From contig OZ242194.1 of assembly GCA_965206165.1 (NCBI GenBank), positions 3,513,881-3,577,880 on the forward strand: a stretch of 64,000 nt of DNA. Direction: 5' to 3'. Below the pieces are notes generated by a model that made no database searches, was not told the DNA's origin, and was given only the letters and a program-made list of their open reading frames with translations. Shown here one piece after another: positions 1 through 64,000 of the stretch; positions within the stretch are counted from its first letter, which is position 1; the number at the start of each line of letters is the position of its first letter. This DNA comes from Acidimicrobiales bacterium (lineage in GTDB: Bacteria > Actinomycetota > Acidimicrobiia > Acidimicrobiales > CATQHL01). Both the position numbers and the translations under genes were made by a program.

Positions 1-463
1 CCTCGGAGATGTCCCCGTCGCGTTCGAGAGCATCGAGGTCATGGCGAGCGGCGCGGCGCGTGTTGCGCACCGCCACCCGACCGGACTCGGCCATCGATCG
101 CACCAGCCGCACCAGTTCGCGGCGTCGCTCCTCGGTGAGCGGGGGGAAGTGCAGGCGGATCACCGATCCGTCCGTACTCGGGTTGAGTCCCAGGTCGGCG
201 CGCTGGATGGCCTTCTGTATGGCTTCGACCGAGCTCCTGTCGTACGGTGAGATGACGAGCAACTGGACCTCGGGAACGCTGAAGCCGGCAATCTGCTGAA
301 GGCTCACGTCCACCCCGTGGTAGTTGACCGTGAGGCGCTCGACCAGCACAGGGCTGGCCCGTCCGGTCCGCACGCCGCTGAACTCCTTGCGGGCGTGCGC
401 GACGGCCCGCTCCATCTTGTCGCGCGCTTCGTCGACAACGATCTCGATCAACTCTTCACTCAT
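1..463 (-). CDS. frr: ribosome recycling factor (C-terminus lies beyond window start)
   Basis: Own minus-strand translation from ATG (complement of 461-463): MSEELIEIVVDEARDKMERAVAHARKEFSGVRTGRASPVLVERLTVNYHGVDVSLQQIAGF... It stays open to position 1, so it is absent from the ORF track. It follows pyrH as in the conserved rpsB-tsf-pyrH-frr array. Confidence 0.9.
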   Translation of the reverse strand, partial: MSEELIEIVVDEARDKMERAVAHARKEFSGVRTGRASPVLVERLTVNYHGVDVSLQQIAGFSVPEVQLLVISPYDRSSVEAIQKAIQRADLGLNPSTDGSVIRLHFPPLTEERRRELVRLVRSMAESGRVAVRNTRRAARHDLDALERDGDISE

Positions 464-496
464 GCGGCACTCGCCTCGAGGTGTGCCCGCGGGCTC

Positions 497-1213
497 TCAG
501 GACACGATGGTACCTATCGGGAGCCCCTCGATGATGGACAGTACGTTGCCCTGCTGCATGAGATCGAACATCACGATCGGCAGATCGTTCTCCATGCACA
601 GTGTTGCGGCCGTTGCGTCCATGGCGCGGAGGCCGCCGCTCACGAGATCGACGAAGGAAATCCGGTCCAGCTTGACGGCCTCGGGGTTGGTGCGCGGATC
701 ATCGGTGTAGATCCCGTCGGTTCCCGAGTGGGTCCCCTTCAACAGCGCCTCCGCCTCCACTTCCACGGCCCTCAGCGCCGCTGCGGTGTCGGTCGTGAAG
801 AAGGGGTTTCCGGTCCCCGCGCCGAAGATCACCACGCGGCCCTTCTCGAGGTGGCGGATCGCCCGGCGGCGAATGTAGGGCTCGGCGATCTGGGCCATGT
901 GAATGGCGGTCTGAACCCGCGTGGGCTGGTTGAGGCGTTCGAGCGCGTCCTGCAGGGCCAGGGCATTGATGAGCGTCGCCAGCATCCCCATGTAGTCAGC
1001 CTGCGCCCGATCCATGCCGGCACCCGCGTGCTGCTCGCCCCGCCAGATGTTCCCCCCACCCACCACGACGGCAATCTCGACGCCGGCTTCGGTGCGGACC
1101 GAAGCGATCTCCGAGGCAATGGTCGCGGCGGTGCTGGCGTCGATGCCGTACCCCGCCGAGCCGGCGAACGCCTCGCCGGAGACTTTCAGCAGTATGCGAC
1201 TCCAGCGGGCCAT
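497..1213 (-). CDS. pyrH: UMP kinase
   Basis: ORF track 238 aa. [13 protein letters not shown]...[12 protein letters not shown] is the amino-acid-kinase-fold signature of PyrH. Located between tsf and frr. Confidence 0.95.
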
Positions 1214-1215
1214 CG

Positions 1216-2004
1216 CTAACCCAGGTAGGCCTGTTCGAAGCGGACGATCCTCCCGCTTCCGATGCTCTGGGCAACCGTCGTCTTGTCGCCGTGGAGGCCC
1301 TGGTCGAGCAGGACGCTCTCGCGGAACCAGCCGCTCAGGCGGCCCTCGGTGATCTTGTCCCAGGCCCGCTCCGGACGCCCCTGCGCCTTGGTGATCTCCA
1401 GCGCCGAGGCTCGCTCGCGCTCCACGTCGGCAGCGGGCACCTCGCTGCGATCGAGGTAACGCGGCTTGGCGAACGCGATGTGCAGGGCGACCTGATGAAG
1501 GACGTCGGGATCAACGCCCTCACCCTCCACGATCACCCCGTTGACGCCGCGCCCGTCCTGGCGATGGAGGTAGGTGTCGACCGCATTGCCGTCCGCCGCC
1601 CCCATCTGCACGACCTTGCCGAGAGAGATGTTCTCCTTCTTCGCGAGGCGCAACGCGTCGATGCGGACAGCGAACGCCGCGGTGGCATCCGGGCCCTCGG
1701 CGAGGACGGCATCGGCGATCTCCCCCACACACGCCAGGAAGTCACCGGCCTTGGCGCTGAAATCAGTCTCCGAGCGAAGATGCACCAGCGACGCCCCGCC
1801 GTCGCCTGTGGCTATGGCGATGGCGCCCTCGGCGGCCTCGCGGTCCGCGCGTTCGGCGGCCTTCGCCAGGCCCTTCCGCTTGAGGATCTCCGCCGCCTCG
1901 ACAGGATCGCCCGCGGCCTCGATGAGGGCGCGCTTGGCGTCCATCATGCCCGCGCCGGTGGCGTCGCGCAGCGCCTTGACCTCTCTGGCCGATACCTGAA
2001 CCAT
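1216..2004 (-). CDS. tsf: translation elongation factor Ts
   Basis: ORF track 262 aa. N-terminal UBA-like motif [22 protein letters not shown]. Lies directly downstream of rpsB. Confidence 0.95.
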
Positions 2005-2012
2005 CTACCTGC

Positions 2013-2930
2013 TCAGCCTTCCTCGCCGACGGTCCCGCCGGACGGATCCTCGGGCTCCGGGGCGCCGCCGTCGGGTACCGTGCCGGAGGCCCCGCCGGCC
2101 TCTTCGAGGCTGCGGGCAACCCTGGCCTCCCGGACGCGCATCTCGGCGGCGGCCGCCGCCGCGGCCTCTGCCTGCCGCCGCGCGATCTCGGCCTCCTCCT
2201 CGGCGGTGCGTTGCGGCGTCAGTGGCACCGCGCCGCGCGTCTCCCCCAGCCGGCGACCCTCGAGCACGGCGTCGCTCATGATGCGGCACATGAGCTCGCC
2301 CGCGCGGATGGTGTCGTCGTTACCGGGGATGACGTAGCTGACCACGTCGGGGTCGCAGTTGGTGTCCACCACGGCGATCAGGGGGATGCCCAGCTTGTTC
2401 GCCTCGCTCACCGCGATGTGCTCGGCTTTGGTGTCGAGAACGAACACCGCCTCGGGAGGTGTGTCCATCTGGCCGATGCCTCCCAGGTTGCGCTCCAGCT
2501 TGGCGAGCTCGCGCTGCAGACTGAGCGCCTCCTTCTTCGGCATCGCGTCGAATCCGCCGGTTTCCCGCATGCGCTGGTACTCCTGCATCTTGTGCACGCG
2601 CTTGAAGATCGTCTGGATGTTGGTCAGGGTTCCACCCAGCCACCGCTGATTCACGAAGGGCATACCGCAGCGCTTGGCGTGGATCTCGACGCTGGGTTGG
2701 ATCTGCTTCTTGGTGCCGACGAAGAGGAGCGTCCCCCCTTCCGCCACCGTGTCCCGCACGAACGAGTACGCGGCCTCGATTCGAGCCAGCGTCTGCTTGA
2801 GGTCGATGATGTAGATACCGGAGATATCCCCGTAGATGAACCTCTTCATCTTCGGGTTCCATCGCCGGGTCTGGTGCCCGAAGTGGACACCTGCTTCCAC
2901 CAGCTGGCTCATGGTCACAACAGGTGCCAT
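2013..2930 (-). CDS. rpsB: 30S ribosomal protein S2 with Ala/Glu-rich C-terminal tail
   Basis: Lower part of ORF 2013..3590. Start set at ATG 2930 ([34 protein letters not shown]), preceded by GGAGGAG (complement of 2934-2940). The upstream part of the ORF is Arg/Pro-rich noise. Confidence 0.93.
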
Positions 2931-3006
2931 GGTCTCCTCCCCATCGGTTGGGTCACAGCCCGCGCCCGGCACCGCGAAGGCGACCGTGGGAGGGCGCGGA
3001 CGGAAA

Positions 3007-3033
3007 GTCGTCGGATACAGGTCGTCGGATACA
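3007..3033. repeat. tandem 13-nt direct repeat (14-nt period) in the rpsB upstream region
   Basis: gtcgtcggataca occurs at 3007-3019 and 3021-3033, which reads TGTATCCGACGAC x2 on the rpsB strand. It lies about 80-100 nt upstream of the rpsB ATG. Confidence 0.8.
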
Positions 3034-3058
3034 CGTGGCCCGAAGGCCGCCGGGCAGT

Positions 3059-3607
3059 TTACCGACCAGGCGCCGGTCTCCGCGCCCGGCCGGAGCGACC
3101 CGATGGCCGCGACACCGAACGGCCACCGCCCGCCCACGAGGCATGGAGCCGTGCCACCGGAACCAGCCGAGCGCGCCCGGTGGCGCCCAGCAGGACAGCC
3201 GGATCGACGTAGGCCTCCCCGATCCGGGCGCCGAAGTGGAGAGAGGCACCGGCGGTGCCGACGATGTGGCCCGCCCCGACTCGCTGCCCCGCGCGGACCG
3301 CAACGGTCGCCAGGCGCGAGTAGCTCGTCCGCACGCCGTCGGGGTGCGCCACTGTGACATGCCGATCCCGGCCCACCTTCCCGGCGAAGGACACGATTCC
3401 CGGCGCGGCCGCCCGGACGGCGGTACCAGGACGGGTGGCGTACTCCAGACCTCTGTTGCCCGGCGCACCGATGTGCGCGGGCGGGCGGAAGGCGTCGATC
3501 ACCGGAGCGTCGACAGGAGGTCGGTAGGTGACGACGGCGACGCCGTAACGCGGCGGTGTGGTCCAGGCGCCGGCAGGCGCTGCGACACACAGCACTCCGG
3601 CACCCAT
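3059..3607 (-). CDS. secreted M23/LytM-family metallopeptidase
   Basis: C-terminal part of ORF 3059..4660: [50 protein letters not shown]...[18 protein letters not shown]. Short hydrophobic N-terminus [15 protein letters not shown]. The start is uncertain, because only 35 nt separate it from the xerC stop. Confidence 0.75.
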
Positions 3608-3642
3608 GGCAACGGCAAGTACCGCCGTGGCGGCCGATTTCC

Positions 3643-4551
3643 TCAGCCGCGCGGGTGCGCGGACTCGATCACCGAGCGCAGCCGTCGCCGGCTGACATGG
3701 GTATAGATCTGTGTCGTGCCGAGGCTCTCGTGCCCGAGCAACTCCTGCACGGAGCGGAGGTCGGCCCCGCCGTCGAGAAGATGCGTGGCGAACGTGTGGC
3801 GCAGGGCGTGCGGGTGCGTCGGTTCGGGTGCCCGGCGATCCATGATCCGCCGCACGTCGCGAGGGGTCAGCGGCCGGTCCCGCTGGTTCCGGAACAAGGG
3901 ACCATCGTCGCTGAGACCCGTGCGGTAGGTTGCCGCCTCGCCAGCGCCGGCGGCCGAGTGGTGTGCGTCGAAGTAGCGCTGCACAGCCCGCACCGCCGGA
4001 GCGGAGAGCGGTAGCAGACGCTGCTTGCCGCCCTTGCCGGTGACCCGGACCCTTCCCCTCGCCAGATCGAGATCCGCCGGACGCAACGCGCACAGTTCGG
4101 CCACGCGCAATCCGCTGCCGTAGAGCAATTCCAGGACGACGTCGTCGCGCAGGCGCCTCAGGGGCGCGTCGCCGGAAGCGGCCGGGGCGCGTCCGGCGAT
4201 GAGGGCCTCGATGGTGCGTTCGGAGAGCACCTCCGGGAGGCGGGCCGTTCCCGCCGGCGTCGACAGCCCGATGCACGGATCGCTCGGGCAGCGCCCCGAC
4301 TGCTCGGCCCACCGGAAATACCGTCGCAGCACCGAGGCCTTGCGGGCCACGGTGCGCGGGGCGTAGCCGTCGCGGGTGAGGCCCGCCAGGTAGCGGCGCA
4401 GATCCTTGCGGCCGACGGCGGTGGGTGTCGCCAGCGACCGGCGAGCGGCCCAATCCACAAAGGCGTCCAGATCTCGCCGGTAAACGGCGACGGAGGAGGG
4501 TGCGAGTCGCACCAGCGAGGCGCAGAAGGCGTCCGACGCCCACGCTGACAT
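3643..4551 (-). CDS. xerC: site-specific tyrosine recombinase XerC
   Basis: ORF track 302 aa. Catalytic C-terminus [39 protein letters not shown]. Position after rpsB/M23 matches other Actinobacteria. Confidence 0.9.
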
Positions 4552-4613
4552 GCATCGAGGTTACCAACCGCGCCCGGCGCGCCGAGGCATGGTGCAACCG
4601 GAGGTCCCCGCCG

Positions 4614-5888
4614 TCACGATCCCCGGGGGGCGCCGGACGCCAGCTCGGCGCGGCGCTCATACCACAGTCCCCGCCGCTCGAGCAGGCCCGCCACGCTGAG
4701 ATTCTCGAGATGCCACGAGAGTTCTCCCAGGTCGATCCCAGTTCGCGCCGCGATCATCTCCAGGGTGGCCGGCATCCAGTCGAAGGCGCCGAGGACCGCC
4801 GCCGAGACGGCAGGATCCTCTGCGGCGATGCCCTCCGAGGCCCGCACTCGCAGGGGCAGCCGCGTCCGCTCGATGTCGAGCAGCACGAGCAGATCCTCGA
4901 TGTCGCACACCACCCCGCACCCCTCGGCGATGAGACGATTCGACCCGACCGAGGCCGGGCTGCGAATCGGTCCAGGAACTGCGGCCACGGTGCGGCCACG
5001 CCGCGCCGCCTCGGTGACGGTGCCGATGGCGCCGCCGTCGGCATGGGACTCGACGACGATGCAGGCGTCACCCAGCGCGGCCATGATCCGGTTGCGTGCC
5101 GGGAACCGCCACCGTTCGGGCGGCGCCCCCAGGGGCGCCTCGGAGAGGAGCAGACCTCTCTGCGCCACCATCTTCCACAGCACCGCGTTCTCGCGGGGAT
5201 AGATGCGGTCGAGCCCGCTACCCACCACTCCCACCGGTGGCACTTCGTCGGCGGCCAGGGCACCGGCGTGGGCAGCCGCGTCGATCCCGACCGCAAGTCC
5301 GGAGATCACCGTGACACCGTGGGCCGCAGCCGTCCTGCCGAGATCGAAGGCGACGTCGGCGCCGTACCGCGTGCATCGCCGGGTGCCGACAATGGTGATC
5401 GTCGGGCGCTCGAGAAGCTCCGGTGCACCCTGGGCGAAAAGCACTGCGGGCGGCTCGGAGTCTCCGATGAGCCGCTTCGGGTAGTGCGGTGCACCACGAC
5501 GCGCCACCCTGACCCCGGATCGGGCGTGGCGCCGGTGGATCTCGGCCGGGTCGGCCCTCGCCGCGTCCTTGCCCCAGCGATGCGCCACCCGCTCGCCGAC
5601 TCTCGCCACCGCCGCGGCCTCCGCGAGCCTCCCGGTGCTTAGAACGTCCCACGCATCCGCCGGCTCCCAGCGCTCCAGGAGGCGTTCGAGGCGCGCCGGA
5701 CCCATGCCGGCGAGGCTCGTCAGCGCCGCCAGAAAGGCCTCCTCGGCGAGTTCGGCCCCCGCGGAACGTCCGAGCGCCACCCCATCATCGGAGCCCGAGA
5801 GCGCGGTCACCCGGTCGGCGTCGAGGGAACTCCCCTCCGACGCCATCGCCGCGCCCGCAATCCCGGGATCCGGTTCTTCAGGCCACAT
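4614..5888 (-). CDS. dprA: DNA processing/protecting protein DprA
   Basis: ORF track 424 aa. DprA Rossmann core ITIVGTRRCTRYG...ISGLAVGIDAAAHAGAL...GSGLDRIYPRENAVLW...FPARNRIMAAL. Confidence 0.9.
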   Translation of the reverse strand: MWPEEPDPGIAGAAMASEGSSLDADRVTALSGSDDGVALGRSAGAELAEEAFLAALTSLAGMGPARLERLLERWEPADAWDVLSTGRLAEAAAVARVGERVAHRWGKDAARADPAEIHRRHARSGVRVARRGAPHYPKRLIGDSEPPAVLFAQGAPELLERPTITIVGTRRCTRYGADVAFDLGRTAAAHGVTVISGLAVGIDAAAHAGALAADEVPPVGVVGSGLDRIYPRENAVLWKMVAQRGLLLSEAPLGAPPERWRFPARNRIMAALGDACIVVESHADGGAIGTVTEAARRGRTVAAVPGPIRSPASVGSNRLIAEGCGVVCDIEDLLVLLDIERTRLPLRVRASEGIAAEDPAVSAAVLGAFDWMPATLEMIAARTGIDLGELSWHLENLSVAGLLERRGLWYERRAELASGAPRGS

Positions 5889-7407
5889 GGCTACCCGCGT
5901 ACGAGCGGTCCAGCCAGATCGGGTTGTTCCGCAACTGCAGCGCCAGAGCCATCTCCGAGCCGCGCAGCGGCGGCGTGCGACCGGCGAGGTCGCAGATCGT
6001 CAACCCCACGCAGCGAACCCGCTGCAGGCCGCGGGCACTCAACTGCCCGGAGGCCACCGCCCGTTCCGCCAACCGCGCCGCCTCCGGCGCCAGCGGCGCC
6101 AGACGTTCGAGAGCCGAGGCGCCCAGCATGCTGTTGCAGCGAACGCCGCGACGCGTCGCCTGGTCGCGCGCTGCGAGGACCCGCTCGCGCACGGCGACGG
6201 AGGACTCCCCGGGCCTGCCGCGGAACAGTTCCTCCGCCGTCGGGCGATGCACGAACAGACGCATGTCGAACCGATCCAGCAGAGGCCCCGAGAGGCGCCG
6301 GGCGTAGCGCATGCGAGCCGCGTCGCTGCAGCGACACTGTCCCGGACCGCCGGCGTTGCCGCACGGGCAGGGGTTCATCGACCCCACCAGCACGAACTCC
6401 GCCGGGAACGTGGCCGAGCCGACCGCCCGGCTGACCCTGATGACTCCGTCCTCCAGCGGCTGGCGTAGGGAGTCCAGCACCACCGGGGAGAACTCCCCCA
6501 ACTCGTCGAGGAAGAGCACGCCCCCGTGAGCGGCGCTGATCTCGCCGGGCCGCAGAGAGCGCGACCCTCCCCCGACGAGCGCAACCATGGTGGTGCTGTG
6601 GTGGGGTGCCCGGAACGGCGGCCGGATGATGAGTTGGCTGGTCGGCACTCCGAAGTCGCCGGCGGAGTAGATGCGCGTGACGACCCTCGCCGTGTCCCTC
6701 TCCAGCGGCGGGAGCAGCCCCGGGAGGCGCCGGGCAAGCATCGTCTTGCCGGCGCCGGGCGGGCCGACCATGAGCAGGTGATGCCCGCCCGCGGCGGCGA
6801 TCTCCAGCGCCCGTCGCCCGACCGGCTGGCCGCGCACGTCCCGCAGGTCCTCCGCCGGAGCGGACAGAGGCTGCGGGGGCGACAGGGGCGGCGTGACCCA
6901 CTCCGCCTCGCGGCGAAGGCATTTCACCAACTCCTCGATGTTGGAGGCGCAACGGGCCTCCGTGTCACCGCTGAGGCGGGCCTCGGCGAATGCGTCGGCG
7001 GCGACGACCACACGGGAGCAGCTCACAGCATCGACCATGCTCAGCGTTCCCGGGACCCGCCGCAGTGCGCCGTTGAGACCCAACTCGGCAACGAAGGCGA
7101 AGTCGTCGACCAGCGCCGCCGGCAACACCTTGTTCGCCACCAGCAGAGCGACGGCGATGGCCAGATCGAGTCCAGCGCCCTCCTTGCGCAGCCCGGTCGG
7201 CGCCAGGTTGACGGTGACGCGCTTGAGGGGCCACTTGAATCCGCTCGACAGGAGTGCGGCGCGGACCCGGTCGCGGGACTCCCGGCACGACGCGTCGGGC
7301 AGCCCCACGATTGTGAATCCGGGGATGCCGTCCGAGACATGGACCTCGACGTCAACGGCCTGCCCGATCACCCCTTGCAGGACAGCCGACGGGATCTTGG
7401 CCAGCAT
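5878..7407 (-). CDS. comM: YifB/ComM family Mg-chelatase-like AAA+ ATPase
   Basis: ORF 5878..7464. Start moved to ATG 7407 (MLAKIPSAVLQGVIGQAVDVEVHV...), which has GGAGGGAGG just upstream. Walker A is GPPGAGKTMLARRLPGLLPPL. Overlaps the dprA start by 11 nt. Confidence 0.9.
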   Translation of the reverse strand: MLAKIPSAVLQGVIGQAVDVEVHVSDGIPGFTIVGLPDASCRESRDRVRAALLSSGFKWPLKRVTVNLAPTGLRKEGAGLDLAIAVALLVANKVLPAALVDDFAFVAELGLNGALRRVPGTLSMVDAVSCSRVVVAADAFAEARLSGDTEARCASNIEELVKCLRREAEWVTPPLSPPQPLSAPAEDLRDVRGQPVGRRALEIAAAGGHHLLMVGPPGAGKTMLARRLPGLLPPLERDTARVVTRIYSAGDFGVPTSQLIIRPPFRAPHHSTTMVALVGGGSRSLRPGEISAAHGGVLFLDELGEFSPVVLDSLRQPLEDGVIRVSRAVGSATFPAEFVLVGSMNPCPCGNAGGPGQCRCSDAARMRYARRLSGPLLDRFDMRLFVHRPTAEELFRGRPGESSVAVRERVLAARDQATRRGVRCNSMLGASALERLAPLAPEAARLAERAVASGQLSARGLQRVRCVGLTICDLAGRTPPLRGSEMALALQLRNNPIWLDRSYAGSHVA

Positions 7408-7494
7408 CGGATACCTCCCTCCTCGTCGCCGAACATTCCTCCGGCGGCCGGACCGGCCTGCCAAGTCGTGCGAGGGGGAGCAGAAGTTGGCTCC

Positions 7495-7545
7495 GATAGT
7501 GATCTATATATACCGAGAGAACGCCATATTTCCAAACAGTCCGGC
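7495..7545. promoter_or_regulatory. AT-rich block in the comM / small-ORF divergent intergenic region
   Basis: gatagtgatctatatataccgagagaacgccatatttccaaacag. This is the only AT-rich stretch between 7408 and 7693 and contains TATATATA. It is a candidate -10 region for either or both divergent transcripts. Confidence 0.3.
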
Positions 7546-7693
7546 CGACATGGCAGCCTGCGCAGCCGACCGGCGTTAGCAGACGTGCCCTCGGGACGAG
7601 GTCTCGGCTGCTCCGTCGTCGGGGCCGGAGAGACTCCGTAGCCTTTCCTGGGAGGCCTCAGCCCGGCGGCAGGCAGGGCACGAGAGGAGAGGC

Positions 7694-7804
7694 ATGGGGT
7701 TCGATCCCACCCGGCGATGGCGGCGGCGGCGCACCGACTACCTCTTCGTGGGACTCGGCCTGGCCGTCTGCATCCTGGCGGTCATCTGGGGGATCTGGGG
7801 ATGA
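7694..7804 (+). CDS. 36-aa single-pass membrane peptide (not in ORF track, below 60 aa)
   Basis: Own reading: ATG 7694 preceded by GAGAGGAGAGG. Translation is MGFDPTRRWRRRRTDYLFVGLGLAVCILAVIWGIWG*, a basic N-tail followed by one hydrophobic helix. 32 of 36 codons end in G/C. The stop overlaps the next ATG (ATGA at 7801-7804). Confidence 0.55.
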   Translation: MGFDPTRRWRRRRTDYLFVGLGLAVCILAVIWGIWG

Positions 7805-8001
7805 ACACACCGAGCGAGACGACAGAGGTGCGGTGCATCCAGCCGTACCAGGCCCGCAAGACGTACGTCTGCGGCGGCTGCAACAACGAGATCCCGCCCG
7901 CAACGGGCCACGTCGTGGTCGTACCGACCGAGGCGCCGGACCTCCGCCGGCACTGGCACCACTCCTGCTGGCAGCGGCGCGATCGACTCGGGAGTCGCTG
8001 A
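7801..8001 (+). CDS. small conserved zinc-ribbon-like protein
   Basis: Inner ATG of ORF 7717..8001: MNTPSETTEVRCIQPYQARKTYVCGGCNNEIPPATGHVVVVPTEAPDLRRHWHHSCWQRR. It has a CxxC plus an H/C cluster. I recall similar small proteins in Streptomyces and Mycobacterium annotated only as conserved hypothetical. Confidence 0.6.
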   Translation: MNTPSETTEVRCIQPYQARKTYVCGGCNNEIPPATGHVVVVPTEAPDLRRHWHHSCWQRRDRLGSR

Positions 8002-8053
8002 GCCGACCCCGCGCCAGGTGCCCGCAGGCGTCGAGGCGAAGCCGGATCGCTTC

Positions 8054-8653
8054 TCAACCGTCGAATCCCGGCGGTGGCGTCCAGGCCACGGCCATCACCT
8101 CAACGGCGGTCGCTCCCCCACCGCGAAGGAGCCGGGCCGCCGTGGCAAGTGTCGATCCGGTGGTCAGCACGTCGTCGATGACCAGCACTCTCGCCGGCAC
8201 TGGGGAGCGGCAGCGCAGCCGGGGACCCGCCGCCCGGCCGGAGCGAGTGCGGGCCGTCTGCGGCAGATCCCTGCCACGCGCCAGCAATCGCCGGCAGGGA
8301 ATACCGAGGCGTAGCGCCACTTCCCGGGCGAGCAACTCACCCTGGTCGTACCCTCGACGTCGACGGTTCGCCGGCGTGGCCGGGGTCCACGTGATGGCGT
8401 CGGTGCCCGGCGGGGCGATCGCAGCCAGAGAGGGACCCAGCCGGCGTACCAGGCGATGCGCCCCGGCGTACTTGAGTGCGCCGATCACGCTGCTGCCCAC
8501 CTCGTCGTACACGAAGAGGGCACGCGCCCCGTCGGCGCCGGGCGGCGGCAGTAGTGGCGGCGCCTGTGCCAACTCTGAGAAGCACGATCCGCACAGCAGT
8601 ACGTCGCTCGCGCCGCACACGACGCAGCGAAGCGGAATCAGCACGGCCGACAT
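8054..8653 (-). CDS. comF: ComF-family phosphoribosyltransferase-domain protein
   Basis: ORF 8054..8662. N-terminal zinc-finger cysteines (CVVCG...CGSC). C-terminal PRTase motif RVLVIDDVLTTGSTLATA. The start is either ATG 8653 or TTG 8662. Confidence 0.8.
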   Translation of the reverse strand: MSAVLIPLRCVVCGASDVLLCGSCFSELAQAPPLLPPPGADGARALFVYDEVGSSVIGALKYAGAHRLVRRLGPSLAAIAPPGTDAITWTPATPANRRRRGYDQGELLAREVALRLGIPCRRLLARGRDLPQTARTRSGRAAGPRLRCRSPVPARVLVIDDVLTTGSTLATAARLLRGGGATAVEVMAVAWTPPPGFDG

Positions 8654-8856
8654 CCTACCCAAGGGAGGCTGGTTCAGTAGTTATTGATGTGTTCCCATAT
8701 CTGTCAATGAGGGCGCCAGCAGGGTTCTCGACATGCCCAAGGCCTGGGACGCGCCTCGCGGGAGCGTTCGCACCGCACGCCCTGCCGCGAAGCCCGCAAC
8801 GCCCGGAGGCGCGACCCAGCAAGCAAACGGTCGCGAACCACCTACCCTTGCCAGCC

Positions 8857-9654
8857 GTGCGGAATCCGGGCGACTTCTTGTTGGAGAATCTCGGCGGTGG
8901 CGTCTGGGGCCACGACGCCGACGAAAGCTGGTGGGGCTTCAACGGCCTGTTCGGCGGCTACCTCGTCAGCCTGGCCGCGCTGGCGTGTGAGGCGACCGTG
9001 GCCGACCCCGACCGCCCGCTGCGCAGCATCACCATGCAGTTCCTGCGGCCCGCGCCCGCCGGGCGCCTGCTTATCGAGGTCACGACCGAGCGGGCAGGGC
9101 GCTCCGTCTGGTTCCTCTCGGGACGGATCACGGCGGAGGGAAAGCTCTGCGCCCTGTTCCTGGTCGTCGCCGCGACCGATCAGGACGGCCAGGAATTCAC
9201 GAACCGGACGATGCCCGAAGTCCCCGCGTTCGAGGAGAGCAGCGACAACGCCGCTCCTCGCATCTTCGCCCTCCCGGTGTTCGACCACTTCGAGGAGCGG
9301 GAGATCCACCGCGACGGTTCCAGCGTGCTCGTCTGGGTCCGCCCGAACTACCCAACGGAGATCGACCTGTCGCTGGTTCTCATGGCTTGCGACGTGATCC
9401 CACCGGTTGCCATCGGTCGCGTGAGCGATCCCCACTTGGCCGGGACCATCACGCTCACCGCGAACCTCCGCTCACCGCTGCCGGTGCCCGCGAGCGCCGG
9501 TGCGCCGGTGCTGGTGGAGTTGCACACTTCGTCATCGACCGGAGGCCACGTGGACGAGACGGCCCTCGCCTGGTCCCCGGACGGGCAACTCCTCGCAGAG
9601 AGCCACCAGGTCCGCTTCCTGCGCCGAGCCCAAGAGGGATTCATCGGCCACTGA
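8857..9654 (+). CDS. acyl-CoA thioesterase-like (double hot-dog, TesB-like) protein
   Basis: 3' part of ORF 8476..9654. GFNGLFGGYLVSLAALACEA...ITMQFLRPAPAG...VWVRP...LVLMACDVIPP resembles thioesterase-like superfamily proteins. Start set at in-frame GTG 8857, because the upstream ORF part is Arg/Pro-rich. The start is uncertain. Confidence 0.6.
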   Translation: MRNPGDFLLENLGGGVWGHDADESWWGFNGLFGGYLVSLAALACEATVADPDRPLRSITMQFLRPAPAGRLLIEVTTERAGRSVWFLSGRITAEGKLCALFLVVAATDQDGQEFTNRTMPEVPAFEESSDNAAPRIFALPVFDHFEEREIHRDGSSVLVWVRPNYPTEIDLSLVLMACDVIPPVAIGRVSDPHLAGTITLTANLRSPLPVPASAGAPVLVELHTSSSTGGHVDETALAWSPDGQLLAESHQVRFLRRAQEGFIGH

Positions 9655-10285
9655 GAATGCGCAGCACGAGATCCTCGATGCTCGTCTCGACGGCGAGCCC
9701 ATCGCGCTCCCGGAGCCACTCGAGATTGCGGCGATGCACGATGTCCTCGGACCGATACCGGTTGAGGAACACGGTGAGACTCGAGGTCCCGAGCACGCCG
9801 GCCCCAAGACGGGTGGCATCGATCGCCCCGAGCCCGGCGTCGGCCACGAGCAGCACCCGGTCGGCGACGAGTGCGCCGATGAGATCGCTACTGTCGCCAT
9901 CATCGGCAAGTGGTGACCGCACGCCGCCAACCGTCTCGACGAATCCGAAGTCCGGTGCGGGCGATGGCCATTGGAGTTCATCCAGCAGTTCCGCCAGCTT
10001 GGGAGGCACCTGGCCGAGCAGGGAGGCCGCGATCGGCGGCGCCATCGCCTCGGGGTACCACCGGTGCGCCGGGCACACCGCCTGCGGATGCTCGCCGGTC
10101 GCCGCAGCGAGTACCTCGGCGTCGGTCGCGCCGATGTCGTCGGGCGTGTAGGACTGCACCGGCTTGCGCGCGCCAACCGCCAGACCCCGGCCACGGAGAC
10201 TCCCGAGGACCCCGGCGGTGAGCCAGGTCTTGCCAACACCGGTGGCCGTGCCGGCGACGGCGACGAGCACCGAGGGCCGGGTCAT
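9641..10285 (-). CDS. bioD: dethiobiotin synthetase
   Basis: Lower part of ORF 9641..10831. MTRPSVLVAVAGTATGVGKTWLTAG contains the P-loop. ATGA overlap with the bioF stop. Last gene of the bio array. Confidence 0.9.
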   Translation of the reverse strand: MTRPSVLVAVAGTATGVGKTWLTAGVLGSLRGRGLAVGARKPVQSYTPDDIGATDAEVLAAATGEHPQAVCPAHRWYPEAMAPPIAASLLGQVPPKLAELLDELQWPSPAPDFGFVETVGGVRSPLADDGDSSDLIGALVADRVLLVADAGLGAIDATRLGAGVLGTSSLTVFLNRYRSEDIVHRRNLEWLRERDGLAVETSIEDLVLRILSGR

Positions 10286-11430
10286 CTGCAAACCCCGATC
10301 CGCTCCAGGGCTCCGATCAGACGGTCGACCATGTCGTCGGTGTGGGCGGCCGACAGGGCGACGCGGAGTCGCGAGGTGCCCGCCGGCACGGTCGGAGGAC
10401 GGATGGCCGGTACGAGGAAGCCCTCGTCGAGGAGAGACTCGGCCACACGAACGGCGCGAGCCTCCGAACCCACGATGATCGGCACGATCGGGGACGGATG
10501 ACCGGGACGCAGGCGGTCGGTGAGTCGCCGAAGACGAGCGATGAGCGAGGCTCCTTCGGGGTTCCGCGAGATGCGGATGGCCTCGAGCGCGGCAGCGGCG
10601 TCGGCAGGAGCCAGTCCAGTGGAGAAGATGAATGGTCGGGCCCGGTTCACGAGGAGATCGACAAGGGGACCCGGACCGCACACCGCCCCGCCGAGCGAAC
10701 CCAGGGCCTTCGAGAGGGTGACGACGCGGAGCATCCGGAGCCGCTCGAGCTCCGCGAGTGCGCTGAGCGACGGACCGAACACCGAGTGCGCCTCGTCGAT
10801 CACCAGCAGGGCGCCGCGGCGCGCGCAGCACTCACCGAGCGCGACGACATCGGCCTCGTCGCCGTCCATCGAGAAGACCGCGTCGGTGACAACCATCGTT
10901 CTCGGCGCCTCGGCTCCGCCGAGCAGCTGGTCGACGTGACCGACGTCGTTGTGCCGCGCGATCGCGATCGGCGACCGGCTGAGGCGGCAGCCGTCGATGA
11001 TCGAAGCATGGTTCAACTCGTCGCTGACGACGAGGCAGTCGGGGCCGCCGAGGGTGGCGAGCACGCCGAGGTTCGCGGCATACCCCGTGGGGAAGACCAG
11101 GGCTCGCGCCGTCTTCTTCCAGTCGGCCAGTTCGACCTCCAGATCGGCGTGGACGGGGCGGGACCCGACGACGAGCCGGCTCGCCGTGGCACCGGTCCCC
11201 CAACGATCCAGCGCGGCGTGGGCCGCGCCGATCACGTCGGGGTGACACGAGAGTCCGAGGTAGTCGTTGGACGCAAAGGAGATCACCTCCCGGCCCGCGA
11301 GATGTCCCACTGGTCCCCTGGCGTCGAACGTCCGCACGTCTCGCCACTGGTCGGCGGCGCGGATCGTGCCGAGTTGCTCGCCGGCCCAGGCTTCGAAGTC
11401 CCGGTGCGCCGGGGTGGCCGACCCCGTCAT
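10282..11430 (-). CDS. bioF: 8-amino-7-oxononanoate synthase
   Basis: ORF 10282..11541, start at ATG 11430 (ATGA overlap with the bioA stop). SNDYLGL motif. PLP-lysine context VVTLSKALGSLGG. Confidence 0.9.
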   Translation of the reverse strand: MTGSATPAHRDFEAWAGEQLGTIRAADQWRDVRTFDARGPVGHLAGREVISFASNDYLGLSCHPDVIGAAHAALDRWGTGATASRLVVGSRPVHADLEVELADWKKTARALVFPTGYAANLGVLATLGGPDCLVVSDELNHASIIDGCRLSRSPIAIARHNDVGHVDQLLGGAEAPRTMVVTDAVFSMDGDEADVVALGECCARRGALLVIDEAHSVFGPSLSALAELERLRMLRVVTLSKALGSLGGAVCGPGPLVDLLVNRARPFIFSTGLAPADAAAALEAIRISRNPEGASLIARLRRLTDRLRPGHPSPIVPIIVGSEARAVRVAESLLDEGFLVPAIRPPTVPAGTSRLRVALSAAHTDDMVDRLIGALERIGVCR

Positions 11431-12776
11431 GAGAGAGCCTCGGCCGCATCGACCATGGCGCCGGTGATGCGGCGCAGATCTTCGGCGGTGCTGATGTAGG
11501 GCGGCATCGTGTAGAGAAGCCGCCCGAAGGGGCGCAGCCACACTCCCCGGTCGAGGAGAAGCTCCTGTGTCGCGGCGGCGGGCACCGGGTCAACCGTCTC
11601 GATCACGCCGATGGCCCCGAGCACCCGCACGTCGGCCACACCCGCCAGCGTGGCGGCCGGCGCCAGTCCTGTCTCGAGGGCTTCTGCAATCGAGGCCACC
11701 TCGCCGGCCCAGGGCCTCGACAGAAGCAGCCGGACAGAAGCCAGGGAGACGGCGGCCGCCAGGGGATTGCCCATGAAGGTGGGTCCGTGCATGAGCGCCC
11801 CGGACTCCGCGGCGCTGACCCCCGCGGCCACTTCTGCGGTGCACAGCGTCGCCGCCATGGACAGGTAGCCGCCGGTGAGTGCCTTGCCGACGCACATTAT
11901 GTCGGGGCGGATCCCGGCGTGGTCGCAGCCGAACAACCTGCCCGATCTGGCGAAGCCGGTGGCGATCTCGTCGGCGATGAGCAGCGTGCCGTGCTCGTCG
12001 CAGAGTCGTCGGACCTCCCGGAGATACTCCGGGGAGTAGAAGCGCATCCCGCCGGCGCCCTGAACGACCGGCTCGAGAATGACGGCGGCGATCTCGTCAC
12101 AGTGGTCAGCGAGCAGCCCGGCGAACCCGGCGATGTGGTTGGCACCGAAGGGTTGGCCGAAGCGAGGCTCGGGAGCCGGGGCGAACAGTTGGGGAGGAAG
12201 GACGCCGGCGAACATCGAGTGCATCCCGGTCACCGGGTCGCAGACCGACATGGCCCCCAACGTGTCGCCGTAGTAGCCCGAGGCGACGGTGAGCAGGCGC
12301 GTCCGCTCGGGCCGGCCGGTGCCGCGTGCGTACTGCAGTGCCATCTTGATGGCGACCTCCACGGACACCGAGCCGGAGTCGGCGAAGAAGACGTGCTCGA
12401 GCCCGGCCGGAACGATCTCGACGAGCAACTCGGCGAGTTCGACCGCGGCGGGGTGCGTGATGCCGCCGAACATGACGTGGGCGACCGCCTCCAGCTGTTT
12501 GCGAATGGCCTCATCGAGAACCGGGTGGCGATGCCCGTGGATGGCAGCCCACCACGACGACATACCGTCGATGGCCTGCCGCCCGTCGGCCAGGTGGAGC
12601 GTGGTGCCTTCGGCGGCCACGACGGGGACCGCCGGAGAGACCGACGGCATCGGGGCGTAGGGGTGCCAGACCCGTTTCCGATCGCGCGCAACCAGATCAA
12701 GGTGCTTCCGGTGCTGAACCTCGCCCGGATCGACGGTGCGGGCAGCACCCTTGGCTACCGCATCGCCGGTGGTCAT
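11427..12776 (-). CDS. bioA: adenosylmethionine-8-amino-7-oxononanoate aminotransferase
   Basis: ORF 11427..12941, start at ATG 12776. Class-III aminotransferase motifs SSWWAAIHGHRHP, DEIATGFARSGRLFG, CVGKALTGGY. Confidence 0.9.
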   Translation of the reverse strand: MTTGDAVAKGAARTVDPGEVQHRKHLDLVARDRKRVWHPYAPMPSVSPAVPVVAAEGTTLHLADGRQAIDGMSSWWAAIHGHRHPVLDEAIRKQLEAVAHVMFGGITHPAAVELAELLVEIVPAGLEHVFFADSGSVSVEVAIKMALQYARGTGRPERTRLLTVASGYYGDTLGAMSVCDPVTGMHSMFAGVLPPQLFAPAPEPRFGQPFGANHIAGFAGLLADHCDEIAAVILEPVVQGAGGMRFYSPEYLREVRRLCDEHGTLLIADEIATGFARSGRLFGCDHAGIRPDIMCVGKALTGGYLSMAATLCTAEVAAGVSAAESGALMHGPTFMGNPLAAAVSLASVRLLLSRPWAGEVASIAEALETGLAPAATLAGVADVRVLGAIGVIETVDPVPAAATQELLLDRGVWLRPFGRLLYTMPPYISTAEDLRRITGAMVDAAEALS

Positions 12777-12988
12777 GGGTCGTCCCGGGACACGGGGCTT
12801 GCCTCGCCGGGACCGCCGGAACTCGTGGCCGTCCGGCACCTGCGGCACTCGGCCTTCCAGCCCGTCGGCTGAACGGTTACCCGCAGCAGACGGCCGCACT
12901 GCCGGCAGTAGCGGGGCGCCTCGTACGGGGGGTGCCCGCACCGATCACAGTGACGAGAACCGCACCACGGGCAGAACGCCCCGGCCAT
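12773..12988 (-). CDS. small cysteine-rich protein between bioB and bioA (candidate biotin synthase auxiliary protein, BsaP-like)
   Basis: ORF track 71 aa: MAGAFCPWCGSRHCDRCGHPPYEAPRYCRQCGRLLRVTVQPTGWKAECRRC..., with four CxxC pairs. It starts 5 nt after the bioB stop, and its own stop overlaps the bioA ATG (ATGA). Confidence 0.55.
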   Translation of the reverse strand: MAGAFCPWCGSRHCDRCGHPPYEAPRYCRQCGRLLRVTVQPTGWKAECRRCRTATSSGGPGEASPVSRDDP

Positions 12989-12993
12989 GGTCG

Positions 12994-14022
12994 TCAGATC
13001 ACGCCGGAGAGGGCGCCGATCGGCATCGCCAGATCATCGAGCATCCGTAGGTCCTCGTCGGGCTGGCGGCCCAGGGTGGTGAGATAGTTGCCGACGATCA
13101 GGGCGTTGATGCCGGCCGTCATGCCCATGGCCTGATATTCCCGCAGGGTGATCTCCCGGCCCCCGGCGTAGCGGAGAATCACGCCGGGAAGAGCCAGTCG
13201 GAACAGGGCTATCCAGCGCAAGGCTTCGAGCGGCCGGAGCGGCTTGCGAATCTGCAGCGGCGTGCCGGGACGCGGGTTCAGGAAGTTGAGCGGCACCTCT
13301 GCCGGCTCGAGCGACTGGAGTTGCCCCAACAGCTCGACCCGCTGGGCGACGCTCTCCCCCATGCCGAGAAGCGCCCCGCAGCACAGTTCCATGCCGTGCC
13401 GGCGGACCAGGAGGCACGTCTCGAAACGCTCCTCCCAGGTGTGGGTGGTGACGATACGACCGAAGAAGCTCCGCGATGTCTCCAGGTTGTGGTTGTAGCG
13501 GTGCACACCGCCGGCGGCCAGCCGCCGCGCCTGGTCGTCGGTGAGGATGCCTGCGCTCACCGCGACGTTCAGACCGGTCTCGGCTTCGATGAGCGGCACC
13601 AGCGAGATGATCCGCTGCAGCGTGCGCTCGTCGGGACCCCGAACGGCCAGGACCATGCAGAACTCGCTGGCCCCCGTCCGGGCCGTCTCTTGCGCCGCGG
13701 CGAGTACTTCGTCGGTGTCGATGAACGGTGTCGCCGGCAGTGTCTCGGAGAAGCGGGCCGACTGGGAACAGAAGTGGCAGTCCTCGGGGCAGCCGCCCGT
13801 CCTCACCGACAAGATGCCCTCGATCTCGACGGTCGGACCGCACCACTCGAGGCGGACCGCATGCGCCAGCGCCGCAAGCGCCGGGACATGCTCGTCGTTG
13901 AGGCGGGCCAGGGAGTCCAACTCCTCGGCACCCAGGAGGCGGCGCTCATCGAGCAGGGCGCCCTCGGCGCACCGCAGCAATTGCCGAGCCGTCGCAGCAG
14001 CACCGGTGGGGGCGGAATGCAC
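12994..14022 (-). CDS. bioB: biotin synthase (radical SAM)
   Basis: ORF track 342 aa. Radical-SAM cluster motif CPEDCHFCSQS. The GTG start shares one base with the TAG stop of the upstream KipA-like gene. Confidence 0.93.
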   Translation of the reverse strand: MHSAPTGAAATARQLLRCAEGALLDERRLLGAEELDSLARLNDEHVPALAALAHAVRLEWCGPTVEIEGILSVRTGGCPEDCHFCSQSARFSETLPATPFIDTDEVLAAAQETARTGASEFCMVLAVRGPDERTLQRIISLVPLIEAETGLNVAVSAGILTDDQARRLAAGGVHRYNHNLETSRSFFGRIVTTHTWEERFETCLLVRRHGMELCCGALLGMGESVAQRVELLGQLQSLEPAEVPLNFLNPRPGTPLQIRKPLRPLEALRWIALFRLALPGVILRYAGGREITLREYQAMGMTAGINALIVGNYLTTLGRQPDEDLRMLDDLAMPIGALSGVI

Positions 14023-14990
14023 TACCCGACCGCCTCTCGGAGGCCATGGAGTCGGGCGGTCCGGTCCCGGCGGGCACCAAGGGCCGTCTGGAGGTCGACC
14101 TCGACGAACCGGGTCGTGATATTCGGCGCCGACTGGCCGACGTGGTCCATGTCGGCGCTGATAACGGTCCCCACCATGACGTAGCCGCCGCCGGACACGG
14201 CGTCGCGGTGCAGCACGATCGGTTCGACCCCGCCGGGGATCTGGATCGATCCGATGGGGTACGGGGCATCGACGATGTTGGAAGGATCGCTGCCTGCGCC
14301 GAACGGCGCAACACGATCACGGAAGTCGAGCACGGCCCCCCGGTAGCGGAATCCGGTCCGGTCGGCGACGGGCGTGAGACGCCACTCGGTCTCAAGGAAT
14401 GTCCGGCGGGCGGCGTCGGTGAGACGATGGTCGTAGAGGCCCATCATCACCCTGATCTCACGATGACGCGGATGCGTACTTCGCAGCTCCTCGGGAACGG
14501 ACCGGCCCGGCGCGACACCATCGTGGTGGCCGATCGGGAGCTCGTCGCCCGCCACAAGAGGTCCGCCGTGCAGTCCGCCGAGCGCCCCGAGAGCGTAGGT
14601 CGAGCGGCTGCCGAGCACCGCCGGCACGGCGAAGCCGCCGCTGACGGCGATGTAGGCCCGCGCCCCGGAGGCCAGGAAGTCGAACGACAGAACGTCACCC
14701 GCGCCGACGGCGAAACTCTCCCAGGTCGGTCGGGGCCCACCGTTGAGCCGCGGCGGAAGCTCGGCTCCGGTCACGGCCACGGTGGTCGACTGGTCGAAAC
14801 GCAGCTCGGGCCCCATGTAGGTGCATTCCAGGACGGCCGCTTCGTCGCTATTGCCGACCAGGATGTTGGCAGCCACCGACGAGTACTGGTCGAGCGACCC
14901 CGACGGGGGGATGCCCACGTTGTAGTAGCCCGGCCGGCCCGTGTCCTGGACGGTGGTGGCGATGCCGGGCACCAGGACGCTAACTCCCAT
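14022..14990 (-). CDS. KipA / PxpC family protein (allophanate hydrolase subunit 2 family, carboxyltransferase-like)
   Basis: ORF track 322 aa. MGVSVLVPGIATTVQDTGRPGYYNVGIPPSGSLDQYS...AYIAVSGGF...GDELPIG is typical of KipA/PxpC. Confidence 0.85.
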   Translation of the reverse strand: MGVSVLVPGIATTVQDTGRPGYYNVGIPPSGSLDQYSSVAANILVGNSDEAAVLECTYMGPELRFDQSTTVAVTGAELPPRLNGGPRPTWESFAVGAGDVLSFDFLASGARAYIAVSGGFAVPAVLGSRSTYALGALGGLHGGPLVAGDELPIGHHDGVAPGRSVPEELRSTHPRHREIRVMMGLYDHRLTDAARRTFLETEWRLTPVADRTGFRYRGAVLDFRDRVAPFGAGSDPSNIVDAPYPIGSIQIPGGVEPIVLHRDAVSGGGYVMVGTVISADMDHVGQSAPNITTRFVEVDLQTALGARRDRTARLHGLREAVG

Positions 14991-15873
14991 GGAGAACCTC
15001 CATCAGGCCGCGGTTGTACCCGCCGGGATCGGCCAGGAACTCGCCCAGCGAGAACTCCACGGGCGCCTGCTTGAACCGGAACCGCCTCGCGGTCACCTGG
15101 GCCGTCAACTCGTCGTAAGCCTCCCGGTCGATGGGCTCGAACTTCGCAATTGTCCCCGGTTTGAAGAACACCAGGAAGTCGTCGAAGTCGGGGTGGGTCT
15201 GGGTCGGGTCGTAGATCGGAGCCGGCGTGATGCCGAACATCTGGTACCCGCCCGCGCCGCGCACCGAGTAGATGCACCCGAAGCAGCCGCCGTGGCCGAT
15301 CGTCTGGCGCGGGGTGTCGGTCCGCGGCGTGAGGTACTTCGGGACCTCGAGTTGGCGCTCCCGCGGCACCATCTGGAACAGGAACGGCAGGCCGGCCACG
15401 AAACCGACCATCGACGTGAACCAGGGCGAGCCCGAGTGGGCGGCGATGAAGCCGTCCACCGAGTCGAATCCGTTGATCCGGGCGGCGTACTCGAGGTCGG
15501 TGCCGTCGGGGTTCTGGTGATGCGACCGGAACCGCATGAGGGTCTCGCGGGTCCAGGGGTCGTTGTAGAGGACCGGCACCTCGACAATGCTCGTCTGCAG
15601 GTCGAACCCGGTGCCGTCACCGACCTCCGCCTCGATCGATTCGAGTTCACCGAGAAGATCCAGCGGTTCGATGCGATCGGGGTCGAAGCGGACCTGATAC
15701 GAGGCGTTGGCCGGGCAGATGTCGATCACACCGTCGATACCGCGGTCGCCGAGAGTGGAGGTGATCGCCATCACCTTGAAATTTGCCTCGAGGTTCATCT
15801 CCTCGTCGAGTTCGACGTAGAGATGGTCGTCCCCGCCGAAGCTGTGCCGGGTCGTGGACCGGCCGTTTCTCAC
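14980..15873 (-). CDS. KipI / PxpB family protein (allophanate hydrolase subunit 1 family)
   Basis: Lower part of ORF 14980..16236. Start GTG 15873 lies 13 nt after the biotin carboxylase stop, with AAGGGGA in between. DDHLYVELDEEMNLEANFKV...ICPANASYQVRFDP...GCFGCIYSVRGAGGYQMFG. Confidence 0.85.
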   Translation of the reverse strand: MRNGRSTTRHSFGGDDHLYVELDEEMNLEANFKVMAITSTLGDRGIDGVIDICPANASYQVRFDPDRIEPLDLLGELESIEAEVGDGTGFDLQTSIVEVPVLYNDPWTRETLMRFRSHHQNPDGTDLEYAARINGFDSVDGFIAAHSGSPWFTSMVGFVAGLPFLFQMVPRERQLEVPKYLTPRTDTPRQTIGHGGCFGCIYSVRGAGGYQMFGITPAPIYDPTQTHPDFDDFLVFFKPGTIAKFEPIDREAYDELTAQVTARRFRFKQAPVEFSLGEFLADPGGYNRGLMEVLHGS

Positions 15874-15886
15874 CGTCTGTCCCCTT

Positions 15887-17242
15887 TCACGTTCCGAGCC
15901 AGCGCTCGACAAAGCCGGTGTCGTAACTGCCGTCGACCACTTCGGGGGTCGACAGTAGGTCGCCAATGAGCGGGGCCGTCGTCTTGATGCCGACAATCCG
16001 CAGTTCGCGCATCGCCCGGCGGGCGCGCGCCAGAGCAGCCGGCCGGTCGACATCCCAAACAATGATCTTGGCGATGAGAGAGTCGTAGAAGGGCGGTACG
16101 GCGCTGCCCGGCCGCATTGTGGTCGAGGTGCGGACCCCGGGGCCCGCCGGCAGGTCGATGTCACGGATCGTTCCCGGGCAGGGCATGAAGCCGTTGGCCG
16201 GATCCTCGGCGTTGATGCGCATCTCGATCGCCGCACCCCTCGGCTTCACATCCTCCTGAGTGAACGAGATGGGGAGGCCGCCGGCTTGGCGGAACTGCTC
16301 GCGCACCAGGTCGAGCCCGCAGATCATCTCGGTCACCGGGTGCTCCACCTGGATCCGGGTGTTCATCTCGATGAAGAAGAACTCCTCGGTGGCACTGTCG
16401 ACGAGGAACTCGACGGTCCCGGCACCCTCGTAGGCGACCGCGTCGGCGAGTGCCAGCGCGGCGGTGTGCAGGCCGGCACGAACCGCAGGGCTCAGGCTGG
16501 AGGCGAGGGCCTCCTCGATCAGCTTCTGGCGCCTGCGCTGCAGAGAACACTCGCGCTCGAACAGGTGGATCGCGCGGTCACCGTCGCCGAACACCTGCAC
16601 CTCGACGTGGCGGGCGCTGGGGATGTAGCGCTCGAGATACAGGCCGTCGTCGCCGAAGGCAGCCCGGGCCTCGTTCCGTGCGGCAGTGATACAACCAGCC
16701 AGATCGTCCGACTGTTCCACGATACGGATCCCGCGGCCGCCGCCGCCTGCGGAAGCCTTGACCAGCAGCGGGAAGCCGATCGTCGCCGCCGCCTCCGTCG
16801 CTTCCTGAACCGAGCCGATCCCACCTGCGGTGCCGGGTACGACCGGCACGCCGACCGACGCGGCCGTCTCCCGTGCCGCCGCCTTGTCGCCCATCAGCGA
16901 GATGGCCTCAGGCCGCGGTCCCACGAAGCGCAGACCCAACGCAGCGCAGCGTGCCGCGAATGCCGCGTTCTCCGACAGGAACCCGTAGCCCGGATGGATG
17001 GCGTCGCAGCCCGCCGCCAGGGCGGCACCGATGATGGCGTCCGCGTCGAGGTAGCTCCGCGACGCGGGCGGAGGGCCGATCTCGACGGCCTCGGTGGCGA
17101 GACGCACGTGACCGGCATCCCGATCGGCCTCGGAGTACACCGCGACGGTGTCGAGCCCGAGTTCCTCCGCGGCTCGGATGACCCGCATGGCGATCTCGCC
17201 GCGGTTGGCGACGAGCACCCTTTTCAAGGGACGGGGGCTCAT
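15887..17242 (-). CDS. biotin carboxylase (ATP-grasp, AccC family)
   Basis: ORF 15887..17626, start at ATG 17242 (ATGA overlap with the BCCP stop). MSPRPLKRVLVANRGEIAMRVIRAAEELG...HPGYGFLSENAAFA...EMNTRIQVEHPVTE. Confidence 0.93.
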   Translation of the reverse strand: MSPRPLKRVLVANRGEIAMRVIRAAEELGLDTVAVYSEADRDAGHVRLATEAVEIGPPPASRSYLDADAIIGAALAAGCDAIHPGYGFLSENAAFAARCAALGLRFVGPRPEAISLMGDKAAARETAASVGVPVVPGTAGGIGSVQEATEAAATIGFPLLVKASAGGGGRGIRIVEQSDDLAGCITAARNEARAAFGDDGLYLERYIPSARHVEVQVFGDGDRAIHLFERECSLQRRRQKLIEEALASSLSPAVRAGLHTAALALADAVAYEGAGTVEFLVDSATEEFFFIEMNTRIQVEHPVTEMICGLDLVREQFRQAGGLPISFTQEDVKPRGAAIEMRINAEDPANGFMPCPGTIRDIDLPAGPGVRTSTTMRPGSAVPPFYDSLIAKIIVWDVDRPAALARARRAMRELRIVGIKTTAPLIGDLLSTPEVVDGSYDTGFVERWLGT

Positions 17243-17472
17243 CGGTTGACGGTGAACAGCACCTGGCCGGCGTCGACCATCTCGGCATCGGGGACCTCGA
17301 CGGTGGCGATCGTCCCGGCCACCCCGGCCGGCACGTCGAAGAACTGCTTCATGACCTCGACGAGGGCGACCACGGTGCCGGCCTCGACCGGGCTGCCGAC
17401 ATCCACGAACGGATCGGCCCCCGGCGAGGGGCGCCGGTAGAACACACCGGGAATGGGCGACCTGATGTCCAT
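17239..17472 (-). CDS. biotin carboxyl carrier protein (single biotinyl domain, 77 aa)
   Basis: ORF 17239..17559, start at ATG 17472 with GGGAGGA upstream. MDIRSPIPGVFY...VVALVEVMKQFFDVPAGVAGTI contains the biotinyl-lysine motif (V-M-K). Confidence 0.88.
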   Translation of the reverse strand: MDIRSPIPGVFYRRPSPGADPFVDVGSPVEAGTVVALVEVMKQFFDVPAGVAGTIATVEVPDAEMVDAGQVLFTVNR

Positions 17473-17474
17473 GC

Positions 17475-17879
17475 TCACGGGTGTCCTCCCACGGTCGGAC
17501 CGTCCTCGGGCTGCGGAGGCTGCAGCGCGTAGTCCCACACCTTGGCGATGATCTGCCACCTGCCGTCCTCGCGCACGAACACCAACTCGTCGATGAACAC
17601 CTTCGGCAGGTAGGCGAGCCGGGCACGCACGTGGGCCGTGACCGGTGTCGCCGAACTCAGCGAGAGCAACTCGTCGAAACGGTCGTCCTCCCGGGCAGCG
17701 GGAGACGGCCGGCCGCCAATCAGGGCCAGGTACGCCTCCTTGTCGATGGTCAGTCCGTCCCGCCGGCAGACAAGGCGGATCTCGGGATGAAGGACCGATC
17801 CCAGCAGTTCGACGTCGCCGTGGTGGATCCCGTCGAAATAGGCGGCCATCGCCTCGGTGAGTTCGCTGATCGCGCTCAT
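17475..17879 (-). CDS. NTF2-like (SnoaL / lumazine-binding-like) protein
   Basis: ORF 17475..17954, start at ATG 17879 (ATGA overlap with the upstream stop). MSAISELTEAMAAYFDGIHHGDVELLGSVLHPE...VFVREDGRWQIIAKVW is the usual NTF2-family pattern. Confidence 0.7.
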   Translation of the reverse strand: MSAISELTEAMAAYFDGIHHGDVELLGSVLHPEIRLVCRRDGLTIDKEAYLALIGGRPSPAAREDDRFDELLSLSSATPVTAHVRARLAYLPKVFIDELVFVREDGRWQIIAKVWDYALQPPQPEDGPTVGGHP

Positions 17880-18598
17880 GAGAGGTACGGGGCGAGCGCC
17901 GCCCTGACGGCGGCGGCCAGCTCGACGGCGCCGGGAGTGTCGGAGTGGACGCACACCACGTCGGCCCGCATCGGTATCTCGGTCCCGTCGTTGGCGACCG
18001 CCACGTTCTCGGTCACCGCCCGGACAGCGCCGGCGGCCGCCTCGCCGGGATCGACAGCGACGTGCTCGCGGGTGATGATCAGGCCACCGTCGGGCCGGTA
18101 CTCCAGGTCGGTGTAGTACTCGGCGTAGAAGCCCTGGGGCCTTTCACCCCAGACCTCCTCGTGGGTGGTGTTCGCCATGCCCATGAGGGGGACGTCGAAG
18201 GCGTCGGCGGCGGCGGCGACCGCCGCGGCCACGTCGGGGTCGCGGGCCGCCTGGCCGTAGAGAGCGCCATGGGCCTTGATGTAGCCGAGTTGCATCCCTT
18301 CGGCGGCCAGAAAACCGCTGAGGGCACCGGCCTGGTAGATCACCGCGGCCGTTAGTTCCTCCGGATCCATGGCCATGGCCCGGCGGCCGAAACCCTGCAG
18401 ATCCGGATAGGAGGGGTGCGCCCCCACCGTGACCCCATGCCGCTTGGCCAGCCGCACGGTCCGCTGCATGACGCTGGGATCGGAGGCGTGGAAACCGCAC
18501 GCCACGTTGGCCATGTCGAGGTACGGCATGATGGCGTCGTCGTCGCCGCAGCGGTAGATGCCGTATGCCTCGCCCATGTCACAGTTGATTGCGACCAT
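17876..18598 (-). CDS. LamB/YcsF (PxpA) family protein
   Basis: ORF track 240 aa. MVAINCDMGEAYG...MANVACGFHASDPSVMQRTVRLAKRHGVTVGAHPSYPDLQGFGRR is a strong LamB/YcsF signature. Confidence 0.9.
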   Translation of the reverse strand: MVAINCDMGEAYGIYRCGDDDAIMPYLDMANVACGFHASDPSVMQRTVRLAKRHGVTVGAHPSYPDLQGFGRRAMAMDPEELTAAVIYQAGALSGFLAAEGMQLGYIKAHGALYGQAARDPDVAAAVAAAADAFDVPLMGMANTTHEEVWGERPQGFYAEYYTDLEYRPDGGLIITREHVAVDPGEAAAGAVRAVTENVAVANDGTEIPMRADVVCVHSDTPGAVELAAAVRAALAPYLS

Positions 18599-18616
18599 GT
18601 CGTTCCTCAGCCTTTC

Positions 18617-18952
18617 CTAGGGTCTTGCGGTCTTGGGTGAGTCGCCGCCGGGGTCGACGAAGACGTCATCGCCCCTGATCTCGGCGGGATAGTTGGCGAT
18701 CTCGGCGTGGTCGGGGTTGATGCCCCGGCAGGTCACGAGATCGAACTCCCAGAGATGCTGGCTGCAGATCAAGGTGTTCTTGTAGAGGTCACCCTCCACG
18801 AGCGCCACCCTCTGGTGGGGACAGTAGGCCTGGGTGGCGCGCACGATGCCACCGTCAAGATGCGCCACGAGCACCTCGGTGCCGTCCACCTCGAAGACCC
18901 CCATGTCGCCTTCCCACAGGTCATCGAGGCTACAGACGCGGGCGAACGCCAT
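18617..18952 (-). CDS. Rieske [2Fe-2S] ferredoxin of multicomponent monooxygenase (TmoC-like)
   Basis: ORF track 111 aa. MAFARVCSLDDLWEGDMGVFEVDGTEVLV...CPHQ...CSQHLWEF. By my recollection it is close to T4MO ferredoxin throughout. Confidence 0.9.
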   Translation of the reverse strand: MAFARVCSLDDLWEGDMGVFEVDGTEVLVAHLDGGIVRATQAYCPHQRVALVEGDLYKNTLICSQHLWEFDLVTCRGINPDHAEIANYPAEIRGDDVFVDPGGDSPKTARP

Positions 18953-18996
18953 CAGGGCGGTCCCACGGTGCTGAATCGACGTTGCTCAGCAGTCTC

Positions 18997-19992
18997 CTAG
19001 CCGTCACTGGCCGCGAGGCCGACGCTGTGGTGGAACTCACGCATCGACGCCGCCCCGGTCGCGGCGCTGCCGGGAACGTCCGGAAGCGCTCCGACGAAGG
19101 ATTCGAGAGCGGACACCCCATGCGGGGTCCAGGCGTCGAGCCACTCCAGCAGCTGCGCCCGATTCGACTCGACGCCGAGCATGTGGCCGACAAGGGCCTG
19201 CGCCCAGCGCCGCGACCGGTCACCGTCCCGCAGAGCCGCCTCGGCCATCAGCGCCAGCAGCGTGTCATCGTTGCGCCGCGCGCTCTGCGCCATCGCCCGA
19301 TGGAAGCCTTCGGAGATCGCCGGCAGCGCCACCAGGTTCAATGCGACGAAGGCCTCCGCCCAGTCGTAGGTGACCAGGGTCCGCTCCATCAGTTCCCGGT
19401 AGCCCTGCCAGGCCGAAGCGTTCTCCCACGCGGCGCGTTCGCTATCGCCGAACGACCGGTCGGGGTGCGCCTTCGCCAGCGACGCCGTCCGGTAGGCGAT
19501 CCGGGACAACCAGCGCAGTGCATCGGCGGTCTGGAAGGCCGCGCAGTTGCAGATCGTGCTGGCGGGCGCCATGTGCACGAGGTAGGCCGAGGCCATCTGG
19601 CTGGTGTGGATCAGGTACCGCCCGGGGGTGTACAGAGCCTCGAGCGCGTCGAGCCAGGCGCCGGGAAGGCTCTCGTCGTGTCCCTCGCTGTCGTACTGAT
19701 CCGCCAGCCCGTCGACATAGGACTCCTGGCCGTCCTGGAGGATGTTGTACGTGCGGTAGACCATCTCGTCGGGATCGCGGAACGAATCCCAGTCGTCGTG
19801 CGTGATCGGGCTGTTGTCGCGGTAGCGCATCACCCAGTCGTTCATGAAGCTGGCGCCCTCGACCTCGAATGGCACCTGCTCGCCCCGGGCGTGCCAGAGC
19901 AGACCGGTCGAGACGATCTCGTACTCCGACGGCCGCCGGCGCTGGCCGACCAGATGACTCCACGTTCTGAGCGGCTTGAGTACCTCAGTCAT
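18997..19992 (-). CDS. soluble diiron monooxygenase hydroxylase beta subunit (TmoE-like)
   Basis: ORF track 331 aa. N-terminus LKPLRTWSHLVGQRRRPSEYEIVS is characteristic of toluene/alkene monooxygenase beta subunits. Confidence 0.88.
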   Translation of the reverse strand: MTEVLKPLRTWSHLVGQRRRPSEYEIVSTGLLWHARGEQVPFEVEGASFMNDWVMRYRDNSPITHDDWDSFRDPDEMVYRTYNILQDGQESYVDGLADQYDSEGHDESLPGAWLDALEALYTPGRYLIHTSQMASAYLVHMAPASTICNCAAFQTADALRWLSRIAYRTASLAKAHPDRSFGDSERAAWENASAWQGYRELMERTLVTYDWAEAFVALNLVALPAISEGFHRAMAQSARRNDDTLLALMAEAALRDGDRSRRWAQALVGHMLGVESNRAQLLEWLDAWTPHGVSALESFVGALPDVPGSAATGAASMREFHHSVGLAASDG

Positions 19993-20275
19993 GGCGTTCT
20001 CCCAGGTAGAAACGAATCACTTCGGTCGAGGTGTCGATCCGGCCCGCGAAGCTGGGCATGTTCGCCTCGAGTTCGTGCAGCTTGAACGGCCGTCCCAGCT
20101 CCCGTTCGACCGAGGCACGGGTGATCACGCACTCGCCCTCGACCTGGATCCGGACGTACGAACCGCGGTCCACAACGTTGACCGCCCGCCCGGCGTTGTC
20201 CTCCTCAGCAGCCGCCACAACGGCTCGGGCAACCTCACCGCTCTGGATCACGGGACCGACGGTGCCGACGCTCAT
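19985..20275 (-). CDS. monooxygenase effector/coupling protein (MmoB/DmpM family, TmoD-like)
   Basis: ORF 19985..20278. Start is ATG 20275 or GTG 20278, both overlapping the upstream TGA, with GAGGAGG upstream. VGPVIQSGEVARAVV...DRGSYVRIQVEGECVITRASVERELGRPFKLHELEANMPSFAGRI. Confidence 0.9.
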   Translation of the reverse strand: MSVGTVGPVIQSGEVARAVVAAAEEDNAGRAVNVVDRGSYVRIQVEGECVITRASVERELGRPFKLHELEANMPSFAGRIDTSTEVIRFYLGERHD

Positions 20276-20532
20276 CACGCCTCCTCGTAGTAGAAGTCGA
20301 GTGTCTGGGTTGGCGCCAGACCGGCTTCGGCCACCGTCATGTCCAGCGGCAGCGGCTCGGTCTCGCCCGCTTTCCGGGCACGGATGACCCCGCCCTCACC
20401 GGCGACGTGCAGGCCGATCACGTTCTCCGTCGCCGCCTCGGCGACCTGGGCCATGGTGTGCTCGGTGTCGACGACGAGAAGCTTCAGCACGAAGTCCCCG
20501 TAGAAGTTCACCGAGAGTGGGAATGCTGCCAT
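20275..20532 (-). CDS. TmoB-like small (gamma) subunit of toluene/alkene monooxygenase
   Basis: ORF track 85 aa. MAAFPLSVNFYGDFVLKLLVVDTEHTMAQVAEA parallels the TmoB N-terminus as I recall it. Confidence 0.8.
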   Translation of the reverse strand: MAAFPLSVNFYGDFVLKLLVVDTEHTMAQVAEAATENVIGLHVAGEGGVIRARKAGETEPLPLDMTVAEAGLAPTQTLDFYYEEA

Positions 20533-20544
20533 CGGTCGTTCCTC

Positions 20545-22038
20545 CTATGCCGCGTCGGCACTCTCGACATAGGCGGAGACCCACTCGTAGTCGTGGGCGT
20601 CGCCGCCGCCGTCGCTGAGCACGCCGATGCCCATGTACTGGAGCACGCCGCCGAGGTCGGGCGGCTGGATCTCGCCGGCGAGCAGGCGATCAACGATCGT
20701 CTTGTGGGCGGCGTAGCGCTCCGGGTCCTGCTCGAAGATCCAGCGATCGGGCTCCGAGCCGAAGTGGTAGAGCCGCCCGTTGTACTCCAGCGGGTAGTCC
20801 TGGGTCGTCTTGAACGGCGTCCCGACGATCGGGATGTTCGACATGTTGCAGATCATCGGCAACGTGCCGGGAACGGTCCTGGCGATATCGCCCCGCTTGA
20901 GGTTCTCGATGATGACGTCCCAGCACTTGCCGAAGGTGTCGTTCCACCCCGGGTACTTCTCCTCGAGCCAGTCGCGCTCGTCGGGGCCCACACCGGCCGC
21001 CGGCGAGAACCACAGGGTGGGCCGCCACGACCACGTGCCGAGTTGCTGACCGTGGTGATGCTCGTCGATGTCGGCCAGGAACATGTCCCAGTACCAGGGC
21101 TTCGCCAAGCCCAGGTCCTCCAGGCTGTTGACGAACTGCGTGACGATCCACTCTTGCATGAACTCCTTGAACGATCCCTCCCGTTTGTCCAGGGGGATGT
21201 AGTAGTCCATCGGGATGCCCGTCAGGATCGTGAACAACTTCCACGACCGCCAGAACGCCACGTCGACGAGGCGCTGAGCCCGCTCCTTCTCGCCGTTCTC
21301 GATCAGCATCGACAGAATCGGTGTGCCGATCTGGGCGTGGCGGGCCTCGTCGGACTGGATGCTCTGGATCAGCTTGGAGAAGCTGAAGTCCCCGGCGTTG
21401 GCCGCATCCGACGAAAGGCCGATGAACTGCAGGTTGGTGAACCCGGTCTCGAACGCGAAGTTCAACAGGATGGATGTCGAGATCGCGTCGCGGGTCATCA
21501 TCATGTCGTCGAAGAAGTGACGGCCCGCGATGATGCCCCAGTTGTTGGACTTCATGCCCGAATGGGCCCAGTCGAACTGGCGATCCGTCGGTACGTACTC
21601 GTGGGGGAAGAACAACTGGAGTTGCGCGTGGCGGATCTCGTCGAGCATCCCGAACGTGCCCATGTTCCGCATGCCCGGGGACCGGGACCAACGCACGAAC
21701 CGCGACTCCATGAGGGCGGCGTTGTACTCGACGACCGATACCGCGCCGTAGTGGAGTTTCAAGGTGCTGATCCACCCTGGATCCACCTTGGAGCGCAGGT
21801 CCATGCGTTCCAGCGCCGCCTTGACCGAGTAGGCCCCGGCGTCCTTCTGGCGCTGGATGTCGACGTACTCCCGGTAGCTGATCTTGTACGGCTCGTCGTA
21901 GGTGGACCACACCTCGTCGGGAATGTCGTAGTCGCCGCTGTGCCCGGAGGGATACAACTCGTCCTCAGTGACATAGCCGGGTGTCCACTCCGTGCGCCGC
22001 GCGATGTCGTACCACTCGCTCCGCTCGAGCAAAGCCAT
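20545..22038 (-). CDS. soluble diiron monooxygenase hydroxylase alpha subunit (TmoA-like)
   Basis: ORF track 497 aa. Both diiron ligand motifs are present (FGMLDEIRHAQLQ and SIQSDEARHAQIG). N-terminus SEWYDIARRTEWTPGYVTEDELYP. AAGGAGA RBS upstream. Confidence 0.93.
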   Translation of the reverse strand: MALLERSEWYDIARRTEWTPGYVTEDELYPSGHSGDYDIPDEVWSTYDEPYKISYREYVDIQRQKDAGAYSVKAALERMDLRSKVDPGWISTLKLHYGAVSVVEYNAALMESRFVRWSRSPGMRNMGTFGMLDEIRHAQLQLFFPHEYVPTDRQFDWAHSGMKSNNWGIIAGRHFFDDMMMTRDAISTSILLNFAFETGFTNLQFIGLSSDAANAGDFSFSKLIQSIQSDEARHAQIGTPILSMLIENGEKERAQRLVDVAFWRSWKLFTILTGIPMDYYIPLDKREGSFKEFMQEWIVTQFVNSLEDLGLAKPWYWDMFLADIDEHHHGQQLGTWSWRPTLWFSPAAGVGPDERDWLEEKYPGWNDTFGKCWDVIIENLKRGDIARTVPGTLPMICNMSNIPIVGTPFKTTQDYPLEYNGRLYHFGSEPDRWIFEQDPERYAAHKTIVDRLLAGEIQPPDLGGVLQYMGIGVLSDGGGDAHDYEWVSAYVESADAA

Positions 22039-22104
22039 GCTGGGTCTCCTTCTGCTTGTTGATTCCGTCGAAGTGCCGGTGAGTCTCTGCTGCGCCCTCG
22101 GCGC

Positions 22105-22845
22105 TCAGGAGCCGTGCGCCGAGCCGAGCGGCCCCTCGCCGCCCGGATAGCAGAACGAGATCGCCGGTGAGTAGAAGCCGAACGTGACCTCGAGAGGGTC
22201 CGCCGGCCGCAGGTCCCACGTCGGATGGCCCGAGTCGAGGAACTCCAGCGACACAACTTCGAACTCCGCGGCGAAGTCGGCTACGAACGGGTACCGCCCG
22301 CTGACCATCTCACCATCGACTCGGGTGACGTACCGCAGCTGTCCGGTTCCTCGAGCCGGGTTACCGACGACCACGTCGCAGACGGTACGGATGATCGGGT
22401 TCCCTTCGACAATGGTCGTCGCCGTCAGCGTCCCGCCATCGAGGTCCAGATCGGTTCGCCCCTCCGAGATGGGCACCCCGTGGGCCGCGGCGTAGCGGTT
22501 CATGGCGACACTGCTGTTCATGTAGTGGGTCCACCAGCGGGCGGGAACCCCCGCCTCGGTGTCGAGGCCGGCGAGATCGAGCCCCAGATAGGTCAGCGAG
22601 TAGGCGCCGAACGAGTCCGGCTCCCCGGCCGAGGAGATCTGCGACTCGTCGTCGACGACGTACTGGTTCATGTAGCAGAGACTTCCGTCGGTCGGCATCA
22701 ACCCGTCGGGCACGAGCGCGGCGGCTGCGTCCGGATCGGCCGGCTTCCACACGAGGTACAACATCCGAGCATCCGTGATGAGCTGCGGCGCATGCGCGAA
22801 ACCGGTCATTCCGAACTCCTCGACCCGTGTACCGACTACCGACAT
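22105..22845 (-). CDS. hypothetical protein, possibly acetoacetate-decarboxylase-like fold
   Basis: ORF track 246 aa. Its size and the N-terminal pattern ARMLYLVWKPADPDAAAALVPDGLMPTDG... remind me of ADC-superfamily proteins, but the assignment is weak. It is clearly coding, with an RBS and tight packing. Confidence 0.35.
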   Translation of the reverse strand: MSVVGTRVEEFGMTGFAHAPQLITDARMLYLVWKPADPDAAAALVPDGLMPTDGSLCYMNQYVVDDESQISSAGEPDSFGAYSLTYLGLDLAGLDTEAGVPARWWTHYMNSSVAMNRYAAAHGVPISEGRTDLDLDGGTLTATTIVEGNPIIRTVCDVVVGNPARGTGQLRYVTRVDGEMVSGRYPFVADFAAEFEVVSLEFLDSGHPTWDLRPADPLEVTFGFYSPAISFCYPGGEGPLGSAHGS

Positions 22846-22867
22846 CGCTACCTTAGTCTCCGGGCAA

Positions 22868-23665
22868 TTAGGGCAGTTCGGGCAGGCCTTCGGCAGGCAT
22901 CCGGCGGTGGCTCTCGGCGGTGGCGCGGGTCATGAGGGGCTCGGTGCCCAGCGATTCGAGCAACTCGGTGGCCGCCTCCACCTCGCCAAGACGGCGCACG
23001 CTGTGCGTGCCGGTTCCCTCCAGCAAGCGGCGCAGGAACGCTTCGTCGAGCGAACTGAGCTGATGGATGAGGTTCTCCCACGTCTCAGCCGATAACCCTG
23101 CCTGCTCGGCGGCCCGCATGGATTCGATGATCAGCGCCGGGAGGCCTTTCATCACCACGCTGCGCAGCAACTTCCGAGTGGCCGCGAGACCTGCGGTGGC
23201 ACCGATCGGCTCCACCGGCACCCCGGCGGGCGTCAGCATCTGAACATAACGCTCGGCGCCGGGGCCGGAGGCCAGTGAGGCGGTGAACAAGCCGTTGCCC
23301 GGCACCATCGCCATCAGGGCCACGTCCACGAAAGCCAGCGAGCGGGACGCGGCGACGGCGGCGAGGTCCTGCTTGCGGGCGACCGAGGCGGTTGACAGGT
23401 CCGCGTACACGGCATCTGCAGGGATCTCGTGCAGGGCCTGCGTCAGTGCACCCATGGCGTCGGCCGCGGCGGTCGCGGCCATCACCAGGCCCGCACCCTG
23501 GACAGCCTCCCGGGGGTCGTCGGTCTGGCGCACACCCTCCGGTGCCGGCCGGGGAGCGGGGTCGTAGCCGGTGACGGTGGCGCCGGCCGACGCCAGATCC
23601 GCCGAGATGAGGGAGCCGGCCTCGCCGAGACCGAAGAACCCGACGGTCAGCCCGGCAAGGGTCAT
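22868..23665 (-). CDS. NAD(P)-dependent oxidoreductase, 6-phosphogluconate/3-hydroxyisobutyrate dehydrogenase-like
   Basis: ORF 22868..23965, start at ATG 23665. N-terminal Rossmann motif VGFFGLGEAGSLISADL. The helical C-terminal domain fits the 6PGDH-NADP-binding family. Confidence 0.7.
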   Translation of the reverse strand: MTLAGLTVGFFGLGEAGSLISADLASAGATVTGYDPAPRPAPEGVRQTDDPREAVQGAGLVMAATAAADAMGALTQALHEIPADAVYADLSTASVARKQDLAAVAASRSLAFVDVALMAMVPGNGLFTASLASGPGAERYVQMLTPAGVPVEPIGATAGLAATRKLLRSVVMKGLPALIIESMRAAEQAGLSAETWENLIHQLSSLDEAFLRRLLEGTGTHSVRRLGEVEAATELLESLGTEPLMTRATAESHRRMPAEGLPELP

Positions 23666-23753
23666 GGGCTCGGCCGGTCGGGGACGAGATCCGAACCGCC
23701 GAGGCTCATCATCGGTCCGCCGGCAATCAGAAGTCCGGCCGCCGCGCTCGTCG

Positions 23754-24458
23754 CTACCCCGCGTCCAGGTCGTCGAGTCGATCGACGTGGACGACGCCGA
23801 GTTCGGCCAGCTTCGCGCCCAGGCCGGCGATGTCGAGGGACAGCTCACCCGCCGCGAGTCGCGCCCGGGTGACCTCCTCGGCGGCCAGGCGCTTGCGGGC
23901 ACCCTCCAACGCCTCGGCCGCCTGCAGCCGGGGCACCACGACCACGCCGTCGTCGTCGGCAACAACCACGTCGCCCGGATGGACGGACTGCTGGCCGAGG
24001 GTGATCGGCACGTTCACCCAGCCGGGCGTGGTCTTCATGGGACCCTGGCAACCGACGTGCTGGGACCACACGCCGAATCCCATGGCGCGGATCGGCTCGA
24101 CGTCGCGCACCGCCCCGTCGGTGATGAGACCCACCCCACCCCGGGCCGCAGTGGACGTGGCCATCAACTCCCCGAACAGGCCGTTGCTGGAGGGTGCGGT
24201 GCTGGCGACCACCAGAACGTCGCCCGGCTCCAAGAGCGCTATTGCGGCGTGGATCATGATGTTGTCGCCGGGGTGGACCAGCACGGTGATCGCCGAGCCG
24301 GCGATCCGGAGACCCTGCTGGAGGGGCCGGATGTGCGAACCCACGAAGCCGTGCCGACCGATCGCCTCGTGCACGGTGGAGGTGTCGATCGAGCGGAATT
24401 CCTCGACCAGCGAACGAGGGGCGCGCTCGACGTTGCGGACGACGACGTTGGGGTTCAT
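23754..24458 (-). CDS. RraA-family protein (4-hydroxy-4-methyl-2-oxoglutarate aldolase / oxaloacetate decarboxylase-like)
   Basis: ORF track 234 aa. PGDVLVVAS...GLFGELMATSTAARGGVGLITDGAVRDV...PGDVVVADDDGVVVVP is the RraA/HMG-aldolase pattern. Confidence 0.8.
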   Translation of the reverse strand: MNPNVVVRNVERAPRSLVEEFRSIDTSTVHEAIGRHGFVGSHIRPLQQGLRIAGSAITVLVHPGDNIMIHAAIALLEPGDVLVVASTAPSSNGLFGELMATSTAARGGVGLITDGAVRDVEPIRAMGFGVWSQHVGCQGPMKTTPGWVNVPITLGQQSVHPGDVVVADDDGVVVVPRLQAAEALEGARKRLAAEEVTRARLAAGELSLDIAGLGAKLAELGVVHVDRLDDLDAG

Positions 24459-25135
24459 GACCGACCCCCATCACCCGGGTCGACCCCGTGGGAGGCCAGG
24501 AAGGCGAGCGTGCGCTCCAACGCCAGCGCGGCCGCCTCGGCGTGATAGGAGTCGCGAGCGTCGCAGTTGAAGCCGTGGTCGGCGCCGGGATACACGTGCA
24601 CCGGCACCGTGGGGTGCGCCCGGGTGATCGCCTCCACATCGGACAGCGGGATCATGTAGTCCACCTCGCCGAAGTGCAGCAGCATCGGCGCCTGCGGGGC
24701 GCGGTCGAGGAAGGGGATGATCTGGCCGCCGTAGTAGCCGACGGCGGCGGCAACGGGCAAGGCGTTCGCTGCCAGCCAGGCGAGGCTGCCGCCGTAGCAG
24801 TAGCCGACCACCCCGACCGGGCCGTCGCCCGAGAGGTGGGCGACCGCCGCGCCGACGTCGCGCACGGTGTCGTCCCAATCGATGGCGCTGCGCATCGCCC
24901 GGCCCTGGGTCACCGTGTCGGCGGTGTAGCCCAGCTCCACCCCCCGCTCGAGGCGGTCGAACAGGGCCGGCGCGGTGGCCCGGAAGCCCAGGGCTCCGTA
25001 GCGGTCCACGACGTCGCGGATGTGGGCGTTCACCCCGAAGATCTCCTGGATGATCACGATCCCTGCGGCGGCGGTGGTAGGGCCGGCCTCGTAGGCGTCG
25101 AGTTCGTGACCGTCGTCGGCGGTCAGTCGAATCAT
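24455..25135 (-). CDS. dienelactone hydrolase family protein
   Basis: Lower part of ORF 24455..25831, start at ATG 25135. IVIIQEIFGVNAHIRDV...VGVVGYCYGGSLAW (nucleophile Cys motif G-x-C-x-G)...GADHGF. ATGA overlap with the next gene. Confidence 0.85.
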   Translation of the reverse strand: MIRLTADDGHELDAYEAGPTTAAAGIVIIQEIFGVNAHIRDVVDRYGALGFRATAPALFDRLERGVELGYTADTVTQGRAMRSAIDWDDTVRDVGAAVAHLSGDGPVGVVGYCYGGSLAWLAANALPVAAAVGYYGGQIIPFLDRAPQAPMLLHFGEVDYMIPLSDVEAITRAHPTVPVHVYPGADHGFNCDARDSYHAEAAALALERTLAFLASHGVDPGDGGRS

Positions 25136-25194
25136 GGCTGCTGCCCTCCTCGTGGGGTTGCGGTGGCGACCCGACCGTTTCGCCGGGCCCGCCC

Positions 25195-26651
<1,457 letters not shown>

Positions 26652-26655
<4 letters not shown>

Positions 26656-27716
26656 GCTTGCGCTCCCCCGGTCCCGCCGAGGGCCTCCTTCAGGTCGGCG
26701 ATGGCGGGGATCGGGCCCGGGTCCACGCCGCGCAGTGCCGCCAGGTGAAGCGACACGAAGTCGCCGAACAGCATCAGGTCCATGATCTGGGCGATTGGCC
26801 CCTCGCCCCCGGCGCGCACCTCGTAGATCTCCCGCACGACGCCGTCGAGGAGGTCGTCGAGAAAGTCGAAGGTGGCCGCCACCTGCGGGGGTTCGAAGTC
26901 GTGGCGGAGTTGGACGGCGCTGAAGGCCGGCGCGGTGAGTTCATCGAACGTGCCCCAGCCGGCGATCTCGTTGTGGGTCATCTCCGGCAGTGCCGCGCTG
27001 AAGGCCGGCGTCTTGGCGTTCTCGTTGAACTGCGCCTTCCAGCGCCGCGCCGCCACCTCTCCGATCCCACCGGGCCCGTAGATGACCGGGATCGTTCCGG
27101 CGATCTCTGAGGCGAGTCGCAGGGCCGGATTGCTCGCCTCGCGGAGTTGGCTGCGGCGCACCCGCAGTTGCTCGGCCGCCCGCGCCAGCCACTCGCTGGC
27201 GCCCGGGAAGAATCCGAGATCCTCCAGGATCGCCAGCACCGGCGCAGCCATGGCGGCGAATCCCGCCCGCGGCATGGGGATGGAGGGATCCACATCGAGC
27301 ACGGGAGCGCCCCACGAGTCGGCCAGCGTCCTCAGGCGTCCACCGGTGCAGACGGCGACCATCTGCCCACCCCGTTCGGCGGCGATGCTCGCAGCGGAGA
27401 GCGTCTCCTCGGTCTCGCCGGAGAACGACACGGCGAATACGAGCGTCCGCCGGTCGACGTAGCTGGGCGGCACGTAGTTCTTCACGACCACGACCGGCAG
27501 CGACATGAACGGCCCCGCCGTCACAGCCAGGAAGTCACCCACCAGGCCGCTGCCACCCATGCCCAGCACCAGCACGCTGGTGATGACGTCGGGATCGTCG
27601 ATCCTGGACGCCGCGCCGGACTCGGTCGCCACCGCGACCCCGGCGGCTATCTGCTCGGGCATCGAGGCCGTTGCAGCGAACATGCCCATGCTGTCAGCGG
27701 GAAGGTGCTCGGTCAC
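26652..27716 (-). CDS. SIS-domain bifunctional phosphoglucose/phosphomannose isomerase family protein
   Basis: ORF track 354 aa. [14 protein letters not shown]...[13 protein letters not shown]...[16 protein letters not shown] start with GTGA overlap. Confidence 0.8.
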
Positions 27717-27949
27717 GGCGTGAAGTTCTCCGTGATTCCCGCTCCGGCGGCCTGCGCCACGACTTGTGCATGCTCGTCACCGTCGAGCGTGGTCGCCTCG
27801 TCGATGAGCATGATCGGGATGCCGTTGTCGATCTCGTAACGCCGCTGTAGGCGGGGGTTGTAGAAGAACCCCTCCGCCTCGAAGTACAGCAACGGGCCCT
27901 TGTCCTCGGGACAGGCCAAGATTTCCACAAGTCGGGGATCGAGCACCAT
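27713..27949 (-). CDS. Trm112-family small zinc-ribbon-like protein
   Basis: ORF 27713..28105, start at ATG 27949 with GAGGTGG upstream. MVLDPRLVEILACPEDKGPLLYFEAEGFFYNPRLQRRYEIDNGIPIMLIDEA. Confidence 0.8.
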   Translation of the reverse strand: MVLDPRLVEILACPEDKGPLLYFEAEGFFYNPRLQRRYEIDNGIPIMLIDEATTLDGDEHAQVVAQAAGAGITENFTP

Positions 27950-28089
27950 CGGTCCACCTCGATCGGATCTGTTCGCCATCCGGTCGGCTCCGGCCGGACC
28001 GGAACAGCCTACGCCTCGCGCCGCGGTGCCGGCCCGATCAGGACCATCGGCAGGGAGACGATCCGGCTGCCGGGTGCGGCGGGACCGCA

Positions 28090-28125
28090 GCCAGTCGTAA
28101 TACAATTAGTGATACTATTCGGGTC
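28090..28125 (+). promoter_or_regulatory. AT-rich promoter region of the TA operon, probably giving a leaderless transcript
   Basis: gtaatacaattagtgatactattcgggtcATG. The -10-like TACTAT at 28113-28118 ends 7 nt before the antitoxin ATG (28126), and no SD is present. No good -35 hexamer. Confidence 0.4.
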
Positions 28126-28365
28126 ATGGGTCACGCGATTTCGGTCCGGCTGGATGAGACGGCGCACCTCGCCCTGCTGCGCCTCGAATCCACCGGGATG
28201 ACTCGCTCCGAAGCGGTCCGCAGTTCTGTGGTGGCAGCGGCAGCACGCCTGACGGAATTCCAGGCCCTCGCGGCGGAAGCGGCGGCGCTCGAAGACGACG
28301 AGGAGGACCTCCGGGAGATGCGGGCAGTGGCGGAAATGATGGAGGAAGTACGTGCGCCGTGGTGA
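28126..28365 (+). CDS. ribbon-helix-helix antitoxin of type II TA pair
   Basis: ORF track 79 aa. MGHAISVRLDETAHLALLRLESTGMTRSEAVRSSV is an RHH fold pattern, followed by an acidic C-terminal tail. Overlaps the toxin gene by 14 nt. Confidence 0.8.
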   Translation: MGHAISVRLDETAHLALLRLESTGMTRSEAVRSSVVAAAARLTEFQALAAEAAALEDDEEDLREMRAVAEMMEEVRAPW

Positions 28366-28669
28366 GGTCCGCCCACTCCGTCTGCCCAAGGGCACGGACC
28401 ACGAACAGCGGGGCCGGCGATACGGCGTCGTCGTGCAGGCCGATGCACTGCTATGCCGCTCAACGGTGCTCGTGGCACCGACCTCGCGCCGCGCCAGGCC
28501 CGCCACGTTCCGCCCGGAGATCGCTGTCGAGGGCATGTCCACGCGAGTGCTCGTCGAGCAAATGGGGGCCGTCGACATGAGCCGCCTCGGAGAACCGATC
28601 GCCCAACTCACCGCCACGGAGCAGTGGGCCATCGACACGGCGTTGCTCACGGTACTGGATCTCACCTGA
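28352..28669 (+). CDS. mazF: MazF/PemK-family endoribonuclease toxin
   Basis: ORF track 105 aa. RRGEVRPLRLPKGTDHEQRGRRYGVVVQAD...VLVAPTS...VLVEQMGAVDMSRL is the typical PemK/MazF layout. Confidence 0.8.
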   Translation: MRRGEVRPLRLPKGTDHEQRGRRYGVVVQADALLCRSTVLVAPTSRRARPATFRPEIAVEGMSTRVLVEQMGAVDMSRLGEPIAQLTATEQWAIDTALLTVLDLT

Positions 28670-28822
28670 CGCACACCACGGGCGGCGCGGCGGCGAGCGG
28701 CGCCACGACATCCCAGCAATCGACGGTTCCATCGCCGCTATCGCACACGCAGACCGTCAATCATGGGGTTTCGGCCCCGGACTGGATGACGCTACACCTG
28801 TCGGTGGCAAACGCTGAGCGTT

Positions 28823-28856
28823 CCCAAGCCGGCATTTGAGCAGCAACCGGCTTGGG
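28823..28856. terminator. 10-bp perfect hairpin between convergent mazF and RCC1-like genes
   Basis: cccaagccgg-catttgagcagcaa-ccggcttggg, with exactly complementary stems. No U-tract on either side, so it would be a factor-independent terminator of the non-canonical kind, if it is one at all. Confidence 0.4.
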
Positions 28857-28937
28857 AGCGCCGCGGGTGTCGCACGGCTCCCGCCGATGACCCGACCGCC
28901 GCAGATCCCACGGCACCCCGTCGTGCGCGTCGCCCTG

Positions 28938-31397
28938 TCAATCGTCAACATTGCCCCAACATGCGATGGTGCCGTCGGTGCGTAGCCCGCACGAATGCGA
29001 CTCTCCGGCGCTGGTGGCGCTGAACTCGCCCGTCGGCGCGTCTGTCTGTCCGTCGTCGTTCGTGCCCCAGCAGGTGATGGTGTTGTCGGTGCGCAACCCG
29101 CACGAGTGACTCCCGCCGGCGGTGACGGCACCGAACTCGCCTGGCGGCGCGTCTGCCTGTCCGTCGTCGTTCGTGCCCCAGCAGGTGATGGTGTTGTCGG
29201 TGCGCAGCCCACACGAATGCGACGCGCCGGGGGCGACGGCACGGAACGCCGCGAACGGCGCTTCAGCCTTCCTGGCGTTGTTCGCGCCCCAGCAGGTGAT
29301 GACGGTGCGGTCGACGTGCAGCCCACAAGAACGATTCCAACCGACGGCGACAGCGCTGAACTGACCGGCGGGCGCGTCGGTTTGGTGGTGGGAGTTGTCG
29401 CCCCAGCAGGTAATGGTGTCGTCGGTGCGCAGCCCACACGAAGACTCGCTGCCGGCAGCAACAGCGCTGAACTCACCGTCAGGCACGTCGAGTTGCCCGT
29501 ATTGGTTATCGCCCCAACATTCGACGGTGCGGTCGGTGCGCAGCCCGCAGGCATGTCGCACACCGGCGCTGATGGCACTGAACTCCCCAGGAGGCGCCTT
29601 GACCCGCCCGAAGTCGTTGTCGCCCCAGCATGCGATGGTTCTGTCGGTACGCAACCCGCACGAATAGTGGCTGCCGGCAGTGACGGCGTCGAACCGCCCG
29701 CTCGGTGTGGCCGTGGCGCCGATTTTCGTGCTCGAAGCGGTAAGTGGTGCCCATTGGATGCCTTTCGGCGCGGCGATGGGTTGACTCCAGCATTCGATGG
29801 TGTTGTCGACGCTGACGCCGCAGGTGTGCGCCCCGCCGGCGGAGACCGCGCTGAACCGCCCCTTCGGCGCCTCGGCCTGCCCATAGTCGTTGCGGCCCCA
29901 GCATTCGACGGTGCCCTTGGTGCGTAGCCCGCACGAATGCAACGCGCCGGAGGTGATGGCGCTGAACCGCCCCTTCGGCGCCTCGGCCTGCCCGTCGTCG
30001 TTGCGGCCCCAGCATTCGACGGTGCCGTCGGTGCGCAGCCCGCACGAATGCAACGCGCCGGAGGTGATGGCGCTGAACCGCCCCTTCGGCACCTCGGCCT
30101 GCCCACCGTCGTCGTCACCGCTCCAGCATTCGACGGCACCGTCAACGCGCAACGCGCAGAGATGCACTCCGCCGGCGGCGAGAGCGCTGAACGGTCCCTC
30201 AAATTCGTCGTCGCTCCCCCACCCCCAACACGTAATGGAGCCCTCGACACGCAGTCCGCAAGAGAGCAGCCAACTGCCGATCGACACGGCGCTGAACCGT
30301 CCCTCCGGCGTGCCGCTCAACGTGATGCCGTCGAAGTTCCAGCAGGCGACGGCGCCGTCGACGCGTAGCCCACACGAATGCCTAACACCCGCCGACACCG
30401 CCGTGAACTCACCCTCCGGCACGCCGACCTGGACCGCCTCACCGTGCACCCAACACTTCACCATGCCGTCGACGCGTAGCCCACACGAATGCACAGCACC
30501 CGCCGACAGCGCTCTGAACTGACCCTCCGGCGCGCCAACCCGGCCCGCCTCACTGTTTCCCCAACACACCACCGCGCCGTCGACGCTCAACCCGCACGAA
30601 TACAAGACACCCGCCGACACCGCCGTGAACTCACCCTCTGGAGCGCCGGCCTGACCCTCCTCGTTATTCCCCCAACACAGCACCGTGGCGTCGACGCGCA
30701 CACCACACGAATGCGCACCCCCAGCCGACACCGCCGTGAACTCACCCTCCGGAGCGACGACCTGACCCCCCTCGTTGTTTCCCCAACACAGCACCGTGGC
30801 GTCGACGCGCACACCACACGAATGCGCACCCCCAGCCGACACCGCCGTGAACTCACCCTCCGGAGCGACGACCTGACCCCCCTCGTTTGCTCCCCAACAC
30901 ACCACCGCACCGTCGGTGCGCACACCACACGAATGCGAACCTCCGGCCGACACCGTGCTGAACCGCCCGTCCGGCGCGGCGGACTGTCCATAGTCATGGC
31001 TGCCCCAACACGCCACCGTGCCGTCGACGCGCAACCCACACGAATGCGCACCCCCAGCCGACACCGCAGTGAACTCACCATTCGGAGCGACGACCTGCCC
31101 GAACTCGTTGCTGCCCCAGCAGGCGATAGTGCCCTCGGCGCGCTGCCCACACGAATGGGCGTGTCCGGCAGAGACGGAGCTGAACGCACCCTCCAGAGAG
31201 TCGCTCTGTCCAAACTCGTTGTTTCCCCAACACGCCACCGTGGCGTCGACGCGCACACCACACGAGTGCTGAAAGTTCGCGGAGACGGCGCTGAACCGGC
31301 CCTCCGGCCCGTCGCCCTCCTCGCTGGTCGTGCCGCACCCGACCGCAGCCGCGACCAGCACGATCAGCAATACAACCCTCACGGCCCGCGTGACCAT
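28938..31397 (-). CDS. lipoprotein composed of ~22 tandem RCC1-like (beta-propeller blade) repeats
   Basis: ORF 28938..31406. Probable start is ATG 31397 (GGAGGG 11 nt upstream) or GTG 31406. Signal peptide plus lipobox MVTRAVRVVLLIVLVAAAVGC. The rest is 37-aa units of consensus GEFxAVSAGGxHSCGLRxDGTxxCWGxNxxGQxxAPx. Confidence 0.85.
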   Translation of the reverse strand: MVTRAVRVVLLIVLVAAAVGCGTTSEEGDGPEGRFSAVSANFQHSCGVRVDATVACWGNNEFGQSDSLEGAFSSVSAGHAHSCGQRAEGTIACWGSNEFGQVVAPNGEFTAVSAGGAHSCGLRVDGTVACWGSHDYGQSAAPDGRFSTVSAGGSHSCGVRTDGAVVCWGANEGGQVVAPEGEFTAVSAGGAHSCGVRVDATVLCWGNNEGGQVVAPEGEFTAVSAGGAHSCGVRVDATVLCWGNNEEGQAGAPEGEFTAVSAGVLYSCGLSVDGAVVCWGNSEAGRVGAPEGQFRALSAGAVHSCGLRVDGMVKCWVHGEAVQVGVPEGEFTAVSAGVRHSCGLRVDGAVACWNFDGITLSGTPEGRFSAVSIGSWLLSCGLRVEGSITCWGWGSDDEFEGPFSALAAGGVHLCALRVDGAVECWSGDDDGGQAEVPKGRFSAITSGALHSCGLRTDGTVECWGRNDDGQAEAPKGRFSAITSGALHSCGLRTKGTVECWGRNDYGQAEAPKGRFSAVSAGGAHTCGVSVDNTIECWSQPIAAPKGIQWAPLTASSTKIGATATPSGRFDAVTAGSHYSCGLRTDRTIACWGDNDFGRVKAPPGEFSAISAGVRHACGLRTDRTVECWGDNQYGQLDVPDGEFSAVAAGSESSCGLRTDDTITCWGDNSHHQTDAPAGQFSAVAVGWNRSCGLHVDRTVITCWGANNARKAEAPFAAFRAVAPGASHSCGLRTDNTITCWGTNDDGQADAPPGEFGAVTAGGSHSCGLRTDNTITCWGTNDDGQTDAPTGEFSATSAGESHSCGLRTDGTIACWGNVDD
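28950..31290. repeat. tandem 111-bp coding repeat array inside the RCC1-like gene
   Basis: Period 111 nt read directly. 30661-30771 vs 30772-30882 differ at 2 positions by my reading. 29886-29996 vs 29997-30107 differ at about 6. The blocks starting at 29050 and 29161 are also near-identical. Array limits are approximate. Confidence 0.9.
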
Positions 31398-31815
31398 CCA
31401 CCCCACCGCCCTCCGGTCCGTACACGATGCGGCAACACAACCCGGACCTTGTCCTCCGCGGACTTCGACGGCCGATGGCCCATCAACAGGCTCCTTCAGA
31501 TCAGAACCAAACCATGACCTGTCTCAGAATTCTTGTCGCGCGACAACACAACAGAACCCGCCGCCAGACTCGGACAGCGCAATCCCGACACGCGGCGACA
31601 TCGACCACCCGATGCGCCCACAACACACGCCACCCATCAACCCGACCTCCCGACACCAACAACCAACCGAACATCCAGAAGATTAGTTCTTACAAAACTA
31701 CTGATCAAATGACAATACATATACAGAAATCTAGAAAACTAGACGAACACGTACAAGGCTCCGGCGACCGTGGACTCGTCAGCTTGGACTCTGGCGATGC
31801 CCGCCGAGCCCGGCG
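31398..31815 (-). other. atypical 0.4-kb leader/intergenic region: G-poor on + strand, with an AT-rich core at 31680-31745
   Basis: Direct reading shows long runs such as cccacaacacacgccacccatcaacccgacctcccgacaccaacaaccaaccgaac. Next comes gattagttcttacaaaactactgatcaaatgacaatacatatacagaaatctagaaaactag. This is unlike any other intergenic region in the window. Confidence 0.7.
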
Positions 31816-33219
31816 TCACGACGAACGCTCGACGGCCGCTTGAACCTCAGCGAGGCGGCGTGTGCACTCCTCGGCGCTGGCGGCCTCCAGGTTGAGGCGC
31901 AGCAGCGGCTCGGTGTTGGAGGGGCGCAGGTTGAACCACCAGTCGCCGCAGTCGACCGCCAATCCGTCAAGGCGGTCCAGCGGATGGTGGCGGTAGCGCT
32001 GCGCCAGGGCCTCGGTGACCGCCCGGGGGTCGTCGACGGTGAAGTTCACCTCGCCGGAGGCGGCGTAACGGTCGTACGGGCGGCGCAGTTCGCTCAAGGG
32101 CACCCCGGCGCGGGACAGCTCCTCGAGCAGGGCCACCGCGGCGAGTACGCCCGAATCGGAGCAGTGATTCTCGGCGAAGTAGTAGTGCCCGGAGTGCTCG
32201 CCGGCGAACGCCGCTCCAGTCTCGGCCATCTGCTGCTTGATGAGCGTGTGCCCGACCCGGGTGCGCAGGCCGCGGCCGCCGCACTCGGCGATCACCTCCG
32301 GGACCATCCGCGAGCACGCCGCGTTGTACAGCACGAGCGCGCCGGGGTTGCGACGCAGCACCGCCCGCGCCAGCAGAGCCGCCACCACCGAACCCGACAG
32401 CGGGCGCGCCAGGTCGTCCACGAAGAAGACCCGATCGGCGTCCCCGTCGAACGCCAACCCCACATCGGCGCCGACCTCCCGTACGCGCCCGCACAGATCG
32501 GCCAGATTGGCCTCCTGCAGCGGATCGGGAGGATGGTTCGGGAAGCTGCCGTCCAGCTCGCCGTACAGCACATCGAGGACCGGCGGCAGCCCCTCGAAGA
32601 CGGCCGGTACGACAAGGCCGCCCATGCCGTTGGCCACGTCGGCGACCACCGACAGCGGCGCCATGCGCTCGGCATCCACGAACGACCGGACGTGACGGGC
32701 GAAGGTCTCCAGCAGGTCCACCCTGCGACGCCGCCCAGACTGCTCTGCGGCCGCCTGCAGCGAGAGCCTGAGCGCCAGATCTCGCACCCGCTGCAACCCG
32801 CGCTCGCCGCTGAGAGGGCGAGCGCCCGCGCGGCACGCCTTGATGCCGTTGTAGTCCGCGGGATTGTGCGAGGCGGTGAACACCACGCCGGGCGCGCCGA
32901 GATGGCCCGAGGCGAAGTACAGCATGTCGGTCGACGTCAGACCCAGATCCACGACATCCAGTCCCGCGGCCTGCAGGCTCGCGCAGAACCCATCGACCAG
33001 CGCCGGCCCCGACAGCCGCATGTCGCGCCCGACGATCACCTCGGTGGTGAGTGGATCGTCCTCGCGGAAGAACGCGGCGAAGGCCGCTCCAAGTCGCTGT
33101 GCCATCGGGGTGTCGAGTTCGGCGGGAACCCGGCCGCGAATGTCGTTGGCACGGATGATCACGTCGAGGCGGGCCTCCAGGGCCGGCGCGCCGCCGTGGC
33201 CGCCCGCGCGCTCAGTCAT
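31816..33219 (-). CDS. manB: phosphomannomutase/phosphoglucomutase
   Basis: ORF 31816..33303, start probably ATG 33219 (8-nt overlap with the upstream stop). Active-site loop VVFTASHNPADYNG and metal loop LAFDGDADRVFFVD. Confidence 0.92.
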   Translation of the reverse strand: MTERAGGHGGAPALEARLDVIIRANDIRGRVPAELDTPMAQRLGAAFAAFFREDDPLTTEVIVGRDMRLSGPALVDGFCASLQAAGLDVVDLGLTSTDMLYFASGHLGAPGVVFTASHNPADYNGIKACRAGARPLSGERGLQRVRDLALRLSLQAAAEQSGRRRRVDLLETFARHVRSFVDAERMAPLSVVADVANGMGGLVVPAVFEGLPPVLDVLYGELDGSFPNHPPDPLQEANLADLCGRVREVGADVGLAFDGDADRVFFVDDLARPLSGSVVAALLARAVLRRNPGALVLYNAACSRMVPEVIAECGGRGLRTRVGHTLIKQQMAETGAAFAGEHSGHYYFAENHCSDSGVLAAVALLEELSRAGVPLSELRRPYDRYAASGEVNFTVDDPRAVTEALAQRYRHHPLDRLDGLAVDCGDWWFNLRPSNTEPLLRLNLEAASAEECTRRLAEVQAAVERSS

Positions 33220-33979
33220 CGGCTCCGGCGGCGACGGCGTAGTCACCTCGGCGCAACCGGGCGCGGATTCCCAGGAGATCCCGGAGGATCCCGACGCCGT
33301 CACGCATCACCCGCACGGTGGATCGGCGCGGCGCCGCCACAGCCTCCACGGTCACCACAGCCGTGGGGACGTCGAGCAACGAGAGCAGCAGCAGCACCTC
33401 CACGTCGAAGCCGAAGCGGTCCACCCGGCAGCGGCCGAACACCTCCTGCGCCACGTCCCGCCGGAACGCCTTCAGCCCGCACTGGGTGTCCCCGAGATGC
33501 CGCCGATCGACGGCAGTGTCACGCAGGACCAGCATCTCCGCCAGCCGCGACACAACACGTGTCCCCAGTCTCCGCAGCAGCGCATCGCCGGCCCGGATGC
33601 GCTTGGCGACCACCGCGCCCGTGACGCCATCGAGGCGTCCCAGCACCGCCACGATCCGGTCCGGCGGGTACTGCAGGTCGGCATCGGTGAACACCACAGC
33701 GTCCCCGGTGGCGGCCAGCATGCCGGCGCGCACCGCTGCACCCTTGCCGCGGTTGCGGTCGAACACGATCACCCGGTCGGCGCCCGCGGCGCCGGCTCGC
33801 GCCGCGGTCGCGTCTTCCGAGCCGTCGTCAACGACAATCAGCTCCAGGTCGTCCCCGGATGCCACCGTGGACAGACCGGCACGCAGCGTCGCAAGGGTCG
33901 CGGCGATGATGTCTCGCTCCCGGTAGGCGGGCAGCACCACCGAGAGGCTGGCGCGGCCTGTCGCCGTGCCGTCCCTCAT
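33212..33979 (-). CDS. GT2-family polyprenol-phosphate glycosyltransferase-like enzyme (Ppm1/GtrB-like)
   Basis: ORF 33212..34342, start at ATG 33979 (ATGA overlap). LSVVLPAYRERDII...LIVVDDGSEDAT...NRGKGAAVRAGM...FTDADLQYPP. Confidence 0.85.
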   Translation of the reverse strand: MRDGTATGRASLSVVLPAYRERDIIAATLATLRAGLSTVASGDDLELIVVDDGSEDATAARAGAAGADRVIVFDRNRGKGAAVRAGMLAATGDAVVFTDADLQYPPDRIVAVLGRLDGVTGAVVAKRIRAGDALLRRLGTRVVSRLAEMLVLRDTAVDRRHLGDTQCGLKAFRRDVAQEVFGRCRVDRFGFDVEVLLLLSLLDVPTAVVTVEAVAAPRRSTVRVMRDGVGILRDLLGIRARLRRGDYAVAAGADD

Positions 33980-36771
33980 TCCCACGGGGCGCGCCGGCCG
34001 CGTTCTGCGGTCCAGATGTGCGGGCTCCTCCACAACACGACCGCCGCGATCAGCGCTATGACGGTGATCACCCAGGCCAGCACGTCGGTGGCCGTCCAGC
34101 CGTACGTCAGGGTGACCTCGGTCCTGTCGGGCACCACGACCATGAAGTTGGGTGCCACACGGTACGGGCCGGCGGCACCCTCGACCTGCCAGTTCGGGAA
34201 GAACGAGGTCTTCACCAGGACCGGCACGCCGGTGCGGTCCACCCGGAAGCCGATCGAGTTCTCCGTGGCGGAGAGTCCGAAGACCTCGACCTCGTCCAGC
34301 GAGCGCACCGGCAGCTCGGCACCCGGCTGAACCTCGGCCCAACCGTCCGGACCACTCGCGGCCGGGAAGACGCCGGCGCTGCGCAGGCCCTCGGCGTCGG
34401 CGACCAGCGCCTCCGAGCCCGCGTAGCCCGTGTAGAAATCGACGGCGACGTCGAGCCAGCGCTCCGGATCACCCCCGGCGCCGGCGACCACCACCGGCTC
34501 CGCCGCCAGCGGCGACACCAGTGGCGCATCGGCGACCTCGAACATCACCCACGGTGGCTGGGCCGCCACCTCCGCCAGGTCCTCGTGCGCCCGAGCCTCG
34601 GTGATCAGGGAATCCGAGAACGCCATGTAGTAGCGCACGCCGAAGAGTTGCATGTGTTCGACTCCGGCGGCGAGGTTCATGCCCCCGTACGGCACCGCCC
34701 GTACCGGCCGTGACGGTTCGGCCGAGAGTTCGTCCTGGTTGATGAAGTGGAACGGCACGCTCTGCGTCGACTCGAAGAAGAGACCCTCCATGGACGCCAG
34801 GCAGCCGTCGGTCCAATGCGGCAGGAGCATGAGCGACATCGGCGAACCGTAGCTGTCCAGCCGTTTCAGCCCGTACTCCCACATCACGCGCCCGCAACCT
34901 CGCTCGGCGGCAACCGTCGCCATCGTGGTCACGACCCGGTAGTACTCGTCGTACCCTCCGATGCCCTCCCTCGCCGTCTTGGATTCGTAGCCCGAGAAGT
35001 TCCAGTACACCCAGAAGGGTAGGAAGCTCTTCTGGGTGGTGCCTGCCACGACCACGTTCGGTGCGATCCGGAGACCGTAGCGACCGTCGGAGACCTCGTC
35101 ACCGGCGACGCCCAGCGCCCGCAACGGATAGGCCACCGCCGCCACCAGGATGAGGGCCACCGCGGCGGTCCCCAGGGCAAGCACCACACCGCTGCGATCG
35201 CCGGATGCCTTGATCGTGCCCAGCGGGCGGATCACACCGGCGGGACGTGTGGCCGTGGAACTGGCGGGGCGGATCCCGCCCGCGGCCGGCGTCACCGGCG
35301 CCGGCGTGCCCAGAACCACAAAGCCGGTGGTCTTGGGCCGGAATCCCTGAGCCCGCAACGATCGCAGCAGTTCGGTAAGCGCCACCGCTGCCGCCGCGAC
35401 GAGCACGATCAACGCCAGGTGGGCAACGTCGGCGGCCCGCTCGGGAGCCGTCGCCGCCTCGGTGCCCGGCAGGACCTCGATCAGCGCCCGCAGGGTTGCG
35501 CTGTCCGCGACCAGGTCGTCGATCGCCACCGCCACCGCTCCCGCCGGCAGCACCGCCGCCAGGGCGAGGCGCAGGCGCAGGGAGTCCGCCGGCAACCAGC
35601 GACGTCGGCGCCACAGCTCGTCGGAAATTCGCGGGCCCCGGCCCGAGCCGATCGGGAGATCCCGGAGCGGACCGCCCACGACCAGCGTCGCCAGCAGGGT
35701 CGCCACGCCGACACCCGCCAGCAGGAGCATCGTCAGGTAGTAGAACGGGAGCAGGCGCGCGTTCCACACCACCCCCTGGGGAATCCAGCGATACGCCCCG
35801 GCCGCCAGCGCCGCCAGCGCCCCCAGATACAGGGCCAGTCGCTGTCGCCGGAGAATGCCCACCAGCAGGGCCGCCCAAGCGCCCACGAGGATCCAGCTCC
35901 AGTCGTCGCGCACCAGGTTCGACCAGTACTCCGTGAGATTCACCCAGTCGATGTTGTGGTAGTAGTCCCGCCTCCACCAGAACGGCAGCAGCCAGAACGC
36001 CGCCAGCGCGGCTCCCAGTACCCCGGTCACGGCGACCCACCGCAGCGGTCGGCGGCCCGGCTGCATCGCCAGGGCGACCCCGGTGGCAGCCACCGCAAAG
36101 ATCGCAGGTATCAGATGCGTAAGGCCGACGAGCGCCAACAGCACACCTGCCAGGACACGATGCCGCCCGGTGCGCAGGCCCCGCAACATCACGCCCAGGT
36201 AAACCAGCATCAGCGACAGGCTGATGGAGAAGGCGAACTCCCCCGCAAGCGTGGACGCAACGTTGCCGCCGTAGATGCTGAATGACGTGTCGAACAGGAA
36301 CGGCAGCGTGAACATCGCCGCGATCGCGGGCGCCGGGAATCGCAAGCCTCCGAGTCGCACGAACAGCGCCGCCGCCAGCGGCAGCGTCACGAGCCCGGCG
36401 ACTGCCACGAGCTTGAACGCCACCCCATAGGGAATCACGAATGACGCAAGGGCGATGACCAGCGACGGCAGCACCATGTAGAAGTGATAGGCAGGGAATC
36501 CGGCGTACCAGTCGGGAGCCCAGCCGCTCAACCGGCCCGCCGGCAGCAGGTGGTCCCGCAGGAACGCCGGCCCCCAGACGTGGGCGGCCATGTCGCCCCC
36601 GGCCGGTGTCGTGTTGGAGAACAGCAGGTCGGGCCGCATCTGCCAGAACACGAACAGGCAGGCCCCCACGATGCACGTGATCTGTAGCCGGCGCTGCAGC
36701 ACCGCGACGTCACGGCCTCGCGGACGGACCCCTTCGGTGCGTAGCGGGGGCACTCCCGTGAACAGGCTCAT
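33976..36771 (-). CDS. 931-aa polytopic membrane protein with large C-terminal extracytoplasmic domain (putative GT-C-type glycosyltransferase)
   Basis: ORF track. At least a dozen hydrophobic segments lie in the first ~330 residues and further on. N-terminal GGDMAAHVWGPAFLRDHLL motif. The C-terminal ~330 aa are soluble-looking. Function is inferred from architecture and the adjacent GT2. Confidence 0.5.
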   Translation of the reverse strand: MSLFTGVPPLRTEGVRPRGRDVAVLQRRLQITCIVGACLFVFWQMRPDLLFSNTTPAGGDMAAHVWGPAFLRDHLLPAGRLSGWAPDWYAGFPAYHFYMVLPSLVIALASFVIPYGVAFKLVAVAGLVTLPLAAALFVRLGGLRFPAPAIAAMFTLPFLFDTSFSIYGGNVASTLAGEFAFSISLSLMLVYLGVMLRGLRTGRHRVLAGVLLALVGLTHLIPAIFAVAATGVALAMQPGRRPLRWVAVTGVLGAALAAFWLLPFWWRRDYYHNIDWVNLTEYWSNLVRDDWSWILVGAWAALLVGILRRQRLALYLGALAALAAGAYRWIPQGVVWNARLLPFYYLTMLLLAGVGVATLLATLVVGGPLRDLPIGSGRGPRISDELWRRRRWLPADSLRLRLALAAVLPAGAVAVAIDDLVADSATLRALIEVLPGTEAATAPERAADVAHLALIVLVAAAAVALTELLRSLRAQGFRPKTTGFVVLGTPAPVTPAAGGIRPASSTATRPAGVIRPLGTIKASGDRSGVVLALGTAAVALILVAAVAYPLRALGVAGDEVSDGRYGLRIAPNVVVAGTTQKSFLPFWVYWNFSGYESKTAREGIGGYDEYYRVVTTMATVAAERGCGRVMWEYGLKRLDSYGSPMSLMLLPHWTDGCLASMEGLFFESTQSVPFHFINQDELSAEPSRPVRAVPYGGMNLAAGVEHMQLFGVRYYMAFSDSLITEARAHEDLAEVAAQPPWVMFEVADAPLVSPLAAEPVVVAGAGGDPERWLDVAVDFYTGYAGSEALVADAEGLRSAGVFPAASGPDGWAEVQPGAELPVRSLDEVEVFGLSATENSIGFRVDRTGVPVLVKTSFFPNWQVEGAAGPYRVAPNFMVVVPDRTEVTLTYGWTATDVLAWVITVIALIAAVVLWRSPHIWTAERGRRAPWE

Positions 36772-36774
36772 CGA

Positions 36775-37539
36775 TCAGCGCAACAACTGCACGACCGTGA
36801 AGCTGTTGAAGGCGGCATGTGCCCACATGGCCGGGGCGAGACGCTTCGTCGACACCACCAGGACACCGGCCACCAGCCCGAAGGCCACCAGCGCGGGAAG
36901 CTGGAGAAGCTGCACATGCGCCAGACCGAACAGCACGGCCGACACCACGACTGTGGCGGTGCGCCCCATCCGACCCCAGAGCGCCCTGAGCAGTAGGCCG
37001 CGGAAGAACAACTCCTCGACGAAGGGTGCCACCAGCACGACCCCCACCACCACGACCGCCACGCCTCCCGCACCGTCGGCGAGCGTCATGATCCGCCGGG
37101 CCGGCTCCTCCACGTCCTCGGCGTCGATGAACCGCGCCAGCGGCAGGTAGATCGCCGGTATGAGCAGGAGTTGCGCCACCAGGCCGCTCCCCAGCCCGAC
37201 AAGAGCGTCGTACCAGCGCTGCGTCAAGCCCAGGGCGCTCCGCAGCTTGACGCCATGGCGGCGGACGACGGCCCAGGTGACGACGGCCAGAGTCAACCAG
37301 AGCGGCAGTTGCAGCACCGTGAACTGCCAGTATGCGAGATTGAAGAGATCCGGCTCGGCGCCCCGGGCTGCCTGAACCCCGGCGCGAGCCGCCGCCGACC
37401 CCATTCCTGAGGGCGAATCCCACATCGCCATCAGCACCACCTGCACGACGACGGTGATCAACGCCGCCGCGATCCAGCCGGCGATCGCAGCCGACACGGA
37501 CCACGGGGGAGCGGGCCGCAGGCGGCCTCTCTGCGACAT
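36775..37539 (-). CDS. CPBP-family intramembrane glutamic endopeptidase (CAAX protease-like)
   Basis: ORF 36775..37602. Motifs APFVEELFFRG, AVLFGLAHV, WAHAAFNSF. The start is uncertain (ATG 37539 or TTG 37602). Confidence 0.8.
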   Translation of the reverse strand: MSQRGRLRPAPPWSVSAAIAGWIAAALITVVVQVVLMAMWDSPSGMGSAAARAGVQAARGAEPDLFNLAYWQFTVLQLPLWLTLAVVTWAVVRRHGVKLRSALGLTQRWYDALVGLGSGLVAQLLLIPAIYLPLARFIDAEDVEEPARRIMTLADGAGGVAVVVVGVVLVAPFVEELFFRGLLLRALWGRMGRTATVVVSAVLFGLAHVQLLQLPALVAFGLVAGVLVVSTKRLAPAMWAHAAFNSFTVVQLLR

Positions 37540-37687
37540 CAGCGGCCCGCGGCCGTACGCAGACAACAACCGGCCACGGGCACCGATCCTACTCCTGCCC
37601 AACCCGGGGCCTGGTTAGTCGCGCAGCACCCCGGATGGCTCTCCGGGGCTCGGCACGATCACCGGAACGGTGCGCCGGACTCCTAGC

Positions 37688-39644
37688 ATGAACTCATGGC
37701 GCAATCGCCACCACCTTCGCAACCACCGGCGGGGTCCGACGGCTCGGGGGACGCGCCCCGCCCACCAACAGGTCCCCACTGGACGCGGCTGGCTGGCATG
37801 GATCGCGCTGCTCGTCATCCTCGGCACCCTGATCCTGCCCTGGCATTTTTTCCGACGAGCAGAGCGTGCCGATCACGTACAGCCAGTTCCTGGACGAGGT
37901 GGCGGCCGGGACCGTGGTCTCGGTGGCGATCAACAACCACAACGGCGACATCAGCGGCGAGTTGGCCGACGGTGAGACGTTCCTCACCACCGGCCCCAGG
38001 GAACTGCCCCCGGAGGACTACGCCCTGATCCGCGACAACCTCGGCGCCAACGTGGAGTTCGAGACACCGACCTCCAGCATCTGGGCGTCGCTGCTGCCCC
38101 TGCTGCTGCCGGTGGGCCTGCTGATCCTGTTCTTCTGGTGGATGCAGCGGCGCACCCAGGGGCAGATGGGCGGGATCATGTCCATCGGCCGCTCCCGGGC
38201 CAAGACCTACTCCACGGAACGTCCGGCCACGACGTTCGAGGACGTGGCCGGCTACGAAGGTGTCAAGCAGGAAATCACCGAGGTCGTGGACTTCCTGCGC
38301 GAGCCCGAGAAGTTCGCCCGCATCGGCGCCCGCATCCCCAAGGGGATCCTGCTGGTCGGCCCCCCGGGGACCGGGAAGACGCTCATCGCCCGAGCCGTCG
38401 CCGGCGAGGCGGAGGTGCCGTTCCTGTCGGTCACCGGTTCGGACTTCATGGAGATGTTCGTGGGTGTCGGCGCCAGCCGGGTGCGCGACCTGTTCAGCAA
38501 TGCCCGCAAGATGGGGCGGGCCATCATCTTCATCGACGAGATCGACTCCATCGGCCGCAAGCGGGGTGCCGGCCTCGGCGGCGGCCATGACGAGCGTGAG
38601 CAGACCCTCAACCAGATGCTCTCGGAGATGGACGGGTTCGAAGCCACCGAGGGGATCGTGATGATGGCCGCCACCAACCGCCCGGACATCCTCGACTCGG
38701 CGCTGCTGCGCCCGGGCCGGTTCGACCGGCAGGTGGTGGTTCCCCTGCCCGAACTCGAGGACCGGGTGCGGATCCTCGAGGTGCACGTGAAGGGCAAGCG
38801 GCTGGAGGAGGACCTGGATCTGTCGCTCATCGCCCGCGGGACGCCCGGCATGAGCGGCGCCGACCTGTCCAACGTCGTCAACGAGGCCGCTCTGGCGGCA
38901 GTGCGCGCCGGCGACGAGACCATCGCGATGGTTCACTTCGAGCAGGCGCGCGATCGGGTGCTCATCGGCCAGAAGCGCGAGTCGCTCGGCCTCTCGGAGG
39001 ACGAGAAGACCGCCGTGGCGTATCACGAGGCGGGTCACGCCGTGTGCGCCGCGACGCTGCCCAACGCCGACCCGCTGCACAAGGTGACCGTCATACCCAG
39101 CGGCATGGCGCTCGGCGTGACCATGCAGCTCCCCGAGCAGGAGCGGCACATCTACCGCCAAGACTACATCGAGGACACCCTCGTCGTGCGCATGGGTGGG
39201 CGCATCGCCGAGGAACTGGTCTTCGGCGTGATCTCGACCGGAGCCAACGACGACCTCGTGGGGGCCACGCAACTGGCCCGCAAGATGGTCCGCGAATGGG
39301 GCATGAGCGACCGGCTGGGTCCCATGGCGTGGGGAGCGCACGGCGAGGTCTTCCTGGGAGACGAACTCGTCAGCACACGCGAGTACAGCGACGAGACGGC
39401 ACACCTCATCGACGAGGAGGTGGAGCGGATCCTGCGCAACCAGGAGGGGCGTTGCCGGATCCTGCTGACGGAGCACCGTGACGCTCTCGACCTCGTCGCG
39501 CAGGCACTGCTCGACCACGAGACGATCCCCGGCAGCGAGGTGGAGCGACTCGTGGAGGCGGCAAGGACCAACGGCTCGGTGGGGATGGCCACCCGGGGCG
39601 CCGTGGTATCGGCCGCCTCGAGCCTGGGCAAGTCCGCCGTCTGA
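37688..39644 (+). CDS. ftsH: ATP-dependent zinc metalloprotease FtsH, with the reading frame interrupted after TM1 (apparent +1 shift at T6 run 37846-37851)
   Basis: Main ORF 37866..39644 carries Walker A GPPGTGKT, Walker B IIFIDEID and the zinc site HEAGH. The first TM helix ([21 protein letters not shown]) lies only in the frame of ORF 37670..37975. The N-terminal start is uncertain (ATG 37688 or GTG 37670). Confidence 0.88.
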
Positions 39645-39672
39645 GTCCGATCCGGCCGGTTCCCTCCCCCCG

Positions 39673-40110
39673 GTGCGCACCGCTCCCCTGGCGCTGATCC
39701 TGGGGGCGGTGGCGTGCGTGGTGGCGCTCGTGGCCGCCAGACGGCGCGGACGCTGGCGCGGGGTGCTGGCCGCGCCGGAGATCCCTGCAACGATCGATCG
39801 CGCCGCGTTCGCCGATGCGGGGGTCGGTGCATCCGGGCAGACCTGGCTCGTGGCCACCTTTACCGACCGCGCGTGCCGCAGTTGCGCATCGACACTGGAG
39901 CGGCTCAGCCCGCTGGCGGGCCCCGGCGTCGCGCTCGTCGAGATCGACGCGGCGCGCCACCGCCCGCTGCACAACTCCTACAACGTGGAGGCCGTACCGC
40001 TGACCCTCGTCGCCGACGCCACCGGAGCCGTGCTGGCCTGGATTCTCGGGCCTCCGACCGCGGCCGACATCGCCTCGGTGCGGCGCGTCATCAGCGAGGC
40101 ACCCTCGTAG
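39673..40110 (+). CDS. membrane-anchored thioredoxin-fold protein
   Basis: 3' part of ORF 39478..40110, starting at GTG 39673 after the ftsH stop. TM helix APLALILGAVACVVALVAA, then WLVATFTDRACRSCAS (CxxC) and NVEAVPLTLV. Confidence 0.55.
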   Translation: MRTAPLALILGAVACVVALVAARRRGRWRGVLAAPEIPATIDRAAFADAGVGASGQTWLVATFTDRACRSCASTLERLSPLAGPGVALVEIDAARHRPLHNSYNVEAVPLTLVADATGAVLAWILGPPTAADIASVRRVISEAPS

Positions 40111-40158
40111 TTCGCCGACCAGTCCACCGGCGACGCAACTCGGGCCCCTGGACAATGG

Positions 40159-40178
40159 ATTCCGGCCTCCGCCGGAAT
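40159..40178. terminator. 8-bp hairpin between convergent thioredoxin-like and OYE-reductase genes
   Basis: attccggc-ctcc-gccggaat, a perfect stem with a 4-nt loop. No U-tract. Confidence 0.3.
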
Positions 40179-40210
40179 GACGAAGCGGGTGGTCGGCAGG
40201 GAAATTCGGC

Positions 40211-40258
40211 GATCTCCCGCAGGCCGACGGCTCGGGATCTCCCGCAGGCCGACGGCTC
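40211..40258. repeat. tandem direct duplication of a 23-nt unit (25-nt period)
   Basis: gatctcccgcaggccgacggctc occurs at 40211-40233 and again at 40236-40258. The second copy runs into the stop codon (40257-40259) of the reductase gene. Confidence 0.85.
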
Positions 40259-42281
40259 AGAGCTTGCGAGCCTGGCGATGCCCCTCGTAGACGGCCTCGT
40301 AGGTGGTGCGCGGGGCGATGGCATCGCCGATCATCTCGACGCTGACGTCGCGCCGGCGCAAGGCGTGGTAGAGGTCATTGTCCGACTGCCGGCCCGTGGC
40401 CATCACGACCCAGTCGGCGGGGAGCGTCGTGGTGATCTCGTTCACGTAGACGTTCAGGAACTCCACGGCGTCGCCCTTGATCTCCTTCACGAAGAGATCG
40501 GGGAGCACCTCGACCCCCGCCTCGTAGAGGTGCTGGCGCACCCAGAGGTAGTACACCTCGGGGATCGTCTCCATGCCGATCATCGGCCAGCGGGTGACGA
40601 GCCTGGTGTCGCAGCCGGCGTGAGCCAGCTTGACGGCCGTGAGCGGAGCCATGGCGTCCTGCAGATCGTCGATGACGATCACCGAACCCGACGGCTCGAC
40701 GGCGCCCATGGCCACGTCCACCCAGCTCACGCAGTTGCCCGTCTCCCAGCCCGGCAGCGGCTGCGCCGTCTGGCCCTGCCAGCCGTCCCGCCGGTAGTGC
40801 GAGCCGGTCGCCACGATCACGTGATCCGGCTGCTCGGCGGCGAGCAGGGCGTCGAGGTTGTCCTCGTCCACGTTCTCACCGGTGCGGATGACGGCGCCGT
40901 TGCCGGCGGCCTGCGCCGCCAGCCAGACCGCGATCTGTCCGTACTCCGACCGCTTGGGCAACTGGGCGTGCCAGCGCACGTGGCCGCCGGTCTCGGCCTC
41001 CCGCTCCAGGACGACCACGTCGTGGCCCCGGGCAGCGGCGATGCGGGCGTACTCCAGACCGGCCGGGCCGCCGCCGATGACCAGCGCCTTGCGACCCGCG
41101 GGCACGACGGTGAGGCTGCCTTCGCCCCACTGGCGCTCCCGGCCCACGACGGGGTTGTAGACGCACTGCACGCGCCCCCCGGTGATGACGCTGCGCCAGC
41201 AGTAGTTGGCGGCCACGCAGCGGCGGATGTCCTCCTCGCGGCCCTCCCGGACCTTCTGCACCCAGTGCTCGTCGGCGAAGAGCTGGCGGGCCAGCAGGAT
41301 GGCGTCCGCCTCGTCGGCCTGGAGGATCTCCTCGGCGATCCCGGGGTTGGTGATCCGCCCCACGAGTAGGACCGGCGTGTTCGTGACCTCCTTGACGGCC
41401 TTGGTGTAGCTGCGCTCCCAGCCGGGTTCGTAGGTCATCGGGGTGTGGATGAACGAGTGGTGGACGCCCGCGGAGATGTTCACGTAGTCGATATCGGCAC
41501 GCTCGTCGAGGTCCGCCACGATTCGCTTGACGTCATCCATCTCCAGGTCGCCGGGCCAGAACGAGGCGGAGTTGATGCGGTAGCCCACGAACTTCTCGTC
41601 GCCGGCAGCGGCGCGGATCCTCGCCAGCGCCTCAAGCGAGAAGCGGATCCGGTTCTCGTACGAGCCGCCCCAGCCGTCGGTGCGATGGTTGTAGAGCGGC
41701 GAGAGGAACTGCCAGGGCAGGTAGCCGTGCGCCATGTGGAACTCCACGCCGTCGAGCCCGGCGGCGTACGCCCGCTCGGCGGCGGTGCCGTAGGCCTCGA
41801 TCATCTCGGCGATCTCGTGCTCCTCGATCTCCTTGGGCATGGGGGCGTTGGGATACTCCCCCGGCGGCACCTGGCTCGGCGCCACGTGCCACCACTCGGC
41901 GTCGTGGTCGTAGGCGGGATCCTTGTTGATGTTGTTCATCGCCCGCAGGCCGGGGTGCAGCAACTGGGTCACGAGCCGGGTGCCGTGGCGCTGCACGGCC
42001 TCGGCCACGCGGGCGAGCCCCTCGATCTGAGCGTCGTCCCACAGGCCGGGGAAGTTCAACTCCGAGTACAGCGCCTCCTTGTGGATGATCGTCCCGCCGA
42101 TGATGATCATGCCGAGCCCCGAGCGGGCGCGCTCCTCGTAGTACGCCACGGCCTGGTCGGTGAAGATGCCCTCGGTGGGGTCGGCCACCCACGTGGGGCA
42201 GGTCGGCGCGAAGACGACGCGATTGGGAACCGTCGTGTGGCGGATGCGCCATTCGCTGAAGAGCTTGGGATACGCGGTCAT
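40257..42281 (-). CDS. Old-Yellow-Enzyme-type FMN oxidoreductase fused to FAD/NAD(P)-binding domain (2,4-dienoyl-CoA reductase-like)
   Basis: ORF 40257..42350, start at ATG 42281. N-terminal TIM-barrel pattern VPNRVVFAPT...LGMIIIGG...QLLHPG. Cys cluster RCVAANYCWRSVITGGRVQCVYNP. Dinucleotide fold ALVIGGGPAGLEYA. Confidence 0.85.
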   Translation of the reverse strand: MTAYPKLFSEWRIRHTTVPNRVVFAPTCPTWVADPTEGIFTDQAVAYYEERARSGLGMIIIGGTIIHKEALYSELNFPGLWDDAQIEGLARVAEAVQRHGTRLVTQLLHPGLRAMNNINKDPAYDHDAEWWHVAPSQVPPGEYPNAPMPKEIEEHEIAEMIEAYGTAAERAYAAGLDGVEFHMAHGYLPWQFLSPLYNHRTDGWGGSYENRIRFSLEALARIRAAAGDEKFVGYRINSASFWPGDLEMDDVKRIVADLDERADIDYVNISAGVHHSFIHTPMTYEPGWERSYTKAVKEVTNTPVLLVGRITNPGIAEEILQADEADAILLARQLFADEHWVQKVREGREEDIRRCVAANYCWRSVITGGRVQCVYNPVVGRERQWGEGSLTVVPAGRKALVIGGGPAGLEYARIAAARGHDVVVLEREAETGGHVRWHAQLPKRSEYGQIAVWLAAQAAGNGAVIRTGENVDEDNLDALLAAEQPDHVIVATGSHYRRDGWQGQTAQPLPGWETGNCVSWVDVAMGAVEPSGSVIVIDDLQDAMAPLTAVKLAHAGCDTRLVTRWPMIGMETIPEVYYLWVRQHLYEAGVEVLPDLFVKEIKGDAVEFLNVYVNEITTTLPADWVVMATGRQSDNDLYHALRRRDVSVEMIGDAIAPRTTYEAVYEGHRQARKL

Positions 42282-42459
42282 GGGCCTGCCTTCCGGTGCA
42301 GTCTGGTTCGTGCGGACGGCCCGTCGCCGGGGGCGCTCGCGGCCGCCCACGCAGGAAAACTAGTCACAGCGCGTGACGCGGGCGAACCGGCTCGGCGGGG
42401 CGTCACGTCGTCTGCTCCCCAGAGGCCGCAATGTCGCGGTACCCGGCCAGAATGCCGGG

Positions 42460-44004
42460 CTAGAACAGCAGCTGTTCCAGCTCCGAGAGGGTCTCCCAAT
42501 CGGGGACGGCTTCGACGGCACCGATACCGGCCGGGCCCGCGTAGGACACCACGAGCGGCTCTGAGGCGTCGTAGCGCAGCGCCAGCGTGTCGGGCCACAG
42601 GCGGTTCGAGACATCGAGTACCAGCCGCTGGCGCGGGCGTATCTCGAGATCCACGAGTCCTTCCAGCGGCACCCAACCCTCGGCGGTGAGCGCCTCCAAC
42701 GACAGGCGACTGATCGTCTCCAGGGAGGGGTTCACGAGCGCCACGATGCTCGGGCGGACCCCTGCCAGCGGAAGCACGCCGCGGGTGGCGCCGGCGGCGT
42801 GCCCGCCCAGGATCGAGACCTCGACCGGCTCGCCCGAGTCGACCGTGCGCAGCCGCTCCACCACCACGCCCACGCCGTTGAAGGAGCGGACGCTCACCCA
42901 GTACCGCTCGCTCGGCAGGACTCGGGTCGCGGCTTCCAGCACGTAGACCCCCGAGGTGGGATGCGCCTTACCGGCGACCGGCGGGAAGAACGTAACTTCG
43001 ACGCGCTGGCCCGGCGGGACGGTGAGTTCGAACGGAGGAACGCCCCGCGCTCGCAGCGAGGCGTCCAGTTCGACGGCCAGGTCCACCCTCGCCTCAGCGG
43101 TGCCAGGGTTGTAGACCACGAAGGAGTTGGCCGCCCCGGCAGCGGCACCTGCAACCCCGAGTGGGAACAGCCATTGCTCGGCGGCCCGCGGCGCGCCGCC
43201 GTGCAGAGATACGCCGGAAAGCCCCAGGTCGCCGTTGAAGCTCTGCAGAACCGATGCCAGCAGGTTGCCGCTGCGGGCCACCACGGAGAACGACACCTGT
43301 TGCCGCCGGGTGACCTCACTGCCGAGGTCGAGCACCGCCAGCGCGTTCGCAGGAACCACGACACCCTGGTACGCCACCGGTTCGCGGCGACCCTCGTCCG
43401 TGATGAATGCGAGGTCCACAACCGCGGCGTCGGAGAACGGATTCAGCAGCACGAGACGCGCTCTGGCGTCGCGTCTCGTGCTGGCGGTGGCGAAGTACCA
43501 CGTGGGCGATACCTCGGTCACGCACGGGCTGGCGTCGGAGGCACCATCGAGGGCGACCTCCTGCGTCACGATGCCCCCGGCGCCCTCCAACCGCACCTCT
43601 GCGGCCACGAACACCTCTGCGAAATTGATCAGCTCCGCTGCGACCTGGGTGACCGTTGCGCCAGGATCGATGGCGAGCTGCGAGTAAGGCCCCACGGCAA
43701 CCTCGACGCGCGTCGCCGGCCACTGCTGGGACTGGCCGCCCAACGGCACGGCCGGGAAGAAGCGCACCGTGCCGCGCAGCTCGTTCCCGGAGGTATTGAC
43801 AATGACGATGCCCTGGCGGGATCCTCCCGCGCCCCCCACTCCGCCGACACAGAACCAGGTGCTGCCACCCGTCCCGCTGTAGCCGGACCTCACCAACCCT
43901 GCGTCCGCGGGCGGCACCACGTCGGCCCCTTCCGGCGCCAGCCGGTCGGCCACCACGAGCGCCGCCAGCGCGGCTGCGAGAGCGAGGATCGCCGGCCAGC
44001 GCAC
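42460..44004 (-). CDS. membrane-anchored extracytoplasmic protein (DUF5719-like by context)
   Basis: ORF 42460..44040. Start set at GTG 44004, 1 nt after the upstream TGA, with GAGGAG upstream. N-terminal anchor WPAILALAAALAALVV. The beta-rich body repeats the theme ...VLLNPFSDAAVVDLAF... / ...FVVYNPGTAEARVDLAV... Confidence 0.6.
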   Translation of the reverse strand: MRWPAILALAAALAALVVADRLAPEGADVVPPADAGLVRSGYSGTGGSTWFCVGGVGGAGGSRQGIVIVNTSGNELRGTVRFFPAVPLGGQSQQWPATRVEVAVGPYSQLAIDPGATVTQVAAELINFAEVFVAAEVRLEGAGGIVTQEVALDGASDASPCVTEVSPTWYFATASTRRDARARLVLLNPFSDAAVVDLAFITDEGRREPVAYQGVVVPANALAVLDLGSEVTRRQQVSFSVVARSGNLLASVLQSFNGDLGLSGVSLHGGAPRAAEQWLFPLGVAGAAAGAANSFVVYNPGTAEARVDLAVELDASLRARGVPPFELTVPPGQRVEVTFFPPVAGKAHPTSGVYVLEAATRVLPSERYWVSVRSFNGVGVVVERLRTVDSGEPVEVSILGGHAAGATRGVLPLAGVRPSIVALVNPSLETISRLSLEALTAEGWVPLEGLVDLEIRPRQRLVLDVSNRLWPDTLALRYDASEPLVVSYAGPAGIGAVEAVPDWETLSELEQLLF

Positions 44005-44005
44005 G

Positions 44006-47000
44006 TCAGGGCTCCTCGCGCTCGTGCGACAGCAGGGCAACGACCAGATCCTCGGCAGATTCGGGCGTGACGTCCGCGGGGGCCTCCACCGGGCGGCGTC
44101 GAAGGCTCGCCAGCGGGATGGCGACCAGGACGAGAGCCCAAAGAACGATGCGGGTCACGTTCGAAGCGGACGGTTCATGGCGCAACTCCCCTGCCCCACC
44201 GGCCTCGATCCGGAATCCCTGCGCCCAGCCGAGCGCCGGGGTGGGTTCGATCTTCGTGCCGTCCACACGGAGCACCCAACCGTCGGCCGCGTCTGCCAGG
44301 TAGAGCGTCGAGTCGCCCGGCAGCAGCCCTCTCGAGGTCGTCGGGCGGTCGAATTCGGGCAGCGCCAGGCTCGTCGAGGCGGCGATTCTCGCCGGTGTCA
44401 CCTCTCCGCCGCCAGCCAGGAGCGTCCGCGTTGGGCGCCACGCGATGTTCCGGTACACGGCCACGCCTCCGCGGGACTCCTGCCGCTCGAGGTCGAACTG
44501 CGCCCCGAGACGCCGGTGCACCAAGTCGGGCACCGGCTCGACGAGGTCGCCGAACGGCTCAGGAGCTATCCGTTCCATGACGACCAGGTAGCGCACGCCG
44601 AGGGGAGCCAGACGCTCGCCCATCCTGTCCGTCTGCCCGGACATCGCATCCTGCCAGGCTGCCGTCAATCCGGTTGACGCCGGAGGCGGCCCTCCCGGCC
44701 ACCGCAGTTCCACGTTCGGTGGCACCGAGGTGGAGGTGGCGAGGACGAGCCGGTCGGCCACCTCCCAGCCGCCGAGCGGGAGCACGTCGGGATGGCCCAC
44801 CCACAGGATCCGGAAGGCGCCCAGCCGGGACTCTTCCTCCACGACCGCCAGTGGTGTCCTGAAATCTCCCCGGGGCATGCCCCAACGTCCGTCGAGGGTC
44901 AGCGCCAGCACGGGAATGCTGCCGCCCAGCAGCGCAACCAGCCCGACGGTGGCCAGCATCCGCCGCCGCAGGGGCTTTGCGGTACCTCTCTCGGAGATGC
45001 CGGCGGCCCCGAGAGCGATGGCGAGCGCGACGCCGAACGCTGCCGGCGCCAGCAGGACCTCCGGGCGCGGCAGATCCCAGCGGCTCCAACCCTGCTCGGA
45101 AGCGAGCGCCGCCAGCACCGACATCAACACGAGGCTCCACGCCCGCACCGTCCAGACGAACCAGCCACCGCGAGTGACGACCAGCGCCAACCCTGCCGCA
45201 ACCAGGAAGCCCCAGATCAAGCGTCCTCCAGCCGCCGAACCCGTGGCGAAGCGCAGCAACTCCGCGACGCTCAGATCACCCCCGACGTCGGGTCGCGCTC
45301 CGCCGCGGCCGAAGAGTTCGTCCAGCGACGTTGGCACGGCCGGCCAGTTGAGGAGCCAGCCCACCAGGAGTCCCCCGATCGTTGCGCCCGCCAGCGCCAC
45401 GAGCCGTCGAGCCGACCCCGCGAGCAGGCCTCCGACGGCCAGCGCCACAGCGAGCATGACCACCATCACGGGAGCCACGGGCACGAACGCCCCCAGCAGA
45501 GCCACCAGCACCCCCACCATCACCGTGGGAAGCCAGAACCTGCCTGATCGAACCGTCTTCGAGGCCGACGGCGGCCCCACCACCCTCGCCAACCACAGAC
45601 AGATCCACGGCAGGGTGCCGTAGAGCGCGAGGGCGCTCCAGACCCCGTTGGCGAGGGCGTTGTAGGGCAAGGGCATCGCAACGAAAGCCACCAGGCCCAC
45701 GATCTGGACGCGGCGGCTGGTCGGCGCCAGCAGGCGCCAGAGCCCTGCCGCCCCGAAGGGCACGAGGCCCAGCAGCAGGACGGTCCGAGTCAGTCCCATC
45801 TGCCCCGCCAGCACCGACCCGGCCACGCCGAGAAACCCGTAGGCGGTCGGGGCCGGACCAGCCGAGCCGAGCCCAGCCTCCCGCCAGTTGCTGAACCAGG
45901 AGCGGAACAACTCTGCCGGCGAGTCCCCCAGCAGTGCGATCTCGCCAAACACCGGCACGCCGCGGGTCAGCAGATGGCGGCTCCCGAAGATGAAGATCAC
46001 CATGACGACTACCCAGCCGACCGCCGCGGACTGCATCGAGGTGTTGCGCACGGCGTCCATGAGGCGTCGGCGTCGACCCCAGAGCGCGCCGGTTCCCTCG
46101 ACCGACGCATCGCCTCGCACCAGGCGGTCCACGAAGCGCGCCACCGAGACGTACCCGCGACGCGTCAACCGGCTGACGCGGGCGTCGTCGGGGGAGTCGC
46201 CGACCAGTCGGCGCCTGCTCAGGATCTCCGCCAGCCCGAGGAGGTTCCACCACCAGGCTCCCAGGAGCGCCGTGGCGCGCCGGAAGTGCCCGGCGAGCAC
46301 GGCAAGGGCCGCCTCCAGCACCGTCAGCCCCAGCATCAGCGGCACTTCGGCCGGTAGCCGTGAACGGCTGCCGCAGACCAGAACCGACCGGAGTTGGTGG
46401 CGGTAGGCGAGGAACTCGCGGTCACGGCGCAACCGGCGCTCCGCGAGGCGCCCTCGATGGCGCACGCTCGCTCCGGGTACCACCAGTACCCTCCCCCCGT
46501 CCAGGTTGACCCGGCGGCAGATATCCAGATCCTCGCCGTGGTACGTCATGGCGCCATCGAAGCCGCCGAGCCGGTCGAAGACCTCGGCGCGGATCAGCAT
46601 GCAGGCGCTGGGGACGGCGAGCACCTCGGTCACCGCGTCGTGCTGGCCCTGGTCGTACTCGCCGGCGGTGACGAGCGGCACCGGCACACCCATCCGGTCC
46701 GACGACAGGCCGACGCATTGCAGGAAGCGGGGGTCGTCCCACTCCACGAGCTTGGGACCCACCACCGCGGCTCGGTGTCTCACCGCCTCGTCCACCAGGC
46801 GAGTCACCACGTCAGGAGCCAGAACCACGTCGTCGTGACAGATCAGCAGGAATGCTGGGGCGTTCGCGCCGGACGGCTCGTCATCGGTGATCGACTCGGG
46901 GCTCGCCGCCGCTCCGGTCACCGTGACCGCACCCGCGGCTCGTTCGTGGACCTTTTCGACCTCCCGGTCGCCCCCGAAGATCAGGCGGGCGGCCGCGTTG

Positions 47001-47314
47001 ATGGCAGGGCCGAAACCGGGGTTGCCGGGTACCGTCATGACGGTCGCGTCCGGGATCACCGAGGCGACCTGGTCGACCACGTCGGGGGGCGCGCCGCCGG
47101 TCCCGTCGCTGCGACCCGAGACGTTCACCACCGTCACCGACAGCGCGGCGTAGTCCTGATCCCGCAGCGATCGGAGACACTCGACGAACCACTCCCCCGG
47201 CTCGTGAGCCACGACGATGGCGCGAACAGCCGGTCCGATCCTGCCGAGGCGCTCAGGCGGCACAGCGGTGCCCTGCGGGGATTCCACTAGGGTTCGAGGG
47301 TATCCCCGGCGCAT
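44006..47314 (-). CDS. GT2 glycosyltransferase fused to a large polytopic membrane domain (~1100 aa)
   Basis: ORF track 1102 aa. GT2 core AIVVAHEPGEW...LLICHDDVVL...VGPKLV...ACMLIRAEVFDRLGGFDGAMTYHGEDLDICRR, followed by many hydrophobic segments. The true start may lie at an internal GTG, because ATG 47314 is only 14 nt from the cofD ATG. Confidence 0.8.
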   Translation of the reverse strand: MRRGYPRTLVESPQGTAVPPERLGRIGPAVRAIVVAHEPGEWFVECLRSLRDQDYAALSVTVVNVSGRSDGTGGAPPDVVDQVASVIPDATVMTVPGNPGFGPAINAAARLIFGGDREVEKVHERAAGAVTVTGAAASPESITDDEPSGANAPAFLLICHDDVVLAPDVVTRLVDEAVRHRAAVVGPKLVEWDDPRFLQCVGLSSDRMGVPVPLVTAGEYDQGQHDAVTEVLAVPSACMLIRAEVFDRLGGFDGAMTYHGEDLDICRRVNLDGGRVLVVPGASVRHRGRLAERRLRRDREFLAYRHQLRSVLVCGSRSRLPAEVPLMLGLTVLEAALAVLAGHFRRATALLGAWWWNLLGLAEILSRRRLVGDSPDDARVSRLTRRGYVSVARFVDRLVRGDASVEGTGALWGRRRRLMDAVRNTSMQSAAVGWVVVMVIFIFGSRHLLTRGVPVFGEIALLGDSPAELFRSWFSNWREAGLGSAGPAPTAYGFLGVAGSVLAGQMGLTRTVLLLGLVPFGAAGLWRLLAPTSRRVQIVGLVAFVAMPLPYNALANGVWSALALYGTLPWICLWLARVVGPPSASKTVRSGRFWLPTVMVGVLVALLGAFVPVAPVMVVMLAVALAVGGLLAGSARRLVALAGATIGGLLVGWLLNWPAVPTSLDELFGRGGARPDVGGDLSVAELLRFATGSAAGGRLIWGFLVAAGLALVVTRGGWFVWTVRAWSLVLMSVLAALASEQGWSRWDLPRPEVLLAPAAFGVALAIALGAAGISERGTAKPLRRRMLATVGLVALLGGSIPVLALTLDGRWGMPRGDFRTPLAVVEEESRLGAFRILWVGHPDVLPLGGWEVADRLVLATSTSVPPNVELRWPGGPPPASTGLTAAWQDAMSGQTDRMGERLAPLGVRYLVVMERIAPEPFGDLVEPVPDLVHRRLGAQFDLERQESRGGVAVYRNIAWRPTRTLLAGGGEVTPARIAASTSLALPEFDRPTTSRGLLPGDSTLYLADAADGWVLRVDGTKIEPTPALGWAQGFRIEAGGAGELRHEPSASNVTRIVLWALVLVAIPLASLRRRPVEAPADVTPESAEDLVVALLSHEREEP

Positions 47315-47328
47315 CGATCAGGAAGGCA

Positions 47329-48330
47329 ATGTCGCCACGAGATGGGTCGGCCCCGCAAGTCACTGTCCTCGCCGGCGGGTACGGCGCGGCCCGGTTTCTC
47401 AGCGGGTTGGTCAAGGTCTGCGATCCGCCGGCGGTGACGGCCGTCGTCAACTGCGGCGACGACATCGTCCTGCACGGGCTGCACATCAGCCCCGACCTCG
47501 ACACCATCACGTACTGCCTGGCCGGTGAGTTGAATCCCGACACGGGTTGGGGACTGCGCAACGAATCGTGGCAGGCCGCCGAGACGCTACGCCGCCTCGG
47601 CGGCCAGAGCTGGTTCGGGCTCGGCGACCGTGACCTGGGGACCCACCTGTACCGGACGCAGCGCCTGGCCGAGGGCGCCCCGCTGTCGGCGGTCACCGCT
47701 GAACTGGCCACCCGCTGGGGCACCGACGTGCGGCTCCTGCCCGTCACCGACGACCCGCTGCGGACACGCGTCACGGTCGATAGCGGCGCGGACTCGTCCC
47801 GGAGCAGCGCTCCGACCGAGATCGGGTTCCAGGAGTACTTCGTCGGTCTGAAGCATGCGGTCGCGGTCCGCGCGGTGCGGTTCGCCGGCGCCGACCGGGC
47901 ACGCCCCGCACCCGGCGTCCTCGGTGCCATCTCGGGCGCTGCCGCGGTGGTCATCGCACCCTCCAACCCGATCGTGTCCATCGGTCCCGTGCTGGCGCTC
48001 TCCGACGTGCGACGCGCCCTGGTGCAGCGCCGGGAGCGCACGGTGGCGATCTCACCGATCGTGGCCGGTGCCGCGCTCAGAGGCCCCGCAGACCGTCTGA
48101 TGGCCGAGTTGGGCCACGAGACGTCGGTCGTCGGTGTCGCCCGGCTGTACGCCCCCGTGGCGGGGACGCTGGTCATCGACTCCGCAGACGCACGACTCGC
48201 AGTCGCCGTGGAGGCCGAAGGAGTCCGGTGCATCGTGGCACCAACGATCATGCACACGCCGGACGACGCGGCCGCTCTGGCGCGGACGAGCCTGGCCGCC
48301 ATCGGATTCCGGGCGACCGCACGCCGGTGA
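47329..48330 (+). CDS. cofD: 2-phospho-L-lactate transferase (F420 biosynthesis)
   Basis: ORF track 333 aa. [27 protein letters not shown]...DLGTHLYRT...[15 protein letters not shown]. Confidence 0.9.
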
Positions 48331-48340
48331 CCATGCGCCG

Positions 48341-49051
48341 ATGAGCAGGACCGCGAGCAGCCTGACCGTCTTCGCCGTCGCGGGAGTTGGGGAGGTCCAA
48401 CCCGGCGATGACCTGGCCGCCCTCATCGTCGCCGCGGTCGATCTGCGCGACCGGGACGTGGTCGTTGTAACCCAGAAGATCGTGTCCAAGGCCGAGGGGC
48501 GGCTCGTGGCCGTCTCTCACGACGACACCGAAGGTCGCAGGAGCCTCGTCGAAAGCGAGTCCGTGCGCATCCTGCGCCGCCGCGGCGAACTCATCATCGC
48601 CGAGACTCCCCACGGCTTCGTCTGCGCCAACGCCGGCGTGGACTTCTCCAACGTCCCCGAGGGCCAGGCCGCGCTGTTGCCCCGCGACCCGGATCGCTCG
48701 GCGCGCCGCATCCGAGACGGGATCCGTGCCGCCTGCGGGCGAGCCGTCGGGGTCGTCGTGTCGGACACCTTCGGACGCCCATGGCGCCGCGGTCTGACCG
48801 ACGTGGCCATCGGCTGCGCAGGAGTCCTGGCGATTCTCGACCTGCGCGGCACTTCTGATGCCGGCGGGCGCGAGTTGCAGGTCACGGAGGTGGCCATCGT
48901 GGACGAACTGGCCGCCGCCGCCGAACTCGTCATGGGCAAGGACCGTGGCATACCGGTGGCCATCGTCCGAGGTGCCCCGGATGCCTGCTTCGGGGACGGT
49001 CGCGTCGCACGTGACCTGCTGCGTCCGGCCGCCGACGATCTCTTCCGTTGA
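48341..49051 (+). CDS. cofE: coenzyme F420-0:L-glutamate ligase (single-domain CofE)
   Basis: ORF 48134..49051, start at ATG 48341. [15 protein letters not shown]...[15 protein letters not shown]...[21 protein letters not shown]. No C-terminal nitroreductase-like domain follows. Confidence 0.88.
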
Positions 49052-49061
49052 AGGGGAGGTG

Positions 49062-50114
49062 TCAGCCCGCCGGGCTGCCCGAGAGGCGACCGCCCCGCAC
49101 CACGTCACCGGCCTCGACGGTGACTCCGTCACCGAGCAGCGTCAACCCGAGCACCCGCGCACCCGGCTCGACGGTGGCGTCGAAGCCGACGACCGAGTCC
49201 GACACCACCGCGCCGGCGCCGATCCGCCCGCCGGGCAGCACGACCGAACCCTCGAGCCGTGCGCCCGCCTCGACGGTGGCCCGCTCCATGACCACGCTGT
49301 CAACGACGCTGGCAGACACCGCAACGGTGGCCTGCGCGCTCACCGCCTCCAGGGCGACCTCGCGGCGCCCCGAAACGAGGTCGATATTGGCCTGCAGGTA
49401 CGAGCGGGGCGTGCCGGCATCGATCCAGTACGCATCGGACCGCAGCGTGTACAGGCCGCCGGCGGCCGCTATGGCCGGGAACGTCTCCCGCTCCATCGAG
49501 ACATCCCCACCCGACTCGATCCGCGCCAGGACCGAGGGCTCCAGCACGTAGACGCCGGCGTTGATCCAGCCACTCGTGACGTCGGTGGCGGCGGGCTTCT
49601 CCACGAAGCGGGACACCCGGCCCGAGGCATCGGCCTCGACCAACCCGAAGCGCGAGGCATCGGCCATCGAGATCGTCAGGATCGTGGCCTCAGCACAGCG
49701 AGCGCGATGCAGATCCAGCAGGTCGCTCAGTACGACGTCGGTCAGCACGTCGCCGTTGAGCGCCCAGAACGTCTCGGAGAACGGGTCGCCACCGCGGGCG
49801 TTCCCGTTCCCTGCCGCCGCCTCCCGCGCCGCGAACAGGATCGCACCGGCCGTGCCCAGCGGCTCGGGCTCGGTCGCGTAGCGGAGGCCCGCGCCCCCGC
49901 AACGCCCCGCGGGATACGCGGCACCGAAGGCGTCGGGCCGGTAGCCGAGCGAGAGCACCACATCAGTGGTCCCGTCGGCCGCCAGCTTGCCCACGACGTG
50001 CTCGATCATGGGACGATCCACGATGGGCAGCATCTGCTTGGGTCGCATCTCGGTGAGAGGCCGAAGCCGCGTCCCCAACCCACCGGCAAGCACGATGGCT
50101 GATCTTCCGCTCAT
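49062..50114 (-). CDS. manC: mannose-1-phosphate guanylyltransferase-type NDP-sugar pyrophosphorylase
   Basis: ORF track 350 aa. AIVLAGGLGTRLRPLTEMRPKQMLPI, then a left-handed beta-helix-like C-terminus. Confidence 0.85.
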   Translation of the reverse strand: MSGRSAIVLAGGLGTRLRPLTEMRPKQMLPIVDRPMIEHVVGKLAADGTTDVVLSLGYRPDAFGAAYPAGRCGGAGLRYATEPEPLGTAGAILFAAREAAAGNGNARGGDPFSETFWALNGDVLTDVVLSDLLDLHRARCAEATILTISMADASRFGLVEADASGRVSRFVEKPAATDVTSGWINAGVYVLEPSVLARIESGGDVSMERETFPAIAAAGGLYTLRSDAYWIDAGTPRSYLQANIDLVSGRREVALEAVSAQATVAVSASVVDSVVMERATVEAGARLEGSVVLPGGRIGAGAVVSDSVVGFDATVEPGARVLGLTLLGDGVTVEAGDVVRGGRLSGSPAG

Positions 50115-50193
50115 GGACGCTTCACCCCGGCTGCTTCGGCGTGTGATCAGCGCGGCGGTGGCATCGGCGGCCCGGTCCTCCCGCGCCGGCCGA

Positions 50194-50928
50194 TCACTCG
50201 TCCGCCGGCTCGGTCACCAGGGGTGTGGACTCCTCACCGGCGCGCAGGGCATTCGGGTCGATCTGCCCCAGCCAGGCGATGCTCTCCGGCGGCGGGAGTT
50301 CGGCACCCTCGGGAGCGCGGGCGATCACCCACGCCTCACCGTTGTTGCGGAACCGGATGTCGGTGAGGTCCTCGGTGTACACGTCCGGATCTTCGTCCGC
50401 GGAGCTGGCGAATTCCCAGCGGTGCACCTGGATGATCGCCGGCTCTCCATCGCAGGTGACGTCCTCACCGAGCACGCGGCCGTCGTCGAGGGTGAGGGCG
50501 TCGTCGGAGATCTCCGCGCGCATGGCCACCATGAAGTCCTCCAGGGTGGCATTCTCGCCGGAGGCGGCCTCGAAGTACGGGTGGACGTGCATGATGGCGT
50601 CGTTGTGGGAATGGATGCCGAGCCCGTCGTCGGTGCTGGAGAAGTGCGGCAGGAACGCACCCTCGGTGCCCTCGGCGCAGTCCCACAGGGCGTAGGGCGA
50701 GTGCCAGTGATCATCGTTCTGCACGGGACGGGCTTGCACGTCGCGGGTGGTGTAGGCGAACGCCACAAGTGCCGTACCCGCAGCGATGATGAGCACCACC
50801 AGGGCAGGGAAACTCGGCCGCAGGATGCGGCTCAGCCTGCTGCCACCGCTGCCGGTCCGCGCCGCCCGCTCGATGTTGCGAACGGCGTCGGTCAGGGAGG
50901 AGCGGCGGATCCGGGAGTCTCGCGCCAT
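50194..50928 (-). CDS. membrane-anchored hypothetical protein with His-rich motif
   Basis: ORF 50194..51114, start at ATG 50928. TM anchor FPALVVLIIAAGTALVAFAY. Extracytoplasmic part contains DDHWHSPYALWDC...GIHSHNDAIMHVHPYF. Confidence 0.6.
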   Translation of the reverse strand: MARDSRIRRSSLTDAVRNIERAARTGSGGSRLSRILRPSFPALVVLIIAAGTALVAFAYTTRDVQARPVQNDDHWHSPYALWDCAEGTEGAFLPHFSSTDDGLGIHSHNDAIMHVHPYFEAASGENATLEDFMVAMRAEISDDALTLDDGRVLGEDVTCDGEPAIIQVHRWEFASSADEDPDVYTEDLTDIRFRNNGEAWVIARAPEGAELPPPESIAWLGQIDPNALRAGEESTPLVTEPADE

Positions 50929-51055
50929 AGCGAGAGGCACACTACCGCCGCTTGGCGGCGATAGCGCCCGTGGGGCCCCGACATGGCCGGCACCGGCGCC
51001 GGGGGCCTCGACTCCGCCACCGAAGCTTCCCGGTGCCACGGCTAGCCTGCGACAC

Positions 51056-51886
51056 GTGAGCGAGGCGGTCGTCTGGCTGAACGGCGAAGTGGTTCCCGAG
51101 TCGGCAGCGCGCATCTCGCCGCGTGATCACGGGCTGCTGGTCGGCGACGGAGTCTTCGAGAGTGTCCGCATCACCGCCGGGCAGGCGTTTGCCCTGGGCC
51201 GCCACTTGGCGCGGCTGGGTCGCTCGGCTGAAGCCTTGGGGCTGAATCTCCCAGCCGTCGCGGAGTTGCGAACCGCAGTGACCGACGTGCTGGCTGCAAC
51301 GGGCATCACCGAGGGACGGCTGCGGATCACGGCCACAAGCGGGCCGGGCGGGTTCTCGTCGGTACGGCCGGCGGGACCGGCCACCGTCGTCGTGGCCGCC
51401 GAGGAAGCCCCGCCGTGGTCGCCGCACGTGGCGGTCGTGACGGTGCCGTGGCCCCGCAACGAGCGGGGCGCCACCGCGGGCGTGAAGACCATCTCCTACG
51501 CCGAGAACGTGGTGGCGCTCCGGCGGGCGCACGCCGCGGGGGCCGGCGAGGCGATCTTCGCCAACACCCGCGGCGAGTTGTGCGAGGGGACGGGCACCAA
51601 CGTCTTCCTCGTCCAGGAGGGGCGACTCGTGACTCCGCCGCTGTCGTCAGGTTGTCTCGCCGGCGTCACCCGCCAGCTGGCACTCGAGATCACCGATGCG
51701 ATCACCGAGACCGTGCCACTCTCCGCCCTGGCGACCGCCCATGAGGCGTTTCTGACCTCCACGACTCGCAACGTGCATCCGATCTCGGTGGTCGACGGCA
51801 CGGCACTGCCCGCCTGCCCGGGCCCGGCCACGCGAGCCGCTCGTCTGGCATTCACCGCGCTCGAGGCCGAGAACCTGGACCCGTAA
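51056..51886 (+). CDS. class IV aminotransferase family protein (aminodeoxychorismate lyase / BCAT-like)
   Basis: ORF 50786..51886, start at GTG 51056. DHGLLVGDGVFESVR...AGVKTISYAENV...ELCEGTGTNVFLV. Confidence 0.8.
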   Translation: MSEAVVWLNGEVVPESAARISPRDHGLLVGDGVFESVRITAGQAFALGRHLARLGRSAEALGLNLPAVAELRTAVTDVLAATGITEGRLRITATSGPGGFSSVRPAGPATVVVAAEEAPPWSPHVAVVTVPWPRNERGATAGVKTISYAENVVALRRAHAAGAGEAIFANTRGELCEGTGTNVFLVQEGRLVTPPLSSGCLAGVTRQLALEITDAITETVPLSALATAHEAFLTSTTRNVHPISVVDGTALPACPGPATRAARLAFTALEAENLDP

Positions 51887-51915
51887 CCCGGCACCGGCGG
51901 CGCGACGGCGGGCTA

Positions 51916-53214
51916 TCAGAAGCAGGCCTCGTGCACGATGGGATAGGGATTGATGTGATTCCCCCGGCCCCCCAGGTGGTACTCGAAGTGCAGGTGCGGG
52001 AGCCCGGCGGCATTGCCGGAGTCGCCCACGTAGCCGATCACGGCGCCGGCCGGCACCCAGCCGGTGCCGACGTTCTCGTACGCCGAGAGGTGCGTGTTGT
52101 AGTAGTAGTTGCCGGAGTCTGCGAAGAGGTAGGCCGAGTTCCCGCCGATGCGGTTGGCGCGGTGCTCGACTCGCCCGCTCTCGACGGCCAGGACCGGCGT
52201 TCCGGTCGGCGAGATGAGATCGTTGCCCTTGTGCCAGCCGCCGTAGTGCCGGGGAGCCCCGAAGTCGTCGAAGTGGCTGAACGGACCGCGCAGCGGGCAC
52301 ACCCATCCGCTGGCCGCACGCAGCACCGGGAGATCGGCTACAGGAGCGGCTGCTGCCGGCGCCGGCCCAGCGGTCGGTTCACCGGGCGTGACGGGCGGTA
52401 GCGCGCCGGCCCCCGGCTCCGCCGGAGCGTCCTGGCCCGCAGCAGCCCGGGCGACCTCCTCCCCAGCAGCCCGGGCTGCCTCCTGCGCCGCGGCCGCCGC
52501 AGCGCGCGCGGCCTCCAGGCGCCGCGCCTCCTCGGCCTGCCGGCGCCGCAGTTCTTCGGCCAGCCGCCGGCGTTCGGTCTCCTCGAGCTCGTCCAGCAGC
52601 CTGTCCTGCTCGTAGAGCCGCGGAGCGATCACCAGGTAGACGTCGCCGATGGCGCTCAACTCCGCCTGCACCTCGGCGGCGGCGACAGCGGCCTGGGCGA
52701 TCAACTCCTCCTGGTGCCGGGCACGCTCGGCGAGCTCGGCCTGCGCCTGCTCCAGATCGTCCCGTGCCCTGCGGTAGTCGTCGATGATGTCGAGTGAGCC
52801 CTCGCTGACGAAACGGGCGAGGGCATCGACCACGGCCTGACGGTTGATGTCGTCGCCTGCGAGAATCGACGGGGGTGTGGTCGAGTCGATGTAGCGCTGC
52901 ACGGCGATCTCGATCATGCGCCGGCGCAACTCGGCCACTTCGGCGTCGATCACCTCGGTACGCGCAGACAGATTGGCGATCTCGACGGAGAGTTCGTAGA
53001 GCGCCAGGTCGGCCTCCCAGTAGCGAGCGGCCGCGGCGTCAGCACGCTCCTGGGTCTCGGACAGCTGCTCCAGGTAGGCGTCGATCTCGTCCTGCAACGC
53101 TTCGACGGCGTCGCGGACCCGTTCCATCTCGCTCTGCGCGACGGTCGCCGAACTCATCCCCGCCAGCAGAACGATCAACAGCGCCCACAACACTCTCCGG
53201 CGCACGACGTTCAA
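51916..53214 (-). CDS. secreted coiled-coil + M23 metallopeptidase
   Basis: ORF track 432 aa. Signal-like LWALLIVLLAGMSSATVAQ. Long heptad-rich Ala/Glu/Arg region and a Pro/Ala linker. C-terminal M23 motifs HKGNDL...GNAAGLPHLHFEYH. Confidence 0.85.
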   Translation of the reverse strand: MNVVRRRVLWALLIVLLAGMSSATVAQSEMERVRDAVEALQDEIDAYLEQLSETQERADAAAARYWEADLALYELSVEIANLSARTEVIDAEVAELRRRMIEIAVQRYIDSTTPPSILAGDDINRQAVVDALARFVSEGSLDIIDDYRRARDDLEQAQAELAERARHQEELIAQAAVAAAEVQAELSAIGDVYLVIAPRLYEQDRLLDELEETERRRLAEELRRRQAEEARRLEAARAAAAAAQEAARAAGEEVARAAAGQDAPAEPGAGALPPVTPGEPTAGPAPAAAAPVADLPVLRAASGWVCPLRGPFSHFDDFGAPRHYGGWHKGNDLISPTGTPVLAVESGRVEHRANRIGGNSAYLFADSGNYYYNTHLSAYENVGTGWVPAGAVIGYVGDSGNAAGLPHLHFEYHLGGRGNHINPYPIVHEACF

Positions 53215-53216
53215 CC

Positions 53217-54230
53217 CTACAGAACGTCGCTCTCGTCCCTGATGTCACCCACGAGCAACTCCAGCACGTCCTCGAGGGTCACGAGCCCCACCGTAACGGT
53301 GCCCTCCCGTACCAGCGCCACGTGGACACGGTGCCGGCGCATCAACCGCAGGAGATCCTCCAGCGGCAGATCGTGCCTCACCATCAGGGCCCGACGGATG
53401 CACGCCGCGGGAAGTACCTGCCCCCAGCGCTCGGGCGGCACCGTCAGAAGATCCTTGGCGTACACGAACCCGTCGGGACGGTCCGCATCACCCAGCAGCA
53501 GGCGCGAGTGCCCGCTGGCCACGACTGTTCGCTCCACCTCGGCAACGCTGGCACCCCGCGGGACCGAACTGATCCGCTCGCGAGGCACCATGATCGACGA
53601 CACCGAGCGCTCACCGAGTGCGAGCGCCGAAGCCAGCAGCGAGTGCTCGAACTCGTTCAGCAGACCCGCGGTGCGCGAGCGCGCCAGAAGATCCGAGAGT
53701 TCCGCAGGCGTGCGAGCGCTGGAAGCCCGGTCGACGGGCGCAACGCCGCAGAGACGCACCAGCGCAGCCACCAGCCATTCGAGCGCACGGATAACCGGCC
53801 GGAACGCCCCGACGAACAGGCGGTGCGCCGGGGCCAGCCACATCGCCAGACCGTCGGGGTTGCAGAGCGCGGCGTTCTTCGGAACCATCTCGCCCAGTAG
53901 GACGTGGGCGAAGACCACGATGGCGATCGCCGCCGCCACGCTGGCCGCGTGGCCGAAGCCCCCCAGGAGAGGATCCAGCAGGCGTGCGACAGCCGGTTCG
54001 ACGACGAAGCCGAGGCCCAAAGCGGTCATCGTGAGGCCCAGCTGAGCGCCGGCGAGCTGCATGCCCAGATCACCCATCGCCCGCACTGCCACCCGGGCGC
54101 GCCGGTTGCCCGACTCTGCGAGCACCTCCAGACGGCTCCGCGAGGCGGCCACGAGGGCGAACTCCACGGCAGTGAAGAAGGCATTGGCAGCCAGCAGGAC
54201 GACCGCCACCAGCAGCGCCGCGGCCGTCAC
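53217..54230 (-). CDS. CNNM/DUF21 + CBS-pair transporter-associated protein (HlyC/CorC family)
   Basis: ORF 53217..54308, start set at GTG 54230 (GTGA overlap with the upstream stop). LLAANAFFTAVEFALVAAS...GEMVPKN... followed by a CBS pair. Confidence 0.8.
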   Translation of the reverse strand: MTAAALLVAVVLLAANAFFTAVEFALVAASRSRLEVLAESGNRRARVAVRAMGDLGMQLAGAQLGLTMTALGLGFVVEPAVARLLDPLLGGFGHAASVAAAIAIVVFAHVLLGEMVPKNAALCNPDGLAMWLAPAHRLFVGAFRPVIRALEWLVAALVRLCGVAPVDRASSARTPAELSDLLARSRTAGLLNEFEHSLLASALALGERSVSSIMVPRERISSVPRGASVAEVERTVVASGHSRLLLGDADRPDGFVYAKDLLTVPPERWGQVLPAACIRRALMVRHDLPLEDLLRLMRRHRVHVALVREGTVTVGLVTLEDVLELLVGDIRDESDVL

Positions 54231-55618
54231 AGGTGCTGCCCCCGGCGCCCGGCGACCCGGACGGTCACGATCCGCCGGCGCACCATCTCGACCACCTCGA
54301 AGCTCCATTCATCCCACGAGAACGAGTCGCCGGGCGCCGGGATCCGGCCGAGTTGGCACAGGACGAACCCGGCGAGCGTCTCGTAGGGGCCATCCGGGAG
54401 ACGCATCCCGCTCGCCTCCTCGGTGGCATCGGCTCGCAGGTCGCCCGCCAGGAGCCACACACCGGGCGGTGCCGGCGGGGTGAGCTCCGCCACGGGATCG
54501 TGCTCGTCGTCGATCTCGCCGACGATCTCCTCCACGATGTCCTCTGCGGTGATGATGCCGGCCGTGCCGCCGTGCTCGTCGACGACGACGGCCATGGACT
54601 GGCGCCTGCGGCTCAATTCGCCCAGCAGGCTCCGCAGGTCGGCGCTCTCCGGGACCGCCCACACGTCGCTCATCACCTCGGCGACGGTGACACGATGGCG
54701 CTCGGCGGGCGGAACCTGATGCACAGCCTTGACGTGGACAACGCCGTACACGTCGTCGAGGTCGGCGCCGGCCACGGGAAAGCGCGAGAACCCGCTGGCG
54801 ACCGCGACATCGACCAGATCGGCCATCGTGTCGTCCGGGTTCACGGTGATGACCTCGACCCGCGGGACGAGGGCGTCGGCGGCGGTCTTGCGGCCGAAGC
54901 GGATGGAGCGCGTCAGCAGCGTCACGTCCTCGGGATCGAGATCTCCGCTGCTGCCCGACGAGCGGATGATGTGTTCGAGCTCCCGCAGCGTCCGCACCGA
55001 ACGCAACTCACCGGTCGGCTCGAGGCCGGCGAGCCGCACGATGCGGTCGGCGGTACCGTTGAAGAGCGTCACGAACGGCCACATCAGAAAGCCGTAGAGC
55101 CGGAGGGGCCGCGCGCAGAGCAACCCTGTTGGCAGCGGCCGCGAGATGGCCAGCATCTTGGGCAGTTGCTCGCCCGCCACGAGGTGCACCACGGTGGCCA
55201 GCGCCAGGGCCAGCGCCACAGCGACGGCGTGAGCCGTGGTCTCTGACAGAACCGAGCCCAGAGCACCCAGCAACAACTCGGCGATCAGCGGTTCGGCCAC
55301 CCAGCCCAGCAGCAGCGACATCACCGTGATGCCCAGCTGGGCGGCCGAGAGGTGGAACGTCAGCCGGTCGGTCACCTTCAGAAGGCTCTGAGCCGACCGC
55401 CGTCGCGACCGGCGCCCGGTGCCCGCAGCCTCCTCGAGGGGGCCCCGCTGTACGGACACGGCGGAGAACTCGGCGGCGACGAAGAAGGCGTTGGCGCCGA
55501 TCAGCGCGGCAACCGCGAGAAGTCCAAGTGCGACCCTGATCGTCGTCCAGCCTACCGCCGGCGCATCGGAGGTCCGGTGAGCCGTCGTACCGGCGCTCCA
55601 GAGGCTCGGCGGTAGCAT
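54227..55618 (-). CDS. CNNM/DUF21 + CBS-pair + CorC_HlyC-domain protein
   Basis: ORF track 463 aa. IGANAFFVAAEFSAVS...GEQLPKM..., CBS pair, then C-terminal transporter-associated domain ...WSFEVVEMVRRRIVTVRV. Confidence 0.82.
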   Translation of the reverse strand: MLPPSLWSAGTTAHRTSDAPAVGWTTIRVALGLLAVAALIGANAFFVAAEFSAVSVQRGPLEEAAGTGRRSRRRSAQSLLKVTDRLTFHLSAAQLGITVMSLLLGWVAEPLIAELLLGALGSVLSETTAHAVAVALALALATVVHLVAGEQLPKMLAISRPLPTGLLCARPLRLYGFLMWPFVTLFNGTADRIVRLAGLEPTGELRSVRTLRELEHIIRSSGSSGDLDPEDVTLLTRSIRFGRKTAADALVPRVEVITVNPDDTMADLVDVAVASGFSRFPVAGADLDDVYGVVHVKAVHQVPPAERHRVTVAEVMSDVWAVPESADLRSLLGELSRRRQSMAVVVDEHGGTAGIITAEDIVEEIVGEIDDEHDPVAELTPPAPPGVWLLAGDLRADATEEASGMRLPDGPYETLAGFVLCQLGRIPAPGDSFSWDEWSFEVVEMVRRRIVTVRVAGRRGQHL

Positions 55619-55692
55619 CCCCTCCCATCACCCGAGCCGCTCACATCCACCCTGACACCACGAAGGGTTGGCTGCAGCGCCTGTGGCCGATC

Positions 55693-57414
55693 GTGGCGGT
55701 GCATCGTCGGTTGCTCGCCGTCGCCGCCATCTGCGGTGTGGTCGGTCTGGTTGCTCAGGTTGGCGTGCCCGCCGTGGCGCGGTGGGCCATTGACGCTGCC
55801 ACCGATGGCCGCGGCGGCGACCTGCGGACGTTCGTTCTCGTGCTGGGGGGGCTGGCGCTGGCCCGGGCACTCTGCGGTGGAACGTACCGCCACGTGCTGT
55901 TCAAGCTGTCCCTCCGCCTCGACACCGAGCTGCGCCTGATCCTGTACCGCCACCTCACGCGGCTGTCGTTCTCCTTCTACGACCGGACCAGTTCCGGGGA
56001 CGTGATCTCCCGCGCCAACACCGACATCCGCTCCATCCAGATCCTTTTCGCGTTCGCCCCCGTGGCGGGGATGGCGATGCTCACGTTCGTCCTGGCGTTC
56101 GCTCTGATGCTCACGATTCACGTGCCGCTGACCTTCGTGGCGCTCGCCACGCTGCCGGTCGCGACGCTCCTCGGCAACCGGTACCGCAACACCTTCCTCC
56201 CCCTGTCGTGGATCATCCAGGGACGCAGCGCCGAGGTGGCCATGATCGTCGACGAGAACGTCAACGGCACCCGCGTCGTGAAGTCGTTCGCCGCCGAGCG
56301 GGCGGAGATCGCCAAACTCGCCCGGTCCGCCCGGCGCCTCCAGTGGGCATCCGCGACCAGCGTCGACGTGCGGGCTCGCTACAACCCGTTGTTGGAGGCC
56401 CTGCCGAGGGTGGCGATGGGGCTGGTGCTGCTGTACGGGGGCTGGCTGGCGATCGACGGGCAGGTCTCCATCGGCACGCTTTTCGCCTTCAACGCGTATG
56501 TGATCATGCTGCAGTTGCCGTTCCGCATGGCCGGCTTCCTCGTCATGCAGTCCCAGCGTGCTGCAGCGTCCGCAGAGCGAATCTTCCAGGTGCTGGACAC
56601 GGCGCCGGAGATAGCCGACCCCCCGGGCGCCCGCGCCCTCGACCGGGCCGAGGGTCGGCTGGAACTCGATGAGGTGGTGTTCAGCTACGGCGGTGCCAAC
56701 GGGCACGCCAGGCGGCCTGTTCTGGAGGGATTCAGCCTCCGGATCGAACCCGGTGAGACGGTGGCCCTCGTGGGACCCACCGGGTGCGGCAAGTCCACGG
56801 TGGCACGCCTCGCCGCCCGCTTCTACGACGCATCCGACGGGATCGTCCGCCTCGACGGCATTGACGTGCGCAGCCTCGAGCTGGCGTCGCTGCGCCGCAA
56901 CCTCGCCGTGGTGTTCGACGAGCCGTTCCTGTTCTCGGTCTCGCTACGGGAGAACATCGCCTTCGGCCGCCCCGATGCCACGTTGGGCGACATCATGGCG
57001 GCGGCGCGGGCGGCGCAGATCCATGAGACGATCGCCGCTCTGCCCGAGGGGTACGACACGATCTCCGGCGAGCGCGGCTACACGCTGTCGGGCGGGCAGC
57101 GCCAGCGCATCGCCCTTGCCCGCGCACTGCTGATGGACCCGAGCGTCCTGATCCTCGACGACGCGGTCAGTGCCGTGGACATGCACGTGGAGGAAGCCAT
57201 CGGCGCCGGCCTGCGGCACCGGCGAGCCAATCGCACCACGCTCATCATCGCCCACCGACTCTCCACGATCAGCCTCGCCGACCGGGTCGTGTTCACCGAG
57301 GGCGGCGTGGTCGTCGCCACCGGAACCCACGCCGAGCTGATGGCCTCCGAGCCCCGGTACGTGGAGGTGCTTGCCGACGCGGAGGCAAGGGCCAGCGCCG
57401 GGGAGCCGCACTGA
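55693..57414 (+). CDS. ABC exporter half-transporter (TMD-NBD fusion)
   Basis: ORF track 573 aa. Six-helix TMD, Walker A GPTGCGKST, signature LSGGQRQR, Walker B LILDDAVSAVD. Confidence 0.9.
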   Translation: MAVHRRLLAVAAICGVVGLVAQVGVPAVARWAIDAATDGRGGDLRTFVLVLGGLALARALCGGTYRHVLFKLSLRLDTELRLILYRHLTRLSFSFYDRTSSGDVISRANTDIRSIQILFAFAPVAGMAMLTFVLAFALMLTIHVPLTFVALATLPVATLLGNRYRNTFLPLSWIIQGRSAEVAMIVDENVNGTRVVKSFAAERAEIAKLARSARRLQWASATSVDVRARYNPLLEALPRVAMGLVLLYGGWLAIDGQVSIGTLFAFNAYVIMLQLPFRMAGFLVMQSQRAAASAERIFQVLDTAPEIADPPGARALDRAEGRLELDEVVFSYGGANGHARRPVLEGFSLRIEPGETVALVGPTGCGKSTVARLAARFYDASDGIVRLDGIDVRSLELASLRRNLAVVFDEPFLFSVSLRENIAFGRPDATLGDIMAAARAAQIHETIAALPEGYDTISGERGYTLSGGQRQRIALARALLMDPSVLILDDAVSAVDMHVEEAIGAGLRHRRANRTTLIIAHRLSTISLADRVVFTEGGVVVATGTHAELMASEPRYVEVLADAEARASAGEPH

Positions 57415-59387
57415 TGGTCTTCGTCGGAGGCGCCTACGTCGGCGCCCAGTCGCCCTCGTCGTCCCAGGCAAATGCGGCGTCCGGCTTGCCCTTCTCCGGT
57501 ATCCCCGACGAGATGATCGACCGGGCGGCCGACATCCTCGATTCCGAACCCGACCACCCCGAACCCGAAGTGGACTTCGGGCACCGCCCACCGGCCGGAG
57601 CGCCGCCGTTGCGCCTACGCACGATGCTCGCTCGGCACCGGCGCCGGGTACTGCAGGTCGTGGCACTCGTCGTCGTGGAGGCCGTTGCCACCCAGGCCGG
57701 CCCCCTGCTCACCCAGATCGGCATCGACGAGGGCGTCTTGCGCGGCCGCTTCAGCGTGCTCGGCATCGTCGCCGCCGTGTTCTTCGCCGTCGTGGCGATC
57801 CACATCGGCGCCAGCCGCGCCCGCACGGCCCTGGGCGGGCGGCTGGGGGAACGGCTCATGTACGAGCTGCGGGTTCGCGTGTTCACCCATTTCCAGCGGA
57901 TGTCGCTGAACTTCTACACCTCCGAGCGTGCCGGCGTGCTGATGTCGCGTATGACCAGCGACATCGAGGCCCTCACGATGCTGCTGCAGGAGGGTCTGGT
58001 CATGATGGTGGTGCACGGATTGACCCTGGTGGTGATCACGGGCGCCCTGTTCTACCTGAACGTGCCCCTCGCCGCCTTGACCGTGGGCGTGATCGTCCCC
58101 ATCACCGTCGTGCTGTCGCTGTGGTTCCGCCGGACCACGGAGATGGGCTACAGCCGGGTGCGCGACCGGATCGCCGCAGTGCTGGCCGATCTGTCCGAGA
58201 GCCTCGCCGGCATCCGTACCATCACCGCCTACAGCCGCCGGCACCGCAACATCGACCAGCACGAGCGCGTGGTCACCGACCACGAGGACGCCAACGTCTA
58301 CACGACCAGGGTGTCTTCGATCTACGCGGCGGCCGCAGAGGGCATCGGCATCGTGGCACAGGCTGTCGTGATAGGCGTCGGAGGTTGGCTGGTGATCGAC
58401 GGCCGCCTCACTGTCGGCGAACTGACCGCCTTCGCCCTGTACCTGACGGCCTTCTTCGCCCCGATCGCACAGCTCGTGGTCCTCTACAACGCGTACCAGC
58501 AGGGCCAGTCGGCCACCGCCAAGTTGCGCGAGCTCCTCGAGCAAGCTCCCGACGTGCTGGAAGCACCCGACGCGGTGGCGCTCGGCCCCATCGAGGGCCG
58601 GATCACCTTCGAGGCGGTGTCGTTCTCCTACAGGCCCGGCGAGCCGGTGCTGACCGGAGTGGATCTGGACGTTCCCCCAGGCGGGAGTCTTTCGATCGTC
58701 GGACCGACCGGGGGCGGCAAATCCACGATCGCCAAACTGGCCGTTCGCTTCTACGACCCCGACACGGGCACGGTCCGCATCGACGGTATGGACCTGCGCA
58801 CCGTGCAACTGGAAACGCTGCGGCACCAGTTCGGGGTGGTGCCCCAGGAGCCGTTCCTGTTCAACAGGACGATCGGGGACAACATCCGCTTCGCCCGTCC
58901 CGACGCCACGGACGCCGAGGTGGCGGAGGCCTGCCGGGTGGTCGGCCTGGACTCGCTGATCGACTCGCTCCCCGACGGGTTGGACACGCCGTGCCACGAG
59001 CGGGGAACGTCACTGTCGGCCGGCGAGCGCCAGCTGCTCGCGCTGGCACGGGCGTTCCTGGCGCGGCCCCGAGTCCTCATCCTCGACGAGGCCACGTCGA
59101 ACCTGGATCTTCGGTCCGAGGCGCAGGTCGAACGAGCGCTGGACGCCGTCCTGGAGGGGCGCACCGCCGTCATCGTGGCGCATCGTCTCGCCACGGCGAT
59201 GCGCGCCGACAGGATCGCCGTGGTGGACAATGGTCAGATCGCGGAGATCGGAAGCCACGACGAACTGGTGGCCGCGGGTGGGCTCTACGCTGCCATGTAC
59301 GCCGCGTGGGACGCACACGCCTCGGGCAACGCCAATCCACAGAACGCTCGCTCCGCCGGCGCCGAGCGAGCGAGTCCGGAACAATGA
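57414..59387 (+). CDS. ABC exporter half-transporter (TMD-NBD fusion), partner of the preceding gene
   Basis: ORF track 657 aa. Walker A GPTGGGKST, signature LSAGERQL, Walker B LILDEATSNLD. 1-nt overlap with the upstream stop. Confidence 0.9.
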   Translation: MVFVGGAYVGAQSPSSSQANAASGLPFSGIPDEMIDRAADILDSEPDHPEPEVDFGHRPPAGAPPLRLRTMLARHRRRVLQVVALVVVEAVATQAGPLLTQIGIDEGVLRGRFSVLGIVAAVFFAVVAIHIGASRARTALGGRLGERLMYELRVRVFTHFQRMSLNFYTSERAGVLMSRMTSDIEALTMLLQEGLVMMVVHGLTLVVITGALFYLNVPLAALTVGVIVPITVVLSLWFRRTTEMGYSRVRDRIAAVLADLSESLAGIRTITAYSRRHRNIDQHERVVTDHEDANVYTTRVSSIYAAAAEGIGIVAQAVVIGVGGWLVIDGRLTVGELTAFALYLTAFFAPIAQLVVLYNAYQQGQSATAKLRELLEQAPDVLEAPDAVALGPIEGRITFEAVSFSYRPGEPVLTGVDLDVPPGGSLSIVGPTGGGKSTIAKLAVRFYDPDTGTVRIDGMDLRTVQLETLRHQFGVVPQEPFLFNRTIGDNIRFARPDATDAEVAEACRVVGLDSLIDSLPDGLDTPCHERGTSLSAGERQLLALARAFLARPRVLILDEATSNLDLRSEAQVERALDAVLEGRTAVIVAHRLATAMRADRIAVVDNGQIAEIGSHDELVAAGGLYAAMYAAWDAHASGNANPQNARSAGAERASPEQ

Positions 59388-60181
59388 TCTCCGAGGCGAC
59401 AGCGGCCCTGCGGCTGATCGGCGTCGGCGTGGTGCGCGACCGCCGCCCCCTGCTCGCCGATGTGAACTGGACAGTCTCCCCGGGTGAACGGTGGGTCGTG
59501 CTGGGCCCCAACGGGGCCGGCAAGTCGACGCTGCTGCGGGTGGCGGCTCTGTACCTTCACCCGACCGAAGGCACGGTGGAGGTCCTCGGCCGGCGCCTGG
59601 GACGCGTCGACGTGCGCCGTATGCGCCACCAGGTGGGCTACGCCTCGGCCATGCTGTCCGACCGGATTCGGCCCACCATCAGCGCCCTCGACGCGGTCAT
59701 GACCGCCCGCCACGGCGCCCTCGAGCCGTGGTGGCACAGCTACGACGACGCCGACCGCCGCCGGGCCGCCGACCTGCTGGAGTTGATGGGATGCGGCCAC
59801 CTCGGCAAGCAGCAGTTCGGCCTGCTCTCCTCCGGCGAGCGCCAGCGCGTGCAGATCGCCCGGACCCTCATGACCGATCCCGGCCTCGTACTGCTGGACG
59901 AACCCACCGCCGCGTTGGACCTCGCCGGCCGGGAGGAGCTGGTTCGCACCCTGGACGCCCTCAGCGCCGACCCCTCCACCCCGCCGACCGTGCTGGTGAC
60001 CCACCACGTCGAGGAGATCCCCACGGGTTTCGACCACGTGCTGATGTTGCGCGAGGGCCGGGTGATCGCCGCCGGCCCGATCGGGGAGGTGCTAACCGCC
60101 GAGCACCTCAGCGCATGCTTCGCCATGGCACTGGAACTCGAGCATCACCGCAACCGCTGGTGGGCCCACGCCGCGGACTGA
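59384..60181 (+). CDS. stand-alone ABC ATP-binding protein
   Basis: Last 266 codons of ORF 57371..60181, starting at ATG 59384 (ATGA overlap). GPNGAGKSTLL, LSSGERQRVQIA, LLDEPTAALD. Confidence 0.88.
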   Translation: MISEATAALRLIGVGVVRDRRPLLADVNWTVSPGERWVVLGPNGAGKSTLLRVAALYLHPTEGTVEVLGRRLGRVDVRRMRHQVGYASAMLSDRIRPTISALDAVMTARHGALEPWWHSYDDADRRRAADLLELMGCGHLGKQQFGLLSSGERQRVQIARTLMTDPGLVLLDEPTAALDLAGREELVRTLDALSADPSTPPTVLVTHHVEEIPTGFDHVLMLREGRVIAAGPIGEVLTAEHLSACFAMALELEHHRNRWWAHAAD

Positions 60182-60239
60182 GTGCGGGCAGAGTGGATCC
60201 CGTCGTCCGGCGGATCCCGGCACCCGATCGGACCGGCGT

Positions 60240-61445
60240 TCAGGATCCGCGCAGGAGCTTCGACACCTTGTAGCCGTATCGAGACGCCGTCGAGAACGCC
60301 CACGACGGACCGAAGAGCCGGCGGCGAGCCGGCAGGAACTCCTCGGAATCCAGGTCTTCGAGGGCTGCGAGCGTGCGATTCAGGCCGAGGGAGAGGAGTC
60401 GGACACTCCGTTCGTTCGAGATGTCGAGACCGCCGATGCTCACGACGAGAACGAGCAGGCGGACCAACATGTTCTGACGGTAGAGCCTCCAGCAGTCCTC
60501 AGTGCTGAAGTCCTCGGCACCCGCCCGGCACACGATCTCGTGATACTCGGCCACCGCCTCCCGCTCGATGCTGCGGCGCAGGTCGATCGGCAGGCTGCCG
60601 CCCAGGAAGTAGGCCACGTCACCGAGAGGGTTGTTGCCCCCGCAGACCTGCCAGTCGATGACGGCCAGGTCGTCGGGGCCGGGGCCGAAGAACATGTTGT
60701 CCAGCCGGAAGTCGCCGTGGCCGAAGCTCCGGGGACCGACCGCCAGATCGCCGAAATAGTCCGCCGTCCTCCAGCCGAGGGTCTCGGTGACCCGGCGCAT
60801 GTCGCTGGAGAAATGGTCACCGAACACCTCAAACGTGCGCCGCAGCGATGCGAGATAGATGAGCTGCACCGGCGGCCGCCACTTCGGATCGAGCGAGTCG
60901 AAGATGTCGATGTACGGCGACTCGTGAGTCCTATTCCAGGAGGAGGCGTGAAACCTGGCGATCGCCCGGACGGCGCATCTCGCCTGGTCCGCGTCGGCGC
61001 CGTCGATCTCGTCGGCTTGCTGCATACCGCCGAGGTCCTCGAGCACGAGGACGAGCCTGTTGCTCCGACGTTCGTAGTCGCCGTAGTAGAGGCTCGGCGA
61101 CCGGATCGGGGCGCGATGCGAGAGGAGGCGGTAGAAGGCGCACTCACGCCTGTACAACCGGACCCGCCTGGCGAGCTTGTCGGTGCTCGGGTGGGAGGAG
61201 TGCATCTTGACGAAAACGGTTTCCGGCAACCCGGGGGCGTCATCGGCATAACTCAGGTGACACCGCACCGATTCCCCGACGTGGCCGATGCCCGCACCGA
61301 CCTCCTCCACACCGATGTCCTCGATCACCGGTACGTCGGCCATTCCCCCCTCCGCGAGAGCCTGCTGCATCCAGCCGGCCGTTATCTGCTCGACACCGTC
61401 GGGTATGACCGGTCCGGACGCCACGCCGCTCCCCTCTCCCCTCAA
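60240..61445 (-). CDS. phosphotransferase-family (APH/EcKL-like) kinase
   Basis: ORF track 401 aa. Catalytic loop FGHGDFRLDNMFF and AVIDWQ. TTG start with TTGA overlap onto the upstream stop. Confidence 0.8.
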   Translation of the reverse strand: MRGEGSGVASGPVIPDGVEQITAGWMQQALAEGGMADVPVIEDIGVEEVGAGIGHVGESVRCHLSYADDAPGLPETVFVKMHSSHPSTDKLARRVRLYRRECAFYRLLSHRAPIRSPSLYYGDYERRSNRLVLVLEDLGGMQQADEIDGADADQARCAVRAIARFHASSWNRTHESPYIDIFDSLDPKWRPPVQLIYLASLRRTFEVFGDHFSSDMRRVTETLGWRTADYFGDLAVGPRSFGHGDFRLDNMFFGPGPDDLAVIDWQVCGGNNPLGDVAYFLGGSLPIDLRRSIEREAVAEYHEIVCRAGAEDFSTEDCWRLYRQNMLVRLLVLVVSIGGLDISNERSVRLLSLGLNRTLAALEDLDSEEFLPARRRLFGPSWAFSTASRYGYKVSKLLRGS

Positions 61446-62104
61446 GCCCCGTCGTCCAGCCGCAGGTCGGCCTCAACGTCGAGGCGGATGTCCACCTCGC
61501 GGCCCACCAGCAGCACCTCGGGCATGCCAGGTGCGTGCACGTCCAGGAATGCTGCCACGCCGAAATCATCGCGCCGCAGACTGCCTGTGGCTTCGAAGGA
61601 CATCTTCGCCAGCGGCATGGACGGGTGGCGCACAGCACCCAGGAAGCGCACGGCCAGCAGCAAAGGGAGCGTCACGTCGCGGACCGTGAGCGCGCCCGGC
61701 AGGTCCCAATTGTCGTAACCCGCAGCGTGAACAGCGTCACTGACGAATGTCAGGGCCGGATAGCGCTCGACGTCGAGGAACTTCGGACCGCGAAGATGCT
61801 CGTCCGCCTTGGGATGTGCTGTATCGATGCTCGCTGCGGCGATCCTTACCTCCGTCCGCGAAGCCGCCGGATCCTCCGCGATGGTGATCGTGCCCGATAC
61901 TTCGCGGAAGCGGCCGCGCATGGCCGTCAGCAGGTGTCGAGCGGCGAAAGCAACCGAGGTGTGCAGCCCATCGATCACCCATTCTCCAACAGCGGGCACG
62001 GTACGCCCATCGACGATCCGCGTGTAGCCGGCGTCCATGCGGGCGATGCTAGTGAGCGGAGCGCGCCCGCTGCCGAGGCGCACCGATCCAGCCACCCGCA
62101 CCAT
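61442..62104 (-). CDS. YceI-family protein
   Basis: ORF 61442..62272, start probably ATG 62104 (GGAGTGAG upstream). WVIDGLHTSVAFAARH...HLRGPKFLDVERYPALTF...LTVRDVTLPL. Confidence 0.78.
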   Translation of the reverse strand: MVRVAGSVRLGSGRAPLTSIARMDAGYTRIVDGRTVPAVGEWVIDGLHTSVAFAARHLLTAMRGRFREVSGTITIAEDPAASRTEVRIAAASIDTAHPKADEHLRGPKFLDVERYPALTFVSDAVHAAGYDNWDLPGALTVRDVTLPLLLAVRFLGAVRHPSMPLAKMSFEATGSLRRDDFGVAAFLDVHAPGMPEVLLVGREVDIRLDVEADLRLDDGA

Positions 62105-62183
62105 TGGGGGCTCACTCCGGCCGCACCGCCGCCTCGCGGCAACTCTCCGATCAAGAGCGTGGCCCGCATCGGGATGCACCGCC

Positions 62184-62229
62184 TTGACAGCAGAACACGC
62201 CCGGATAATACTGACTGAATGGACAGTCA
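62184..62229 (+). promoter_or_regulatory. promoter-like element plus perfect inverted repeat upstream of the LLM oxidoreductase gene
   Basis: Perfect TTGACA at 62184-62189. An A/T-rich -10 candidate lies within ggataatact (62203-62212), with AATACT at 17-nt spacing. The inverted repeat TGACTG-N6-CAGTCA at 62212-62229 overlaps the -10/start region. Confidence 0.4.
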
Positions 62230-62370
62230 ACCGCTTCGCAGATGGGATCCTCCCGGCCAAGCGCGCCGACATTCGTACCTCGCGCAGGTCGCCTGACTCG
62301 GACAGGCGATTCCCTCACTAAGAACGTCACCGGAACGAGGTGACTTACCCAGCACCACGAAGGACGGACG

Positions 62371-63561
62371 ATGCGATTCGGGTTCTTGACGGAAGGAGAC
62401 ACCAAGCCAGGTACGACGCACTACACGCGTTACCACGAACTTGTCGAGCAGGTCCTGCTTGCAGAGAAGGTTGGCTTCGACACGTTCGGCGCATCCGAAC
62501 AACATCTCGCCATCGGCGGTGCCACGACCTCGGCCCCCGAGGTGATCTACGCGTACCTCATGGCTCTTACAACCAGGATCCGTTTCGCCCACGCGATTGT
62601 CCTGATGCCAACCCGCTTCAACCACCCTCTCCGCGTTGCGGAGCGCCTCGCGACGATGGATATCCTCTCGCACGGCCGCGTCGAAGCCGCCATGGGCCGC
62701 GGCAACACCATGTTGGCACTACGAGCTTTCGAAGTCTCGCCTGAGGACAACAGAGCGCAATTGCTCGAGGGTGTCGACCTCCTTCGGACCTCATTTCTTG
62801 AAGATCCGTTCACCTTCGTCGGCAATTACTACAAGGTTCCACCTCGCAGCCTGGTACCGAAGCCCGTCCAGTATCCGCACCCGCCATTGGCACTCGCAGC
62901 GACCAGTCCTGCTTCACACATCTTGGCAGCGCAGAAGGGCATCGGTGTCGTGAGTTTTGCTAACTTCTCAGGCTGGAACGTCCTTCACAAGAATCTCGGC
63001 GTCTATGATCAAGTCTTTGACGAAACTGAGCACACGATGCCGACTCAGCGTAACAAGGTAGCTCTCGTGAGCGGATTGGTGTGCGCGGAGACGACACAAG
63101 AGGCTCGTGAGGAGTTCCTCCCGCTCCTTGATTACGTCAAGCTCGCGGTTGACGCTTATGACCGTCTCGCGACCCTCGGCGACGACTATTCGTATGTCAA
63201 AGAAATCAAGGAAAACGTCGATGCAAAAGTCATGGACGTCGACTACATGTTGAACGAGTCTGCGTCATTTGTTGTCGGATCCCCCAGCGACTGCATCGAG
63301 CAAGTTCGCCAGTTCGAGGAGTTGGGGATCAATGAGTTATGGCTACGGATCGACACCACTGATCACGATCAACTCATGCGGACGATCGAACGATTCGGCA
63401 AGCACGTTATTCCACACTTCAAGTCAAAGCACGCGATCGTACGGCCACCAGAGGAGGTAATATCGGACATCAGAGCGATGCGGGAATCACATTACCAGAG
63501 GATAGCCGAATTCGAAGAATCACTTCGAGATGGTGCACCTCTCGAAAATATCGAGAACTAA
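62371..63561 (+). CDS. LLM-class (luciferase-like) flavin/F420-dependent oxidoreductase
   Basis: ORF track 396 aa. MRFGFLTEGD...AEKVGFDTFGASEQHL...LSHGRVEAAMGRGN. AAGGA RBS. Many A/T-ending codons, unlike the rest of the window. Confidence 0.82.
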   Translation: MRFGFLTEGDTKPGTTHYTRYHELVEQVLLAEKVGFDTFGASEQHLAIGGATTSAPEVIYAYLMALTTRIRFAHAIVLMPTRFNHPLRVAERLATMDILSHGRVEAAMGRGNTMLALRAFEVSPEDNRAQLLEGVDLLRTSFLEDPFTFVGNYYKVPPRSLVPKPVQYPHPPLALAATSPASHILAAQKGIGVVSFANFSGWNVLHKNLGVYDQVFDETEHTMPTQRNKVALVSGLVCAETTQEAREEFLPLLDYVKLAVDAYDRLATLGDDYSYVKEIKENVDAKVMDVDYMLNESASFVVGSPSDCIEQVRQFEELGINELWLRIDTTDHDQLMRTIERFGKHVIPHFKSKHAIVRPPEEVISDIRAMRESHYQRIAEFEESLRDGAPLENIEN

Positions 63562-63598
63562 CCGACACCGAGCAATAGCCAGAACACTGGAGGCAACA

Positions 63599-64000
63599 AT
63601 GCCAGACGCGAGCGGTCCACGGGTCATCGAAGGCTACGAAGAATATGACGACGGCGATTGGATAATCGAGCGCCACGAGGGCGTACTGCACGTTACGCTC
63701 CACCGTCCACACGCCCTGAACGCGACAACGTATCGCAGCCATACGAAGCTAACAGCCTTGTGGCCAAAGGTACAGGCCGACCCACTGACCAGGGTGGTGC
63801 TCGTCACTGGATCAGGTAGGGCCTTCTGCTCAGGAGCCGACCTAAAGGAAGCACGCGAGCGGACTCTCTCCCATCGGGAGATGCTCGACCTCATGCGAGA
63901 GGGCGGCGCTATGGTCATGGGCATGGTCAACATTGACAAGCCAATAGTATCGGCAATCAACGGGCCCGCGGTGGGGTCAGGTGCGGCACTCGCCCTTCTC
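63599..64000 (+). CDS. enoyl-CoA hydratase/isomerase (crotonase) family protein, truncated by window end
   Basis: Own translation from ATG 63599 (GGAGG at 63589-63593): MPDASGPRVIEGYEEYDDGDWIIERHEGVLHVTLHRPHALNA...VVLVTGSGRAFCSGADLKE...INGPAVGSGAALALL. It is open to the window end, so it is not in the ORF track. Confidence 0.85.
   Translation, partial: MPDASGPRVIEGYEEYDDGDWIIERHEGVLHVTLHRPHALNATTYRSHTKLTALWPKVQADPLTRVVLVTGSGRAFCSGADLKEARERTLSHREMLDLMREGGAMVMGMVNIDKPIVSAINGPAVGSGAALALL

Follow-up and report, generated by a model that had tools for sequence, protein, structure and literature searches.

The locus and its lipoprotein gene

We analysed a window of 64,000 nt of DNA from an Acidimicrobiales bacterium, to which all nucleotide coordinates refer. 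The locus comprises a minus-strand gene for a repeat protein of the RCC1_2 family and a putative toxin-antitoxin pair, both lying in a segment that is inserted between the genes for phosphomannomutase (PMM) and Trm112.

28031..31843, no strand assigned: inserted segment of ~3.8 kb at the conserved PMM-Trm112 junction, from blastn against related genomes
28126..28365, plus strand: candidate antitoxin gene, 79 aa, from ORF position; overlaps the toxin start by 14 nt
28352..28669, plus strand: PemK/MazF-family toxin gene, convergent with the lipoprotein gene, from Pfam and PHROG
28938..31397, minus strand: coding sequence of the RCC1_2-repeat lipoprotein, 819 aa from the ATG at 31397, stop codon included, from the ORF list and Pfam
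31335..31397, minus strand: putative signal peptide with lipobox (MVTRAVRVVLLIVLVAAAVG/C), from a lipoprotein pattern match
31398..31843, minus strand: non-coding leader 5' of the lipoprotein gene, from the sequence

The gene end at 31397, which was given in an earlier note made from the sequence alone, proved to be the in-frame ATG of the minus-strand ORF. A longer form of this ORF (28938..31406, minus strand, 822 aa) begins at an alternative GTG at 31406. The sequence GGAGGG at 31409-31414 lies upstream of both codons, at 11 nt from the ATG but just 2 nt from the GTG, which favours the ATG as the start. Amino acid positions of the repeat units are nevertheless given in the 822-aa (GTG) numbering.

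The earlier note had also recognized a lipoprotein signal, and a pattern search agreed that the N-terminus, MVTRAVRVVLLIVLVAAAVGC, fits the lipobox pattern. The matching stretch, MGWMVTRAVRVVLLIVLVAAAVGC, has the charged n-region, hydrophobic core and lipobox Cys of a lipoprotein i.e., two Arg in the n-region and a 12-residue hydrophobic core, followed by A-V-G-C, with Ala rather than Leu at lipobox position -3 and the codon of the putatively lipidated Cys at 31335-31337. The call comes from a pattern for Gram-positive lipoproteins rather than from a trained predictor. These features suggest that the protein may be lipidated, and it is probably a membrane-tethered surface protein. The lipobox, together with the occurrence of SLH, S8 peptidase, FN3, PKD and cadherin-like domains in homologues, argues for an extracytoplasmic location.

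The leader contains an AT-richer stretch at ~31670-31750 and presumably holds the promoter of the lipoprotein gene. A promoter scan found no sigma-70-like consensus in it, a search of the whole window against Rfam at gathering thresholds found no family in it, and terminator-like sites were at chance level. No convincing ORF was found in the leader. A peptide at 31379-31486 (minus strand) resembling the N-terminus of IS3/IS481 transposases was dropped, as neither Pfam nor NCBIfam matched it, even at E<=10; it was also unlike the transposase ORFs that adjoin a homologue.

The gene occupies a variable insertion slot

By blastn, homology to four related genomes (L001, L002, L003 and L015) ended at 31844 and resumed at 28030 (28026 for L015). 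In the closest relative, L001, the slot is empty, with 54 bp in its place and flanking genes of 91-96% amino acid identity, and it is likewise empty in about eight further relatives. Other genomes carry different cargo there, namely a type IIG R-M gene (L007, L008 and L010), IS elements plus a one-propeller RCC1_2 gene (L004), or a one-propeller RCC1_2 gene (L005). Since the slot is empty or otherwise filled in relatives, and since the GC3 of the lipoprotein gene (0.79) is lower than that of its core neighbours (0.87-0.92), the gene is accessory; it is genuine but unremarkable as an accessory gene of this Acidimicrobiales bacterium. We detected neither a target-site duplication nor a terminal inverted repeat at the island ends, and no integrase within the island. 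A scan of the whole window yielded no tRNA, so that the island has no tRNA anchor.

The toxin gene was assigned by PF02452 (E=1.4e-14, 54.6 bits vs 23.1), with further matches to CcdB (PF01845, 3.2e-07) and to a MazF-like family in PHROG (1.5e-12). For the 79-aa ORF, no antitoxin family scored above threshold, the best indication being a weak RelB/DinJ match (E=0.029, below the cut-off); the gene arrangement suggests that it may be the antitoxin of the PemK/MazF pair. None of the three proteins (lipoprotein, toxin and antitoxin candidate) was matched by PADLOC, which places the lipoprotein gene outside catalogued defence systems.

The protein consists of 21 repeat units with a predicted fold of three propellers

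Parsing anchored on the CW motif divided the array into 21 units of 37 aa at a spacing of 111 nt, a period that was independently reported by TRF, with minor insertions or deletions in units 9-11 and 17-18. A count of 21 was also obtained with an HMM of the regular units. The unit length proposed in the earlier note stands, whereas its count of ~22 has to be lowered to 21. Unit 21 and the protein end 5 aa past the last CWG.

Pfam membership was defined as a score above the curated gathering threshold. The RCC1/RCC1_2 profile search that had been suggested as a check gave a score far above this limit for RCC1_2 (PF13540: 415 bits vs a cut-off of 22, 20 stretches, E=3.7e-128), and the RCC1-like domain WD40_RLD (PF25390: 212.7 bits vs 150, five stretches, E=1.3e-62) also exceeded its own. 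No further Pfam domain was found in the lipoprotein, the mature part of which would consist of propellers only.

The AlphaFold2 model (mean pLDDT 88.8) contains 63 strands by DSSP, which correspond to 21 three-stranded blades. Low confidence is limited to aa 1-32, 285-290 and 543-562 and to the last three residues, with pLDDT <50 at residues 1-32 and 543-562. As the breaks in the model fall only after units 7 and 14, the mature lipoprotein is predicted to fold into three seven-bladed beta-propellers, in line with the multi-propeller protein that had been envisaged previously; with a pTM of 0.56, the arrangement of the propellers relative to one another is undefined.

30528..31304, minus strand: predicted propeller 1, units 1-7 (aa 35-293), from unit coordinates and 21 strands in seven triplets
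29754..30527, minus strand: predicted propeller 2, units 8-14 (aa 294-551), from unit coordinates and the AlphaFold2 model
29703..29753, minus strand: 17-aa non-repeat linker (aa 552-568) between propellers 2 and 3, from the gap in unit spacing after unit 14
28941..29702, minus strand: predicted propeller 3, units 15-21 (aa 569-822), from unit coordinates and the AlphaFold2 model

The most degenerate units of propeller 2 are 10, 11 and 14. The top Foldseek matches of the model were BLIP-II (1JTD) and ACR4/CR4 (7A0J/7A0K), each spanning approximately one seven-blade ring; alignments to the seven-bladed BLIP-II, ACR4 and UVR8 covered about 265-285 columns i.e., one ring.

Both Cys residues, in the CGx and CWG motifs, are present in all 21 units. 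Across the 1,860 units of 121 proteins, they are kept in 1,857 and 1,858, respectively, above every other position. A test of correlated loss was uninformative, because the Cys are practically never lost. By homology to ACR4, in which each blade has one conserved disulfide (bioRxiv 10.1101/2020.08.10.245050), the two invariant Cys probably form one disulfide per blade.

Blade numbers in the family are quantised

The family is very large, with >6,700 matches, and many of its members carry SLH, peptidase, FN3 or PKD domains; the lipobox pattern was matched by only 7 of the best 120 homologues. Among these best 120 of >6,700, contiguous blade arrays peak at 7, 14 and 21, with 14 blades in 80/120 and 21 in 9/120, and few are found at 13, 15, 20 or 22. 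The exact number of 21 units in the lipoprotein, the boundaries after units 7 and 14 and the quantised counts in the family together indicate that blade number is held at multiples of seven. The earlier suggestion of a freely variable repeat number is thus not supported, since the gene has 3x7 units and its homologues cluster at 14 and 21.

No orthologue of >62% identity was found in a search of 5.8 billion proteins, the best match having 62% identity over 31% of the query, and a metagenome scan recovered only related proteins of 23-55% identity, the best of them at 37-55%. Neither the lipoprotein nor the neighbouring PMM had a match in look-ups of exact sequences. The genomic contexts of three homologues (P0011, P0007 and P0081) contained no recurrent partner gene. 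Within the window, CWG motifs at 45498-46335 were considered as a possible paralogue; they belong to an unrelated 1,102-aa membrane/glycosyltransferase-like ORF.

Neighbouring units have probably recombined locally

Three adjacent pairs of units stand out at the DNA level.

30661..30882, minus strand: tandem pair 1 (units 5/6), two 111-nt copies with 2 differences
29886..30107, minus strand: tandem pair 2 (units 12/13), two 111-nt copies with 6 differences
29020..29219, minus strand: third, older similar adjacent pair (units 19/20), 89-nt tract with 7 mismatches

The near-identities reported for the first two pairs were exact: 30661-30771 and 30772-30882 differ at 2 positions, and 29886-29996 and 29997-30107 at 6. 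Pair 1 contains a 107-nt exact run at offset 111 (CDS 520-626 = 631-737), and the similarity tract of pair 2 reaches 29834-30114. Units 19/20 are 83-85% identical. The median identity over all 210 unit pairs is 61%, and the three most similar pairs all consist of adjacent units. Third codon positions differ at only 3 of 37 sites in each of the pairs 5/6 and 12/13, whereas regular units are on average 56% identical at these positions. As third positions are also nearly identical, the near-identity reflects recent common descent and not protein-level constraint; together with the 107-nt exact run in neighbours, this bears out the recent duplication or gene conversion proposed earlier.

Unit identity decreases with distance in the array (0.69 at distance 1, 0.58 at 7 and 0.57 at 14; r=-0.26, permutation p=0.006), which points to local recombination by duplication or conversion. 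There is no identity peak at a unit distance of 7 or 14, and duplication of a whole propeller was ruled out, with 34% identity at offset 777 vs a background of 29%. The mechanism may have been single-period duplication offset by loss, or gene conversion. The tract of pair 1 is approximately one period long (107-111 nt), as plain single-unit duplication predicts. If this is what happened, a recent ancestor must have had a number of blades not divisible by seven, which speaks against a number held in sevens.

A more speculative reading, to which we give little credence, is that the blades serve as exchangeable cassettes, with recombination between neighbours overwriting single blades while selection holds the total at 21. 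If this were true, surface variation in propellers would arise by intragenic conversion rather than by change in copy number, and such a protein could quickly renew its binding or recognition surface, for example under host or phage pressure.

A probable tethered binding platform, and alternatives

Building on the repeat anatomy, the family assignment, the insertion boundaries and the quantised blade numbers, we consider it likely that this is an accessory gene, in a variable slot, for a lipid-anchored extracytoplasmic protein of three propellers, with a quantised array that undergoes local recombination. The protein would be exported by Sec and then lipidated at the lipobox Cys; the propellers would thus sit on the outside of the cytoplasmic membrane, joined to their anchor by a short acidic linker. 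In this position, they may act as a non-enzymatic platform that binds a protein or glycan ligand via the loop-rich propeller faces; the function as a surface binding module is putative. Recombination between neighbouring 111-nt units would have left three neighbour pairs similar or near-identical, while selection would preserve a number of blades divisible by seven. The gene may have arrived, or may survive, in the variable PMM-Trm112 slot beside the putative PemK/MazF toxin-antitoxin pair.

One alternative, which we regard as unlikely, is that the protein is an 'eukaryotic-like' repeat protein of a sponge or other invertebrate symbiont that functions in recognition by the host or its evasion. 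Judging by isolate names such as SB0668_bin_6, APA_bin_18, COS4_bin_33 and IRC4_bin_37, several of the closest genomes may derive from sponges, and one homologue is annotated as Candidatus Poriferisocius. The gene is also accessory, in a slot that elsewhere holds defence genes. Eukaryotic-like repeat proteins and defence systems are reportedly enriched in sponge-associated Acidimicrobiia (PMC11706023), which would suit this reading; however, RCC1-type repeats are outside the repeat classes analysed in that study. Moreover, members of the family abound in many free-living soil, freshwater and mat bacteria.

It is somewhat less plausible still that the gene encodes a contingency-type surface protein, the reading of the earlier note, in which frequent slippage or unequal recombination between near-identical units varies the unit number among cells or strains and thereby alters an adhesin or phage-receptor surface. 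Recombination would find good substrates in the 107-nt exact direct repeat and in the pair with 6 differences, the slot is variable and contains a putative toxin-antitoxin module here and a restriction system in relatives, and the same repeat occurs in some phage tail proteins. Against this, a change by one unit would break a propeller, blade numbers in the family are sharply quantised, with exactly 3x7 in this gene, and only 3 of 20 junctions are highly similar, the others being about 60-70% identical. The slot RCC1_2 genes of L004 and L005 have about 6-7 units vs 21 here, as variation in unit number might predict, but at 31-34% identity they are not alleles of the lipoprotein gene.

Equally doubtful is the idea of a tethered inhibitor resembling BLIP-II, the propellers of which would block an enzyme that is secreted or on the periplasmic side (beta-lactamase, penicillin-binding protein or another hydrolase). 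Foldseek ranked BLIP-II first (chain B of 1JTD, a complex with TEM-1; E=1.8e-18, TM 0.77 over 267 columns, 26% identity). Like the lipoprotein, BLIP-II is an exported protein from Actinomycetota (Streptomyces exfoliatus; 1JTD, 3QHY, 3QI0); both have seven-bladed propellers with three-stranded blades of ~40 aa, as judged from the model of the lipoprotein. BLIP-II, however, was not detected by a sequence search of solved structures at E<=1e-3, has neither the paired cysteines nor the conserved blade disulfides (bioRxiv 10.1101/2020.08.10.245050), and is a single soluble propeller with no lipid anchor, whereas the lipoprotein is predicted to have three in tandem. In addition, no beta-lactamase or penicillin-binding protein gene adjoins the lipoprotein gene.

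Finally, an assembly artefact, in which the near-identical units would stem from collapse or expansion of the repeat and misrepresent the true gene, as the earlier note had cautioned, is very improbable. Tandem repeats with a 107-nt exact run can mislead short-read assemblers, but this run is shorter than usual read lengths, and the copies of the two closest pairs remain distinguishable by 2 and 6 differences and by their flanks. The ORF is unbroken across 2.46 kb, and exactly 21 units, with predicted boundaries after units 7 and 14, fits a multiple of seven, where collapse or expansion would most likely yield 20 or 22.

Relationship to known propeller proteins

The closest solved relative by sequence is the CRINKLY4/ACR4 ectodomain (7A0J, 7A0K; E=1.6e-26), with both Cys motifs aligned and a Foldseek TM of 0.72-0.78 to 7A0J. 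Its repeat of ~39 aa, the crinkly repeat motif (described in PMC4617170), has the same CG[LV] and CWG cysteine motifs as the lipoprotein and forms an extracellular seven-bladed propeller. In ACR4, an N-terminal strand fills the propeller pore, and the one propeller is followed by a TNFR-like cysteine-rich domain, a transmembrane helix and a kinase; the lipoprotein has none of these domains and instead carries three predicted propellers and a putative lipid anchor.

Canonical RCC1 (1A12), UVR8 (4D9S) and RPGR (4JHN) belong to the same Pfam clan, share the seven-fold propeller, the G-x-N-x-x-GQ motif and the hydrophobic-strand motifs with the lipoprotein, and were lower-ranked fold and sequence matches. 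The RCC1-type assignment of the earlier note is therefore right as to the clan (PF13540, PF25390) but not as to the canonical blade type: canonical blades have 51-68 aa, four antiparallel strands and no conserved Cys, in cytoplasmic or nuclear proteins, whereas those of the lipoprotein have 37 aa, three strands (by DSSP on the model) and two invariant Cys, in a protein that is probably extracytoplasmic. They are thus of the short BLIP-II and CRINKLY4 type.

The same repeat, at 40-55% identity, is found in bacterial multi-domain RCC1_2 surface proteins ('alpha-tubulin suppressor-like RCC1 family protein'), which typically have arrays of 14 or 21 blades and are abundant in Acidimicrobiales, often as several paralogues per genome. 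Most of these homologues attach via SLH or other domains, whereas the lipoprotein would attach via its lipobox and consists of propellers only. A very large family of bacterial surface propellers thus gains a three-ring form that has propellers only and is probably lipid-anchored; beyond annotation, the gene adds little. The counting of blades in sevens provides a simple internal check of assembly and limits how far repeat 'turnover' can be read into propeller genes. The two-cysteine motif, called unique to the CRINKLY4 family in its structural paper, is common to these bacterial repeats and the plant CRINKLY4 ectodomain. The PMM-Trm112 junction is, in turn, a recurrent insertion slot in this Acidimicrobiales lineage, which receives a putative toxin-antitoxin pair, restriction genes, IS elements or RCC1_2 genes in different genomes.

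An accessory gene for a putative lipoprotein between PMM and Trm112

The RCC1_2-repeat lipoprotein gene has as neighbours the genes for adenosylhomocysteinase, an SIS-domain isomerase, Trm112, phosphomannomutase (PMM), a glycosyltransferase and a large membrane protein, the order of which is kept in related Acidimicrobiales genomes. In the closest relative (L001), with 91-96% amino-acid identity on the neighbour genes, Trm112 comes 54 bp after PMM. Nucleotide homology to L001 and to three further loci (L002, L003, L015) stops at 31844 and restarts at 28030 (28026 for L015), and 28031-31843 is therefore an insertion of ~3.8 kb, which holds the following features:

28126-28365, plus strand: candidate antitoxin of 79 aa, overlapping the toxin gene start and matching no profile above threshold
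28352-28669, plus strand: PemK/MazF toxin gene (PF02452, E=1.4e-14)
28938-31406, minus strand: lipoprotein gene, one long ORF (822 aa counted from GTG), convergent with the toxin gene
Within 28031-31843: leader of 446 nt

The 79-aa ORF resembles antitoxins of the ribbon-helix-helix class. Neither end of the insertion carried a target-site duplication, an inverted repeat, an integrase gene or a tRNA gene. One edge falls within the last ~9 codons of PMM (tail at 31816-31843, minus strand), which explains why its C-terminus reads …AEVQAAVERSS in the window and …AEVREAIGELTS in L001.

The same slot was empty in ~9 relatives. Elsewhere it was filled by a type IIG restriction-methylase of ~1,050 aa (L007, L008, L010), a one-propeller RCC1_2 gene (L005), ~1.1 kb of unassigned sequence (L013), or IS transposases with an apparently frameshifted one-propeller RCC1_2 lipoprotein gene and a toxin gene remnant (L004; 84 nt, 85.7% identical, 11400-11483, adjoining Trm112). 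The L004 lipoprotein gene (9531-10960) occupies two overlapping frames, 9531-10085 and 9854-10960, either because it is a pseudogene or through a frameshift error in that assembly. Given this occupancy and the lower GC3 of the lipoprotein gene (0.79 vs 0.87-0.92 in core neighbours), the junction is a recurrent variable slot in the Acidimicrobiales lineage compared (loci L001-L016, L045), and the lipoprotein gene is accessory.

Position 31397, the upper limit of the gene in the earlier note, is an in-frame ATG. The spacing of a GGAGGG motif at 31409-31414, which is 11 nt upstream of this ATG but just 2 nt upstream of the alternative GTG, favours the ATG as the start. In the N-terminus, MVTRAVRVVLLIVLVAAAVGC, two arginines are followed by a hydrophobic core and an A-V-G-C lipobox; this matches a Gram-positive lipoprotein pattern, in agreement with the signal proposed from the sequence. 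A reading frame overlapping the gene start (31379-31486, minus strand; MGHRPSKSAEDKVRVVL…) resembles an IS3/IS481-type transposase N-terminus; this identity was rejected, having no profile support even at E<=10.

Three predicted seven-bladed propellers

Units were delimited by anchoring on the CW dipeptide, which gave 21 units with a period of 37 aa (111 nt), numbered from the N-terminus, small indels near units 9-11 and 17-18, and a non-repeat linker of 17 aa after unit 14. An HMM trained on the regular units likewise recovered 21 copies, correcting the previous estimate of ~22; TRF returned the 111-nt period, and Pfam marked 20 RCC1_2 stretches. The RCC1-type assignment was borne out by profile search, as the protein scored 415 bits against RCC1_2 (cut-off 22) and 212.7 bits against the RCC1-like domain model (cut-off 150). 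An NCBIfam search of the lipoprotein returned nothing specific.

An AlphaFold2 model built from an alignment of 35 sequences had a mean pLDDT of 88.8, and DSSP assigned it 63 strands, i.e., 21 triplets, one per unit. Confidence was low only at residues 1-32 (signal peptide and linker), 285-290 (the end of unit 7), 543-562 (around the linker that follows unit 14) and the last three residues. The strand triplets, together with the confidence breaks after units 7 and 14, indicate that the predicted protein comprises three propellers of seven blades each, as the suggestion of a multi-propeller protein had anticipated; with a pTM of 0.56, the model leaves their mutual arrangement undefined.

Foldseek against the PDB ranked first the beta-lactamase inhibitor BLIP-II of Streptomyces (1JTD_B, E=1.8e-18, TM 0.77, 267 columns), followed by the ectodomains of the plant receptor kinase CRINKLY4 (7A0J, TM 0.72-0.78, and 7A0K), then by UVR8, RPGR and RCC1. 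By sequence, the closest solved structure was ACR4 (E=1.6e-26), with aligned CGx and CWG motifs. The blades are therefore predicted to be of the short three-stranded type found in BLIP-II and in "crinkly repeats". Thus, the RCC1-like description stands at the level of the clan but not of the blade, since canonical RCC1 blades have 51-68 aa and four strands, as opposed to 37 aa and three strands here.

Each ACR4 blade relies on a single conserved disulfide for its stability (bioRxiv 10.1101/2020.08.10.245050). In the lipoprotein, 21/21 units contain both cysteines, and these are the most conserved repeat positions across 121 proteins (1,857 and 1,858 of 1,860 units), making one disulfide per blade a natural inference by analogy. 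The two-cysteine CGx/CWG motif is common to the large bacterial RCC1_2 family and the plant "crinkly repeats", of which that family is the nearest relative in the set of sequences compared (E=1.6e-26). According to the CR4 structure paper, blade disulfides are unique to CRINKLY4 (bioRxiv 10.1101/2020.08.10.245050), and in the CR4 phylogeny paper bacteria go unmentioned (PMC4617170); the bacterial tie of this "plant-unique" ectodomain may be under-appreciated.

Local exchange among neighbouring units

As the earlier note had reported, 30661-30771 and 30772-30882 differ at 2 positions, sharing an uninterrupted 107-nt match at offset 111, and 29886-29996 and 29997-30107 differ at 6. The median identity over all 210 unit pairs was 61%; the three highest identities belonged to pairs 5/6, 12/13 and 19/20, all of them adjacent. 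In pairs 5/6 and 12/13, only 3/37 third-codon positions differed, against a regular-unit mean identity of 56% at these positions, so that their near-identity reflects recent shared DNA ancestry rather than protein constraint.

Unit identity fell from 0.69 at distance 1 to 0.63 at 3-4, 0.58 at 7 and 0.57 at 14 (r=-0.26, permutation p=0.006), and the gene gave no signal at an offset of 777 nt, i.e., a whole propeller. This speaks against duplication of whole propellers and indicates an array shaped by local exchange among neighbouring units. The similarity tract of the first pair spans almost exactly one period, as a single-unit tandem duplication would yield, and that of the second ~1.5 periods. 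The recent duplication or gene conversion originally envisaged is supported by the adjacent pairs and their third-codon near-identity, and the route may be either duplication with compensating loss or gene conversion.

Coding-strand composition differs between units 1-9 (30306-31406; G 0.44, C 0.24) and the rest (28938-30305; G 0.35, C 0.33), which accounts for a GC-skew dip at 30001-32000 and suggests two blocks of units homogenised separately.

Family size and blade number

A homology search with the lipoprotein returned >6,700 proteins at E<=1e-10 among the matches listed, the best of these being 40-55% identical; the gene is hence a further member of a known, very large family, sitting in an accessory slot. 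One genome can supply several paralogues, and the fold is also present in phage and giant-virus proteins annotated RCC1. Many homologues bear SLH, S8 peptidase, FN3, PKD or cadherin-like domains, consistent with a role at the extracytoplasmic surface. No recurrent partner gene was found in the homologue neighbourhoods examined. One SLH and RCC1_2 homologue (P0081) is flanked by several transposase genes (rve, Transposase_mut, IS481-type) and a serpin gene (L142, 285-1666 and 7035-9028), a hint of family members travelling with mobile DNA.

Among the best 120 homologues, 80 had 14 units and nine had 21, with few at neighbouring values, and contiguous arrays peaked at 7, 14 and 21. Taken with the exact 3x7 of the lipoprotein and its predicted propeller boundaries, these peaks show a blade number kept at multiples of seven. 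This weakens the proposal of freely varying copy number under ongoing turnover, which is not supported. The exact 3x7 also speaks against the suspected mis-assembly, as collapse or expansion would in all likelihood have produced 20 or 22 units.

Proposed function

We propose that the lipoprotein is exported and then lipid-anchored, so that three rigid propellers, probably disulfide-stapled, would form a non-enzymatic binding platform tethered to the cell surface. By analogy with BLIP-II, whose short-blade propeller type it shares, it may, less probably, be a tethered enzyme inhibitor, but it is not a demonstrable functional homologue. It shares this propeller type with CRINKLY4 as well, but has neither the cysteine-rich domain nor the kinase of that receptor and is not one. 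The binding platform may, likewise less probably, be a repeat protein with which a sponge symbiont interacts with its host, given that the isolate names of related MAGs look sponge-derived. Acidimicrobiia living with sponges are reported to be rich in repeat proteins and defence systems, although the study concerned does not cover RCC1-type repeats (PMC11706023). A contingency locus of variable unit number may be considered, but sits poorly with blade numbers kept at multiples of seven.

Other observations in the window

The 497-aa ORF at 20545-22038 (minus strand), which resembles the large subunit of a soluble di-iron monooxygenase (methane/phenol/propane hydroxylase type), lies within a stretch of slightly lower GC (0.62). 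At the window end (62001-64000), GC content drops from ~0.70 to 0.55-0.62. The ORF at 62371-63561 (plus strand), which resembles a luciferase-like flavin monooxygenase, is unusually AT-rich for the genome and may for this reason be foreign DNA.

Follow-up and report, generated by a model that had tools for sequence, protein, structure and literature searches.

In the ftsH gene of the DNA analysed here, a 64,000-nucleotide stretch from an Acidimicrobiales bacterium (the window; 69 % G+C), we have identified two extra bases, a G at 37787/37788 and a T at 37841, that lie 54 nt apart with the 17 codons of the first transmembrane helix (TM1) between them and that are missing from all 13 close relatives compared. 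The ftsH ORF of the window is thereby split over three reading frames, and gene callers consequently retain only a 592-aa body beginning at a GTG codon (37866). Our data suggest that each of the two is probably an erroneous one-base insertion made in a long-read consensus, and that the locus is very probably a normal 648-codon gene for a two-TM FtsH; whether artefact or real lesion, the phenomenon is an ordinary one. The window itself presumably derives from a long-read metagenome-assembled genome (MAG), given that its source is a single 3.67-Mb contig.

An earlier reading made from the letters of the window alone (the sequence-only reading) had described much of this arrangement correctly. 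The frame of the FtsH body is indeed closed upstream by an in-frame TGA at 37830–37832, as is seen directly in the sequence, and its first start codon is GTG 37866, from which a 592-aa ORF (37866..39644) extends. TM1 is encoded, as its translation confirms, by an adjacent-frame ORF (37670..37975); a third-frame ORF starting at ATG 37696 runs to 38028; and there is a run of six T residues (T6) at 37846–37851, removal of one T from which yields an open fusion of TM1 to the body. A run of four C residues that had been placed at 37779–37782 and proposed as the site of a second indel is actually situated at 37774–37777 and contains no indel. Between R31 and W32, insertion 1 moves the frame by +1, and insertion 2 adds another +1 (Table 1), so that, as written, the window has no ORF that carries two TM helices together with the catalytic body, TM1 being in another frame; deletion of G37787/8 and T37841 places all three in a single ORF. 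The TM1 segment has a Kyte–Doolittle 17-residue maximum of 2.46 and aligns to TM1 of Escherichia coli FtsH (PDB 7vhp) from residue 6.

Table 1. Features of the ftsH locus in the window (all coordinates are positions in the window)
Feature	Position	Strand	Evidence or remark
ftsH codons 1–31, cytoplasmic Pro-rich N-terminal tail, MAQSPPPS...GPHWTR	37696..37788	+	Frame of ATG 37696; 100 % identical to residues 1–31 of P0003/P0005
Insertion 1, GG versus single G in relatives, ACGCG[G]CTGG	37787..37788	+	Private to the window; without it, 13/13 relatives
ftsH codons 32–48, first transmembrane helix	37790..37840	+	Frame of ORF 37670..37975; DNA identical to L007–L009
TGA	37830..37832	+	Out of frame inside TM1 codons (CTG ATC); without function
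Insertion 2, extra T between CCC (P48) and GGC (G49)	37841..37841	+	Private to the window; without it, 13/13 relatives
ftsH codons 49–648 and stop	37842..39644	+	Pfam domains, TIGR01241, PDB FtsH matches, motif coordinates
Periplasmic FtsH_ext domain	within 37842..39644	+	Pfam
T6 run, native codons ATT TTT TCC (I50-F51-S52)	37846..37851	+	Same T6 in intact L003–L011
GTG (V57), first start codon of the 592-aa ORF call P0012	37866..37868	+	
TM2	38079–38141	+	
AAA+ module, Walker A	38358–38381	+	Motif coordinates
AAA+ module, pore loop	38454–38465	+	Motif coordinates
AAA+ module, Walker B	38523–38546	+	Motif coordinates
AAA+ module, SRH	38673–38729	+	Motif coordinates
M41 protease, HEAGH	39024–39038	+	Motif coordinates

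The interpretation of a GC3 frame plot in which the frame of ORF 37670 is coding back to about 37690, with no second indel, was considered and is ruled out by the homologues. Over 37696–37788 GC3 favours the wrong frame because the CCA codons of the Pro-rich tail lower GC3 in the true frame, and the first frameshift would have stayed hidden in that interval had GC3 alone been used. A scan of 37300–38000 for promoters and terminators found none; it might be speculated that the sequence TAGCAT at 37684–37689, ahead of ATG 37696, serves a leaderless mRNA.

The positions of both lesions were established by comparison with close relatives. A protein search, for which the query was a provisional repair (start at ATG 37688 and deletion of one T from T6) that was later discarded, recovered the exact 592-aa product (P0012, on one 3.67-Mb contig) together with a dozen 648-aa proteins of 93–96 % identity. 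Thirteen syntenic loci (L001–L011, L093 and L099) drawn from seven or more independent assemblies, comprising Illumina SPAdes, SPIRE scaffolds and metaMDBG HiFi, were then compared with the window; their ftsH genes share 97.6–99.0 % nucleotide identity with that of the window and each encodes one uninterrupted 648-aa FtsH. This continuous ORF bears out the original suspicion that ftsH had been severed from TM1 by a change of frame. The N-terminus of the relatives' proteins consists of three blocks; in the window these are found in turn in the frame of ATG 37696, in that of ORF 37670 and in that of the body, and three blocks matched in three frames imply two frame changes. DNA alignments and the corresponding gap listings place these at the extra G (CGC→CG[G]C) and at the extra T (CCC[T]GGC), and every base of the stretch between the two is the same as in L007–L009. 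The proposal that a second indel connects the third frame, as the source of the extreme N-terminus, to the rest was thus right in its substance, since residues 1–31 are 100 % identical to those of a relative's protein (P0003), and wrong only in assigning the indel to the run of four C residues.

The T6 run was not so fortunate as a candidate. The sequence-only reading had located the frame change at this homopolymer, with WHF-SDEQ as the repaired junction and the expectation that reads would show T5, and the open fusion obtained on removing one T agrees with such a single one-base error (true T5) parting TM1 from the body. L003–L011, whose genes are intact, nevertheless have the same T6, Illumina-based contigs and HiFi relatives among them (L001 and L002 have ATG TTT TCC), and a run kept in intact relatives is native and not a lesion. 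Moreover, the fusion would place W-H-F at a site occupied in 59 of 60 homologues by P followed by G/S/N and next by I/M/L, the native junction in the relatives being LILP-GIF, and it would leave residues 1–31 unexplained. We therefore attach almost no probability to an error in T6; the sequence to be expected in reads has T6 and has neither G37787/8 nor T37841.

When the two bases are deleted, the locus encodes a 648-aa protein with no further lesion that is 98.3–98.6 % identical to the relatives' proteins P0001–P0005 (9–12 differences). This repaired protein scores 774.5 bits against TIGR01241 (FtsH_fam, an equivalog model with a cutoff of 600), covering profile positions 6–597 of 598, and its Pfam domains occur in the order FtsH_ext (PF06480), AAA (PF00004), AAA_lid_3 (PF17862) and Peptidase_M41 (PF01434). 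All catalytic motifs are intact and the same as in the relatives, namely Walker A (GPPGTGKT), Walker B (DEID), the SRH, the FVG pore loop and the HEXXH zinc site (HEAGH). The protein aligns with full-length E. coli FtsH (7vhp) from residue 6 to residue 604, TM1 included, and has the same architecture as bacterial FtsH generally (TIGR01241; E. coli PDB 7vhp/7wi3; Mycobacterium tuberculosis FtsH), i.e. a short cytoplasmic tail, TM1, the FtsH_ext periplasmic domain, TM2, the AAA+ module and the M41 Zn protease. It differs in that codons 1–48 of the window as written are not in the frame of the body and, from E. coli FtsH in particular, in that the N-terminal tail is longer, at 31 residues, and Pro-rich. 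The pristine state of the repaired gene body, with all its motifs kept, argues for an artefact and against a genuine mutation. It is also unlikely that two real frameshifts would arise independently within 54 nt of each other in a 1.9-kb gene that is otherwise free of lesions.

The alternative that must be weighed most carefully is that both insertions are real and recent, so that the gene is either a young ftsH pseudogene or is restarted at GTG 37866 (or GTG 37899) to give an N-terminally truncated FtsH. We regard this as possible, but as less probable than not. The product of such a restart would have a single TM helix (TM2), and its acidic periplasmic domain of about 70 residues would have to be translocated as an N-tail. 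One argument in its favour, which also counts against an artefact, is the cleanness of the rest of the window. The comparison covered about 50.4 kb for which one or more close relatives were available and 37.7 kb for which there were three or more, and in the approximately 50 kb compared the two ftsH insertions are the only uncompensated window-private single-base coding indels; over 12.7 kb one relative (L098) is 99.5 % identical with zero gaps. Two random errors within 54 nt are not easily obtained against such a background. Nor are the insertions typical of HiFi or ONT errors, as neither lengthens a run that is three or more bases long and the T is not associated with a homopolymer. A GC3 and ORF survey of the whole window detected no other split gene. 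Phase changes at 2013–4753 and at 17239–18616 were considered as candidates and proved to reflect separate genes (rpsB, an M23 peptidase gene and xerC in the former region; BCCP, lumazine-binding-like and LamB genes in the latter). The only other private homopolymer-length difference seen is at position 49053, just past the stop codon of the F420-ligase gene, where the window has G4 and most relatives have G5.

Substitutions private to the window bear on the same question. Over the whole window there are 170 synonymous and 93 nonsynonymous private substitutions, a ratio that indicates genuine strain variation and not noise. In ftsH the nonsynonymous to synonymous ratio is 5 : 1, compared with 88 : 169 in the other genes (P=0.022), the five replacements being E57V, N81H, R569H, G576E and Q577R (37867, 37938, 39403, 39424 and 39427). 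The first of these, an A→T change at 37867 that converts GAG to GTG, alters a nearly invariant residue (E in 58 of 60 homologues) and is the reason that GTG 37866 exists as a first start, 25 nt past the second insertion. Both this new start codon and the nonsynonymous excess count in favour of a genuine lesion, and the excess, E57V included, also speaks against an artefact. However, the E and R at 576 and 577 are ancestral states common to more distant relatives, so that the ratio counting derived changes only falls to 3 : 1, which is not significant (P=0.12); H81 and H569 are found in other functional homologues; and no convincing Shine–Dalgarno sequence precedes GTG 37866. Private SNPs at 37602, 37671, 37867, 37938 and 37962 make up a 360-nt patch that encloses both insertions, and similar patches occur elsewhere in the window.

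A wider survey of ftsH copies from other assemblies favours the consensus error. Among 94 copies, whose platforms were classified manually on the basis of contig names and record titles, 5 of the 30 long-read-derived and none of the 64 short-read-derived ones have frameshift-type defects (Fisher P=0.0026), the defects following platform and not phylogeny. The five defective copies are those of the window, L093, L013, L048 and L080. The L093 copy is on a minor metaMDBG contig (ctg68013) which, when compared with its 99.8 % identical twin L005, has four one-base indels in 10 kb (positions 1057, 1487, 2612 and 4026), or about one per 2.5 kb; two of these disrupt ftsH (protein P0064), and one of the four is the same type of error as insertion 1 (AGC[G]GC, G1→G2). 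L013 is a complete HiFi MAG (OZ220687.1) in which a +1 change at about 3254 (ATCAACA[C]AAC) and a −1 change at about 3364 (GGGTTC[-]GGCG), separated by 110 nt and both within the FtsH periplasmic domain, turn some 37 conserved residues into basic junk before the frame is restored (P0055). In L048 (about 2990–3015) and L080 (about 2975–3000), both Microflora Danica Nanopore MAGs, TM1 is out of frame with the body, the break being just after TM1, in the region of the window's second insertion. A further protein (P0054; 598 aa, start MPGLF) that appeared to be a second FtsH lacking TM1 is a start-codon miscall in L092, a 2.39-Mb contig, whose ORF at 5864–7797 is intact with tail and TM1.

Eight of the nine frame-breaking ftsH indels seen across assemblies fall in the first 120 or so codons. 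This is the distribution expected if only N-terminal lesions are tolerated, and FtsH is known to be dispensable in several bacteria and to exist in single-TM forms, namely i-AAA and mature thylakoid FtsH (PMC9020784), both of which lend the genuine-mutation interpretation some support. One could go further and suppose that the strain lives with a truncated, single-TM FtsH restarted at the GTG made by E57V, N-terminal frameshifts being recurrently tolerated in the clade (the window, L048, L080 and L013), an extension that we think distinctly improbable. The product from GTG 37866 would resemble mitochondrial i-AAA YME1 and mature thylakoid FtsH in having a single TM helix ahead of its AAA+ and M41 domains. 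These, however, evolved or are processed to a single-TM topology, whereas here it would arise from a putative lesion and the N-terminal domain would be without a targeting helix. The absence of any such lesion from the 64 short-read-derived copies, the intact motifs and the finding that the 592-aa product and both upstream ORFs are on no independent contig all argue against a real mutation. Flexible DNA patterns for either allele gave no hits in GTDB representative genomes or JGI metagenomes, where the clade is too divergent or absent.

Our current working hypothesis is that a local consensus error arose in a long-read metagenome assembly, probably where the reads of co-occurring strains differ. 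Each inserted base adjoins the third position of a codon at which that position is four-fold degenerate (CGC→CG[G]C and CCC→CCC[T]), and both alleles of a synonymous strain SNP may have been kept side by side in the consensus. Under this model the alternative alleles would be CGC/CGG (R31) and CCC/CCT (P48); the true sequence would read ACGCGCTGG or ACGCGGTGG at site 1 and CCCGGC or CCTGGC at site 2, with T6 kept, and the organism would make a normal FtsH. Retention of SNP alleles would also account for the crowding of defects into the variable 5′ part of the gene. In long-read metagenome assemblies, indels that shorten predicted proteins are ‘in general’ errors (PMC13087279), and the present case shares with those detected by IDEEL-type tests (PMC13087279) single-base indels that shorten a protein relative to its homologues; it differs from them in that the sites are not long homopolymers and in that two errors fall within 54 nt of an otherwise clean 50 kb. 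An assembly error, which the sequence-only reading also considered the likeliest cause, is therefore still favoured, though not by way of T6.

Programmed +1 frameshifting had been raised as an alternative and would here require +1 shifts after CGG 37786–37788 and after CCC 37838–37840; in a variant of the idea, TM1 would be made as a separate peptide from the ORF starting at 37670 or 37688, i.e. from a split gene. The context CCC-U is in principle +1-prone when in the P site, and the TM1-encoding ORF does have an ATG, at 37688. Re-pairing of CCC to CCU is accordingly possible at site 2, but the A-site codon there is UGG, and at site 1 tRNA re-pairing from CGG to GGC is impossible. Inspection of the sequence revealed no in-frame stop, hungry codon or upstream SD-like stimulator at either insertion site. 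The system shares with prfB/RF2 the need for a +1 change to obtain the full-length protein, but has no slippery site of the CUU-U type with an in-frame stop and no upstream SD, is not conserved and would need two shifts; two consecutive +1 events would give a tiny yield for a housekeeping protease. TM1 is in frame, within one continuous ORF, in 13 of 13 close relatives and in 79 of 81 more distant Acidimicrobiia ftsH loci, the two exceptions being Nanopore MAGs, and the products of the frame-1 and frame-2 ORFs have no family match and occur in no other assembly. Recoding is thus very improbable, and both programmed +1 frameshifting and a split gene are effectively excluded.

The nearest GTDB representatives of the window are Acidimicrobiales MAGs (IRC4_bin_37 at 90 % and OZ220687.1 at 84 %), followed by Candidatus Poriferisocius MAGs at about 70 %, and the record titles of the relatives suggest a sponge-associated lineage. 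Synteny is conserved in the order 931-aa membrane protein, CPBP protease (divergent), ftsH, 145-aa gene and Oxidored_FMN. The context of ftsH in Actinomycetes is tilS-hpt-ftsH; here, the divergent CPBP protease gene is upstream and the 145-aa gene downstream. The intergenic region between the 145-aa gene and Oxidored_FMN (40196–40253) is hypervariable among strains and alignments break there. Several other regions of the window merit description. Positions 28030–31844 form a strain-variable island, which in the window carries an ORF of low GC3 on the minus strand (28938–31523), in L004 and L005 a giant cadherin/Big_9/HemolysinCabind gene, and in L001 and L002 other small genes. At 8906 and 9494, three relatives (L094, L096 and L097) differ by an 8-nt tandem duplication (GCGCCGGT) and by being one G shorter at 8906; in their gene calls bioD (AAA_26) is lost and a 396-aa thioesterase-like protein appears instead, while the window and L095 have bioD and a 265-aa protein. 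A multicomponent phenol/toluene-type monooxygenase cluster (Phenol_Hydrox, TmoB, MmoB and Rieske) at 14022–22038 is conserved in the relatives and adjoins LamB/YcsF, CT_C_D, CT_A_B, biotin carboxylase and BCCP genes.

The main value of these observations lies in annotation quality. The deposited 592-aa ‘FtsH’ (P0012) is a shortened call for what is, very probably, a two-TM protease of 648 aa. This example also illustrates that a frameshift assigned to a homopolymer by eye can be misplaced, as T6 is native and the lesions are 5 and 59 nt upstream of it. In long-read MAGs of this clade the variable 5′ part of ftsH is repeatedly affected by indels, and caution is needed before pseudogenisation or genome reduction in symbionts is inferred from such long-read assemblies. 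Should the two insertions be real, which we judge unlikely, the strain would represent a natural test of the need of FtsH for its first transmembrane helix.
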